DNA of 64,000 nucleotides from Takakia lepidozioides (Eukaryota; Plantae; Bryophyta), in the NCBI GenBank assembly GCA_030704615.1, contig CM060733.1, positions 11,098,001 through 11,162,000 of the forward strand. Direction: 5' to 3'. The notes beneath the pieces are model-generated. The model was not told the origin of the DNA. It saw only the letters and a list, made by a program, of their open reading frames with translations, and made no database searches. The position numbers and the translations under genes were made by a program. Shown piece after piece: positions 1 through 64,000 of this stretch. The first letter of the stretch is position 1, and each line of letters opens with the position of its first letter.

Positions 1-3000
1 AGCAATTCTCACAGGAGTTAGCTCGATTGCCTCGCAATGCTTCCCGGGTTCAGTCTGTGAGCCTACTCTCCCCGGACAACGATAGTGTATTATCTGTTCC
101 TTCTGATACTCAACCTACACCTAGTACCAGTGGTGGGCCAGCACCTCGTCAAAATGTGTCCATTAGTAGATCTGTGTCAGGAGCTGAGCATGCATTGGAA
201 GGACTGCGCTTCATAAGCAAAGCAACCTCAACTGCCGATCGAAAGAGCCTTTGGGAAGCTGCTGAAGCACGGTTTCATAAGCTGGCATCAGCTGACCACT
301 TACTTCCACGGTCTCATTTTGCTGAATGCATAGGTCAGCTATCTGCACGTTGTCCGCAGGTTCCATAATGTTCCAGCTCTTCCTGATATGCTGCAATCGC
401 GTCCTGCTGTGTTAAGGCTCTTAAGCTGCCATGCCAACGGAAGTTCACCTCATAGTCCATTGATGCTAGCAGTTGGCATGATTACTGGCTGGGGTCGAAG
501 GGTCGTTAATCGACAGCTATTGTGTGATGCCTCCTGTGCAGGAATGAAGGATTCGAAAGAGTTTGCAAATGAGCTTTTTGATGCACTTGTACGAAGGAAA
601 GGTCAAAAAGTGCAAAGTATTTCGAAGGAGGAGCTCTACGAATACTGGTTGCAGATTACTGACAAGAATTTCGATTCACGCATGCAAATCTTCTTTGACC
701 TGTAAGCGTCTGATGATCGGTTTCACTGAGGAACCTCTTGTTTCCTGGCTTCCATTCAGCGGTTGGCACTCGATCAACCTATTAACTGAGGTGCTTGTCT
801 ACGCAGGTGTGACAAGGATGCAGATGGTCGGATATCCGGGGAAGAAGTGAAAGAGGTCAGCTCAAAAGTTTGGACTCCCTTCCTCCCTGGGAAAAATTGA
901 AATGGAAAATACTGCAGTCACACGTCAAGACTGTGACAACCTGCTGAACTTGATGGGCTGAAATGCTAGTTTCCGAGATGTCGTAGGGATCCTTGACGTA
1001 ATCAAGGTGCTGAAATCTGCGACATCGACTCAAGTTTGCTGCCTAACACCAAAGTGGACTTCCTTGGCATTTTCAGGTGATCATGTTGAGTGCATCGGCG
1101 AACAAGCTTTCAAAACTGAAAGAGCAGGCCCAGGAGTACGCAGCATTGATTATGGAAGAACTCGATGTAGATCGCATGGGCTACATTGAGGTGACTACGT
1201 GTCCTCACAGTAGGACGCTTTTTTTTGCATCCGATCTTGCGTCCACCATATGTCCTGTTAATATTAGTTGCAGAAAACAGCATTCTGCGTCACTACAACT
1301 GATGCGCTGCCGTGTCTTTGCAGCTATCGCAATTAGAGAGTTTAATGCGAGGATCAGTCACTGTAGTTGGAAGGGAGTCCATTTTGCAATACAGTCAGGG
1401 CCTGATTCCCCAATCACAGAGCAGTCGCTCGCCGAAATACCTGGAGAGGAGTAAATACTTCTTCCTCGACAATTGGAAACGGCTCTGGATCATTGGCCTG
1501 TGGTTAGCAGTCATGGCAGGTCTCTTTATCTGGAAATTTATCCAATACAGGCACAGGAATGGATTCGCTATCATGGGATACTGTGTGTGTACGGCAAAAG
1601 GCGCAGCAGAGACCTTGAAACTCAACATGGCCCTGATCCTGCTGCCTGTTTGTCGCAATACAATAACTTGGCTTCGCTCAACCAGGATAGGATCATTCGT
1701 CCCATTTGATGACAACCTCAATTTCCATAAGGCAAGTTTGTGCGACGATCCATCCTTACAGCTGGTTGTGAAGCGCTAGAAATTGTCAATGGTTTCTCCT
1801 CAATCCATATTGTTAGTAAGTCTCTAGACTCTGGAGGAAATTGAATCAGTCTCTGATGAGTGAGGATGTGTGGATGGCAATGTTTTGATTGTGCAGGTCA
1901 TTGCAGGGGCTATTGCAGTGGGAATTGTTCTGCATGCGCTTTTACATATTTCATGTGACTTCCCTAGGATATCCAGTGCCCCTTATGATAAATTTGACAG
2001 TGCGATAGGAGACGACTTTGGTCATATACAACCGACTTATGCAGACATTGTAAATACCCCCGTAGGGATTACTGGAATTAGCATGGTGATCCTTATGTCC
2101 ATAGCCTTTTTGCTTGCCACTCACTGGTTTCGGAGGAATCTGGTCAAGCTCCCATGGCCATTCCACAGAATGACAGGCTTCAACGCATTTTGGTACTCCC
2201 ACCATCTATTTGCAATAGTCTATGTGCTACTCATGCTGCACTCGTTCTACCTCCTCCTCGAACAGTCATGGATACAGAAAACTGTAAGTAACACCTTTCT
2301 CGTTTCCAATGTTGGATGACTGATGCCTGTTAAGCTCCTTGTACAGAGAGGCTGCTATGCCAGGTGGTAGTCCTGATTGTTTTGCGTGTTTTCCTTTTGC
2401 CAGCCTACGATGTTTGGGTGGCTGTTGTGGCTCTTGTATGCCATCTCTAACTGTAAGTTCATGCCTGCAGACATGGATGTACCTGGGTGTCCCCTTGCTT
2501 CTCTATGCGGGTGAACGTACTTTGCGTTCATTACGAGCTGGTCATTATAAGGTTGATGTCGTGAAGGTATGCATCAATGTATCCCTGTTTGTGATGCGAC
2601 TCAAGAACTAGAAGCATCTCCAGATGTCAGGATCTGAAACTGGCTCTTTATTGGGTGCACAGGCGGCGATATATCCAGGCAATGTACTAGCAATCCATAT
2701 GACCAAGCCGGAAGGGTTCAAGTACAAAAGTGGGATGTACCTGTTTCTTCAATGTCCAGAGCTGTCACCGTTTGAGTGGTGCGTTCCTCAAACGCCGGGC
2801 TCATTTCTACATATCTATGCTCATTCTGAGAGGATTCAACTGGGGAATCTTTGCTTGATTGTAGTATTCCTGACCTATGATATCAGTCTTGCTTTCTCAG
2901 TAATGTTTTACAGATAAATGTATCCTTTGGTTTGTGGAGCTTGAAATAGTATAAACATAAGCCCTAACTGTCCCCTATCCTGACAAACATGCAGGCATCC

Positions 3001-4640
3001 TTTTTCAATCACATCAGCCCCTGGAGATCCTTTCTTGAGTGTTCACATCCGCACCTTGGGAGACTGGACAGAAGAAATGAGGAGAATATTCTCAGAGGTA
3101 GACACTTGTACAATCTCACAATCTCACAGTTTTATGTACATGTGCTAATTACCTTTTGTTGTCCAAGCAAGCAAGCTGACTCTCCCTTCCTCACCAAGAT
3201 GTACTTGGCTCATGGTGCTCTATTGACCAGGCATGTGGTGGTCGGATGCGCCTGCAAACTGTCAACAATTTTGGTCTGAGTGGAGAGTTGACCTTGGCTG
3301 CAAGGTAGCTCTTTGCCCTCACCTTTTGTATTGATAGTGTTCAATTTTCCTCGTATCAGACTTCCTGCTTGCAACATGGTTGCGCATCGATGGACTGTTA
3401 TTGTTCAACTTCCAATTCCAAACAGCAGCTGACCATAAGGGATTGATTGTTGGCAGGTTCCCAAGGCTGTGCATTGATGGACCATATGGAGCACCTGCGC
3501 AAGATTATTTGAAGTATGATGTGCTGCTGCTTGTGGGACTTGGCATAGGGGCTACTCCGTTCATCAGCATACTCAAAGACTTGCTCAATCATATCAAAGT
3601 GGGCGAACCTGTATGTGATTATTGGAAGGCTTCCTTATTCAGTTTTTGACAGTATAGCGGTGGATTGATGGTAGATTCTGCAGGTTTCGGAAGTATGGCA
3701 AACCTCTGACATTGAGGCACTGATTAGTGAGATTGGTTTGTTATTTGTGAAGGATGCCACTCCGGATTTACGCTCACCATCAGAAAGTCCACGAAGGAAG
3801 GCTAGGAAATCTAGGGGCACGACCAATGCCTACTTCTACTGGGTCACGAGGGAGCAGGGATCCTTTGATTGGTTCAGAGGAGTAATGAGAGAGGTTGAGG
3901 AGATGGATAATAAGGTACCCAGGCTCCCTTTCTTTGTCAATTTTCATAGCACATAGTCCTGGCACCTCGTGTCACATGGGATGTTCATTCAGACTTCTCC
4001 AGAAATAGGTTTGGTCTGTCTCCAAACTAATTTTAGGGTAATCTGTTACGCACAGGCAGTTATAGAGATGCACAACTACTTGACGAGCGTGTATGAAGAG
4101 GGGGATGCTCGCTCTACCTTGGTTATGCTGTTGCAAGCCTTACATCATGCCAAAAATGGAATCGACTTCGTTTCAGGCACTCGGGTGGGTATCCACATGC
4201 TCCATTTCTTGTTGTCCGTTTTTTGTCACCAATTTCGCTAGTGTGTTTGGAGATTGTAGATTTGACGAGTTCTAGTGTCTGCTACCACTCACATGTTTTT
4301 TGGGATGACCAATATTACAGGCTCGCACACATTTTGCCCGGCCCGATTGGAAAAACGTATTCGCAAGATTGGCAGCTACTCATCAAGACAAACGGATCGG
4401 TAAGCCAATGTAATTTTTGTACGATCTTGCGTGTGCCTGGTACAATCGACAACTGCAGCATCTGTATTTGTGAATGATGAAGCTTTCCCTCATACACATC
4501 TTACAGCCAGCTGGTTCCTTGGGTGTGCAGGGGTGTTCTACTGCGGTCCATCGGCCGTGGCCAAGGAACTGGAGTCGCTGTCGCGAACTTACTCTCAAAC
4601 GTCCACTACCAAGTTCGAATTTCATAAGGAGAACTTCTAA
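1..4640 (+). CDS. RBOH: Respiratory burst oxidase homolog (plant NADPH oxidase), multi-exon, 5' end outside the window
   Basis: Spliced ORF pieces give the RBOH N-terminal domain (ALEGLRFI; [20 protein letters not shown]), EF-hand region ([20 protein letters not shown]), TM region ([23 protein letters not shown]; [12 protein letters not shown]), FAD site ([11 protein letters not shown]), NADPH site (IDGPYGAP; [11 protein letters not shown]) and terminal [11 protein letters not shown] (4638-4640). Approximate exons: 1-333, 542-701, 807-855, 1077-1190, 1324-1731, 1897-2283, 2471-2566, 2663-2778, 2995-3097, 3231-3304, 3457-3610, 3753-3914, 4057-4185, 4321-4399, 4531-4640. Confidence 0.97.
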
Positions 4641-7600
4641 GACGCAGAACTGCATGTAGATAATGTGCAAATCAAAATCTTACTCTGTACTATATACTAT
4701 ACCCATTCGCGCAAGCGCAAAGTGCTGCGTGGACGGAACCTCAATTTTAAAACTAGAACCTTAGGAACTAGTTACAGTTCTCCTTTACTGTCTCCCTAGA
4801 GTAGGCCATCTAATTGTGGAGAGACTCAGGAGTTGGAGGAGAGAACAGAGGAAATACCATACTGGCTAAGGATTATTTATAGCAAACCAACCCCTCTCAA
4901 GGGGGATGGCTGTTACTACGTCCAATAACATAGGATTTAGTAGAGATAACAAGCAGGCCCCAACTGAGGGCCTCGGTTGTCACATAATGGATGCTTGGAC
5001 CACATTATTATTTATACACACTGGGGCTGGATGTCCACCCTCTAAGCGGTTCCTCATTTTCTTCGGAGCTGTTTCAGTCACTAGTGTGCTTGAGGTTGAT
5101 GAGAGTGATGCTGACATTTCCTTTGTGGGGCATGGAAGTTTAGTCTCGTACTAATCTTGTGTTTGCGTATACATTCGTCACATGCGGAGGGGGGCTGGGG
5201 TGGGGTGCAGAGATGCTTGTGGAAATGTGTGGGGGTGTGTAGGTGGTCATAAATGTGCGTGCGCGATGATTGAGGTCGGGGCAGGCGTACGAAGGCTCGC
5301 AAATCAATACGCTTGAATGGCAGCAGCACCCTGGGACAGCAGTCGCCACATGCAGCACGAGGCAGGTAACAACCTGAGTAAAAGCCAAGTCATAAATCGA
5401 GGGGGATTGACGCCGTGCCAGCCTGCCCAACATTCACTGTGCAGCACCCACCTGCCTCTGTCACCAACTTGATCCACCACCTCTCCGTCTGCATCTACGC
5501 CCTCAAATACACCTACATCCCCTCCTGCTGCCTTGCCACGCTTCACTTGTCCACAGATTGCGAGAGCACTGTGGCAACACACTACAAGATGAGGGTAGCC
5601 GAAGGTAGTTGTACCGGATGCAACTTTATGGTACCATTATACACTGTGCTGCTGTCACCTTTCCCTTGCATGGCCCCTGACTCTTTGGCACTTTCCTTGG
5701 CCTAAAATTCTTTCTATTGTCCTCTCAACTTTCAAGTATTCTTCCATTTTTAATTTTTGATTGGAAAAATTACCCAACTTTCATGACGAAATCAGATTTT
5801 TTCTGGGGATTACCTAGTCATCTGATTACCTAGTTCTTTAAACTTACAGTGCGTATAGTAGGTACATGGGTAGGCAGGTCTGTATCAATTAAGCAGTTGC
5901 AAATTTAGAATGTATGGTGGGTTGGCGCCAAGAGGGAGTGGGAAGAAGTGGAGTAATAATGGCCATCATGCCTCACCCATCACCCAAGTACTATATATAT
6001 AGACATATTATGCTATCATTATCCGGCGATGCTGCAACCCTAAACTTCAGTCTTGTCCATCTTGTCTAATAGTGAATAAACAATATTATTAACCCTTACT
6101 TTTCTGCAAAACTGCAAAGTCTTCGAACGTCCAGCCATGGACATCAGGTAAAACAAAAACTAGCATCCATGGAAACTGAATGTATAGATAAAAGATAAAG
6201 ATAAAGTTTCTTTAACGTCCAGTGAATTACTGAGCCTACTGCTCAACACACAGGCCATCGAGGGCCCAATGGACGGTCTGAAGGCACATGTTGAAGGATT
6301 GAACCACTGGGCTACCTGCTCAAGTGCAGTAGATAGTGAGTTTTGACTGGCAGGCCCCAACCACCTCAAAACTTTTCACAGTAGAAATTGGTTGATTATA
6401 ACGATATAGTGGAGGATAATATAAAACCTTTTTTACTGTATTATAGCATATTGCTAAGGGCCCAAATTCTTCTCTAATCAAAATTGCTAACATACAATAT
6501 TATTTTTCGGAGCACATTCTTCAGCTGATCGTACCTACTGTCCCACAAGTTTTCAACATTTTCATGCCTGTAGCAGCTTTGGGATGGTCGTCCATGGTGT
6601 GTCAACGATGGGCAGCCCAACAATTCACTTACAACTAACTACGAAATAGATCCTACAAATTGTAAGGGTGAGTCGGGTATGTTGGCCTATCACCAAACAA
6701 AGACCTATGATCGCACACTGGGATAGTACGCCACATGTATCACTCACTACCTATGACCGCACATGCCACATTTCCCAAAGCCTTGATCGGTTAAGGGTCC
6801 TGTGGCCTGACACCTAGGTCTCTAGGTTTATAAGAGGCAAGCATGCTTGTATCAAAGCAAAATGTGACAAGATAGGCTTCAAAATTTTATGTCTATATGA
6901 AGGAGAGGGTTTAAAACAAGTTCCGATGGAGCGTACATAGTGCATCCAATACTGAGTGTACTGAGTGCCACCCAGATGAGTCACACCTCGTGGAGTGACG
7001 TCATTTCTCGACTGTTTGGCTTATAAAACAGTTCCCTTGCCGGATCACAAACGAAGTGCAAATGTCCAAGTTAGAGCAAAGAATTGCTCAAGGTTCTGCA
7101 ACCCTGTTGCAGCCTTCAATCACCTACATGTGTATGTACAATACACATGTAACCTGCACAATACTGCAACCTCATCTGTGAGTCACATCGGTCCCTGCAG
7201 CGCTGCTGACATGTGGTGGACTGTGTGCGCCTGTTGTGACGTTGTTCGAATCATACGGAAGCAGTTTGTTTGACCTGCACCACCTTTCGACAGTGACTGC
7301 ACAAATATCCACAACAACCGATGGCCTGTCTGTGAGGGATAGCCTAGTCGTAAAGATGTTTGGGATTTGCTGTTGCGCGTGAATCATCAGACAAGAAAAA
7401 GTGGATAACTTATTGGAAAGAGCTGCCCCCCACCCTCTGCTATTGGGCTGCAAGACACTAAAAAGCTCGACAAAAAATGGGAGGAAGGGCCCACACACGA
7501 TTCTGTGACATCTGCTCTTTTGCATGGGAGATGAGCATTCTGCACTTGTCTTTCTGCTCTCTACACACCGCAAACGGCCTGATTTGAAGGTCCTCCGACC

Positions 7601-8845
7601 AAATTACTCTGATGGCCGTTCCCAATATGAAGTTCACCATCGACCAGCGCTTGGGGCATCGGTGGGGTTCGTCTCCTCCTTTGTGAATAGTGAGATTTTT
7701 AGAAAAACATGGTTATAATCAGTGTGTCTTCCATGTTCACAAGCAAGGAGGTGTTATAGTTGGGGTGAAGTACAAGAAGATCAATGGCACTGATATGTAG
7801 TCTCCTCCTACAAGTAAACCTTGGGTAGCCAACAAAGAGGGTTGACACTGTACACTTAACACAGAGAAACGGGCCCATGGGGGGGGGCTGTGGGCTGTGA
7901 CCCACTGGTTTGGCATCTTAGCATGGGTCTGTTGGCTGGGGTTGAGTCGTTGAATCAACCGTGGTTTCGTCTGTCTTGGGACTGGGGCTCTGTCCCTCAT
8001 GGCTCTCACCATAAGGTTCCCCCTCGAGGACCTAAGTTATGCTTCCTTCCCAAAAAACGGAGGGAGGTGATCTGGTGAAAAGTTTGCACTCTCAGACGTA
8101 GTAACTAGTAACGTCTACATGGGGCAAATTTATGAAGAGAATACATATGAAGGTCAGAAGCAGGGAACAGGGAACCATTTTACAAATAAAATAAACAACA
8201 AACTCTGTACATATCATGTATGAGTTGTGCCATGAACAAAGTTGGGCGGTGTCCCTTGAGCCTTGTGCGGGGCGTGGGAAAGAGGTTATTTTCTGGTTTA
8301 CACTAGACATAGGATGGGAGTTGAATGCTCGTGCGAAGCTTGCCGGTACAATCCCCGGAGCTAACCGGAGAACGCGGTCAAATCCCCACCCCGACTTCCC
8401 TCGTGTATGCTTCACACCCATCCCAGGGTCCCACGCTCTATGTTCCCGCTGCAGCGCTCCCCGCTTCCCGCTCCCCTGTTATTGGAGCGGCGAACCAGTA
8501 AAACATGGGAGCAATAGCACAAGGGAGCCGGGAGTAGTAACAACAGGGGAGCGGCGGACACAGAGGAGCAAGGCGAACAGGGGAGCGGTATGTATGTGGG
8601 AACAGAGGAGTGGAGATTGGGAACAGGGGAACGGATCACCCCCACAATAATGGTCAATGTATTCAGCCACCAAGCTACCCGAGCTACCCGGGTTAGGGAT
8701 TTTACCAGTGTTGGTCTGGTATGTACAAAAATACGGGTATCAACCCGGTTATGCACCCGAGTATGGAAGCCCCTACCAGCCGGAAAGGAAATGCATAGAG
8801 TAACCTACATGTAGGGTATGATTAGGATTTCGGGGAGGCCGTTAC

Positions 8846-9572
8846 TGTCGCGCACCTCACTTCGGTAAGCTCCCCCTCAAGTCATAGTTACTCGCTTTGA
8901 TGTGCACGCCTGACTCCCAACCTGGCCGTCGGGCCAACTTGGAGCTTCGGCTGCTCACCGGGGCATAACGGTCCCCCTTTGTTCTCCCAAAGAACCCTCC
9001 ACCGATTTGGAACTAGGGGGAATTCCCTTTGGTAGTTGGCAGTCCGGAACAGCTCCCCACTCTTTGGTCGCTTTCCGGCTCGCTCGCTTACTCACTAGTT
9101 TTTGGTCACCAATGGGCTTGCACCGTTCTCGGGGTTATTACTCCCTATATATACTTCTGTAGCTGTCCGCGGGGGTTTCACAACCAGCCATGCCATTTTA
9201 TGGCGAACCACCACAAAAACCCTCGACTCCCGGTGATGAGTCGCGGTGAGTCTTGGCCCACTCACCACGGCCCCTATGGACCGTGATGAGTCCCAAGACT
9301 CCCCACGACTCCCACCACGAGGTCTCCGCCCCCATGGTGAGTCCTATGCCACCCCCACTAAGTCCCGCTAAGCTACCACCACCACTTGTGGAGCCACCCC
9401 CACCGCAACCCGGTGTGCGGGGCTCCACCTAGTGAGCGCCTCCGCTTCCCTGAGTGCCTTGGGCACTCAAGGGTGCTTCAGCCCCCCATACTTATCGCTG
9501 CCGCTGCCCCCACCACAGGGGCAGCCCCTCATGTGTCCCGACCCCCTGCCCTCAAGGCAAAGGGCCGCGACA
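8846..9572 (-). repeat. 3' LTR of chromovirus copy 1 (727 bp)
   Basis: TG...CA ends with 7-bp terminal inverted repeat; near-identical to 55756-56480 and 61952-62678. Confidence 0.95.
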
Positions 9573-10476
9573 CACACCCCTACCAACAGGGAGTCGATGT
9601 CCTCATCGACTTGTCCATTTTGTAGAAACGAACATCCAAGTTGTGGCGTCCCACATCAAGGAGTTTGTTTCCGTACCATGGCGTCCCATGGCAAAGAACC
9701 AAACCCCACACTTGACTCTACTCTCCACTAGCTAGTTCGGCCGACTTCCTCCAAGTCTCGGCCAAGGGTGGAGCCTCTCAAGCTCCTCCCAGTGCACTCT
9801 TCTTGGCCTACTTCAAGGCCAAGGAACGATCCTCCCCGAGGATCGAATCGCCTCACTGCAACAACATTGCTTGCGACCGCTCATGATGCCGCTTTGGGCA
9901 TCGCCTTGAGAAAGGGTTCACCTCGAACCCTCTTTGACTAGAAAGATAACCTTGAACCAACCGCGCGCCCCAATCACTACAATTGGGTCCGCCTTGGAAT
10001 GCTGGCCTGAGGTACGGGAACACACCGAAGCCGCACTACGACTTCGTCCGAGGCTACACGATTATAGTACGTGAACGGAAGCACGTAGCTTCCGCGTTAG
10101 CCCGCACTACAAGGCAACCCCCTCGGTAGCGCAGTTATAGTACGCGCACGCGCCAGGTGCGCACTAGCACGTGAACTCCCAAAGAAGGCGCAAGTTTCCT
10201 TGCCCCTTGGATGGGAGTCACCCGATTTCGGCACTGTGCAAACACACGATTAACCCAATTTACCTCTCCCACTTTTGTAAGCTAGCATGCATTCTACACA
10301 CTAGCCAACCATACCATGCATCACCATTCCAAACAAAATATGAAGCACAACATTTGAAAACCATTTCATTTAAAGCAAATTTTGTACAATACAAGTTTTT
10401 GCAATCGGATTCCTGAGCTAGCTAAGCTGGGCTAAGCATGCATTTCCTCCTCCACGCTCCAAGGTTGATGTCCCCA

Positions 10477-13400
10477 TCAACGCTTCTTCCGCTTTTGAGG
10501 TCGCCCTTCGAAAACTGCAACCGCCTCGGATGCGTTTCCCATTTCTGAGGCACGCACCCAAGATGCCTCCACATGATGATAGCCCTTCCATTTGACGAGA
10601 TACTCCGTTTCTCGGCTCTTGAACCTCCTCGACTTAAGTACTGCCTCCACCTCGTACTCAGGTTCATTTTCATGATCCAACAACACAGGTGGCGGACGCA
10701 ACACTTGATGCCGATTCGGACGCGCTTCATCTTTGAAGTAAGGCTTCAAAAGGGAGACGTGGAATACTGGATACACCTTGCTGTTTGCCGGCAGCTCCAA
10801 TTCATACACATCCTCATTCATAACCTTCCGGATGCGAAAGAATCCCGCATACAGAGGTACGAACTTTGGACTCACTTCCGGAGGTAGTCGGAAATTCTTG
10901 ATGTTCAACCAGACCTCCGTGCCTGCCTCAAACCTCACTTCCCTCCGCTTCCGATTCGCCTGCCTTTCATACCGTTTCCTAGCTTTGGCAATGTTGTACT
11001 TTGCGAGCTTCAACAAACGCTCACGTTCTTCCAGTACCGCCGCTACTACCGGTTCCTCAACGTCCTGGGCGGCCCAACTTGTCGGCACCAGAGGTGCTTT
11101 TCCATAGACCAATACGAAAGGGGAAACTCCCGTTGCGGAGTGTTCTGTGTTATTATAACAGAACTCTACCGCGTCTAAATGTTCCACCCAGTCTGATTGG
11201 TCTGCCGACACGTAATTCCGCAAGATCTGCTTCACTACGGAATTCACTCTTTCCGTTTGGCCGTCGGTCGTAGGTCGGAAGGCGGTGCTTATCTTCAGCC
11301 TCGTCCCCATCTTCTTCCAAAGTGTCCTCCAAAATTTACTCGTAAACTTTGGATCGCGGTCCGAGACAATATCCTTCGGGACTCCATGATGCTTTAAGAC
11401 GTTGGCGAAGTAAAGTCGCCATGTCTCATGCGCCATTGCCGTCTCCTTGGTGGGGATGAAATGGCCCATTTTACTGAACCTATCCACCACCACCATGATT
11501 GCATTGAATCCTTTTGACAGCGGCATATCAATCATGAAATCCATCGAGACGCTTTCCCAAGTCCCCTCTGGAATCGGCAAGGGCTGTAACAGCCCCGCTT
11601 GCTTTTTGTACTCGCTCCGGTTTTGTTGGCATGTCGTGCATGTCTTGACATACTCCTCTGCCTCCTCCCTGAGTTTGGGCCAGAAATACTCTTTCTTCAA
11701 GAGTGTCGCGGTGCGCTTGGCTCCGCCGTGGCCCGCAAGCGGGCCATCATGGCATTCTCTCAAGAGACTATCTCTGATCCATCCCTTCGGCACGTAGAGG
11801 CGCTTTTGCTTATACCGGAGCAGTCCATTTTGCAAATGGAACTGCGATTTAACCCCCATCCTCAAGTCTTGCATCACGGACTTCGCCAGCTCATCCTTCC
11901 GGCAAGCCTTCCGGATCTTCCTTTGGAGCGCCGTCTCGCCCCTATACACCAACATGAGCTGCTGTTTTCTACTTAAAGCATCGGCCACCACATTGTCCCG
12001 TCCCGGTTTGTACTGGATATCCACGTCGAACACCGCCAAAGTATCTTGCCACCTAAGTTGTTTTGGGGACAACTTGGGCTGCGTGGCAAAATACTTCACT
12101 GTGACATTGTCCGTGAACACCTTCACTGGGTTGGAACCAACATAGTGGCGCCAAAGCTCAAGGCAATGCACCACCACCTTCATCTCTTTTTCGTGCGTCG
12201 GCCACCGTCGCTCCACTTCATTCAGTTTCTTACTTTCGTAAGCCACTGGACGTCCATCTTGCATAAGTACACCCCCAATCGCGAAGTCCGACGCATCTGT
12301 ATGAATCTCAAATGGACGATCGAACTCCGGGATTTTCAAGACTGGAGCTTCCGCCATCCGCTGCTTCAATTCAGCAAAAGCTTGGCCACAAAATGTGTTC
12401 CATACCCAGACTTTGGATTTACACAGAAGGTCTGACAGCGGCCCCGCGATCTTGGCGAAATTTCTCACATACTTCCGGTAATAGGAGGCGAGTCCTAGGA
12501 AGGATTGCACTCCCGGGACCGAAGTCGGAGGCTCCCAGTCCAAGATCGCCCTCACCTTTCTGTCATCCATTTTGATCCCATCCTATGTAATCACATGCCC
12601 CAAGAACTCCACTTTCGTGACCCCGAATTCGCACTTTGAAGCTTTGGCGTACAGCTTCCCTTCCCGCAACTTTTGGAACACCCTTTTGAGGTGCTCCAGG
12701 TGCTCCTCCTTTGTTTTCGAGTACACCAAGATGTCGTCGATGTACATGATCACAAAGTCATCCAACCACTCCTGAAAAAGGCTGTTCATCAGCGTGGTCG
12801 CAGGTGCATTGGTGAGCCCAAAAGGCATCACCAAGAACTCATATGAACCATACCTTGTCCTGCACGCGGTCTTCTCCTCATCTCCTTCCGCCACCCGAAT
12901 TTGATGATAGCCGGAGCGCAAGTCGATCCGGCTGAAATACTTCGCTCCTGCCAACCGGTCGAAAAGGTTGTCGATCCTTGGCAAAGGGTACTGGTTTTTA
13001 ATAGTCACCTTATTCAAAGCCCTGTAATCGACACACATCCGCAGCGTCCCATCCTTCTTGTCTGCGAATAGCACCGGGGCTCCGTAAGGTGACTTACTCG
13101 GTCGGATGTACCCCTTTGACATTAGATCCTTGAGCTGAGTCTTCAGCTCGACCAACTCCCTGTGGCTCAACCGGTAGGGTGCCTTGGCAGGCGGTTCCGA
13201 TCCCGGTATCACCTCAATCTTGTGGTCAACTCCTCTTCGCGGTGGCAAGCCGCTTGGTAAATCCTCCGGCATCACATCCTGGTATTTCTCCCAAATCCCC
13301 TTGATCCAATCTGGGCTCGGCTCCCCATCGCCTTCTCCCTTCACTTCTCTAATGTAAAGCAAAAACTGGGGCTCGTGTGCCTCCTCCACGGCCCACTCCC

Positions 13401-15033
13401 TTGCTGACAGAAGGTTTATTCGCCCTCCCACGGATTTGGGCGTTTCCGACACTCGTAAGACCTTGCCACCATTCCCACATGGCAGCGTGACTACTCTCTT
13501 GCGGCCATCTATGACCACTCTGGATTTGCTCAAAAAGATCATCCCCAAAATGAGATCCACTCCATCGATCTCGCAGATGGTGAAGTTCTCAGGTCCCTCC
13601 CAACTCCCCAGTTGAAGAGGAACATCAAACGCCAACCTTGTCGCCAACTGTGGTTCTCCTTTGGCAGAACGCACCTCAATAGAGGCCCCCACGTCACTTG
13701 TCGGGAGTCCCAACTTTCGCGCCGCCGCCGGCGTCATGAAGGAGTGCGACGCTCCTGTGTCCACCAACAACGACACGTTAGTTCCGGATCTTATCCCATC
13801 CACGAACAATAACTGACTCCCTTTACGCAGGGCGCCAGTGTCCTGATACAACTCACAAGAATAGTTGCCTACCTTGCAAGTCCTGGCGACCACCGCTTCC
13901 ACCAAGCGACTGATGGTATCTTCCGACAGCTCCGTGGTTGCCCGAGTCATGTTCAATTGTCGAGGTTTTGTGCACTTCTTGGCCATGTGCCCGGGCTCCC
14001 CGCAATTGAAACACACTCCATCAAAGGTCGCCTTCTGTCCGCTATAAGCCGCTCCACCCGCTTTTCCTTTTGAAGCACCGGGTGCCGCCTTGACATGTGA
14101 AGGCCCTCCCTTCGATTTCCACGTGCCATTGTCGCCGCGTGGCCTATCCCACTTCTTTTCCGGTCGGAAAGAGTCACCTTCCCGCCGGGTCTTCTTGTGG
14201 TTCAGCTCCATACAGCCTTGTCTCTCACCCCTAGGGACATCCGAGAAACATTCAGCCCTCTCAATTGCCTCGTTCAAAGTCTTGGGTGGCTTCTCCTCCA
14301 ACTTCCGCCTGGCCCATGGGGCCAGTCCCGCCACAAAGTTGAAGACCATTTCTGGTTTTGCCATGTCCGCAACTTCGAGCAACAGCACATTGAAAGCCTG
14401 GACATACCCCCGAATGTCATCTGTTTGCTTCAAATTCCTCATCTTGTCCCGGGCAAGCCAGGACGCGTTGAGGGGCACAAACTGTCTCTTCATCAATTCC
14501 TTGAACCCACTCCAGTTCAAGGTTTCCGGGCTTGGACCTCGGTCGTGAAGGCGTTTCTGCCACCATTGTTGAGCATAGCCCCTCAAATAGGTGGGAGCCA
14601 CTTCCACCCGATCCTCGTCACTCAACTTGGCCGCCCGGAAATACTGCTCTAGCTCCAGGAGCCAGGTATTGAGTGCCTAACGATTTCGGACGCCCTCGAA
14701 GGTGTCGGGTTCCTTAGGCTTCACCTTAAACTTTGCCTTAGTGGAAGTGGCATTAGCCGCCTTCAACACGTCTTTCAACGTCCCGCCAAACTGCGCCAAC
14801 AACCCTTCCCAAAAGGCTGCCGGCATGGGAGGCATCTCTTGGTTTGTCGGAGCTCTCAAGGATTCCTCGGGCTCCGACTCCTCGGATTCCTCCCGCTCTT
14901 GAGCGACCTCGTTTTCGGAAACATGCATCGCTTCCTCAAACGGCCGCCTCGGTGACACGTCGCCCCCATCGGGCTCACCAGGATCATCATCTTTTGGGCC
15001 GTTCCGCTTTCGATTCGGCTTGCCCGACCCCAT
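10477..15033 (-). pseudogene. gag-pol polyprotein of chromovirus copy 1 (single frame, two premature TAG stops)
   Basis: ORFs 14677-15087, 12583-14625 and 10477-12570 share one frame; ATG at 15033. Motifs: zinc knuckle [14 protein letters not shown], protease LVDTGAS, RT YIDD, RNase H TDASD, integrase H..H/CxxC plus SMDF/SDRD/GQTER, and a class I chromodomain YEVEAVL...YLVKWKGY...SW. Confidence 0.95.
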
Positions 15034-15074
15034 GATGAGGCCAATCCCAAGGACGATCGCGTACTGAACTCTAA

Positions 15075-15086
15075 GCTCTGATACCA
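15075..15086 (-). promoter_or_regulatory. Primer-binding site (tRNA-iMet) of chromovirus copy 1
   Basis: TGGTATCAGAGC on the minus strand, 2 nt from the LTR end. Confidence 0.93.
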
Positions 15087-15111
15087 AGTGTCGCGCACCT
15101 CACTTCGGTAA

Positions 15112-15189
15112 GAGGTTATATATGCATGAGTTTATGCTTCAGCTTTGTGAGCTCGCATGAGCTTGTGCTTGTATTCTTCATCTTTATCA
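15112..15189 (+). repeat. Remnant (3' 78 bp) of the 5' LTR of the MTase-Gypsy
   Basis: GAGGTTATATATGCATGAG...TCTTTATCA matches 25995-26072 with about 3 mismatches. Confidence 0.85.
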
Positions 15190-15875
15190 CTCGAAAAAGA
15201 TGAGCTCGTATCTGTGAGTGCCAGATACGAGTTAGTTGTAGCACTTGTGGTTTTTGCTTGAGAATGAGAAAAACTAGGTTGTTATGCAAGGAGCACCGTG
15301 GAGCTCTTGGTTGTTAGAAGCGGAGGCGATGTGGGTTACGAGGTGGTAGACCTTGGCATTCGATCTTCAGCTTCAGAGATAAAAGCACCATGCTGCAGGT
15401 AATTCCAGAGCACCTTGATGGTTTCAGATTGTGTACATGCATGAGCAAGCACGATTGGGAAGAGGACCAGTCAAGAGCAGGTTATAGTGGCTTTGGTGGC
15501 AAAACTGAGAACTGGACTTGGGAATGCGAGCTTTCATTTTGTGAAGGATTGCAAGACCAAGTGAAAGGGCCGATTTGGCTTGGGGCAAATCAGTGCACTT
15601 TGTGGAGTATGTTGAGATTGGGTTTCAATCTCGAGCTTCAGCATTGAGAGGGCTCTTGTCATGGCAAGAGCAGGGCTGGAACAGGAGCTAAGAGGTGCGG
15701 CAAGGCCATGGAATCTGCACCTAGGGTTTCAGAGCTTGGAAGAAGAGCTCTTGCACCACAAGAAGAGTGTCTTGTGGCCTGAAATGTAAGCCTTAGGGTT
15801 TCAGGAGCTTGGCAAGGGCTATGGAGTGCTTAGTCTTGTCTTAGAGAGCATCAAGAAGCCAAAAAGCCAAGATAG

Positions 15876-16240
15876 GGGGCTGATATTACCTCTTGTGTGA
15901 AGAGGATGCATGTGTGGAGCATGCATGCAGCCCATTGAAGCTTCCATCTTGAAGCTTGGAGGGCAAGCAATGAAGAGGGAAGGGCTGACTTCTCTTATGT
16001 GAGGGCAACACATGTGTGGAGCATGCTTTCAGCCTGTTGAAGGCTTGTACTTTCAGGTTTGGGAGTGCAAGAAAGGAAACAAAGGGGCTGATTCTCTTGT
16101 GGTGAGAGTGGGGCATATGTGGAGCATGCCTTCAGTCCATTGGGGTTTTGTTTTCAAGCTTTAGAGAGCTAGAATGGAAGGGCTAGGGCAGGTTCCCACT
16201 TGGGTGAAAGAAAAGCACTTGTAGGGCATATGTGAGGTGG
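15876..16240 (+). repeat. Degenerate ~103-bp tandem repeat (3-4 units)
   Basis: GGGGCTGA...CTCTT.TG...ATGTG(TG)GAGCATGC..CAG recurs at ~15876, 15982 and 16084, with a weaker copy at 16186. Confidence 0.6.
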
Positions 16241-16530
16241 GGTTTCAACCTCAAGCCTAGATAGAGCATGGCTCTTGAAGTGGAAGGTGTAGGGGGCTGG
16301 AATAGGCTCTAAGAGAGATGCTATGGCCAAGGAAAACGCTTGAATGAGTGCTCACAAGGGCTGGAAGGACAGTACCAACACACAGATGGGAATGGTCAAA
16401 GGAGGACGGGAGATCTCCCATCGTACGATGTAATCTATAATAAGGATAAATCAGAACAACATTACATCCTTTCAATCTATCCCCTCTCACAGATGCCCTC
16501 ACAAACTCACATGTTGTTTAATGGACTAAC

Positions 16531-16623
16531 CTTTCTACAGCTAATCATCCATAGACTGATGGTCAAACCGAACGTGTAAACCAGATTTTGGAGCAGTATC
16601 TTCGCTGTACGATAAATTATCAG
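16531..16623 (+). pseudogene. Orphan Gypsy integrase fragment
   Basis: Translates [30 protein letters not shown], the integrase core around the catalytic Glu. It is chromovirus-like and unlike the element's own DGLAERVVQ motif. Confidence 0.8.
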
Positions 16624-16884
16624 GTTGTTTGCTATTGAGTTTAGTGGCGTGTTTGGGGAGTCTAAGTGAGAAAGAAGGCTTGGTTTGTGGCAACCATCTT
16701 CCTCATGGCTTAGGGCTACTATTGGTGGTGTGTGAGAGCCGAAAGAGCAAGAATACCTTGCTGATTTCTTCACAGCCGCCATAGCTCGGTGCAAAGAAGC
16801 CTAGAGTCCAAGAGACACAAACCCTAGCTTGGCGTGGCTAAACCCCTTGAAGAAATGGCTAAACTGCCATGAGTGGCCATGGAT

Positions 16885-17400
16885 GGGGCTGTGACGGGCT
16901 GTGATGGGCTGTGCCCTGTGGCCTATGGGGCTGTGAGGGGCTGTGACCCCTGTGACCTGTGTAGGGCTGTGACAGGCTATGGCCTTTGGGGCTGTGACCC
17001 CTGTGACCTGTGTAGGGCTGTGACAGGCTGTGGCCTTTGGGGCTATGACCCCTGTGACCTTTGTAGGGCTGTGACAGGTTGTGCTTGTGGCCTTTGGGGT
17101 TGTGATGGGCTGTGGACCTGTGGCCTTGGGGGCTGTGACAGGCTGTGCCTGTGGCCTTTGGGGCTGTGACGGGCTGTGGCCTTTGGGGGTTGTGATGGGC
17201 TGTGACAGGCTGTGACATGTGGCCTTTGGGGCCGTGAGGGGCTGTGACAGGCTGTGCCATGTGGCCTTTGGGGTTGTGACGGGCTGTGACGTGTGGCCTT
17301 GGGGGCTGTGAGGGGCTGTGACAGGCTGTGACCTGTGGCCTGTGGCCTGTGTGGGGTTGTGACGGCTGTGACCAATGATCTGTGTGGGCCTGTGTTGGTC
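16885..17400 (+). repeat. Minisatellite of ~10-12-bp GGGCTGTGAC / TGTGGCCTTT units with ~51-bp higher-order repeats
   Basis: Directly visible, e.g. GGGGCTGTGACCCCTGTGACCTGTGTAGGGCTGTGACAGGCT x3. Confidence 0.9.
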
Positions 17401-18287
17401 TGTGGTGGCCCGTGTTGACATGTGGACGGCCTATGCTAACTCGTGGGGGCACTAGTGGACTGCCTGAGGACTGACATGTGGTCTTGAAGGCCGAATTTTG
17501 ACGCTCGTGGAGGGCGGTTTGAGGAGTATCTTCATGATATTCCCATGGTCATGCAAATGAGGGAAGAGAGGAGAGGAAGAGTGTTGGGATGAGGGCATGC
17601 TAGGGTTAGGCATTGCTTTAGCTTCTCTTCCTCGTAGTTTTCCACCCTCTCATTAGGCCAAGACCTTTCTGTAGGTGGAGGCAAGAGTCAGTCCGGGTTT
17701 GGGCTGGGGTGTCATTGCAGGAGCAACACCGTGGACTTGTTTTTGGTGTGGGGGAGTTGTCGTTCTGATTTCTTGTGTTTGGATCCCCTCCATACCTGCA
17801 TGTTTGACTGTGCGCCATGTTAGTTTTGTGTGGGCGCTTGTTTTTATAGGTGATTGGTCCGGATTTGATCACCGGCCAGTCCTAGAGCATGCTGTCGATG
17901 GTGAGGCTGGGGTGATGACCAGTCAGACCATCATTGTTTCTCCTGTGGTGAGGTTGGAAGTGATGACCAGCCAACCATAGGAGTGCTTGCGGTGGATGCA
18001 GGTGTAGGTGTAGGCTATGTTAGGAACCTAGTATTCCAAACCATAAGCCGCAACAGGTTCTCTACCCGGTTACCTTGTGGAGAGGGGGTTAGGGACATGT
18101 TCATGACCGGAAGTGACAGTTTGTCAACACGGAGGTGCCACTAGTTGCTGGGGACAGTGCCGGTTTGAGCACTAGCAATACTAGTGGGTACACGAGACGA
18201 GGTGTGCGGTTTAGGCCACCTTCACCTCCTGTGTCTTCTACGGAAGGTTTTGATTCGGATTGTGAATCAGGATGACTCACACCGGCG

Positions 18288-19729
18288 GTGCAAGTTATTT
18301 CATTGCCATTGTTGTGGGACACAATGGAGGAGATGTATGGAGCTACCAAGGGGCCACAAAGGTACTCTGGGGCGGTGGGCACCATCGAGTTGGATGATTT
18401 TATCCAAGAGTTTGATAGTTGGTGTGATTTGCAGCAAATGCGCAATCCACAACTATTTACGCCTTTCATGGCATGGAAGGGGCTGTTTCAACACCTTGAG
18501 GGGCCGCCTATGGATGATTACCATGAGTTCAGGTGGGGGCATGAGGTTGAGATCGAGGAGTGGAGGATGTACTGGTCACCCGACTATGTCTCCATCACTA
18601 GGGGCACTAGAGCCACAAAGGGAGTGGCTACACTTGCCGCTGCACCGGCAGCTTCAGCAAGCAGCAGTGGGACTAGTGGGACTGGTGGTACCGTAGCTAC
18701 GACGTCCACTCAAACTACTGTTGCACCAGCACCAGTGGTGGTGCCTGCCTTCAACCCTGTTGTGGAGTTCTTCGAAGGAGCTACCAAGGGGTAAGGACAA
18801 AGAAGTTGAGGAGCTTGCAAAAGTTCCAACGGAAGCCTACTGAGAGCTTGAGGGAGGTTTTCACTCGCATGAGGCGCTTGATTAATGCAACCCAAGGGGT
18901 TACGGAGGCTCAGGTAGTCCAATTCTGGTATGGGATATTGGACAAAGAGCTGAGGAGAAGGGTGCGGGATGCAATTCTCCTACAAGCGGCCCAACCCACC
19001 TTAGCAAATGTGTTTTTGCTAGCAGAGCGGATAGAGCTCAACATGGTGGAGGAACGAGTGGTCATGGTGGGATTTGCTAAGGAGGCACCACGGGGTAGTG
19101 GTGCTCCTAGCCAACCACTACCTCAATGTGCTCAAGGCAACAAGGGGGCTCAGGTGAAGCCGAGGGAAGGGCAGAGAGGACCTCAGATGCAGGGGTCTCT
19201 CTTTTCATTTGCAGGCCAACAACGGGCGGAGGTGGTGTGTTGGACATGTGGAGGACCCCATGTCAAGAAGGATTGCCTAGAGGGAGGCAAAGGGTCGGCA
19301 CATGCACAGCCTGCACAGTTGCAGTGTGGGCATTGTGGCAAGCACGGGCATGGAGAGGCCCAGTGTTATGGTTTATATCCTGAGTTGCACCCAGGCCAGT
19401 TCCAAGGGAACAATGGTGGCCGGGGGCGAGGTGGAGTAGCCCAGAGAAGACGAGGTGGCCAGGCACGAGGTGCAGGCCAAGGGCAAGCTCAACATGGCCA
19501 AGGACGTGGAGGTCAGGGTGTTGACCAAGGCATGGCCAACCGGCTTCAGCAGCTAGAGCAGAGACTTGCTACCATGGCTACAGCTCAGGTGGTACCGGCT
19601 CCAAGGCCGGATGGTCCACCTCCTGCTCCCGAAGGAGGAAATATGGGAGGCATGGGATTCATGTGCGGAGCAGCACTACCACTAGTGCAGGTGGAGCCTG
19701 CTACAGCCGTGACTCGAGGAGCAGCATGA
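18288..19729 (+). pseudogene. gag of the MTase-Gypsy (frameshift near 18775; true start upstream and uncertain)
   Basis: Capsid-like segments (RYSG...LDDFIQEFDSW; FQRKPTESLREVFTRM...FWYGILDKELR), zinc knuckles CWTCGGPHVKKDC and CGHCGKHGHGEAQC, and an RGG-rich tail. Confidence 0.8.
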
Positions 19730-20204
19730 GTTCCTGAGCCACGAGGTGCAGAGGTGGAGTTGGATCCACAGCGTGGGGAGGCAAGCCATCAGGCTCGGCT
19801 TCCTCAGTCATTCACATTGGCAGAGACAGTGTCGACACCATCCATAGCACCTAGTTCTCGCCCGACTGTTACCGAGGCGGAGGTTACTATGCCATTGGGG
19901 AGAGCTACAGGGGTAGCACCACTTTATAGTGTTGCCAAGGCTACGGCAGCTAGTGTGCTGCTGGGACCGGCCACATCTGTGTGTCAGGCTCCATTGTTCT
20001 CGGCTACCATAATTGCGACGCCGGGGGTAAGACCAGCTGAGGTGTTCAGGCTGGCAGCTACACTCTGTGAGAGTGGGGAGGTTACTTCATCTTCTGCGGA
20101 GATAGTGGGAGGTGTAGTGCCGGAGGGATCCTCGGATTTGAGGGTCAAGACTGCCACGGCGGCACCATGGACCGGCAGGCAAGAGGTACCGGCCACTGCG
20201 GGTC

Positions 20205-20570
20205 TTGTTGGACTCGGGAGCTCAGCCATTGATGCTGGGTAGAGCTGTTATTGCAGGCTTGGGCCTCACGGAGGCGGATATGGAGCATTGTCCTTTCCAG
20301 ATACAGACGTCTCTGGGAGGATCGGAGCAGGCTCGGGGCATGACACGGCGTGAGCTGGCTATCAGACTATGGTCGGATCACCCTACAGATGGCGCAGTGA
20401 TGCGAGCCAAGGCCATTGTGACAGACGCGGTCTCATACGATGTCCTAGTTGGTGGGGCAATGTTGTACCCCATGGGCTTCACCCTGGATTTTTGGGAAGA
20501 ATCAGCTTCTTATAGGCCTGGATGGCAGTCAGGGGAGGGCCGGCGTGTGCAGCTCCCTGTGACGTTCATA
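20205..20570 (+). pseudogene. Aspartic protease domain of MTase-Gypsy pol
   Basis: LDSGAQP active site and downstream YDVLVG motif. Confidence 0.85.
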
Positions 20571-20924
20571 GGAGAAGTTGTGGTTGCCCAGCTGGGTAAG
20601 ATGCCGATACTAGCAGCATTCACAGCTGCAGTGACTTGGCCTGGAGAGTTGCTAGAGGGCAACGCTCATTCAGAGGATGACACACCTCCAAGAGAGCAGG
20701 ATGACATGTATGGTATGGCAAAGTTGCCTACCATGGTTGCTCAGACTCCATTGTGGGGCACGAGCAAGGATTTGCAGCGGGTTGCTGATCGACGGGTGCA
20801 ACAAGCCTGGATGGAGGCCTTTGTACCATCAGGAGAGGAGGAGAGTGCGGGGATTGCACCAGGACCACCTCAGTTGTCACCATTGGATACCACACCTATT
20901 GTGTGGTAGTATCCGGATGAAGAT

Positions 20925-21890
20925 ATTTGTCTTCTGGACTTGTTTGGCGGGATCAGCACCGGATTGGCTACTATGTTATAGGCAGGTGTACGAGTTCGGC
21001 GTTACCTGTATGTGGAGAGGGATGAGATTGCACGACGCGTTTCACTACGTCATGTTGCTCAGTTGGTGCAGCAGTACCCTGAGTTGTTGCCGTTGTCTGC
21101 AGTTCGTGGATATCAGCAAGCCTTGCCAGCAGACATTTCGTTGCTGGGGGTGCAAGATTTGGAGCGGGTTGGCTCCATTGATCTGGCAGTGGCAGGTTGG
21201 CCCTGCCAAGGGCATTTATCAGCCGGGCATGGCAATGGATTGCGAGACTCGAGGTCGGGTTTGTTTTGGGAGATGGTGCGGGTTTTGCGCCACTTGCAGC
21301 TTCATCAAGCTATATCTCCAGCATACATCTTGGAGAATATGCCACTGATAGGCGATTCTCGGGCTAGGGTGATGGCCAGTGTGCATCAAGTCCGGTCGTG
21401 GCTTGGGTCAGCAGTGTTGCTAGATGCAGCTACAGTGGGGTCACGGGTTCATCGTCCACGGCTATGGTGGACTAACCTGATGCCACCCGCACTGCTCAAG
21501 CGTGCATTTGATGGGGTGCAGTGGCCAGCACACCTCACAGTGGATAGCATTTTGGACAAAGGGAAGCACTCTCAGCGTGTGAGACACGATGACCGTTCGC
21601 CTTTAACAGTGGTCAACAAGGTGGGTCAACCACGAGTAGCATTACCTACACTGCTCACCTTCCCAGGATCGCATGCTTTTCAGGATAGTAGACCTGGCCT
21701 CCTGTGGGATGCTTAGTTGCAGCACTTAGTGGAGCCTAATGCTGACGAGCGTGAGCGGGCAATGGGTTTTACCACTGGTACCACGGCGGTGCCGTCTCTT
21801 TCTGAGGCATCACGTTGTCAGGTGTTGGGGCAAGCATTGGATCTCAATTGCTTGACCTGGATTATCAGCTTGGCTATGGCTGAGCAACGC
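20925..21890 (+). pseudogene. C5-cytosine DNA methyltransferase domain embedded in pol (DNMT3/DRM-like motifs in unpermuted order; two TAG stops)
   Basis: One frame: motif I LLDLFGGISTG (20931-20963), II YVERD, IV IDLAVAGWPCQG (PC at 21201-21206), V GLRDSRSGLF, VI YILENM (21333), VIII VHRPRLWW, IX ERERAMGF, X RCQVLGQAL. Stops at 20979 and 21714. Confidence 0.93.
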
Positions 21891-22289
21891 AGAATGCGGA
21901 GTACACTTCCCTCGATGGTCTCTCTACCTACCGAGACGGTACAGGCAGTGAGTGGGGGCGAGCATGAGAGGACCACGGGGTGCAGACATCCATGGCGCAC
22001 GTGGGAGGTGCTCGAGGTTCAGAGGGAGTTGGCAGCCAGGGCGGCGGTGATGGATGAGGTTGGGGATTTTTCTCGGGTTGAGGAAGTCCTCGAGGATGAG
22101 ATGATGGGGCAGGATGAGGCCTTGTCAATGACTAAGCAGGTAGGGAGTACTGCTCAAGAGGTTGCAACATAGCAACCACTGGACGCGTCCTCTACCTCTA
22201 AGCCCACTAGACTTAAGGTTGCAGTTACGGAGGATAATTGGGAGCCTGACATTGGACCCATTGTCATCGGAGGAGAGAGACGACGTATA

Positions 22290-23660
22290 CGGCGGTTCCT
22301 GAGGGCTTACATGAATTGCTTTGCCTTCAGTTTGAAGGACTTGGGAGCACTGAAGGGTCAAGAGATTCGTATTGAGTTGGCCACTAACACGCCAATCTTT
22401 CAGAGACCCTATAGATACAGTGACATGGAGAGGTCTTTGATTCAGATGAGGACTCAAGATCTTTAGGAGGCTGGTTTGGTGGAGCTCTCTGGTGGAGAGT
22501 ATGCTTCAGCCACAGTGATGCCAGCCAAGAAGGATGTCTATGGCAATTGGACGGAGAGACGTATGTGCGGTGATTACCGGCCTGTAAATCGTCAGACCAA
22601 GTCCGATAAGTATGCCATGCCAACACCAGAGGAGATCTTTGATGCCATCGGGCATGCTAAGGTCTTTAGCACTTTGGATTTACGATCCGGATATCACCAG
22701 TTGCCGATCAAGGAGGCAGACAAGCAGAAGACGGCATTCTAGGGGATCAATGAGCACGGCAATGATTGCCTATATCAGTGGCGGTTCTTACCATTTGGGC
22801 TTAAGAACGCTCCCTACAGAGTTTCAGAGAGTCATGGATAGGATTCTAGCAGGGGTGGACTTTGCTCGGTGCTACATAGATGACATCATCATCTTTAGTG
22901 CTACGGTGGAGGAGCATGACAGGTGGTATTGGAGCGCTTGAGAGCGCACGGATTGAAGTTGCATCCGGGGAAGTGCAAGTTTTTCCACAACCAGATTGAG
23001 TATCTGGGTCACATGATATATCTTGGAGGATTGGGGGTATAGCAGACTAAGGTAGAGGCCCATTGCACAAATTCCACGCCCCACGGATGTGAGCCGAGTT
23101 CGAGCTTTCATGGGGTTGGCAAACTATTATAGACGGTTTGTCAAGGGATTTAGTGCCATTGCAAAGGCTCTAACCAAGCTGACCAAGGTGGACCAGGAGT
23201 GGCAGTGGGAAGATGAGCAGAAATGAGCTTTTCAAGAGCTCAAGGCGAGGTTGACCTCGGCGCCTATCCTGAGACGACCTATCAGGGGGCGTCCTTTTCA
23301 GCTGCATACGGATTGGAGCATGCTGGGGCTTGGAGCGGTAGTCACATAGGTGGATGATGAGGGAAGAGAGTTCGTAGTGGCTTATGCTAGCCACTCGAGC
23401 AACGCTGCAGAGGCTAAAGTATAGCTCATATGAGGGAGAGTGCTTAGCTGCAGTGTGGGCCGTGGCACACTTCAGGTGCTATCTATATGACAATCTCTTC
23501 ACCCTTGTCATGGATCACCAGCCACTCAAGTGGTTGATGGAGTCAGACAAGCTTACGGGGAAGCTTGCACGGTGGGCACTCATACTCCAGGAGTATGACT
23601 TTTAGGTTGTGCATCGACCGGGTTTGGTCAATCGGGATGCGGATGGATTGAGTCGCAATC
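22290..23660 (+). pseudogene. Reverse transcriptase and RNase H of MTase-Gypsy pol (stops and frameshifts)
   Basis: [31 protein letters not shown] and CYIDDIIIFS; RNase H LHTDWS...GAV...VAYAS, YSSYEGECLAAVWAV...DHQPLKWL...LARWAL. Confidence 0.93.
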
Positions 23661-24053
23661 CATGCATGAGCCAACAAGATGACACTGGAGCTCGGTGGCA
23701 TGGTGAGACGGACGAGGAGATGGTGCCGGGATGGCACGCATCTGCATTTTTGTGTATCTTGGCATCGGGAGGTCAGGTTGGACCTGCAACACGGATGACT
23801 GTAGACGGAGTGTCTAAGGACCCTAAGGCTAGTGATGAGCCAGGTGGTGCCAGAGATATACATGAGGATTCGGCTGTGTTGGACTACCTCCGCATGGGAG
23901 ATACGGCATCCACTGTGACTGCCAGGGAGAGGGATCGGATCCTGCAACGAGCCAAGAGGTTCAAGTGGGAGGGGATACACCTGCTTCGAGTGTGGGAGGA
24001 TGGTCGGGTGAGGATCGTGCCTCACCCAACACAATGTGCACGGTTAGTGCAGC

Positions 24054-25110
24054 ATGCCCATGAGGAGTTGGGGCATTTTGGAATGCAACGCACTCACAGT
24101 CTACTGCAGGGGCAGTATTGGTGGCGTGGTATGCACACAGAGGTGCAACGGTTTGTGGTTAGGTGCATGGTGTGTGATAGGGTGTGTGCTTCATTCAACG
24201 CCCCTACACCTCAGTTGCATCCTCTTCCGATCATGGGATTGGGCTACAGGTGGAGTCTTGACTTCGCAGGACCTTTGTCATTGACTATGCGCCACCACAG
24301 ATATGTGTTGGTGATGGTGGAGCACTTCTCCAAGTGGATTGAGTTGGTTCCATTGCCTGACAAGGCTAGTGAGGGGGCTGCGTATGCATTCTTGGATCGT
24401 GTGCTTAGCCGATTCGGTGCTCCAGCTGAAGTGCTCACGGACCAAGGGAGAGAGTTCTTGGGGGAGTTTCAGGCTTTGTGTGATAAAGCCTTGATAGACC
24501 ACCGCACCACTTCTCAGGATCATCCTGAGGCCGATGGCTTGGCAGAGAGAGTTGTTCAGACGGTGAAGAGGGGTTTGCACCAGTATGGCTTGCAGAAGGG
24601 ACACCTAGGAGATTGAGATCTTCAGGTGCCTTTGGTTAGCCATGGGCTACAGGTTCAGCAAGCAAGCATCACTTGCCTCATTCTCACCATATTTCCTTCT
24701 CTTTGGCTGAGAGCCGGATTTGCCTGCAGCCATTCATAGGGACACTGCTCAAGTCCTTAACCTTGACGATCCGGACATGTGGGTACGTGCATGTGGTCAG
24801 CGTGCAGAGTTGTTCAAGAAAGTCATGCCCATGGCTTTTTGAGAACCTTGCCATTGCACAACACCGTGATACATTGAGGTATGCTACTATACGTGGTGGA
24901 GGATATCGTCCTGGGGTTTGGAGGTTTAGCCCGGGTGACTATGTTTATTTGCAGCAGACTGCTCCTACGACCCTGGATGTCACTGTAGGGCGTGTTATTC
25001 TGAGGGTTTGAGAGTTGTTTCCCTCAGGAGTCCTGATCTTGGAGGGTCGGGATGGCATGACTTGGAAAGAACATGTGCGTAATTGTGCGCCATGTCACCT
25101 TCCCAATGTC
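24054..25110 (+). pseudogene. DDE integrase of MTase-Gypsy pol
   Basis: HEELGH...CMVC zinc finger; WSLDFAGP, VLTDQGREF and DGLAERVVQ catalytic motifs; C-terminal FSPGDYVYL. Confidence 0.93.
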
Positions 25111-25156
25111 GATGGCAGAGTTGACCCAAACTTGGCAGTGGTACCTGCAGGTTTTG

Positions 25157-25303
25157 AGGTGTATGCTCTGTGGGTGTGCCAAAGGGGCAGCCACCATGCT
25201 GGTGTATGATCGATGCTCGAGAGGTTGGCATATGGGATGCTTGACACCACCTCTTGAGAGGGTTCCTGATGGAGATTGGTTATGTCCACACTGCTTGGGA
25301 TAG
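25157..25303 (+). pseudogene. PHD finger at the pol C-terminus
   Basis: RCMLCG...MLVYDRCSRGWHMGCLTPPLERVPDGDWLCPHC fits C4HC3 with the third Cys changed to Tyr. Confidence 0.9.
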
Positions 25304-25555
25304 TGGCAGTGGACATGACTAGAGGCAGCTAACAAGACATGGGAGGCCAAGCTCATAGGAGTCAATACACGAGATCCCAAGCACAGGTTGCAAGACGGCG
25401 ACTAACGATGGGGCAACTCTTGCACCCGGCCTCTTGATCTATCGAGTTTGAGTGTAGTAGGGAGAGTGGTGGAGGACTTAGTGAGGCTATGGTCACTATC
25501 ACATCTTGTGGCTACCTGGACTTAGAGGTACTTAAGCACCAGCTAGGGGGCCGAT

Positions 25556-26072
25556 TGTGTGGTCTAGTGACTGCCATAGTGGGCAACATAGTGGCAGCCT
25601 AGTGTCTGACTAGTTGTAGCCTAGTGGTTGGACTAGTGGCTGGACTAATGGTGGACTAGTGGTATACTAGTGTGTGGCGTGCACATGTGTTGTGTGGTTT
25701 TGGACAACGATGTAGTTGTGTAGCGATATGTATGCGCACGACAGTAGTCAAGTTATTTTACCACTAGTGTGAAACTAGCTAGGAAATAGCTAGCTTTTAC
25801 ATATTGACATTTGGGATTGGCCCAAGTGTCAATCCAGGGGTCAAGGCAGATTTAGGCCCTGGAGTGGTTATCTTCACGGCAAGCGTGGGAGGCTCATCTT
25901 TCTCGAGTTGAGCCTCACCGCGCCTAGCTATGGCGCCGAAGTGTGGATTCCCCATGGCGTGGGGTGCACTTGGCTTGACTTGTATTTGAGTGATGAGGTT
26001 ATATATGCATGAGTTTATGCTTCAGATTTGTGAGCTCCCATGAGCTTGTGCTTGTATTCTTCTTCTTTATCA
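25556..26072 (+). repeat. Putative 3' LTR of the MTase-Gypsy (517 bp)
   Basis: Follows AGCTAGGGGGCCGAT, starts TG, ends CA; its 3' end matches 15112-15189. Confidence 0.7.
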
Positions 26073-26073
26073 T

Positions 26074-26243
26074 TGTGTGGATTAGTGACTGCCATAGTGG
26101 GCAGCATAGTGGCAGCCTAGCGACTGACTAGTTGTAGCCTAGTGGTTGGACTAGTTGTGGACTAGTGGTATACTAGTGTGTGGCGTGCACATGTGTTGTG
26201 TGGACAGCGATGTAGTTGTGTAGCGATATGTATGCGCACGACA
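26074..26243 (+). repeat. Direct duplicate of the first ~188 bp of the LTR (25556-25743)
   Basis: TGTGTGG..TAGTGACTGCCATAGTGGGCA...TATGCGCACGACA occurs at both positions with two small indels. Confidence 0.9.
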
Positions 26244-26446
26244 CATATTTTGTGAGATTCTTGCTTTGGTTTTGGCTACGAAAGGGATCGCAATGAAGGT
26301 GGTTTGTTGGCTTTCAATGCAGCATCAAGCAAGGAGGCCGATTTAGGTATTGTTTTGAGCCTCTTGCCCATTTGTTGCTCGTTACATGCGGTTGAGTGTT
26401 GAATGCTTGTTTTATGGCAACTTTGTGACAAGGTTAGCTAGGGGAG

Positions 26447-28817
26447 ATGGATTTCTTCAATGCGTTAGAGTTCAGTGAGACTGAAACATTGTTGCTATCT
26501 ACTGGGGAGGATGTAGAGGACTTGGAGACAAGCGTGACAAGCGAGGAGGTCCTGCAAGTTGGTGATCAGGCGGAAGAGGACTGAATTGCCGAGGAGGAGG
26601 CTCTGTGGCGCCAGCGCTTGCAAGTTTTGGTCGCCAATAAGGGATTTTGGCTCCCATATCATAGAAGTTCTTAGTGTTGGGCATTTTTTGTCCTGAACGA
26701 TGCAAGTGCTAAGGTAGAGATGAATGAGACACAACTGATGAGGTGCATTATGTGTCATTCAATGGAGAATGCTCACAGCTCTAGTAACTCAACCAGAACC
26801 AGAAAAGGCTTTGTAAACTACAATCCAAATCATGGCATAACTGCAATGAGGAAACATGTCTCTAATGAACATGGATCTGATCTTGCAAAACACAAAGCCC
26901 ATAGGCAAGTTGTTGTAGATCAAGGTAGCAATAAACGTCAGAAAACCAAAAAACGATAGTCTGTGCCTCTGAGTGCTATCACTTCGTTCTTTGGCAGTTG
27001 TAGGCCATATAGGAAAGATAATCCTCCCCAGCTGAGGTTCATTGAAGATCTAGTGCTTCTGGTCTATAAAGGGTACATGCCCCTGTCAGTTGTTGAGAAT
27101 CCCTGGCTCCGCAGATTAATCATGAGACAGCGTGGTCAGGTTGTATTCCCTAGCAGAAAAACAGCTTGTGAAAGACCATCTACCTGCTTTGTTCAAGAAA
27201 ACGATGGACACATATGTTTTACCTGCCATAGCCTCTGCATCCACCGTGTCTTGCTCCTTTGACTTGTGGATGTCAAGATCAGGGCATGATACCTTTGCAC
27301 TTATGGTAAACTTTATCAACGAGGTTTGGTGTCCATGCCATATTACAGTTGGTATTTTTGAAGCTCCATATACATCTGGACTTGCTCTTGCAGCCCAAGT
27401 GAAAGCTCTGCTGGCTCAATTCAAGCTATCAGACAAGGTGATAGCTTATATAAAGGATGAAGGGGCTAACCTTGCGACTTTGCAATCTGCCCTAACTTCA
27501 GTGGTGAAATGTGATCCTTTGAAGCTGTCAGAGCCCTATCCAGGGTCTTGCTTTGGACATGCCATATCTAAGGCATACCAATACGCAACAAATGAGGAGA
27601 AGGTCAGTGGTGGTATGATTGAGGTGAGCTTGAACGAGGCTCAGGCAGCATTGCAAAAAACCATCACTTGGACGAAGAAAAGTGGTAAGGGCAAGTTGGA
27701 GTGGGAGAATGTCTGTGTGGATGCAGGCCTGCCCAAGAGAAAACTCAGGACCCCTGTCAAGACAAGATTTGCATCGAAAGTCATTATGTTTCAGGAGACG
27801 TTGGCGTATGCTAATGCCATCAATTTTTGCTACACACGACAATCTGCTGCCTTGCAAGCCAGGGTTCCCAGTGGGTGGACATGGGCCATAGCCAGAGCCG
27901 TGGATGACACTTTGACACTTGTAGTGCACCAATGCATTCTGAACCAGCGAAGGGGTTACTGGCTGCTCTCAGATGCCCTCTTAGCTGGCTTGGCTATCAT
28001 GACGGAGATTAGGAAGATTGTGGAAGTAAGGACAACTCATGTGCCATGCTTACAATATGGATCTTTTGATGCGGAGATAGAGTTGCTTTATGCTCGCATG
28101 GCCCTCCAAGTCACAGAGGTTCTTCACCCATTTCTTTCATTTGCTGAATATTTCATTGAGAACAAGGCACATAACATGCTAGCCTTAATGTTGGATCCAC
28201 GGTTCAAAGGCTTACAGTGCATTGCTGATTACATTGGTAGGATGTCAGCTGAACGTCTGGTGCAAGAATATGATTCAGTTGTATTGCTGCCACTATTGAC
28301 CACTGTGATTGAGCACTTGAACCCTAAAGGTGGCACAGCTCCGCATCCACCCACTCCTGAGCTACCCTCGCATGGATTGTTTGGTAGGGCTGCCTCCACT
28401 GAGGAGGCCAGTGAGGGCTTATTGAAGGCTGAGCTTTCTTTACTCCGACGCTTTCCCGTTGACAATGAGGAGAAACTGGATCCAATGAAATGGTGGTTTG
28501 AGCATGAGACAAGGTTCCCTAATGTTGGGTGGTTGGCTCGTCAAATTCTTGGAATACCTGGTTCTCAGATTGAGACAGAGAGAATTTTCTCCATGGCAGG
28601 TGTGCTGACTGCTCTTAGACGATGTCGTCTGGGGGTGGATAATCTGGACAAATTGGTAATGGTTTACAAAAATTGGCCCAGTGATGCCCGTGTTGATTGT
28701 AAGCTAGTCGAAGCAGGAATGTTCAAGGACTTCTTGGAGGATGAGGACATACTAGTTGACGAGAATGAGGAGCTGATTGAGGAGGCAGGGCTGTTTGAGA
28801 ACGACGAGTTGGGGTAG
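26447..28817 (+). pseudogene. hAT transposase (BED finger, DDE core, dimerisation domain), disrupted in the 5' part
   Basis: BED finger (CWAFF...CIMC...TAMRKHVSNEH); SFDLWMS, IKDEGAN, CFGH, KTRF and LDPRFK; C-terminal KWW...FPNVGWLARQILGIPGSQIETERIFS. TAG at 26957 and a frameshift near 27150. Confidence 0.92.
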
Positions 28818-31800
28818 GCTTGTGAACTCTAAAATTATTATTTTTTCTACATTTTGGCTGAGTCTCCAGCTTTGAATGTATGTGGTTTTAATCTAGGATT
28901 GCTTTCTTGCAGGTGTTGGAGTGGTTGCTGACATGGAGTTGTAGCAGTGCTGGAGTCAGATTTGATAAGTATTTTTAAACTGCTGATTGTTTATGTTTGA
29001 TATTGACCAATGCTTATACTCCGCATCCACTTGACCTTTGAGGTCAGACTTGGGTGTTTTTGTTCTCTTCACAGGTGCGGAGTTTCAAGACATGGCACAC
29101 CACCATCTATCACTTTGAGGTGGAGATCAGCTACTACACTTAGGCATCGCAATAGTAGCCAACGTACCCAGTCACCTGCAGATTAGCCAGTGTTTGAGTG
29201 ACCACAAATTTGCTTTTATTTTGGGATCCTCGGTTCCATTGCAATGTTGATTTTTTAGCCTTGTCATCTGGTTCTTAACTTTGCTCATGCTGGTATTGGC
29301 GAGGACAAGAAATTGACAGCAAACCAAAGAGAATTTGGCATAGAGTAGAGTAGATCATTTGATAAGCTTCACATATGCATAACTCAACATGAGAAATTTC
29401 ATAAGCTCATGGCAGTTCCTAATTTCAATTGCTTTGTTTCTATTTGTATTAGTGCTCTGTCGCATTCAGCATTAGTCTTCGTGGCTTGAAAGAAAAACAG
29501 CGGCAGTGAAAATTATAAATGCAAGGCCAAAAGTTTCCATATGTATGCTACAATATTCGGTGTGTGTTTCTCTCTAAAATGTAAATTTTTGATACTGTAC
29601 CCGAAGTTGATATCAGCAGGTATCAAGGTTTTCATACCCTTGTTGATACTAGGTCGGCAAAAGTGAAATGCTAGCATTATTGATACCCTACAAGTAACAA
29701 AATCCGGGTTTTTTTTTTTAATTGCATACCCGTGTTTGGGACATCTCTAAATTCTTATACTACCATGACCCTCCTGGTATCTCCAAAACGCGATACCAGA
29801 CCAACACTGGATTTTACTTGGCCCCAAGCCCCAGTGGCGACCGTACCGGCAGGCTATCACGCGCGCATTCAACTCGCATCCTATGTCTAGCGTGTTCCTT
29901 ATTTCTCCTCTCATGGACATTTCTTGTATTTTTCTGAGAGAGAAGACTAGAACTACCAGTTCATAGTAATCCAGGGACCTGATTTGTGAGGGGTCGCTCC
30001 CGGTTCTTTCTATTGTTTTTTGTAAAGGATATTTCTCTTTCCAGAAAAAAGGAAGAAAAAAAGTAAAGTTTTAAGGTGCTTATCTTAAACACCTCCTTAT
30101 CATTCCCCTAAAGCAAGCTTACCAAGATTTCTCTAGGGTAGCCAGTGATTTAGTGGGTCCCCCTCTAACCACCCTTTGTTGGAGATGGTAATAAGAGCTC
30201 AGGATTTTAGCTGCACACACCTGAAATTTCTTCATTGCACACCCTACCTAAAGTATGTTGGCCTATGACCATACACTATGGAGGTTTCCAGTTTCCACCC
30301 CCCACAGGATGAATTTATTAACATATTTCATCCATTCAAAGTCCAATTGAACGGGAATAAGTGGCCTGTTCTAAATGCCCTTATTACGGCCTGACCAGCA
30401 GAGCCTTACCAAACAGGCGCAAAACCGTGGGTAGGTCTTTTGCTGAGGCAATAATGCCAACAAGCGCTCAACTTGCCATTTGCCCCAGCAGCAACCATGC
30501 CATCTAGCACAACGGCTTCACTTCCTCCATAGCCTGGAAACTCCATGTGCGCTCTTTCCCAGGCGGAGGCGAGGAGGGACTGCTTTGTGGACTAATTGTA
30601 AGAAGTTCACACTTCACACCTTCTTTTCATTTTTCATTTTTCATTTGATATGACATGGTTGTGTGAAAGGTCAAAAACTTGTCAACCTGTCATGTTAAAG
30701 GCATTTATTCAAAGTTGTATGAAAGTCTGTCACACAAAAGGTAGGGCTACCTGGCAAACAACACTGGGTACTAGCAAGCTGCTCTCAAGGTGAAGCCCTG
30801 CGACCAGAAGAGACAACGTAGTAAAGGATGCAGAATGCTTTGCAGGGCAACTTTTAAGATCCATGTGGCTTCTTTAGTGCCTCTCAGACGTACCAATTTA
30901 TGGGTTTTTAGTTCAAATCATTCCAGCCGAAACCTAGCTGACTGAACCTAACCGGGGATTCACAACCGTTGGAAGTCGAATATTCTTAGCCTAAGCAAAC
31001 AGTCGTGAGCATCCAAACACAGCGACTTGCTCAAAAACAATTCTTTGAGCGCGGTAGCATCTTTTCCACCACACTAAGACCTCATCGACTTCGATGCCAC
31101 AGCCTGCACTTGTCTTTTGCCGTGCAGCTCCCACCCAACTTCCAACATTGCTGCATCAGCGTTGAAAACTTTTTATACTCCACTGATACACTTGACTTTT
31201 GGCTCTTGGGTACAACAGTGGAGGTGGGGAACAAAGAGAATCAGTCGGTACATGTTGAATTTGGGGTGACCTGGGCGCGCGACAATTTTTGCGCTGTGTG
31301 GAGCTGGATCAAGCGAAGTTTGACTGGCCATCGACACATGGATGACAATCGAGAGATTTGGAGAAGCCCAATGGTGACCCCCGTCAGCCCTATTTAAATC
31401 CTTTTAATAGAGGTGCATCGGATCTGAGGGCCCACGACCAGGCCAGCAAAAGCAACAGCCGCAGCAAACACAGAATAACCAGCTGGCTCCGCAACCCTTG
31501 CTCTGCGGTATGTAGAATGAGCCTTCTCCAGAATCCCGGAGACCAAGCCTTGCGGCGGGCTCGAATTATAGAGACACCTCTGCTGACGTAACTTATATGT
31601 CTTCTTCCCAAGCTTCTGGTGTGCCAACTGATACAAATTTCCATCTTCCCAAAAATACTGTCTATCAACAACTGCATAACCCGTCCTGAGTTAAATCTAA
31701 TACCTGCTAAGTGATGTCGTCCGAGGTCTATCACTATTAGAGTGTAGAAAAAGTCTTGCAAATGATTACCGTCATGAACAACAAAGTAAGCCGTTAGTCA

Positions 31801-33564
31801 GATTCCTGGAGATGCCATACCCAACCTTCGTTCAAGCTCTACCTAGGTTACCTGTCTAAAAGTCTAGACTCTACACTCCACACCTCGCGCATTTTAATCC
31901 CAGAATCCAACTCCCCCGCCTAATTAGAGAAAATACCTAATTTGGAGTGGAAGTAATAAGTATTCAGCGCCCAGCTGCAGATTTGCAATCAACTGCCGCC
32001 AAAAACATTTATACTTAATCTAGGCATGATATAGTTGAGATCCAGAGCTTGCCAAGTGTGAAGGATAAAGAACAACGTGCACACAACAAATCGGACCGAA
32101 GCGCGTCCGCAACGAGCAACTGCATTGACGAGCTCTAGGCTATACGCGTCTAACATGTGAAAGGTGCAATCGCTGCAGACACACATTCACTGTACATACG
32201 TGGAATGGGCTGGCTATGCCATTGTGCGGTGTGAGTGCGTGTCCTGTAAGAGAATGCCTACCGACTCGCTCGACAATATATGTCTGAACTTACCAAGAAT
32301 TGTAGTCACAGATCGTGCCCCATAGTACGACCCTGTATTCCTGGCTATTGGGACCCGCACAAAAATGCCCTCATCCAATGACATGAAAGGAAAGATTGCA
32401 TGTCTGTCGCACTCCTTATTCATCAATCTCATTTCCATTCCCATTTCCGATTACACACATGTACTACCCAGCTGCAAAGCGCCAGCATATTCTGTTCCTT
32501 GTCGCGTGTCCAAACCTCCAAACCCCAAACCCTGCCTATCATATAATATCACACGGGGATTGAACAAGTGAGTCCATCGTATACGGCAGGTTTGGTACAC
32601 TAGCCAGGACTTATACCACTTCTTTTCTTTTGAGAGTGGAAGGGTCAATGGTGGCTGAGGCTGCAGTGGGCGATTGACTTGGAGGCAGCTCAGTAGTGTT
32701 GGGTCACCTCAGGTGGGGGCATCGCTCTCCTTTTGGCTGCACACACAACACTTGTGTCCTTTTTCGCTGCAGTCTGTGGCCTGCTTGCTCACGTCACTTG
32801 TGCTGTGCTTTCATCATCACTTGAAGCTCACAGTGATGCAAGCCCAGCGTTTCTTTTAAGGTATTTACATTGTAGCACAAGCGGCATCCATTAGAACCTT
32901 AGAGGAGCATGTATGGCGCTTGTACAAAATGCGTAGTGGAAATGGCTGGCGATAATATGAGATTTTGAATGGGTGTTGGGCGAATGAACTTAAAACCTAG
33001 TACACTTGTTGAGGCGAATAACCCACGAGGGTTTAGGCATCATTAGAGACTAGCAGAAATTATGCCAAATACCACCAAAAAATTTAAACCACCATTCATA
33101 AGTAGAAAACCTTAAATTGGCTTATATTGCATTTCAGTCAATCTACACAGGCATATTTGAACCCTGGCCTGCCTAATGCTACATGGCACATAGATAAGAA
33201 GTATCAATGTTTGCTCTCTTTAATCGCAGCCTTGAGTGATTACTGATACTAACATAAAGTGCATGCGAAAGCACGCTCTCAACAACTTGCAAGCAGCCCT
33301 AAGGCCTAAAGAGAGGAGAGGAAAAAAATGAAAGAAGGAAGATGTGTTTTAGGTTTTTTTTTTTTTCCCCCCCTAAACTTGCTGACATGTGTCCTTTCAT
33401 CCCAAAAACAATGAATAAATGACATTCTCATTCCGTTTTTGTAACCCTCTGCCACCCTTTTGATTATCATCCTCCTCTGCAGTCACCCTTTTGCCCTCCT
33501 CCGCGGCCACCTTTTTCATATTTAAGAACTTTATCATCCAAACCAGGTTGCTATCAAAAAAACG

Positions 33565-33633
33565 TTGAGTTGCTAGGATTAGAACACCAAGTCGATTGGC
33601 TAGGAAGGAAGATCTCTACTACTAAGCTACCCA
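33565..33633 (-). other. Possible tRNA-derived (SINE-head-like) remnant
   Basis: The minus strand has an A-box-like GTAGCTTAGTAGTAGAG and a B-box-like GTTCTAATCC at tRNA-like spacing, but no intact cloverleaf. Confidence 0.3.
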
Positions 33634-35546
33634 TACACATATTATAATAATACCACTACAAAATCTATCTATCCAGATTATACTATACTTACCCATATAT
33701 ATATATGTGTACAAAAATGGGCAACATAGCTGGCTCCACGTCCTCCCGCGCACTCGGAATGCGGCGATGTCCTGCACGTGGTCCGTGGGATCTGGCTCCT
33801 CTGCTGTAAACTGTCTTCACTCAATATGGCGCCATGTGCCTCCCTGTGGCGGCCCCTCTAGCTAATGGTGGGCCCATCAGATCAGCTTTTGGCGAAAAGT
33901 GATGATTTTCCAGCCTGATTTCCCTTTACCCCTGTCGCCAAGTCCCGCGCGAGGTCGAAATCTGGCGATTATTCGCCACTAAAAGAATGGCTGTGCAAGC
34001 CACGTTCAAACTTTGGACATGGGGATGTTGCACGTTCACCAATAATTCATCTGAGCTCACCAATTACATGAGCAGCTGCGTTGGACTCCATTCGATGGGC
34101 CATCACAGCAGCCTTTCACAAACTCGGGGTTTGCTGCCATTCCTAAGATCCATGATCTCCCATGTCGTTATTCTGGTGCACCAAGTTTGCAACATACGCA
34201 CACTGATCTGGAAAGCTGTCTGTGTGGAAATAGATAAGATGGGATGATGGGCTCAACTACCCAGATACACCCTCTGTACGGGTTGTTTGCCAGGCTTAAA
34301 TCTTCAGAGATAATATAGTATACATGCGTGCCAAATCTTGAAACTGTTAACTTTTAAGGGACACTACATTCCCCAAGTATTTTTATTCCGTTGGGTCCAT
34401 GAGACAGCAGCTGAGAAGTTGTTGCCTCTCATGAGCCCAACATTTTTTAAGTGTAACTCAGAGTTCTCAATGGTGTTACTTGGAGGGGTGCCTACCTAGG
34501 CATCACTCAAGCAAAAACTGGCTATCAAAGAATGATTGGACCAAAGAGGCAAAGATGGACCTATAGTTCATCTTTTTCTTCTTCTTTAGGTCCTCCATGT
34601 TCCAGATGAGGCTCCTTCCCTTCCCATTCTTCAATACCGTCCCTCACCACACGAAGATACGCTGATCCAACCCAATACCTAGGGATCCATAGAAAGCAGT
34701 GTTATTAGACCACACTTCTTTGCAATAGAGTCTCAAGTTGGAGGAAAAAGAGGGCTGTAAGAAGATAAGGGAGTTGGGGAGAGAAACACGTAAGTGCCAC
34801 TAATATCCTTCAGATCCACTACATGAAGATTGACAAGCAGACCGTGGCCTGCTAGTGGATGTGTTCCATAGTGACTCCATTCAGCCTCCATTCAGCATAT
34901 GAGGTGTTCCCAATCATATCGCTCGGACTTGCTTTAGGAATACTGTATTCGGCCCCATAGAAGAATGATAGAAGAGACAGGCACTTGGAGCACAGATTCT
35001 TACAATGAGCTGCTTCTCAGTTACCTTCCTTTGAAAGAGGAAAGAAAATAGGAGACACCAAGATAGCGAAGACAGACTTAACACTGAACCAGGGACATAT
35101 ACATGAAAACAGGGAACAGTGAGGGTCTGCATTGTGTCCGTCGCGCTAACTAGTCATGAATGCTCATGATGCTCAACATCTGGAAGCTGTTGAGTGTAAT
35201 GTACATGAGCAAAACTTAAGACAAAGAGAGCTCTACACATCTGAGATTGAAAATCTTTCTTCAGGAAGTTGTCCGGGTTCCAGAGGAGTACTTAGGTGCA
35301 CCCTACTTTATAATTTGGCGAGCGCTTCTTGAGTCAAATCAGTGTTCCCTTCCCAAAATTGTTCTACCTCCTAAGGTCGGAAGATGATAAGTTAAGAATT
35401 GATCGGCCGGGTGAAAGAAAGAAAAGAGTCTTTTGAACAAGGTGAAGTATGTCTCGTGCGCATATGAAATTTAAAGTTGCCTCGATTTCAACTCTTCAGT
35501 AAAGTAGTGTCGTGAAAAGACTTCAGCGGGATGGCATTGTTTGTCT

Positions 35547-38500
35547 TCACTCCTGAACAGTCATCAATGGAGAATTCAAATCAAAGGTCTCCCTGGTTCC
35601 ACCATCGGTAACGTCAGCTTGCTTCACAATGTCAACCACTGGATCTGTAAGTTCATCAAACGTTTTGGGCATAGGGGGTGCGGCGATGGGAATGAGGCCC
35701 TCCAGCATGTGCACCACAGTGGCCATGGACGGCCGCTGTGCTGGCTCTTCCTGTATGCACCAATACGCAACCTGCGTTTCACCATGCGGGACATCCACAT
35801 ACTGTCAGCCATCGTGTATTTGCTTTCATCAATCTGATCGAACCACTCTTACAAAAGGCCACTCAACCTTTTGGGTCCGAGGACGTTTTCTTAAGTGTGC
35901 CAATTTCCACAGCAATCCTGGGAAATATGGCGTGCCCATCTCTGAAGTACAGTGAATTCGGTATCTGCATGCATAAGCCATCCACCGGTATGATCCTACA
36001 ATTGCACAAAGAAACTGCAACTCCCTGTCCAGATCATGTAGTTTTAATCTTAGCTCCAGGCGGCAGCAGCGTTTTTAGGCATATCAAGTGCTAGCAACGT
36101 TAACATGTACATGCATGCAATTTCAGCACTCCTTTGCTAGCAGATTCACAACTGGTATCATTCCTAGAGCTCCAATTAAGCTGGTCAACAACTTATGAAT
36201 TCAAATGAATCAGGACCTTATAATATATAATTTGAAGTCGACTGTCGATCCAGCTGAAACAGCTGTAAATAGCTAAAAAAGTGTATGTGATGTCCAGATG
36301 GTGATTCCACAATTGAGTTTCAACTGATGTACGTGACTGATACGGATATATGTGTAGAGATACTACATACTTGCAAGGCGGTTTCGACCTGGCGCGCATC
36401 AAAACATCCAGCTAGATGGCTGTCAACCACATCTGTATATTTTCCCCTCGTGATCGCCTGCTGGAATCCCCATTTTGGAAAGAACAGCTTCGCGCTGCAA
36501 CTCACGGTTATATCTATATTTCTCCTGCCGGCAATGACCTGATCATCACCACCAGTTCCACATTGATACGTAACAGTTTGATTTTCGATGAGCAGCCTGC
36601 AGATACGTACAGTCTTGTGCACATGATCTAGATTGCTTATCCCGTAAAGAACTGCTAAGCGAACAAAAGTGAAACACCAACAGGTATGGATCAGGAACCC
36701 CTGAAGTCAAAGTACAAATTGTTAAGCTGTGGATACATGTCCAAACTTCAAACGAATGTACGGCAAATCTGCATTTGAAAATGGTGCGTCATCCATATGC
36801 AGGATTCTAGACAGGGAGCACTTGAAGAGTTGAATGAAAAGTCCTACCTCGAGAAGAACCAAACCAAAACTGTAAACGTCACTCTTGGAAGTGATGGCGG
36901 AATTGGCCATCCACTCAGGTGCCAAGTAGCCATGCGTGCCGCGCACACTAGTGAGAACTCGTGTCTGGTTTTTGGTCATGAACTTGGCAAGTCCAAAGTC
37001 GGATACTTTAGCCACGAATTTCCGATCGAGCAGAATGTTCTCAGGTTTGATGTCGCAGTGTATGATGCAGTCACGGCATTCGTTGTGCAAATAAGCCAGG
37101 GCTCTCGCTGTCCCTAGCAGGATCCGGAAGCGTGTATACCAGTCCAGCACCTGATTTTTTACCTGTCCCATTTCATACTGGTCAGACAACTTGTTAAGTC
37201 GAATCATCCAGCGATAGAGCTTGCAATTTTGAATTCTACTACTTCTTCTAATTCTTCTACAAGCTTCGAGATCTGAGCTAACAGTTTTAGCTTCCCGATT
37301 TTTGTATTTCACATACATATATAACTTACATCATCGTGCATCGTGACTTTGATCGAACTGTGAGAGTCGAGAAATCGTACAAAACCTTCGCGTGTTGTTT
37401 GTGAACGGCTTAAACGAAGCACCCTCAGGGACCCTCTCATCTCCCTCCTATTCTCCCAAGTTGATTTTCTGAACAACCTTTTAAATTATGTGCATGAGAT
37501 TCCGCTCTCGAGATTGAGTAAGTCTTAAGTTCTAGATAACACCACAATAGTTCGGCTGGCCATGCCAGTCTATGAGGCGGATCAGTCACGTTTTGCCAAT
37601 GCTCTGAAGTCTGCCTGTCAAAGTCAAATGCGAGGGTTTCGGGCAGAGGTAGCGACCATAGTCAAATTCTATGCACATAATTCAAAAAGGTTGCTCAGAA
37701 AATTAACTGGGGAGAATAGGAGGGAGATGAGACCCGGGTAGAATTGCTCCAGGGACAATGTAGATGCTTCGTTTAAGCCGTTCACAAACAATACGTGAAG
37801 GTTTTGTACGATCTGTAAATTTTGCTCTTAAAGTTGATCTCGGTAAATGTAGGGACAGATTTGAAGAGGTCTGCAGGGAGGACAATGTTCTCTCCAAATG
37901 GGTCGAAATTCCTAGATTCTGCCGTGTTTGACAAACTTAAATTTTCCAGGTCTGCATCTTGCCTGCGCATGTACTACCAAGGGATACGCTCGTTTGATTT
38001 CTCTACCTGGAGGTACATTAAACCGACCGGGAAAAGAAATCAACACGGCTGGTCACATAGATTTCGAGCACAGAAGCTCGAAATTGGGCCGTTCTGGACC
38101 TATATCTTCACTTGCGCTGTATGTAGATTCTAAACTAGTGCTCAAAGTGGTCGAGACAGCTGTACATACAGTCATCCTGAAGCGAGATCACAACACTTCA
38201 CAGAACTGCAAGATTGTCATCTGGAAGGTCTTTGGAATACTTGTGACATATAGCGACACGGCACAGGTAAATTACAGAACTGTTCGGGTTGCAAGTCTAG
38301 ATCGAAGGCTGCATTGTGACGTCCGGTTAGACGTACCTGATTAGATTCATCTTCGAACACAAACTTATCCAAGGAACCATTGGCCATGTACTCGTACACC
38401 AGGAGCCGATGGGGGCCCTCGGAGCAGAATCCGTAGAGGCGCACAAGGTTCATGTGGTGGGTGCTCCCTATAGTCGCTACCTCTGCCCGAAACTCTTTCT

Positions 38501-40483
38501 CTCCTTGCTGTGTTTTCTCCAGCTGCTTGACTGCAACACAAGTTTCGTCAGGAAGAATCCCTTTGTACACTGTGCCAAACCCCCCAGACCCCAACCTCTG
38601 AGAGAAATACCCTGTCGCAGCTTGCAATTCTTTGTAAGAAAATCGCGTTGGTGCACCAGGAATGTAGTCGAGAAAATGTCGTCCCCCCCAGTCCTCGTGC
38701 AATTTGGCCTCCCTCCACCAGTAACAGCAACAGGCCAACAGTATAACCAGAGCCATCACGAATGTCAGCACAATTATAGCGACAGTCTTGGGCGCTACAA
38801 GTCGTTGTGAGCCATGGTCAATAGGGGTTGGACTTGGTGCCTGCAGCTGAAGGCTAGAAAGATTCACCAATCCGTTCAGTTTCACAAACGATTTTGTGGA
38901 GGAGTTGATATGTCCAGTGTGCAGCTGTGACTTGAGCGAGCAGGTGCCATTGCCATCATACACATAAAGGGCCCCGGCACACAGACAGTCCTCTGCACAT
39001 CTCTGTACGCACTCACTCTCAGAAACCGCACCCGCAATACCTCTATAGTCGTTGCCCACATACTCCGTATTATCCAGATTCAAAAATTGTTGTCCAGCCG
39101 GGCCACCGTTGCAGTCCAGCAGCATGGGTGGTTCACATCCTTGGGACCTACGATAATACATTCCACAGGATCATGTGAAGAATACTGCACTGGAAAAGAC
39201 ATCCAGCACGGTGTACTTAAACATATGATCTATCTTTGCAATGCAAGATAACGCGCTTTCATGCAAGCTTGACTGTTCGAGAACAGCGTCTGGAAATGAA
39301 AAAAAATTCTAAGTTTTAGAAGTTCAGTACTAGCTGTACATACATATCAAATGCGTACAAATAATTTGGCGAGCTCAGATATATTGAGTTGATTGCATTA
39401 CCAGTCTGTGGGGTCGACGATGGAGAATCCAAGGGGACAGCTACACATAAGATCAGGCTCGTAACTGCAAATCCCATATGCGCCGCACAGATCGGTGACC
39501 ATGCACTCGTCGTTCATAGCCCTCCACACTACAGTCCAAGTCTGCGAAATCGGTGTCCAACTATGAATGCGAAGGGCCCCATTGACAGCTAGAGTCAACC
39601 GTCGCAGGGCGGGGGTACCCGCGTCGCTGCTTCTCCACGAAACAACGTCTGATCCAGGGCCATTGTAGACTCCAAAGATCCCTGAAGAGCTTAGAAAAGC
39701 AGAGGAATTCTCAAAGTTTGTGGTATTCCCTGGAGCACTCCAGTAGTAAGCCGGACTCAAGAAGTTGTACAGGCGCAGGTTTCCCTCGATCTCCATCTCC
39801 AGAGAGTACCGTCCAGTGCCTGGATTGGAGCTTGTTTGCCAAGACAACAGCTGCGAGCCAGAAAGAAGGTGCTGCTCTGGCAAGAGAGTATCTGAGGGGT
39901 AGTGGAAACTCTCCCATACGACCTCCATTCTGCTGTTTTTTAAAACCAAGTTACCAGAATCCAAAATCTCTCCACTGGTGACATTTTTAGAGCGGGTATC
40001 GCTCTCCCACACGGGCTGATCTTGTGAGAGGAAATCCAAAAGAATCAGATTTCCATCGCTTCGCAGCTGCAGAGAGGCTCCAGAGGTCACTGGGCTGTTT
40101 CTATTAGCAATCCACACCACTGTCTGCAGGGAGATGTTGGCATACCAAATGCTCACTGTGTACGCATTCTCACCCAACGCGTGAAAGCCCAAAGCGAACA
40201 TACCATTGGTCGATACCCACGAGCTACTCTCATTGGGTTGGAGGCTTGACCCCAACTTCAGAACACTGCTCTCAGGATTTTGGACTACAAACTGAGCTTT
40301 CACACTGCCCATACAATCCCATGGGAGAAGAAATCCTGACAGCTGCAGTATGATCGTAATGCAGATAGTGCTTATGGAATTCACCCGTCTTCGGGCCGAT
40401 GGGTTTGAATTCGTCCATGGCCTCATGCTGCACGCACTTTTACTCAGGACCTGCAGAGAGATTCTCCACTGCATACCTTCCAT
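35547..40483 (-). CDS. G-type (bulb) lectin S-domain receptor-like Ser/Thr kinase, SD2-like, non-RD
   Basis: B-lectin (FALGF...VVWIANR...LRSDGNLIL...VWES...DSGNLVL...[13 protein letters not shown]), EGF-like (CGAYGIC...CSCP.GF), PAN ([11 protein letters not shown]), TM segment, and kinase ([28 protein letters not shown]). Exons ~40483-39402, 39147-38337, 37150-36848, 36538-36371, 35771-35547. The start Met is uncertain. Confidence 0.95.
37374..37812. repeat. Long inverted repeat (foldback/MITE-like) in intron 2 of the lectin kinase
   Basis: 37374-37495 is the reverse complement of 37671-37812, e.g. TTGTTTGTGAACGGCTTAAACGAAGCA / TGCTTCGTTTAAGCCGTTCACAAACAA and TCTCATCTCCCTCCTATTCTCCC / GGGAGAATAGGAGGGAGATGAGA. 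Confidence 0.88.
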
Positions 40484-42894
40484 CCCTGTCCTTCAAGGAA
40501 CCTTTCGGAGAAGAATATTAGAGGTGCAACAAGCTCTGTAGATGCTGCTTGAAGTTCATTCCTGCGCTGGCACTGAGAATGATCTTTGTGACTGCACTGC
40601 GTGCTGGTTGCTGGCTGCCTTTCCTTGCAGCTAGTAAGATCTAGATTTGTGCTCAAAGTTGTACCAATTGATGTTCAAAAGAATTGCATGTTTCATAGCT
40701 TGCATATATGGATCCAAACTGATTCAACAATCTTCCCAAAAGATTAAAGCGAGCTGCGACTATTATCCGAGGTCATCTTTTTCTTCTATCAAATGTCCCC
40801 AGGTGAAGATCGTATGAGTGCAAGGAGCCCATACATGCGCTGATATATAGCTGATCATCCAGCTGTGGCCCCTAATTCAGACGACTCATACTCTGCATCT
40901 GAGGGGAATGAAACCAGAGAAGTGAATTCCAGAGCGTGTACACGAGCGTGCACATGCTTTCAAGATCAAGAATTGCTGAAGAGAAGAGGAGAAGAGACTC
41001 GAGGATGTGGGTACAGCGCCGCCATCATAATCTGGACATGGATCGCCCACGTGGCAATCTGTTGGCATCTATCTGCGTACTTGTCCATCCTGCATGTGCG
41101 AGCAAGTCCACATAATCATGTTGGGCAACAAGTGCTACAAACGCAAACAAATTATCCTTCTTCACCTTCCATCTTTTGAGACGCGCATCCACAGCTATCA
41201 CAATCTTCATGCTTCTTGATCTCGAACTTGGCCCACCCTACCTATTTGCATGGCCACCAAACCTGTCCAAACGATCAGAATTTTGGGCCTAGCAAACCAG
41301 CTCTTGAATGTGGCTTGGCAAATATGTTGACATTGCATGCAGAATACGAAATTCTTCGCATCACGAGTGATGATGATGATCATCTTGTCTGGTGCAAGGA
41401 CGCAAACTCTTGAGGAACTCTTTCAAGAAGCTTGTTGCGCTGCACACACACACGCTCCCGCTCCATTCAGGTCTGATGGAGGAAGGACAGTTGCGGTACT
41501 GTGGGTCCTTCCCTCTCGGCATCTCTACTTGTCATGAGGGCGTAGAGCTAAAGCGACCATCATCAAGTAGAGCTGCGAATAAGTTGGAACCGACGATACA
41601 TGAAGGCCTGCACGTAAAATGGGCAGTGTTTGTACAACCCAAGGAATGGATCTACTGACATCCATGTGCAGTTTACCAATCAACTTGTTTCAGCTTGTCC
41701 TCGCACTCTATACATGTGCGTTCGTACTCAATGCAAAGCTCTGAGCTGCTCCACGTCGATGCTCATGACCTGTGGGTGGACAGGGGGTCAAGGAACTTCT
41801 GACATACAGTGGGTGGGAAGGAAGACGGTTCAACCTGGCAGTCAACAAAGGTTTCCATGAGCAAATGTAAGTTGAAGTAGCAAAGGGACCAGCAGGATTG
41901 AAATTGTGCGCATGGCCAGCAGGATTCAAACCTGCAGGCACGAAAAGTTCCAGATGTTTGTCCTGCTCACTTGCTTACATACCAGTACAGGGTAGACAGA
42001 AACTTGCAGAAAATTCACAAGTTGCGTGATCAAAACATGGATTTTTATTATATATGTGAGCCTTTGATGGGGTGAAGGAACAGCCTCCAAGACACCCGCT
42101 GTGACTGCAACTCCGGCAATGAGTTTCATGGGGGCAAATCACAGTTTTCTTCAAACAGATTCATGGTATTGTCTCCATTCTTCACTCGCTGGAGATGTGC
42201 ATCTTTTTTGCTGTGCACCATAGTCAGACACTGCAACATACTATGCGTATGGTGCTAGCCTACGCACAGAGAATCATGTACAGCTGCCTGGATGCCATCA
42301 TAGGAAAGTAAGGTTGCTGCGAAGTACCAAGGAAACAACTAGCTGAGTCCTCACCTGTGGCCAGCATGTGGAAGTTCATCAACAGCAACTAACTCAGAAC
42401 ATACTCAAGTACGAGCATAAGAGACCTGTACTAGCAACCATCTGGAGTGTGGCAGCCAATGTTGGAACCAGTCTGCTGAATGAAACACCAGCGATAGAAC
42501 ATAGGGATGAGCATCTGTGAGAACCCACCAGCAGTGGTTGTGAAAGAGTGCACGTACGCACGTTACACCTCCCTCCCTGGATGGAATGACATGCTTATAT
42601 CTCCTCTCAAACCAAAATTGTGGCATTTGATGAAGCAGCTCCTTCCTTGTAGTAGAAGGGTAGTAGAAGCTACACAATCTACTTATGAGGTACCTGTAGA
42701 ATTTAACCTTAGGTTTTGGAGAACACGTCTTTCTTTGCTGGCGTTTAATTTAACTTTGGATGTCACCTACCAAAATGGAGTGATTCTGAACTTTTAAATG
42801 GGCCTCAGCGCAACTAATCCGCATGTAATGGCAAACACCATGGGATGGTCAGGAGCCCCAAACATCTCAATTCAAAATTGGTTTTGCAAGTCAA

Positions 42895-45800
42895 TCAAAG
42901 GCCCAGCAGTATGTAGTAGATGAGTGTAATTGGCAAAGATATCAGCATCCCAAATATCACCCTGCCATTCAACCAGCACACATTCCAATTAGTCTCACTT
43001 TTCCTGCTAAAGATTATAAGCAGTTACGGTCGCTCTATTTTCTTTTCTCGGCCTCTGGGTCATGCCTGTAAGTAAAACACTGAAAAAACCCACCTCTTAA
43101 TCTCCCACCCCCTAGCCTCCTCTTGTGTCCCCTTCCTGCTTCAGCCATCAAGGATTAATTATATCGTCCTTCTCTCCTTTCCGTATCCCTGAGTATATAA
43201 TCTTCTCTCCAACCCTGAACTTCCATGATGCAAGGGAAGGAACATACGCTGTGCTGAGAATGTCAGGGTGAACATTGTACTCCTTTGCAAACACGAAAGG
43301 AACTATGCCTTGGGGTAGTGCAGCCTGTTTCACACAGATTCAGTTAACTACCAACAGAGATGTCTGGACCCATGTGAAATCCTGACAAGCTTACCCCATC
43401 TTCCACATACCATGGACAGTACTCTATATAAGAAACGATTTTGTTTTCCTATTACTTGCATAGCTTTCTCTTTAATAGACATTTAGACTTGTCAATACAG
43501 ATAGATATGGCTCAAGGAGAGTGGAAGCTTGGGCACCATATTGTTTGGCTTTGTCTTGGACAGATTTGACAAAAAGTTGAAACTTGGGGGGGGAAAGTTG
43601 AAAGAGGGCTTGCACTTACTTGGACAATAGACACATGCAGACTGACACCACGAAGGCCAACCAGGTACGAAGCTGCTGCAAATGCAGCAGGACCAGTAAG
43701 GAACCGAATTGCCATTCCAAATACAGCCAGGGGCGTCCCACACACGATAATGCGCTCTTGCAATCCCATGAACAGGCCTGTAAGGAAAAGACAAAATAAA
43801 ATTCAGATTTTTTCTAAAGCTGGAATATGATCTTCAAGAGCATTCAATAGTGGCACTAGAGGAACTTAGCACATGGCACTCGAAGAAGCATGCCCGGCAA
43901 ATATCCCACACTAAAAATGGTCAGAAAACACTGGACATCTCTCAGTAGCTGTACTTCACCCGCGCATTTGTTGACTCCTCGAGTAGCTTAGGAAACGCAG
44001 TACTCAAACGCTGAACAAGTTTAGGTGCCTTGATGGTAGAACAGTCCCCACAAGAGAAGACATCTTATACAATAGGTCAGAGAGGGGCAGAGTCAAGAGT
44101 AGGCCTACCAAGACTAAACATGGCCATCCCCAGACCTGCATCTGACAAAATGTGCACTGAGTTGTGCAATAGCAGGGGCATTTTGAAGTTCCATCTGCAA
44201 ATCAGTCAAGAATGTTGTGTGTCATGCAGAGGCCAAAGGTCACATTTACAGTAATACCAAATTATGCTACTATGAACATCTTTGGAGCCTGGAAACTCAA
44301 AAACATTAGACCAAGCCCACCAGAACTAGAAGAGGAATGAACTGTAATTAAGTTTTTCTGAACTTCCACAGATCAACCAGTTCAAATGCCCGATTTATCC
44401 TTATGCACTAGCTGCTCAAGCGATGATGTTAAAGTACATGAGTTCAGCAGTGGAGGGCTTTGGACGCTTGTTATCATGTGGTACAGGAAAGGAGTTCTGT
44501 GCAAGTTTCAGCTTCACCAACAGTAAGTCATTCCTCGTCAGCACTGTAGCATGTGTAATGACAACAGATTATTATAATAACATTTATGACTTCCAACAAA
44601 ACCCATTAGTAGCAATATTTGTACATGAGGATGGCAAGCATGTACTCGAAGTATCATAATTTGAGACGTACAGGTCCAGACAACATTCTTAGGAGTTCAG
44701 ATAGGAAGGGTGAAGATATAGGACCTGCAGGCAACAAGGGACCAGACAAGTCCGATCAAGCTGGAATATGTATTGGGGTTGCGGACGAGCTTCCTAAGCG
44801 TCATGACACATATGAGCTTGAACATAACAGTGGAAGGAGGCATGCTAGTCTTGGCTCCATCCTCAGCCTCCTTGGGCCTCAATTCAGCAGTGGACGTGGA
44901 ACCAAATTTAGAATTAAGACTCGGATCATCCTTGTCCTGTGCGTCATCACCTTTGAAAAGTCCCCTGTTGCCAAAACTGAAGTCGTCGTTCGCATACTCC
45001 TCATAGGTTTGTTGTGCAGACACCGGTGCGGCTGCCAAAAAGTTGACAGGAACAGTTAAAACTCATACGTCCCGAAAATTCAACTCTAAGCTTCCGAAAG
45101 AATTTATGAGGAGTTTGAGAAGAGATATGAATCAAGAATCAAGACATTGCCTAGCAATGCATAGGACGAGAAGTGGACAATTGATACAGACCACAGACGG
45201 AGATGATCGACAACGCAGTGCGGAAAATAGAGGGAGAAATTTACCTCCACTAGGAGGCTGCTCAGTCGAAGGTAGGACAAGCAAGCGCACTTCCTTCGGG
45301 TCATAGTCACGCCGGGAGCTCAGATCCCCCGCACCAAAATCACTTCCACCGAATACATGCAGTCCTCCTTCTGAACATGGAGAGGCACTTGAACTCCACA
45401 CAAACATGTGAAGCTCCTTGGCATCCTCCATCCTAGGGGACGCCCTTGGATCCAATATCTTCTTTGTGATTTGAGAGATCTTCGGGGAATACACTGGATT
45501 TCCGTTGGTACCATTGCTCCCCGGATAGACTGTCCTACCACCGACGCCAGTGCCGGGAGTCCCAAGCATTCCCGCTCTGTGCCCCGCATCACCGTTGCCC
45601 CCCGGAGCTCTAGGTACTGTAAAAGCGTGCCCTCCATTTCCTGCATGATATGTAGATGCTGCAAGGCGCGGAGAGTTGATGATGTTCCCACTGTTCGGGT
45701 AAACATGCAGATCCTTTGACTGCTCCTCGGCGAAATTGGACGATCGGGGAGTTGGACCCCTGGAGGAGTGGATCGAGTAGACATCGGAGGAGTTGAAGTT

Positions 45801-46649
45801 TGACTGGCGGGGATCATGACCCGACATCATGGAGTAGAAATCATTGTGATTGAAGCTGGACTCGCGGGGAGTCAGATTGACAGAGGAATGCAGAGAGTAA
45901 ATTTCAGCACCAGACATGTTGGAAGGGCGTGGTGTGAGAGCCTTGGAAGAAGGCATCGACGTCAGGCCAAGGGATCTGCCAGAAGACATTGTGGAATTCA
46001 GACCCTGGGAACGGGCGGATACCGATCTACGCAATTTCACGTGAAGCTTTCCATCATCTCCAATCTCCGCCTCTGCTTGCACTGGCTCCCTCCCATCGAG
46101 AGATGTGACATCCGAGTCAACATTGAACGAGACAATTGAAGCCGCATTCTCAGGAAACTGTTCCATGATGAGAAGGCGAGCCGCGCGATACTCATACAAG
46201 ATAAGAAGGAGGGTGTACCAAATGATGCACTGTAGAACTACGGCTTGTACTGTGAGGCTTCCAGGTACTGCTCCATACATGGCAGCGAGAAGCGGAGTTC
46301 CCATCACCAAGGTGTTGGGAAGGGTGGCCAGCATGAATATAGTGATCATCCAGTCCAAGCTACCCCTGCGTGTGTATCTTACCCACAGCCCCAGGATAAT
46401 CAGGATAGAAATTTTGGAGACCGCATCGGCAGCAATGAATCTGAAGTTCATTGTGTAGGGATCATTGCCTGAAATGAACTGGAAGGATAGCAACGGGACT
46501 GCAAAGACGGACACAAATCGGTTGATTCCCCCGCATTGTGCAGGGGTTAAGATCTTCCACCATTTCAGTGAACCGTACGCCAAGATCATCGATACATACA
46601 GAGGCACCACAGCACTGAGAACTTTGTATAGATCCTTTCCACTAATCAT
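42895..46649 (-). CDS. PIN: Canonical long PIN-FORMED auxin efflux carrier (~699 aa, 6 exons)
   Basis: N-terminal TMD ([12 protein letters not shown]...GINRFV...LPNTLVMG), loop with three TPRXS motifs and [19 protein letters not shown], and C-terminal TMD ([16 protein letters not shown]...VIFGML...YYILLGL*). Exons 46649-45245, 45031-44725, 44194-44109, 43777-43620, 43324-43248, 42961-42895 sum to 2100 nt, all GT-AG. Confidence 0.97.
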
Positions 46650-49100
46650 CTTGCAGTTTATAAAAAGTCCGGGCCGCTTCCGGACCGCTTCGAGCGAGCT
46701 CCAAATAGTCGCTCCTCCTCGATCCTCGGCTGCGAAGAGAACTATCCCCTTGACATGTCGTCTTCTTCACATCTCCTCAGTAAGGTTGGAGGGAACTGAA
46801 CCGTGAGGGAGACATTCTAGTCAATTGCATTTTGCACGTCACCCATGGATGCTGGCGAAGGTGCGCTGGTTTTAGGAAACCATAAAATTATCTCGGACGT
46901 CATCAAGACGAAGAAACTATCTGGACACTCCCTGAGGTAATGAACAATGCTTTTTCTCCCTAATGCCGCCTCTGATCCGTCTCTGGAGGTGGTAACTTCA
47001 CCATGCTCAACCAGAGCATTAATACCGTACCTTGTCAAGATTTGTGCCTGCAGGCTATAGCCGAGATTCTATACGCCAGCTTCTTCTACTCGTAGCTCGT
47101 TTTGTGCTAGTGACAACCGATGCTTGTGTTGTGACTTCCATATCAAGTAGATCATTTGTTGAATTTTCGCAGCAGCTGGAGCTGGCATTGTACGATCTGC
47201 ACGGTCACCTCTCTGCCTTCTCACGTTTGCACACCATACAGCTCCATTCCAACTTACAGGTCAGTTACATGTCCTTTGCCTGTCAATGCAAACTTGCTTC
47301 ATTACTCCTGTATACATTGCTGTGCCAGTTGCAGATCTAAGAAACCCTGGAAAGCCTCGCATTCCTCTCCGCAGTGTTCAGTTGGGCACCTTTTTATCTG
47401 ACAGAGCTAGGGGCCATGTGTATTGACTGATCAAGCCTGAACATTATAAATTCTCTCTCTTGCAACTTCTTTACTGGTTCACCAATCGTTATAGACAACT
47501 GCAAACTTGAATCAAAATCTTTTCCCGGGTCATATCAAGAACAAGTTTGCCTAAAGTCCCTCCATCATGTACCTAGACCTCCATCATATTTTTCGCTTGC
47601 TACTCAAGACCTTCGCCTTGTAAGGACAGCGAAGTAGAATGGAAAAAATTATGATCCAATTCTGCTGGAGCTGGTCATGTACAGTTGTAGACCTAAGAAG
47701 GTTCCTCCAGGACACAATACGCGATAGACCACTTGTAAAGCTGATGAGGTAGAGGAATATCTAGACCACTCTGATTCAAGTGAGTTGCCCTGTTGCTGGA
47801 CAAACACAATGTGCAAACCGCACTGAGCACTTCCACGGATTAGTCTGGACCTGACTCTGAAAGTGATCTCTCCTTCCGAAAGTTCTCTACTGCACCAACA
47901 GGTCAAACAGCTGGAGCCTTCCCTCGACGTTCTAGCAGAAACTGGGAGGAGGCTTACGCCGGTTGCAGCTGGTGCCGATTCACCGGGAGCTTATCCCAAA
48001 CCTTCGTAAATCTCAGAAGAAAAGAGAGCGACTCTCTGTGGCAGCTCGTTCACTCCTTCCCCAGACCCCTCTCTCGAAGAACCCTCTAAGATGAACTGCA
48101 AGTCTACTCTCCACGAACATGAAAGAGCGAGGCAGGCAGATGCAACAGCAGGAGAAGAAGCTCAAACTTCTCTGTATTTGATGAGATGCCCAACGTGCAA
48201 TGTGTAGAGTTGAGCCAAGTAAAAGCATGCAATAAATGGGGCAGGTCGGGCACGGTACAGACTGTGGAGAGGGACGGGTGAGGGTGCAAGCTCAAGTGAT
48301 ACTAGCCTACCGAAAGGGAGGTGCAGAAAGGCAGGGTGAGTGCTGTCAGAGCTGTGCAGCGCCGCAGGCGCCGGAGAAAGCGAGCCCGCCCCGACCGCGC
48401 TCCTGTTTCCGTCTGCCCCTGTCCCCCGTTTTAGCCCGTGGGCAGCCTCCCATCTACTTCACTGAGAACGCTTATTATGCACACCTCTTTGGGACTAGTT
48501 ACACAATGACTCGCTATTATGCAAAGCTAACCCAGCAGCTCAAGAAAAACCAAAGGAGGGCTGATCAATCCGTGGACCAGTTTTTGGAGGGCTGATTTAT
48601 CTTAAGCATGAAATTGGGAGACCCCTCCGAAAGGATGAGCCACACCCATGGGAGTCAGTGACCAGATTCGATATATCTTTCGATGGGAAATAGGAAGGGG
48701 AGATGGACACTGGAGCTAGGAGCATGGTGAGAGTTCGCAACACATGTGGCGTGTCCTTTTTTATGTGAGGGGGAGTAGCCAGCTTTTTGGTGCTGCCAGA
48801 TCAAATCTTCTCGTGATTTCACAGCGCCGCCGCAGTACGTCCTTCAAGTTTTGCATAGCATGTTCGAGCCTGGAGGATTGGCAGGACAGATAAAAGAAGA
48901 ATGGCAGAGGAGGAGGTGAGGCGCAGGGAGGGTCGGACCCACGGCTCGCGGCTGGCGTGCGTCGCCCCCAGTGTTGCCGGCATTGCAGCTACCTCCATGA
49001 TGCGCATGCAGCCTCGCCGACTCGCCGAGTACTTCCTTACACTGCCTCTCTCTCTCTCATCACGTGAAGCCAGGCTTCACGTCACTGCTGCCCCTCTGCA

Positions 49101-49604
49101 CATCCTCCGTCCTATCTCTGCCATCTAACCTGGTAAGTTCTCCATCCCTCGCACCCACATACCGATTTTTTTTTGTTGAAATAGAGAACACATGAAGCAA
49201 CCCTCTATGTCAACAGTGGGATTCGGACCCACGCCCTCATCCTCCGTCTTGTCTACCATCACACTGCTCCTCTTAAGCTATAATTTTTCCAGTTTAATCC
49301 ATCCCTAGCACCCACGCAAAGGATTGAAAAAAATCGAGAGCACATTCATCGACTGCTATACAACAGATATGAGCACTATGTCGACTGTGGGATTCGAACC
49401 CACGCCCTCATCCTCCGTCCTGTAGATCCTCATCACACTGCTCCTCTTCACCTCTACCATCTACCTTGGTAAGTTTTTCCATTTAATCCATCGCTAGCAC
49501 CCCAACATGCCGGAATGAAAAAGTAAAGGATTGCACTCATCGACAGACATTAGAGCAGGATGAGCCCATTCTATGTCAACAGTGGGGAATCGAACCCACG
49601 CCCT
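49101..49604 (-). repeat. Three tandem units (137/171/196 bp), each containing the 3' ~31 nt of tRNA-Leu plus its downstream flank
   Basis: On the plus strand, units start CATCCTCCGTC at 49101, 49238 and 49409 and end ...GTGGG(G)A(T/A)TCG(A/G)ACCCACGCCCT. Confidence 0.85.
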
Positions 49605-49655
49605 TTCGGACCAGTACCTGAAACTGGCGCCTTTGACCAACTCGGCCATATTGAC
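49574..49655 (-). tRNA. tRNA-Leu(CAG)
   Basis: GTCAATATGGCCGAGTTGGTCAAAGGCGCCAGTTTCAGGTACTGGTCCGAAAGGGCGTGGGTTCGATTCCCCACTGTTGACA: paired acceptor stem, CCAGT/ACTGG anticodon stem with CAG, long variable arm. The T-loop appears 1 nt long. Confidence 0.9.
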
Positions 49656-50549
49656 ACCCTCTACGACGAGTTGTCGTTTTCATTATAGATGTGGTATGTG
49701 GTAATTGGGACAAGGTATTCTGGAGGGTGAGGTGTTTCAGTAATGAGAAGGAAAGCATGCTTATTAACTTAGTTGGGGCCAGTGAATGCCCTGGCCCACA
49801 AAGGACATGCTCTTCACCAAGTTTTGACTAAAGCTTTAATTGGGAGGTGATTAGGGAGGGGATTGATGGCTTTGACTAATTCAGTGTTATGAGGTCTAGC
49901 ATGATTTGTACAGAAGGTGGGTTTTATTAGTGTAGAGCGACTGGGATGAGTGTACCGATTCAATAACCGGGAATATTTTGGGATTAGTAACTGGAAGATC
50001 GGATCTGGTGAGGCGGTACAAAGGAGAGAGAGAGTGAATGAATGATAAGATTCTGTTGAGGTCTGGGTCACAGTCGACTCACAGTGATACATAGCCCGGT
50101 CCAGGGACAGCCGCCGCTGCCCTTTAATACGGGACCATTGAAGTGGTCCGCGGCAGGGATGAATCTGACACACTTGCTGCCTTCAAATACAGAGTTCCTT
50201 GTCCTTTGCTCTTTATGTCGCCTTCAGAATTTTCATTCCTCCTAAACTTGCCAGTTCAACCAGGTCCCTGGGATCGAACCTTCGACAGTTGGGTTGGGTT
50301 CGTTGGGTTGGGATGATGTTAGGGTCTACTCTTCACTGGATCATCAATCCAGGTTAGGGCTCAACCCATTCATCCAAATGTCGTGGGCGGGGGGGGTGGC
50401 TACAGGTAATTTTGGCTCTAATTCCTTATGTCCTCCTCGCCTTGGCCGGGCAATACCCGAGTTAGATCAACCTGTGCATTATCATATTTTTGTCTGGATT
50501 GATAACTGCCGAGTATTTCACTTTTTAGCTTTTTCTTTTTTTAAATACC

Positions 50550-51603
50550 TAAAGGGAAACACGCGGCTGGGACCCCTTAATTATAGTTCACTTGGCAACA
50601 TTCCATCCCTCAATGGGAGATCCCCTAGTGAAGGTGACGAGGGAGATTGCAATTGGCGCCATGAGAGGAGGAAATTTCGAAATTTCCTATTTACGGGGCA
50701 GTGTCCCCTTTCTCAGCCTCCATGGCCTGTCATGCGAGGTAATTTTTCCTCATTAATATATTTCGGCCTATCTGGGGCCTTTTAAAGAAAACGATTTCAA
50801 AGTAACCTCGCCATGAGGCTCGCACAAGGCTCATGCGCCCAAGGGAAGTGGGAGAAGATTATCTGCTTATACCACACCCAACAACGTAACAGGATTTGAG
50901 CCCAGACCTCAACTTGATGGCACTCAGTGCACTATTTAACCAAAGTACCAAACTACTGGCAGCATGTTGTTTTCAAATTTAGAGAGATACTAACTGGATC
51001 GTTCACTAATGATTTCTATATTAATTGCACGTTATTATCTTTCCCCTATATGACAGTACTTATCATTTTATCTTCTTTGATAGACTCGGCTCACTTTCTA
51101 GAGGGGACACTAGTCTATAGTCTACAAGACCCTCTTTTTTTTTTTTTTAAAGAAAGGAAACCTGGGAGCGACAGCCCACAATTCAGGCCCTTGAGGAGGG
51201 GGAAAGATTAACCCCCTTTCATTTATGGGCCATGGAGACCTACAGAGACCCATTCTCTACCCTTTTTTTGTTCTTTTTTTTATAAAGGGAAACACCTGGG
51301 AGCGACAGCTCACAAATCAGGCCCCTTGATAGTGAGAGGAGAAAATAACCTCTGTACCATTCTCTACTTGACTATAGACCCAGGCTCTACTTGACTACTG
51401 AACATTTTTTTCTTTTCCTCTTTTTCTCTTTTTTTCTGTTTTTTTTTAAAGGGAAATACCCGGGAGCGACCGCTCACAAATCAGGCCCCTTAATTATATT
51501 CAGAGGAGAAAATAACCTCTTTCATAGTAACCTCGCCATGAGGCGCCAAGCACAAGGCTCTAGAGTTTAGGGACACCGCCCAAGGGAAGGGGGTGAAGAT
51601 TAT
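50550..51603 (+). repeat. Cluster of degenerate local repeats
   Basis: GGGAGCGAC(A/C)GC(C/T)CACAA(A/T)TCAGGCCC at ~51163, 51298 and 51462; AGTAACCTCGCCATGAGGC...CGCCCAAGGGAAG...GAAGATTAT at ~50801 and ~51526. Confidence 0.75.
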
Positions 51604-52501
51604 CCCTTAAGTGCCCAAGCGACCCATTCTGGTTTGGTTGGGTTTGCTTAACCAGCCATACTTCATGTGGTTAAGGCTGATTGGGCCTTTTTTGGGCTCA
51701 ATCTATAGAAAATCGGGTCCCCCTTCATATGGCATTGGCCAATTGGTCAATTCCTGAAGGGGTATGGGTCTGGACCAATTGAAAAGGGGCACACTCAGCT
51801 TTTTGAGGCCAATTTGGCCCCCCTAACCTGCCCAAGTTGCTGACATGGCAACTGCGGTCAGGTTAGGGTGACTGAAAGATACCCCATAAAGGTTAGGGCG
51901 GCACGCTCCCCCAAAACCCTTGATCGCCCGGCAGGGGCATGGCACCCGGTGCAGGTCTGGGCATTCCCAGGCCTGGGCCCTAGCCTGAATCGACGGCGAT
52001 GCAGCTCCGGCCAACGCCATGCAGGGCGGGCTGGAGGGAGTGCAGCCGCGATGGCGGCAGAGCTGGGGGCTCCAGAAAAACGCCATAAGGGGTGAGCCAA
52101 ACCTAGGGCGGGGGGTTGAGAGGGTTGAGGGTGGAGTGGCCCCCCATGAAAGCAGGGCCGGGTAAGCCAGAGAGGAGCTCCCCACCCCCGCGCCCTCCTG
52201 GGCTATGGCTCCAAATATCCTAGGCCTGCAGGCTATAACATAGGTGTGCCATTTGAAGTCTTTTTTTGGCACCTATTTCTTAGTGAAGAGTTTTTTTTGT
52301 CCCCACTCTACAGTTTATAATCTTCTGATCTGGCAGTTGGAATTTGATGAAACTTGTTGTGGCAGGAGGTGGGGGTAGGTGGGAAGTAATTCCAACGGTC
52401 AGTTTTACAGGGACATAGAGATTTTCCAGATAAAAATATTTTTGTGGGCCAGGGTCATGTTTTTCCATGAGAGGGTGAAAATGAGTCTGGGCACTTAAGG
52501 G
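51604..52501. mobile_element. Non-autonomous TIR element (898 bp), piggyBac-like termini
   Basis: 14-bp perfect TIR CCCTTAAGTGCCCA / TGGGCACTTAAGGG with TTAT on both sides (51600-51603, 52502-52505); no coding capacity. Confidence 0.75.
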
Positions 52502-55408
52502 TTATACCACACCCCACAAGGTAGCAAGATTCTCTTTTCTTTTTCGAAAAGGGGGAAAAGGAGCCTTCAGGTATGTAATGATCCATTTCTTCACAATCCC
52601 TTCCTGGCCAAAGCCAGTCTCAGAGCCTTATCCCCTAGCAAGCTAATATCCATTTCGTATATACAGTGTCTAGTGTCTACCCTCAAAATGTATTTCTTTT
52701 ATTCACCTTTCAATCATTTCATGATAACAGTTATTATACATATATGTATTATTATGATATAAATCTTCTTTTGAAACAAATTAACCTAACCCAGATTTCC
52801 CTTAAAAATTTAAAAAAATCATAACAAAGAGATGAGAGAGAGTAAAGTTTGAAAGCTAAACAGGAGCTTTTCAGTTTGATTGAGATTGACAACAAACAAA
52901 AATAGGGCAACAGGCAGAGGCAGTTGTGAAGGACTGGGGTGGGACGCTGCGACTAGGAATGGGGCGGGGAGGGTTGAGTTAGGTGGGGGATGGCAGTTGT
53001 GGGGTGGTTTGTCCGGTCGGGCAATGCCGCTCGCTGGGGCAGCCCTGCCAGTTCACAGTTCACGCTTCCGTTCCTCGCGAGGCCCTGGAGCGTGGAAGAA
53101 CGGGCAATTTGGAGGCATGTGCATGATTGTGCCAGCTCTTGGTAGCTCCCACATGGCCCGTGTCCCCCATGCCTTCAATGTTCCACTGTCAGTACGCACT
53201 CCCTCCCATTACCTACCTCACCCACAAATCTCCATTCTGTTTCGTCAAAACAGAAACTCTAGCAGCTCATGTAGTCTTAGGTTGACATTCAAGCTCCAAA
53301 TCTGTGAAGCTGAAACCGAAGTCTCCGCTCGCAGTGATCTGGCGGTTTTGTTAGGAAAACTGTTGAGATTTGTTACAGGGTATGCAGAGAATGCTGTTGG
53401 AAGATTTTTCCAGATTTGCAGTGCGGGGCTTCCACTTCATAATAATCTTAGAGGCCGCGACGGGATGGGCACATGCCGGACACGGCAGTGCCTGCTTCCA
53501 CAGCACTTGTACGTTGGTTAGGTGGAACAGAATTAGGCAAGCGGGACAGTGACAATGTAAGGGCTGTGAAAGGCGCACTGACGACCCAAAAAACAACTGA
53601 GGCATACATATATACGTTGTCCCATCAGGCTGCCTGAGTCGCCTATTAGTCTTTCGTCTTCTTCCCTTTTTTCGGTCCATCATATTTTCCTGCATTCCAT
53701 CCCCCTTCGACTCCTGCTCCAGTTTGCATCCCACGTTTCCCAAGAAGATTGTATAATATCCATGTCCAATGGATCAACCATAATCAGACATCGATGTGGA
53801 AAATCTAGTGACTGTTTGAAAGCCAGACTTCTCACATCACTTATAGTCGAACGCTTCATCCTCGATTGTCCGTTGGCTCCTATCCCCCCGCTTGTTTTTC
53901 CCTAAGTGAGCTCTGCGCACTACAAGCAGGAAGTACGCCCACATGACTGAAAAATCAGCCTCACCTTAGAGCTGAGCCATGTTCCAACGAACAGATTTAC
54001 TGGAAATGCACAGATCATTTATCAGTCCATTCAAGGCTGCCCATAAAATCTAGGACGAGGGCCTTTCAGAATGGGGAAGGATGGGAAGTTGTTGTCTACG
54101 GATGAGGATGCCAGAGGGGCCCTGTAAATGAGACAAAAGAGGATGGTACCCAGTTGCAAGGCCACACTAGTGTCATAGAGCAGCAGCTACCTAACTCCTG
54201 GGCCGGTCGGCTCCCTGCTGCAGCCTGCCTCGCACTGACCCACTTGTGCCATGACCCATAAGGAGCCTCTTCAGTCCGTTACTTCTTCCACCCTCACCTT
54301 TAATCCTATCATGATCCTCACGTTATGCGTGTCTTGTGTCTTCACCCAAACTCTCACTTTCCCAGTTTGCTTTTGCCTTTCTTTCTTTTGCTTTTGACAT
54401 CCTACTCCTCAAATCCTGTGTGGGCCCACCCACATGAACTGGGCCGATTGCGTTTGCCATGGCGTCAACTGCAGGCGGTGCTACAGTTAAGTCTAGGCTG
54501 ACACCTCTGTCTGTCCAACACTGCTCCACCGCAATGCTATTTGGTGTGTGTGTTCATACGTGCACATAATTATCATGAGTCTCTCTGCTCACAATGAAAG
54601 AAGCAGCAAGCTTTCTTCTTTTGTATTGTATCATTTTTGGATCAACTTATTTGGGGTTGCTGGCATAATAAATACCTACATTCAGCCATCACACTAAAGG
54701 AACCTCTGCCCAGCTGGACCCGGCTAACTCAAGATATAATGCCATGCTAATGGCAGGGCCAGACTCAGCATAGGTATTGCAGCAAGCCTTGTTAGAAGGT
54801 AATTGAGTTGGTGTTGTTTCAAGGTCTTGTATGTGTGACATGAGGTGTAGCTCCCATTGTTCAAGATGTTTCCATGTTGTGGCGAAGGTGGCCCACCCTG
54901 AAAAAGAAAAGTGAGCTGTCGCTCCGAGGTTACCATTATTAAATCTTATTTATTTTTAAAACAGCTGCTATTACTAATTTTAGTATACCCTAAGGAAATA
55001 CATGTTTTGCTTATTAGTAGACAAACATTAGTACTAAGAATACCGGTCGCTATTGCAGCAATATATTTGACCTCGCTAAGGTACTGTTCGGACTATCTAG
55101 AGATTAGATTTATCTCAAAATTTGACATGGCGGATGATGTGGCAGCGGGGTTAGAGGCAGCGTTGTTCCCCCTATTCTTGGAATCGTACAAAATAATAGA
55201 TTTACGTTGGGGATATGTGGGTTACTCAGACCCATGCATTTTGAGGGTGTAACTTAATCTTTTTTCGTTCCATGCATATGTTCCCAACAAAAAATGTGTT
55301 CCCAATAATATGTTCCTGATAGTATCTAGCGTTGTGTTTGGTGTTTCCAACGTTGTACTATTGCATCCAGTTTGTACAAGTTTTTGCGTGGTATTTTGTG
55401 ATGCGTCT

Positions 55409-55553
55409 GGTGTAGTACGAGTGGTGATAATTGTCAAGGACGAGAACATGACTGAACACAAACAAGAGATCAGACTAGAGGTGTAGTACGAGTGGTGATA
55501 ATTGTCAAGGACGAGAACATGACTGAACACAAACAAGAGATCAGACTAGAGGT
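55409..55553 (+). repeat. Exact 71-bp tandem duplication spanning an LTR edge
   Basis: GGTGTAGTACGAGTGGTGATAATTGTCAAGGACGAGAAC...CAGACTAGA occurs at 55409 and 55480. Confidence 0.9.
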
Positions 55554-55755
55554 ACAAGACTAGGCAAGAAGTCAAGGTCGGCGTGGCCGTAAGCACGATG
55601 AGTAAATAAGAATCAAGACGATCTTTATAACAATAAACAAGGGTACAAGATATTGGAACACGACTTGAATACTGGAATGTTGGAAACTGGACTGGAGTAC
55701 CAGATACTAGAAACTGGGCTAGGATACTGGGAACTGGAAACAAGAGTAGCTTGAA

Positions 55756-56480
55756 TGTCGCGCACCTCACTTCGGTAAGCTCCCCTTCAAGTCATAGTTA
55801 TTCGCTTTGATGCGCGCGCCTGACTCCCAACCTGGCCGCCCGGGCCAACTTGGAGCTTCGGCTGCTCACCGGGACATAACGGTCCCCCTTCGCTTCCCTC
55901 TAAACCCTCCACCTAATTGGGACTAGGAGAATTCCCTTTGGTAGATGGCAGTCCGGAACAGCTCCCCACTCTTTGGTCGCTTTCCGGCTCGCTCGCTTAC
56001 TCACTAGTTTTTGGTCACCAACGGGCTTGCACCGTTCTCGGGGTTACTACTCCCTATATATACTTCTGTAGCTGTCCGCGGGGGTTTCACAACCAGCCAT
56101 GCCATTTTATGGCGAACCACCACGAAAACCCTCGACTCCCGGTGATGAGTCGCGGTGAGTCTTGGCCCACTCACCACGGCCCCTATGGACCGTGATGAGT
56201 CCCAAGACTCCCCACGACTCCCACCACGAGGTCTCCCCCCCATGGTGAGTCCTATGCCACCCCCACTAAGTCCCGCTAAGCTACCACCACCCCTTGTGGA
56301 GCCACCCCCACCGCAACCCGGTGTGCGGGGCTCCACCTAGTGAGCGCCTCCGCCTCCTTGAGTGCCTTGGGCACTCAAGGGTGCTTCAGCCCCCCATACC
56401 TATCGCTGCCGATGCCCCCACCACAGGGGCAGCCCCTCATGTGTCCCGACCCCCTGCCCTCAAGGCAAAGGGCCGCGACA
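55756..56480 (-). repeat. 3' LTR of chromovirus copy 2
   Basis: TGTCGCG...CGCGACA; by eye about 11 substitutions and one small indel versus the 5' LTR. Confidence 0.95.
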
Positions 56481-57385
56481 CACACCCCTACCAACAGGGA
56501 GTCGATGTCCTCATCGACTTGTCCATTTTGTAGAAACGAACATCCAAGTGTGGCGTCCCACATCAAGGAGTTTGTTTCCGCACCATGGCGTCCCATGGCA
56601 AAGAACCAAACCCCACACTTGACTCTACTCTCCACTAGCTAGTTCGGCCGACTTCCTCCAAGTCCCGGCCAAGGGTGGAGCCTCTCCAGCTCCTCCCAGT
56701 GCACTCTTCTTGGCCTACTTCAAGGCCAAGGAACGATCCTCCCCGAGGATCGAATCGCCTTACTGCAACAACATTGCTTGCGATCGCTCATGATGCCGCT
56801 TTTGGCATCACCTTGAGCAAGGGTTCACCTGGAACCCTCTTTGACTAGGAAGATAACCTTGAACCAACCGTGCGCCCCAATCACTACAATTGGGTCCGCC
56901 TTGGAATGCTGGCCTGAGGTACGGGAACACGCCGAAGCCGCACTACGACTTCGTCCCGAGGCTACACGATTATAGTACGTGAACGGAAGCACGTAGCTTC
57001 CGCGTTAGCCCGCACTACAAGGCAACCCCCTCGGTAGCGCAGTTATAGTACGCGCACGCGCCAGGTGCGCACTAGCACGTGAACTCCCAAAGAAGGCGCA
57101 AGTTTCCTTGCCCCTTGGATGGGAGTCACCCGATTTCGGCACTGCGCAAACACACGATTAACCCAATTTACCTCTCCCACTTTTGTAAGCTAGCATGCAT
57201 TCTACACACTAGCCAACCACACCATGCATCACCATTCCAAACACAATAGGACGCACAATATTTGGAACCCATTTCCTTTATAACAAATTTTTGTACAATA
57301 CAAGTTTTTGCAATCGGATTCATGAGCTAGCTAAGCCGGGCTAAGCATGCATTTCCTCCCCCACGCTCCAAGGTTGATGTCCCCA

Positions 57386-60300
57386 TCAACGCTTCTTCCG
57401 CTTTTGAGGTCGCCCTTCGAAAGCTGCAACCGCCTCGGATGCGTTTCCCATTTCTGAGGCACGCACCCAAGATGCCTCCACATGATGATAGCCCTTCCAT
57501 TTGACGAGATACTCCGTTTCTCGGTTCCTGAACCTCCTCGACTTAAGTATTGCCTCCACCTCGTACTCAGGTTCATTTTCATGATCCAACAGCATAGGTG
57601 GCGGACGCAACACTTGATGCCGATTCGGACGCGCTTCATCTTTGAAGTAAGGCTTCAAAAGGGAGACATGGAATACTGGGTGCACCTTGCTGTTTGCCGG
57701 CAGCTCCAATTCATACACATCCTCATTCATAACCTTCCGAATGCGAAAGGGTCCCGCATACGGAGGTACGAACTTCGGACTCACTTCCGGAGGTAGTCGG
57801 AAATTCTTGATGTTCAACCAGACCTTTGTGCCTGCCTCAAACTTCACTTCCCTCCGCTTCCGATTCGCCTGCCTTTCATACCGTTTCCTAGCTTTGGCAA
57901 TATTGTACTTTGCGAGCTTCAACAAACGCTCGCGTTCTTCCAGTACCGCCGCTACTGCCGGTTCCTCAACGTCCTGGGCGGCCCAACTTGTCGGCACCAG
58001 AGGTGCTTTTCCATAGACCAATACGAAAGGGGAAACTCTCGTTGCGGAGTGTTCTGTGTTATTATAACAGAACTCTGCCGCGTCTAAGTGTTCCATCCAG
58101 TCTGATTGGTCTGCCGACACGTAATTCGCAAGAATTGCTTCACTACGGAATTCACTCTTTCCGTTTGGCCGTCCGTCGTAGGTCGGAAGGCGGTGCTCAT
58201 CTTCAGCCTCGTCCCCATCTTTTTCCAAAGTGTCCTCCAAAATTTACTCGTAAACTTTGGATCGCGATCCGAGACAATATCCTTCGGGACTCCATGTGTT
58301 TTAAGACGTGGGCGAAGTAAAGTCGCCCTGTCTCCTGCGCCGTTGCCGTCTCCTTGGTGGGGATGAAATGGCCCATTTTACTGAACCTATCCACCACCAC
58401 CATGATTGCATCGAATCCTTTTGACAGCGGCATAGCAGTCATGAAATCCATCGAGACGCTTTCCCAAGTCCCCTCTGGAATCGGCAAGGGTTGTAACAGC
58501 CCCGCTTGCTTTTTGTACTCGCTCCGGTTTTGTTGGCATGTGGTGCATGTCTTGACATACTCCTCTGCCTCCTCCCTCAGTTTGGGCCAGAAATACTCTT
58601 TCTTCAGGAGTGCCGCAGTGCGCTTGGCTCCGCCGTGGCCCGCAAGCGGGCTATCATGGCATTCTCTCAAGAGGCTATCTCTGATCCCTCCCTTCGGCAC
58701 GTAGAGACGCTTTTGCTTATACCGGAGCAAGTCCATTTTGCAAGTGGAACTGCAATTTAACCCCCATCCTCAAGTCCTGCATCACGGACTTTGCCAGCTC
58801 ATCCTTCCGGCAAGCCTTCCGGATCTTCCTTTGGAGCGCCGTCTCGCCCTTGTACACCAACAAGAGCTGCTGCGTTCTACTTAAAGCATCGGCCACCACA
58901 TTGTCCCGTCCCGGTTTGTACTGGATATCCACATCGAACACCGCCAAAGTATCTTGCCACCTAAGTTGTTTTGGGGACAACTTGGGCTGCGTGGCAAAAT
59001 ACTTCACTGTGACATTGTCCGTGAACACCTTCACTGGGTTGGAACCAACATAGTGGCGCCAAAGCTCAAGGCAATGCACCACCGCCTTCATCTCTTTTTC
59101 GTGCGTCGGCCACCGTCGCTCCACTTCATTCAGTTTCTTACTTTCGTCCATCTTGCATAAGTACACCCCCAATCGCGAAGTCCGACGCATCTGTATGAAT
59201 CTCAAATGGACGATCGAACTCCGGGATTTTCAAGACTGGAGCTTCCGCCATCCGCTGCTTCAATTCAGCAAAAGCTTGGCCACAAAAGGTGTTCCATGCC
59301 CAGACTTTAGATTTACACAGAAGATCTGACAGCGGCCCCGCAATCTTGGCAAAATTTCTCACATACTTCCGGTAATAGGAGGCGAGTCCTAGGAAGGATC
59401 GCACTCCCGGGACCGAAGTCGGAGGCTCCCAGTCCAAGATCGCCCTCACCTTTCTGTCATCCATTTTGATCCCATCCTGTGTAATCACATGCCCCAAGAA
59501 CTCCACTTTCGTGACCCCGAATTCGCACTTTGAAGCTTTGGCATACAGCTTCCCTTCTCGCAATTTTTGGAACACCCTTTTGAGGTGCTCCAGGTGCTCC
59601 TCCTTTGTTTTCGAGTACACCAAGATGTCGTCGATGTACACGATCACAAAGTCATCCAACCACTCCTGAAAAAGGCTGTTCATCAGCGTGCTAAATGTCG
59701 CTGGTGCATTGGTGAGCCCAAAAGGCATCACCAAGAACTCATATGAACCATACCTTGTCCTGCACGCGGTCTTCTCCTCATCTCCTTCCGCCACCCGAAT
59801 TTGATGATAGCCGGAGCGCAAGTCGATCCGGCTGAAATACTTCGCTCCTGCCAACCGATCGAAGAGGTCGTCGATCCTTGGCAAAGGGTACCGGTTTTTG
59901 ATAGTCACCTTATTCAGAGCCCTGTAATCGACACACATCCGCAGCGTCCCATCCTTTTTGTCTGCGAATAGCACCGGGGCTCCGTAAGGTGACTTACTCG
60001 GCCGGATGTACCCCTTTGACATTAGATCCTTGAGCTGAGTCTTCAGCTCGACCAACTCTTTGTGGCTCAACCGGTAGGGCGCCTTGGCAGGTGGTTCCGA
60101 TCCCGGTATCACCTCAATCTTGTGGTCAACTCCTCTTCGCGGTGGCAAGCCGCTTGGTAAATCCTCCGGCATCACATCCTGGTATTTCTCCAAAATCCCC
60201 TTGATCCAATCTGGGCTCGGCTCCCCATCGCCTTCTCCCTTCACTTCTCTAATGTAAAGCAAAAATTGGGGTTCGTGTGCCTCCTCCACGGCCCACTCCT

Positions 60301-61896
60301 TTGCTGACAGAAGGTTTATTTGCCCTCCCACGGATTTGGGCGTTTCCGACACTCGTAAGACCTCGCCACCATTCCCACATGGCAGCGTGACTACTCTCTT
60401 GCGGCCATCTATGACCGCTCCGGATTTACTGAGAAAGGTCATCCCCAAAATGAGATCTACTCCATCGATCTCGCAGATGGTGAAGTTCTCACGTCCCTCC
60501 CAACTCCCCAGTTGAAGAGGAACATTAAACGCCAACCTTGTCGCCAACTGTGGTTCTCCTTTGGCAGAACGCACCTCAATAGAGGCCCCCACGTCACTTG
60601 TCGGGAGTCCCAGCTTTTGTGCCGCCGCCGGTGTCATGAAGGAGTGCGACGCTCCTGTGTCCACCAACAACGACACATTAGTTCCGGATATTATCCCATC
60701 CACGAACAATAACTGACTCCTTTACGCAGGCGCCAGTTTCCTGATACAACTCACAAGAATAGTTGCCTACCTTGCAAGTCCTGGCGACCACCGCTTCCAC
60801 CAAGCGACTGATGGTATCTTCCGACAGCTCCGTGGTCGCCCGAGTCATGTTCAATTGCCGGGGCTTCGTGCACTTCTTGGCCATGTGCCCGGACTCCCCG
60901 CAATTGAAACACACTCCATCAAAGGTCGCCTTCTGTCCGCCATAAGCCGCTCCACCCGCTTTTCCTTTCGAAGCACCGGGTGCCGCCTTGACGTGTGAAG
61001 GCCCTCCCTTCGATTTCCACGTGCCATTATCGCCGCGTGGCCTATCCCACTTCTTTTCCGGTCGGGAGGAGTCACCTTCCCGCCGGGTCTTCTTGTGGTT
61101 CAACTCCGTACGGCCTTGTCTCTCACCCCTAGGGACATCCGAGAAACATTCAGCCCTCTCAATTGCCTCGTTCTCCTCCAACTTCCGCCTGGCCCATGGG
61201 GCCAGTCCCGCCACAAAGTTGAAGACCATTTCTGGTTCTGCCATGTCCGCGACTTCGAGCAACAGCACATTGAAAGCCTGGACATACCCCCGAATGTCAT
61301 CTGTTTGCTTCAAATTCCTCATCTTGTCTCGGGCAAGCCAGGACGCGTTGAGGGGCACAAACTGTCTCTTCATCAATTCCTTGAACCCACTCCAGTTCAA
61401 GGTTTCCGGGCTTGGGCCTCTGCCACCATTGTTGAGCATAGCCCCTCAAATAGGTGGGAGCCACTTCCACCCGATCCTTGTCACTCAACTTGGCCGCTCG
61501 GAAGTACTGCTCTAGCTCCAGGAGCCAGGTGTTGAGTGCCTTCCGATTTCGAACGCCCTCGAAGGTGTCGGGTTCCTTAGGCTTCACCTTAAACTTTGCC
61601 TTAGTGGAAGTGGCATTAGCCGCCTTCAACACGTCTTTCAACGTCCCGCCAAACTGCGCCAACAACCCTTCCCAAAAAAATGCCGGCATGGGAGGCATCT
61701 CTTGGTTTGTCGGAGCTCTCAAGGATTCCTCGGGCTCCGACTCCTCGGATTCCTCCCGCTCTTGAGCGGCCTCGTTTTCGGAAACATTCATCGTTTCCTC
61801 AAACGGCCGCCTCGGTGACACGTCGCCCCCATCGGGCTCACCAGGATCATCATCTTTTGGGCCGTTCCGCTTTCGCTTTGGCTTGCCCGACCCCAT
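57386..61896 (-). pseudogene. gag-pol of chromovirus copy 2 (several frameshifting indels)
   Basis: Same domains as copy 1, split over ORFs 61297-61950, 60678-61439, 59138-60709, 58717-59205, 58203-58736 and 57386-58240. Confidence 0.95.
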
Positions 61897-61951
61897 GATG
61901 AGGCCAATCCCAAGGACGATCACGTACTGAACTCTAAGCTCTGATACCAAG

Positions 61952-62678
61952 TGTCGCGCACCTCACTTCGGTAAGCTCCCCTTCAAGTCATAGTTACTCG
62001 CTTTGATGCGCGCGCCTGACTCCCAACCTAGCCGCCCGGGCCAACTTGGAGCTTCGGCTGCTCACCGAGACATAATGGTCCCCCTTCGCTTCCCTCTAAA
62101 CCCTCCACCTAATTGGGACTAGGAGAATTCCCTTTGGTAGATGGCAGTCCGGAACAGCTCCCCACTCTTTGGTCGCTTTCCGGCTCGCTCGCTTACTCAC
62201 TAGTTTTTGGTCACCACCGAGCTTGCACCGTTCTCGGGGTTACTACTCCCTATATATACTTCTGTAGCTGTCCGCGGGGGTTTCATAACCAGCCATGCCA
62301 TTTTATGGCGAACCACCACGAAAACCCTCGACTCCCGGTGATGAGTCGCGGTGAGTCTTGGCCCACTCATCACGGCCCCTATGGACCGTGATGAGTCCCA
62401 AGACTCCCCACGACTCCCACCACGAGGTCTCCACCCCCATGGTGAGTCTTATGCCACCCCCCACTAAGTCCCGCTAAGCTACCACCACCCCTTGTGGAGC
62501 CACCCCCACCGCAACCCGGTGTGCGGGGCTCCACCTAGTGAGCGCCTCCGCCTCCTTGAGTGCCTTGGGCACTCAAGGGTGCTTCAGCCCCCCATACCTA
62601 TCGCTGCCGATGCCCCCACTACAGGGGCAGCCCCTCATGTGTCCCGATCCCCTGCCCTCAAGGCAAAGGGCCGCGACA
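61952..62678 (-). repeat. 5' LTR of chromovirus copy 2
   Basis: Adjacent to the PBS on one side and the TSD on the other. Confidence 0.95.
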
Positions 62679-63752
62679 TTGAACTGATGTTGGCGAGACT
62701 GAAGAGTGTCCAGTCTCGCCTCCTATATATACTGGCTACTAAGAAGCTTCCCTAAGAAGTTTTCCCTATGGAGGTTTCTTGCTGGAGAAGTTTAATCCAA
62801 GATTAAACAAATGTTTCTTGATGGAGAAGCTTCCTTAAGCAAAGGAGATATCTTGATGGAGAAGTTTCCTCCAAATGAAGCTTCCAGAGCAATTTCCCAA
62901 GTTACTCTTAGTAATTTGATAAACATCCGGTAATTTGGTAAATAGTGGTAAATCATGGTAAATCATGCTAATTTTCGGTAACAGGATAACTTGGTAACTT
63001 CTGGTATTTATTCCTGGTAAGTTCCTCTTGGCTATGTCCGTGACATCACCCTCTCCTCTAGCGCCGAGTTCCTCGAGGAGCGGTAAAATCTTGGACTTAC
63101 TTAGAGTTGGAGAAAATCCAAAATCCGACGAATGATACTTGCCAAGTATTCGGCTCTTCGTTCTTGACTCAAATGATTTATAGGTCTCTGCAACCATCGA
63201 TAGTGTCCAACACCCTAGGGCCCACCCCTGAAAAAGGGCAGTAGCCGCAAGGCGAAGTGACTCTTAGTTACGCCGGCCTCGGCCGGAGTCTTCTCTCTCT
63301 CTCTCTCTGTCCAACACCTTGAACTTGGGACCACGCAGTGATTTGAGCATTCTGATTCTCGAAGCTGCCTTTAAACATGATTTCGTTGTCATCTGCGTCC
63401 GAAACCTCAACCTCCAACAGAATTATCAGACTTCGAGTAGGCTCCACTTGCCGTCGTACGGGGTCCAGACGAGGAAGTACGCGTCGCATTGGTGGCCCAT
63501 CATCTTGAGAGCGTCGACGTGATGTTGAAGGTCGTGAGAGTCGGAACGGCTGATATGATAGCTGGGTAAGCGACAACTCCAATGAATCTGGTTCATGTGA
63601 CTCCATACTGTCAATACAAGATGCAAGAGTGCTAGAAGTGTAGCTATATATACTGATGTGTGGTGCTCCTCCCTCATTAGCGTGTATCAGGTACATTGAA
63701 TGTTGAGTCTTCACCTTGAAGCTAACTTAGCTGACATCATCATTGTGACGTC

Positions 63753-63998
63753 TTATTGACTTGTAACTCGGGGCTTAGCTGGATATCGTTGATGAAACTC
63801 TTGGACTTTGTCAGATGCATTGGCGAGGTTGGATGAAGGTTCCCAAGTTCGTTCGCTGATGTCGTAGCCTTTCCAATGTATGAAATACTCAAGACGTTTA
63901 TACTTGATGCAAGAGTCTAAGACTTCGTCGACTTCATACTCAATTTCCTGATTGACTTCGATTAGTGGAGGTGGTACGAAGACTCTCCCTGGAATATT
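63753..63998 (-). CDS. Integrase C-terminus with class I chromodomain (partial, open at the window edge)
   Basis: Manual translation, absent from the ORF track: NIPGRVFVPPPLIEVNQEIEYEVDEVLDSCIKYKRLEYFIHWKGYDISERTWEPSSNLANASDKVQEFHQRYPAKPRVTSQ*. Confidence 0.88.
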   Translation of the reverse strand, partial: NIPGRVFVPPPLIEVNQEIEYEVDEVLDSCIKYKRLEYFIHWKGYDISERTWEPSSNLANASDKVQEFHQRYPAKPRVTSQ

Positions 63999-64000
63999 CG

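Follow-up and report, generated by a model that had tools for sequence, protein, structure and literature searches.

Does a DNA methyltransferase that lies between the protease and the reverse transcriptase of a plant retrotransposon work for the transposon, or is it a passenger, and in which of the element's products would it be made? The question is raised by a window of 64,000 nucleotides of a bryophyte genome. Comparison with relatives indicates that the methyltransferase is a domain of the element that is old, has been kept by selection and has all catalytic motifs.

Layout and decay of the element

The interval 15112-26243 of the window is very probably a single dead Gypsy-DNMT3 element, a kind of Ty3/Gypsy-type retrotransposon, and belongs to a high-copy family of this bryophyte genome. 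All of its features lie on the plus strand. The coding order is Gag, protease, DNMT3-like methyltransferase, TAG CAA CCA, reverse transcriptase (RT), RNase H, integrase and PHD finger. RVT_1, PF17917, PF17921 and PF00665 follow one another as in Ty3/Gypsy pol and are collinear with ORF2 of the intact relative L012. The Pfam order of protease, methyltransferase, RT, RNase H and integrase bears out the initial annotation of a Ty3/Gypsy-type element in which protease is followed by a C5 methyltransferase and then by RT.

The coding part is flanked by split direct repeats in the arrangement A-internal-B-A-B, a layout that the Sphagnum element L007 shares. Repeat A1 (15112-15189) is 96% identical to the part of A2 that it matches by BLAST (25995-26072), and B1 (25554-25743) is 87% identical by BLAST to B2 (26072-26243), the 3' end of the element. 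At the 5' end the A unit is represented only by its final 78 bp, which adjoin a neighbouring minus-strand element; the rest of A1 was sought within the whole window, including beyond this neighbour, and was not found. The short A1 may reflect a truncation or a different repeat boundary. Repeat searches and sensitive BLAST yielded no plain LTR pair, and in place of two identical long terminal direct repeats there are the split repeats A1, B1, A2 and B2. A DIRS retrotransposon was considered and rejected, as the repeat layout alone is DIRS-like; Pfam matched no tyrosine recombinase, and an rve DDE integrase is present instead.

Downstream of A1 a long leader (15190-18116; self-BLAST and TRF) carries at 16885-17417 a tandem array rich in GGGCTGTGAC, and its ORFs have no Pfam match. 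It is followed by a decayed Gag-like region with frame changes (18117-19726), in which the Pfam search matched no family. In tblastn searches its segments 18276-18791 and 18806-19726 match sequence upstream of the protease in Calypogeia L004 and Sphagnum L007 (35-69% identity), and its N-terminal motif also occurs in the second element of L012. The aspartic protease region (20142-20906, DSG at 20211-20219) matches Asp_protease_2 weakly (20205-20906, E 0.075); it is 48% identical to L004 and L007 and 34% to L009, and P0158 has Asp_protease_2 at the same place. The methyltransferase domain (20910-21900) and an acidic linker that is poorly conserved in the alignments (21901-22169) complete ORF1. 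RT (22179-23354; RVT_1 on 22467-22739, E 5.9e-6), RNase H (23378-23602; PF17917 RT_RNaseH on 23384-23602, 73.4 bits) and an integrase with H2C2 zinc finger and DDE core (23606-24613; PF17921, 50 bits, and PF00665, 51.8 bits, on 23609-24613) come next. The C-terminal PHD finger (25160-25294; PF00628, 34.3 bits, cutoff 24) is found as well in L001, L004, L007, L012 and most distant relatives.

Translation shows a single frame from 20142 to about 22740 whose only stops are those at 20907, 20979, 21714, 22170 and 22464, all TAG. For 20205-22742 these are the same five stops that had been reported from protease to RT, and the quoted motifs (LLDSGA, LLDLFGGISTG, AGWPCQG, GLRDSRSGLF, ENM, HRPRLWW, ERAMGF and LGQA) are all in the translation. 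Because of the in-frame stops the Pfam search was run piecewise: the frame, unrepaired and without a consensus, was searched in pieces between stops or read with X at the stops. At the first TAG (20907-20909) relatives read CAG, GAA or GAG; at 20979 they read CAA or CAG, at 21714 TGT or a codon for Q or R, and at 22464, within RT, TGG, TTG or CTT, with G at 22465 in most other run X1 copies. By this comparison these four TAGs are premature stops that replace sense codons. Past 22740, the RT-to-PHD part contains five frame changes between 22795 and 25153, the one near 22795 within RT, and the frameshift sites coincide with places where other run X1 copies lack one letter. With four premature TAGs, five frameshifts and 78 bp of 5' repeat the window copy is dead, and it is thus incapable of the cycle proposed below. 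The initial annotation had likewise taken the copy for dead and its family for one that may have intact members; L012, L009 and P0158 do look intact.

The methyltransferase as part of the element

Pfam PF00145 (DNA_methylase) matches 20982-21713 with 35.5 bits (cutoff 22; E 9.5e-9), so that the C5-methyltransferase assignment, made at first from motifs, holds at the level of profiles. With the 244-aa methyltransferase piece as query, 1,737 representative proteins reach E<=0.001 and 489 reach E<=1e-10, and polyproteins of 1,000-3,400 aa are frequent among them. Judged by these searches, the likeness of the piece to the PF00145 type is far beyond chance. A protein atlas search returned generic DNA_methylase clusters only. 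In the alignment motifs I-X stand in the canonical, non-permuted order, unlike in DRM, and motifs I, IV (PCQ, with the catalytic Cys), VI (ENV), VIII (RxR), IX and X are at least 90% conserved across 57 divergent sequences. Compared with solved structures, which are the whole of this comparison, the family profile matches DNMT3A best (1.2e-18, 70 bits), ahead of M.HaeIII (42 bits) and M.HhaI, both at about 1e-10, DRM2 (about 1e-8, 35 bits) and DNMT2 (28 bits). Likewise, for an AF2 model of the intact relative P0168 (pLDDT 90.6) the top 50 Foldseek matches are all DNMT3A, DNMT3B or DNMT3C, with TM 0.84 by target. Profile and predicted fold, set against solved structures only, thus point to a DNMT3-like domain.

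Might this domain have ceased to methylate DNA and serve instead as an RNA methyltransferase, a binder of DNA or chromatin, or a DNMT3L-like regulator of host enzymes? Pfam searches of the element pieces found neither PWWP nor ADD, the accessory domains of DNMT3, and in the sole activity test published for the family the methyltransferase domain of the Klebsormidium nitens element gave no detectable methylation in yeast, an outcome that its authors did not take as decisive; human DNMT3B, however, failed in the same assay (PMC5890265). A loss of DNA methylation is also hard to reconcile with catalytic motifs conserved to the degree given above, and with a confident DNMT3A-like fold that covers the entire catalytic domain. 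We regard such a change of function as improbable and go on to treat the domain as a putative DNA methyltransferase.

A further possibility is that this copy, or a small subfamily with it, picked up the methyltransferase as host cargo or through a nested insertion, and that the domain is no working part of the element. To our knowledge, the pol of standard plant Gypsy elements has no DNA methyltransferase domain, as one would expect of cargo, and a dead copy could not by itself exclude it. The relatives, however, keep the domain where it is. It occupies the same place in Sphagnum, in Calypogeia, in five metagenome or unnamed-assembly loci and in Klebsormidium nitens, more than eight loci from different species and samples having it there. 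Methyltransferase, RT, RNase H and integrase, in part with the PHD finger, are collinear in L001, L002, Calypogeia L004, Sphagnum L007, L009, L012 and K. nitens L006; Marchantia L008 is a fragment with protease and methyltransferase only. Moreover, the domain lies within the uninterrupted polyproteins P0047 and P0158 (2,188-2,327 aa), in which zf-CCHC, protease, methyltransferase, RT, RNase H and integrase follow one another, and the 489 representative clusters matched at E<=1e-10 tell equally against a one-off event. The position between protease and RT is thus common to relatives in Sphagnum, Calypogeia, Marchantia, Klebsormidium, Closterium and uncultured samples, and the tBLASTn-type search for further members that had been suggested refutes a single insertion.

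Constraint points the same way. Between the obtainable copies pN of the methyltransferase is 0.18-0.22 against a pS of 0.76-0.83, close to the pN of RT (0.16-0.18) and integrase (0.15-0.19). Since synonymous sites are saturated (pS 0.62-0.90), Nei-Gojobori dS is undefined or above 1.3 in every pair, no dN/dS value can be computed, and selection is given as pN/pS with dN/dS bounded only. The comparison of constraint called for at the outset is therefore answered in pN, which is as low in the methyltransferase as in RT and integrase, and not as a dN/dS ratio; low pN against saturated pS indicates purifying selection on the domain, apparently as strong as that on RT and integrase. Given the shared position, the open polyproteins and the low pN, the cargo explanation is exceedingly improbable. 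The methyltransferase is best read as an intronless element domain with seven collinear relatives; that much of its description as a true pol domain stands, and its place within pol does not, since a conserved TAG precedes RT.

A conserved stop between methyltransferase and reverse transcriptase

This TAG, at 22170, had been counted among the breaks of the frame. Seven other copies have it at the corresponding position, and by this comparison it appears to belong to the family as a conserved feature rather than to be damage. TAG-CAA-YYN stands at the homologous site in all eight copies, the window included, where the DNMT/RT junction reads TAG CAA CCA (22170-22178). After TAG CAA the next codon is TCA in L001, L004, L009 and L012, TTA in L002 and CCC in L007. 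The type I readthrough motif is UAG-CAR-YYA (PMC3542737), and the hexamer after the stop fits CARYYA in 7 of the 8 copies, Sphagnum L007 being imperfect with CCC where the motif wants YYA. TAGCAA forms an invariant block in a six-copy alignment of the otherwise poorly conserved linker, and in L012 the junction TAG is the sole stop in 1,363 codons. From the match to the motif we infer that the conserved UAG is leaky. Given that TAG-CAA-YYN at 22170 matches the leaky-stop signal of plant viruses, the family would be laid out as Gag-PR-DNMT followed by RT-RH-INT-PHD, split at this TAG. The methyltransferase, described earlier as fused in frame inside pol, would instead be the C-terminal domain of the Gag-PR-DNMT ORF, with RT-RH-INT-PHD made by readthrough only.

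Tobamoviruses (UAG-CAA-UUA) and gammaretroviruses (gag-UAG-pol) likewise have an in-frame UAG with CAR-YYA upstream of the polymerase, which keeps polymerase amounts low (PMC3542737). The predicted signal described here differs in that it belongs to an LTR-type retrotransposon and follows protease and methyltransferase, whereas the viral stop follows Gag.

On another reading the stop at 22170 separates two ORFs, the second of which would be expressed through splicing, reinitiation or a subgenomic RNA, or else it is an ancestral lesion shared by a dead lineage. Gene predictors in Marchantia bridge the junction with an intron (P0388), and the ATG of the Trinity transcript ORF P0341 lies immediately downstream of it. 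Nor is the leaky stop universal, the junction being free of stops in relatives from Closterium and the GROS metagenome. Yet the two ORFs share one frame wherever a copy is not frameshifted, methyltransferase and RT being in one frame in the window, L001, L004, L009, L012 and L006, and no block of the linker is better conserved than the one with the CARYYA fit. A shared lesion is hard to square with L012 and L009, whose frames are open apart from this stop. In the Klebsormidium clade the stops at the same junction differ (TGA-CAA-TTA, TGA-CAA-TTC and TGA-CGG), yet they sit in known leaky contexts, UGA-CAA-UUA and UGA-CGG. We therefore consider a boundary without readthrough unlikely, and retain a predicted leaky stop.

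Known relatives, host range and proposed working of the family

KnitGypsy-Dnmt3 was first described in Klebsormidium nitens in 2018, where the capture of DNMT3 by a Gypsy element was called lineage-specific and the element methyltransferases were placed in a tree with host DNMT references (PMC5890265). Like the window element, it has Gypsy-type RT, RNase H and integrase, an intronless DNMT3-like domain that follows Gag and protease and precedes RT (L006), a methyltransferase under purifying selection, and a stop in a leaky context directly after the methyltransferase. Its direct repeats are split and DIRS-like (Fig. 4c legend, PMC5890265), as in the window and in Sphagnum. The connection to de Mendoza et al. 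2018, drawn in the initial annotation, is thus sound in both architecture and repeat layout (PMC5890265). The differences are of host and detail. KnitGypsy-Dnmt3 lives in a charophyte alga and the window element in a bryophyte, a land plant; the window methyltransferase matches the K. nitens protein P0097 (GAQ93235.1) over the whole piece at 35% identity (E 1.1e-29) and falls in a separate starred clade; and its UAG-CAA-YYA lies about 90 codons past motif X, whereas the algal UGA lies about 28 codons past it. The text of PMC5890265 mentions neither a PHD finger nor a recoding stop.

In the DNMT tree the window groups with Calypogeia and Sphagnum in a starred clade (99), while all elements with the order RT-RH-DNMT-INT form a separate starred clade (96). 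The latter, chlorophyte and metagenomic elements such as the pol of Scenedesmus sp. PABB004 (KAF8056149.1), are likewise Gypsy elements with RT, RNase H, integrase and a C-terminal PHD finger. Their related DNMT3-like domain (34-47% identity, E 1e-26 to 1e-46, among the matches listed) lies between RNase H and integrase, in contrast to the window element, where it lies between protease and RT. We found no description of such RT-RH-DNMT-INT-PHD elements in the literature searched. SymbioDIRS-Dnmt3 and SymbioLINE-DNMT of Symbiodinium are retrotransposons that encode methyltransferases too (PMC5890265), but on tyrosine-recombinase DIRS and LINE backbones, by independent acquisition, whereas the window element has a DDE integrase.

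The PR-DNMT-RT architecture occurs in Closterium, Marchantia, Calypogeia, Riccia, Sphagnum and the bryophyte of the window, with the sister architecture in chlorophytes. This wide host spread indicates that the capture is old and was long maintained, a reason to think that the element benefits from the enzyme. The family appears conserved in mosses and liverworts, and is best regarded, on present sequence comparisons, as an extension of the host range of the KnitGypsy-Dnmt3 kind to land plants rather than as a new class. The novelty first claimed was overstated: their kind was known, and pieces of them already stand as gene models, themselves undescribed, in Marchantia polymorpha, M. paleacea, Calypogeia fissa, Riccia and Sphagnum. 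Copy number is high (51,450 contig pieces of run X1 on 5.2 kb at a likeness of at least 90%), and P0341, a Trinity ORF in EukProt, indicates that some relative of the family is transcribed.

How might such an element work? Most ribosomes would stop at the UAG and yield Gag-PR-DNMT, whereas the few that pass it would append RT-RH-INT-PHD, so that the methyltransferase would be made in Gag-like amounts. It would probably enter the particle as part of a Gag-containing precursor, where it could methylate the element's own new DNA or its surroundings, and the PHD finger on the integrase may steer integration through recognition of histone H3 tails. The predicted leaky stop, being conserved, would tie the methyltransferase to Gag-PR, the abundant product, instead of to RT, the scarce one, so a different stoichiometry is to be expected. 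Taken together, we suggest tentatively, as a possible reading of which some part may well fail, that Gypsy elements with methyltransferase and PHD finger form one ancient green-plant lineage with two architectures, PR-DNMT-RT in streptophytes and RH-DNMT-INT in chlorophytes. This lineage would have passed from charophytes to mosses and liverworts and still be active in some bryophytes, making the methyltransferase in Gag-like excess by a leaky UAG of the tobamovirus type, and a high-copy family would constitute a second, transposon-owned source of de novo methylation. If so, that source would shape both the epigenetic state of the elements and the methylome of the host.

Host gene annotation includes fragments of these elements, such as Mp_2g26090, MARPO_0091s0058 and a Sphagnum 'DNA (cytosine-5-)-methyltransferase'; entries of this sort can contaminate both phylogenies of plant methyltransferases and counts of DNMT3 paralogues. 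Separately, the window contains a PIN exon with at most 70% identity to any database protein, which a quick single-gene tree places as sister to mosses.

A DNMT3-like domain between protease and reverse transcriptase

Translation of 20205-22742 in the Takakia element (15112-26243, plus strand) gives one frame, stopped only by TAG codons at 20907, 20979, 21714, 22170 and 22464, and bears out both the single frame from protease (PR) to reverse transcriptase (RT) and every motif quoted in the initial annotation. The frame that contains the DNA methyltransferase (DNMT) starts at 20142 and ends at 22740. When this broken frame was searched against Pfam per piece between stops, the C-5 DNA methylase family PF00145 matched 20982-21713 at 35.5 bits, above the curated cutoff of 22; RVT_1 matched 22467-22739 and the aspartic protease family gave a weak match on 20205-20906. 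Downstream of the RT start, Pfam detects RT_RNaseH (23384-23602), Integrase_H2C2 and rve (23609-24613) and a PHD finger (25160-25294, 34.3 bits). With the 244-aa DNMT piece as query, 1,737 representative proteins match at E<=0.001, and for 489 of them E<=1e-10; lengths of 1,000-3,400 aa are common among the matching proteins. A chance match is excluded.

The alignment of the window copy and its relatives shows motifs I, IV (PCQ), VI, VIII, IX and X, all of them in canonical order, and the motifs are near-invariant over 57 divergent sequences. Scored against solved structures, the family profile matches human and mouse DNMT3A, 3B and 3C at 1e-18 to 1e-12, the bacterial enzymes M.HaeIII and M.HhaI at about 1e-10, plant DRM2 at about 1e-8 and DNMT2 at about 1e-6. 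The AlphaFold model of P0168, an intact relative 69% identical to the window DNMT piece, has a mean pLDDT of 90.6, and its best 50 Foldseek matches in PDB are all DNMT3 catalytic domains (target-normalised TM 0.80-0.84). By profile and predicted fold, the domain is DNMT3-like. The Klebsormidium nitens DNMT domain yielded no detectable methylation in yeast, a result that its authors themselves judged inconclusive (PMC5890265).

Relatives, constraint and two architectures

Contigs encoding the closest proteins have the order DNMT, RT, RNase H (RH), integrase (INT), PHD in common: two contigs of ENA sample ERZ25070695 (L001, L002), Calypogeia fissa chromosome DNA (L004), a Sphagnum troendelagicum chromosome (L007) and two JGI metagenome contigs (L009, L012). 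In Marchantia polymorpha, locus L008 is a PR-DNMT fragment, and the gene models Mp_2g26090 and MARPO_0091s0058 encode DNMT, then RT, then RH. At the K. nitens locus (L006), RT-RH-INT comes after a zf-CCHC and DNMT gene and shares its frame, the architecture published for KnitGypsy-Dnmt3 (PMC5890265). Two metagenome polyproteins of 2,188 and 2,327 aa (P0047, P0158) carry zf-CCHC, PR, DNMT, RT, RH and INT in one uninterrupted ORF. This recurrent order identifies the DNMT, at the level of sequence, as a true domain of the element and not a one-off insertion, as first proposed; the suggestion that the family may have intact members is likewise upheld by the two polyproteins and by the apparently intact L012 frame.

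When codons of the window copy were compared with those of L001, L002 and L004, differences per non-synonymous site came to 0.18-0.22 for the DNMT, 0.16-0.18 for RT and 0.15-0.19 for integrase, figures to be read with synonymous sites that are saturated (0.62-0.83) between copies too distant for a proper dN/dS. Because this low non-synonymous divergence is similar in all three, the DNMT appears as constrained as the core enzymes.

Some further observations concern individual relatives. Contig L012 (JGI 3300081889) holds its DNMT and RT-RH-INT-PHD frame at 2-4090, after which, at 6342-6952, another member of the family begins; the contig probably comes from a leafy liverwort, since its ORF2 shares 84% identity with a protein of Calypogeia fissa. 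P0341, a 1083-aa ORF of a EukProt Trinity transcript, is a complete RT-RH-INT-PHD, 67% identical to L012 ORF2, and begins just past the DNMT-RT junction. Given its transcriptome origin, some relative of the element is transcribed.

Domain mapping of the long DNMT matches reveals two architectures, a minority with DNMT-RT-RH-INT, as in the window, and a majority with RT-RH-DNMT-INT-PHD. The latter Gypsy polyproteins, including the Scenedesmus sp. PABB004 pol (P0017/P0154) and about 70 metagenome proteins, share with the window family a related DNMT3-like domain and the PHD finger, whereas their DNMT lies between RH and INT; no description of this architecture was found in the literature searched. 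In a quick IQ-TREE DNMT tree with SH-aLRT supports (142 rows), every RT-RH-DNMT-INT row falls in one starred clade (96) with zero DNMT-RT-RH-INT rows. The starred clade (99) that holds the window copy also includes Calypogeia and Sphagnum. Klebsormidium and Closterium fall into other groups, likewise not within the chlorophyte-type clade.

A conserved stop at the DNMT-RT junction

The initial annotation treated all five TAGs as breaks. Four are premature, with sense codons in relatives: CAG, GAA or GAG at 20907, CAA or CAG at 20979, codons for Q, R or C at 21714, and TGG, TTG or CTT at 22464, where most other family copies in X1, a sequencing run of the organism's own DNA, have G at 22465, giving TGG. 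The TAG at 22170, in contrast, is conserved. The DNMT-RT linker is poorly conserved, yet at the homologous point all bryophyte-clade copies carry a stop, then CAA, then two pyrimidines: TAG CAA CCA in the window, TAG CAA TCA in L001, Calypogeia (L004), L009 and L012, TAG CAA TTA in L002 and TAG CAA CCC in Sphagnum (L007). TAGCAA is an invariant block in a six-copy alignment. In L012 the junction TAG is the sole stop in 1,363 codons from the DNMT through the end of the PHD finger, and in L009 both long ORFs share one frame. Such conservation marks the TAG at 22170 as a family feature rather than damage.

The junction of the window copy fits UAG-CAR-YYA, the type I signal for leaky stops in plant viruses such as tobamoviruses; CARYYA is listed as acting on UGA too, and UGA-CGG is the type II signal (PMC3542737). 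In three divergent representatives of the Klebsormidium clade the DNMT ORF ends at the same residue, 28 aa past the start of motif X, with TGA CAA TTC in K. nitens (L006:4894), TGA CAA TTA (L010:1291) and TGA CGG (L011:2390). All three match known leaky contexts, and readthrough is probable for the published KnitGypsy-Dnmt3 family as well; Closterium and GROS-metagenome relatives lack a stop at the junction. From the stop and its hexamer we infer readthrough at 22170 itself: ORF1 would encode Gag-PR-DNMT, and RT-RH-INT-PHD would be produced by reading through the junction stop. The DNMT first described as fused in pol does lie between PR and RT in the same frame, but it belongs to a Gag-PR-DNMT ORF with a conserved leaky-context stop before RT.

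State, ends and surroundings of the window copy

The window copy is collinear with the intact L012 frame over 21168-25294, with frame changes near 22795, 23416, 24633, 24836 and 25153. Owing to these and the four premature TAGs the copy is dead, as first stated. The frame changes coincide with sites where many other X1 copies are one letter short. In X1, 5.2 kb are covered by 51,450 contig pieces with a likeness of >=90%; depth there does not equal copy number, and the family is very abundant in the organism.

Repeat searches found no plain LTR pair for the window element. Instead, A1 (15112-15189) matches A2 (25995-26072) at 96%, and B1 (25554-25743) matches B2 (26072-26243) at 87%. A1 is only 78 bp, adjoins another retroelement, and the rest of it is found nowhere else in the 64-kb window. 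The Sphagnum copy has the clean layout, A1 - internal - B1 A2 B2, where A measures 340 bp and B 115 bp. This split-repeat layout is that of KnitGypsy-Dnmt3, given in one line as a "DIRS-like repeat structure with Gypsy domains" (PMC5890265). The leader of the window copy is unusually long (3 kb; about 1.1 kb from A1 to gag in Sphagnum) and holds a GGGCTGTGAC-rich tandem array with periods 10-74 at 16885-17417.

Among Gypsy-DNMT3 carriers, the literature searched (Repbase and Dfam lay outside the search) names only K. nitens (PMC5890265), and it holds no land-plant description; one 2025 paper and one 2026 preprint cite the K. nitens work merely for "streptophytes". Rather than a new class, the element represents the known KnitGypsy-Dnmt3 kind in a land plant. 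The first interpretation is right in substance, with two corrections, to the ORF layout and to the known kind.

Host genes in the window are a G-type lectin S-receptor-like kinase (B_lectin, S_locus_glycop, PAN, kinase; 36725-40483, minus strand) and a long-PIN auxin efflux carrier exon (45135-46649, minus strand). The PIN shares 60-70% identity with those of mosses and liverworts, and a quick one-gene tree places it sister (98) to all sampled mosses, with liverworts in a separate clade (100); the host is thus a bryophyte, a land plant. Two minus-strand copies of another LTR retroelement lie at 9017-15100 and 55756-62734, 94-98% alike in most blocks and 77% in one. The first, with ORFs at 10477-12570 and 12583-14625, adjoins the DNMT element at its 5' end; in the second, the terminal repeats are spaced 6.2 kb. 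On their sense strand the three retroelements each have more G than C (8000-28000, 56000-64000; absolute GC skew about 0.10-0.27). Just 3' of the DNMT element, an ORF of 561 aa (27132-28817, plus strand) contains a hAT dimerisation domain and probably encodes a hAT transposase.

Reference bryophyte genomes list pieces of this retrotransposon family as host genes: P0402 (Mp_2g26090) and P0388 (MARPO_0091s0058), neither gene model being named in any paper in the literature searched, P0179 and P0172 (Sphagnum) and P0202 (Marchantia paleacea). In the P0388 model a predicted intron spans the linker and stop, and P0172 carries the UniRef name DNA methyltransferase.
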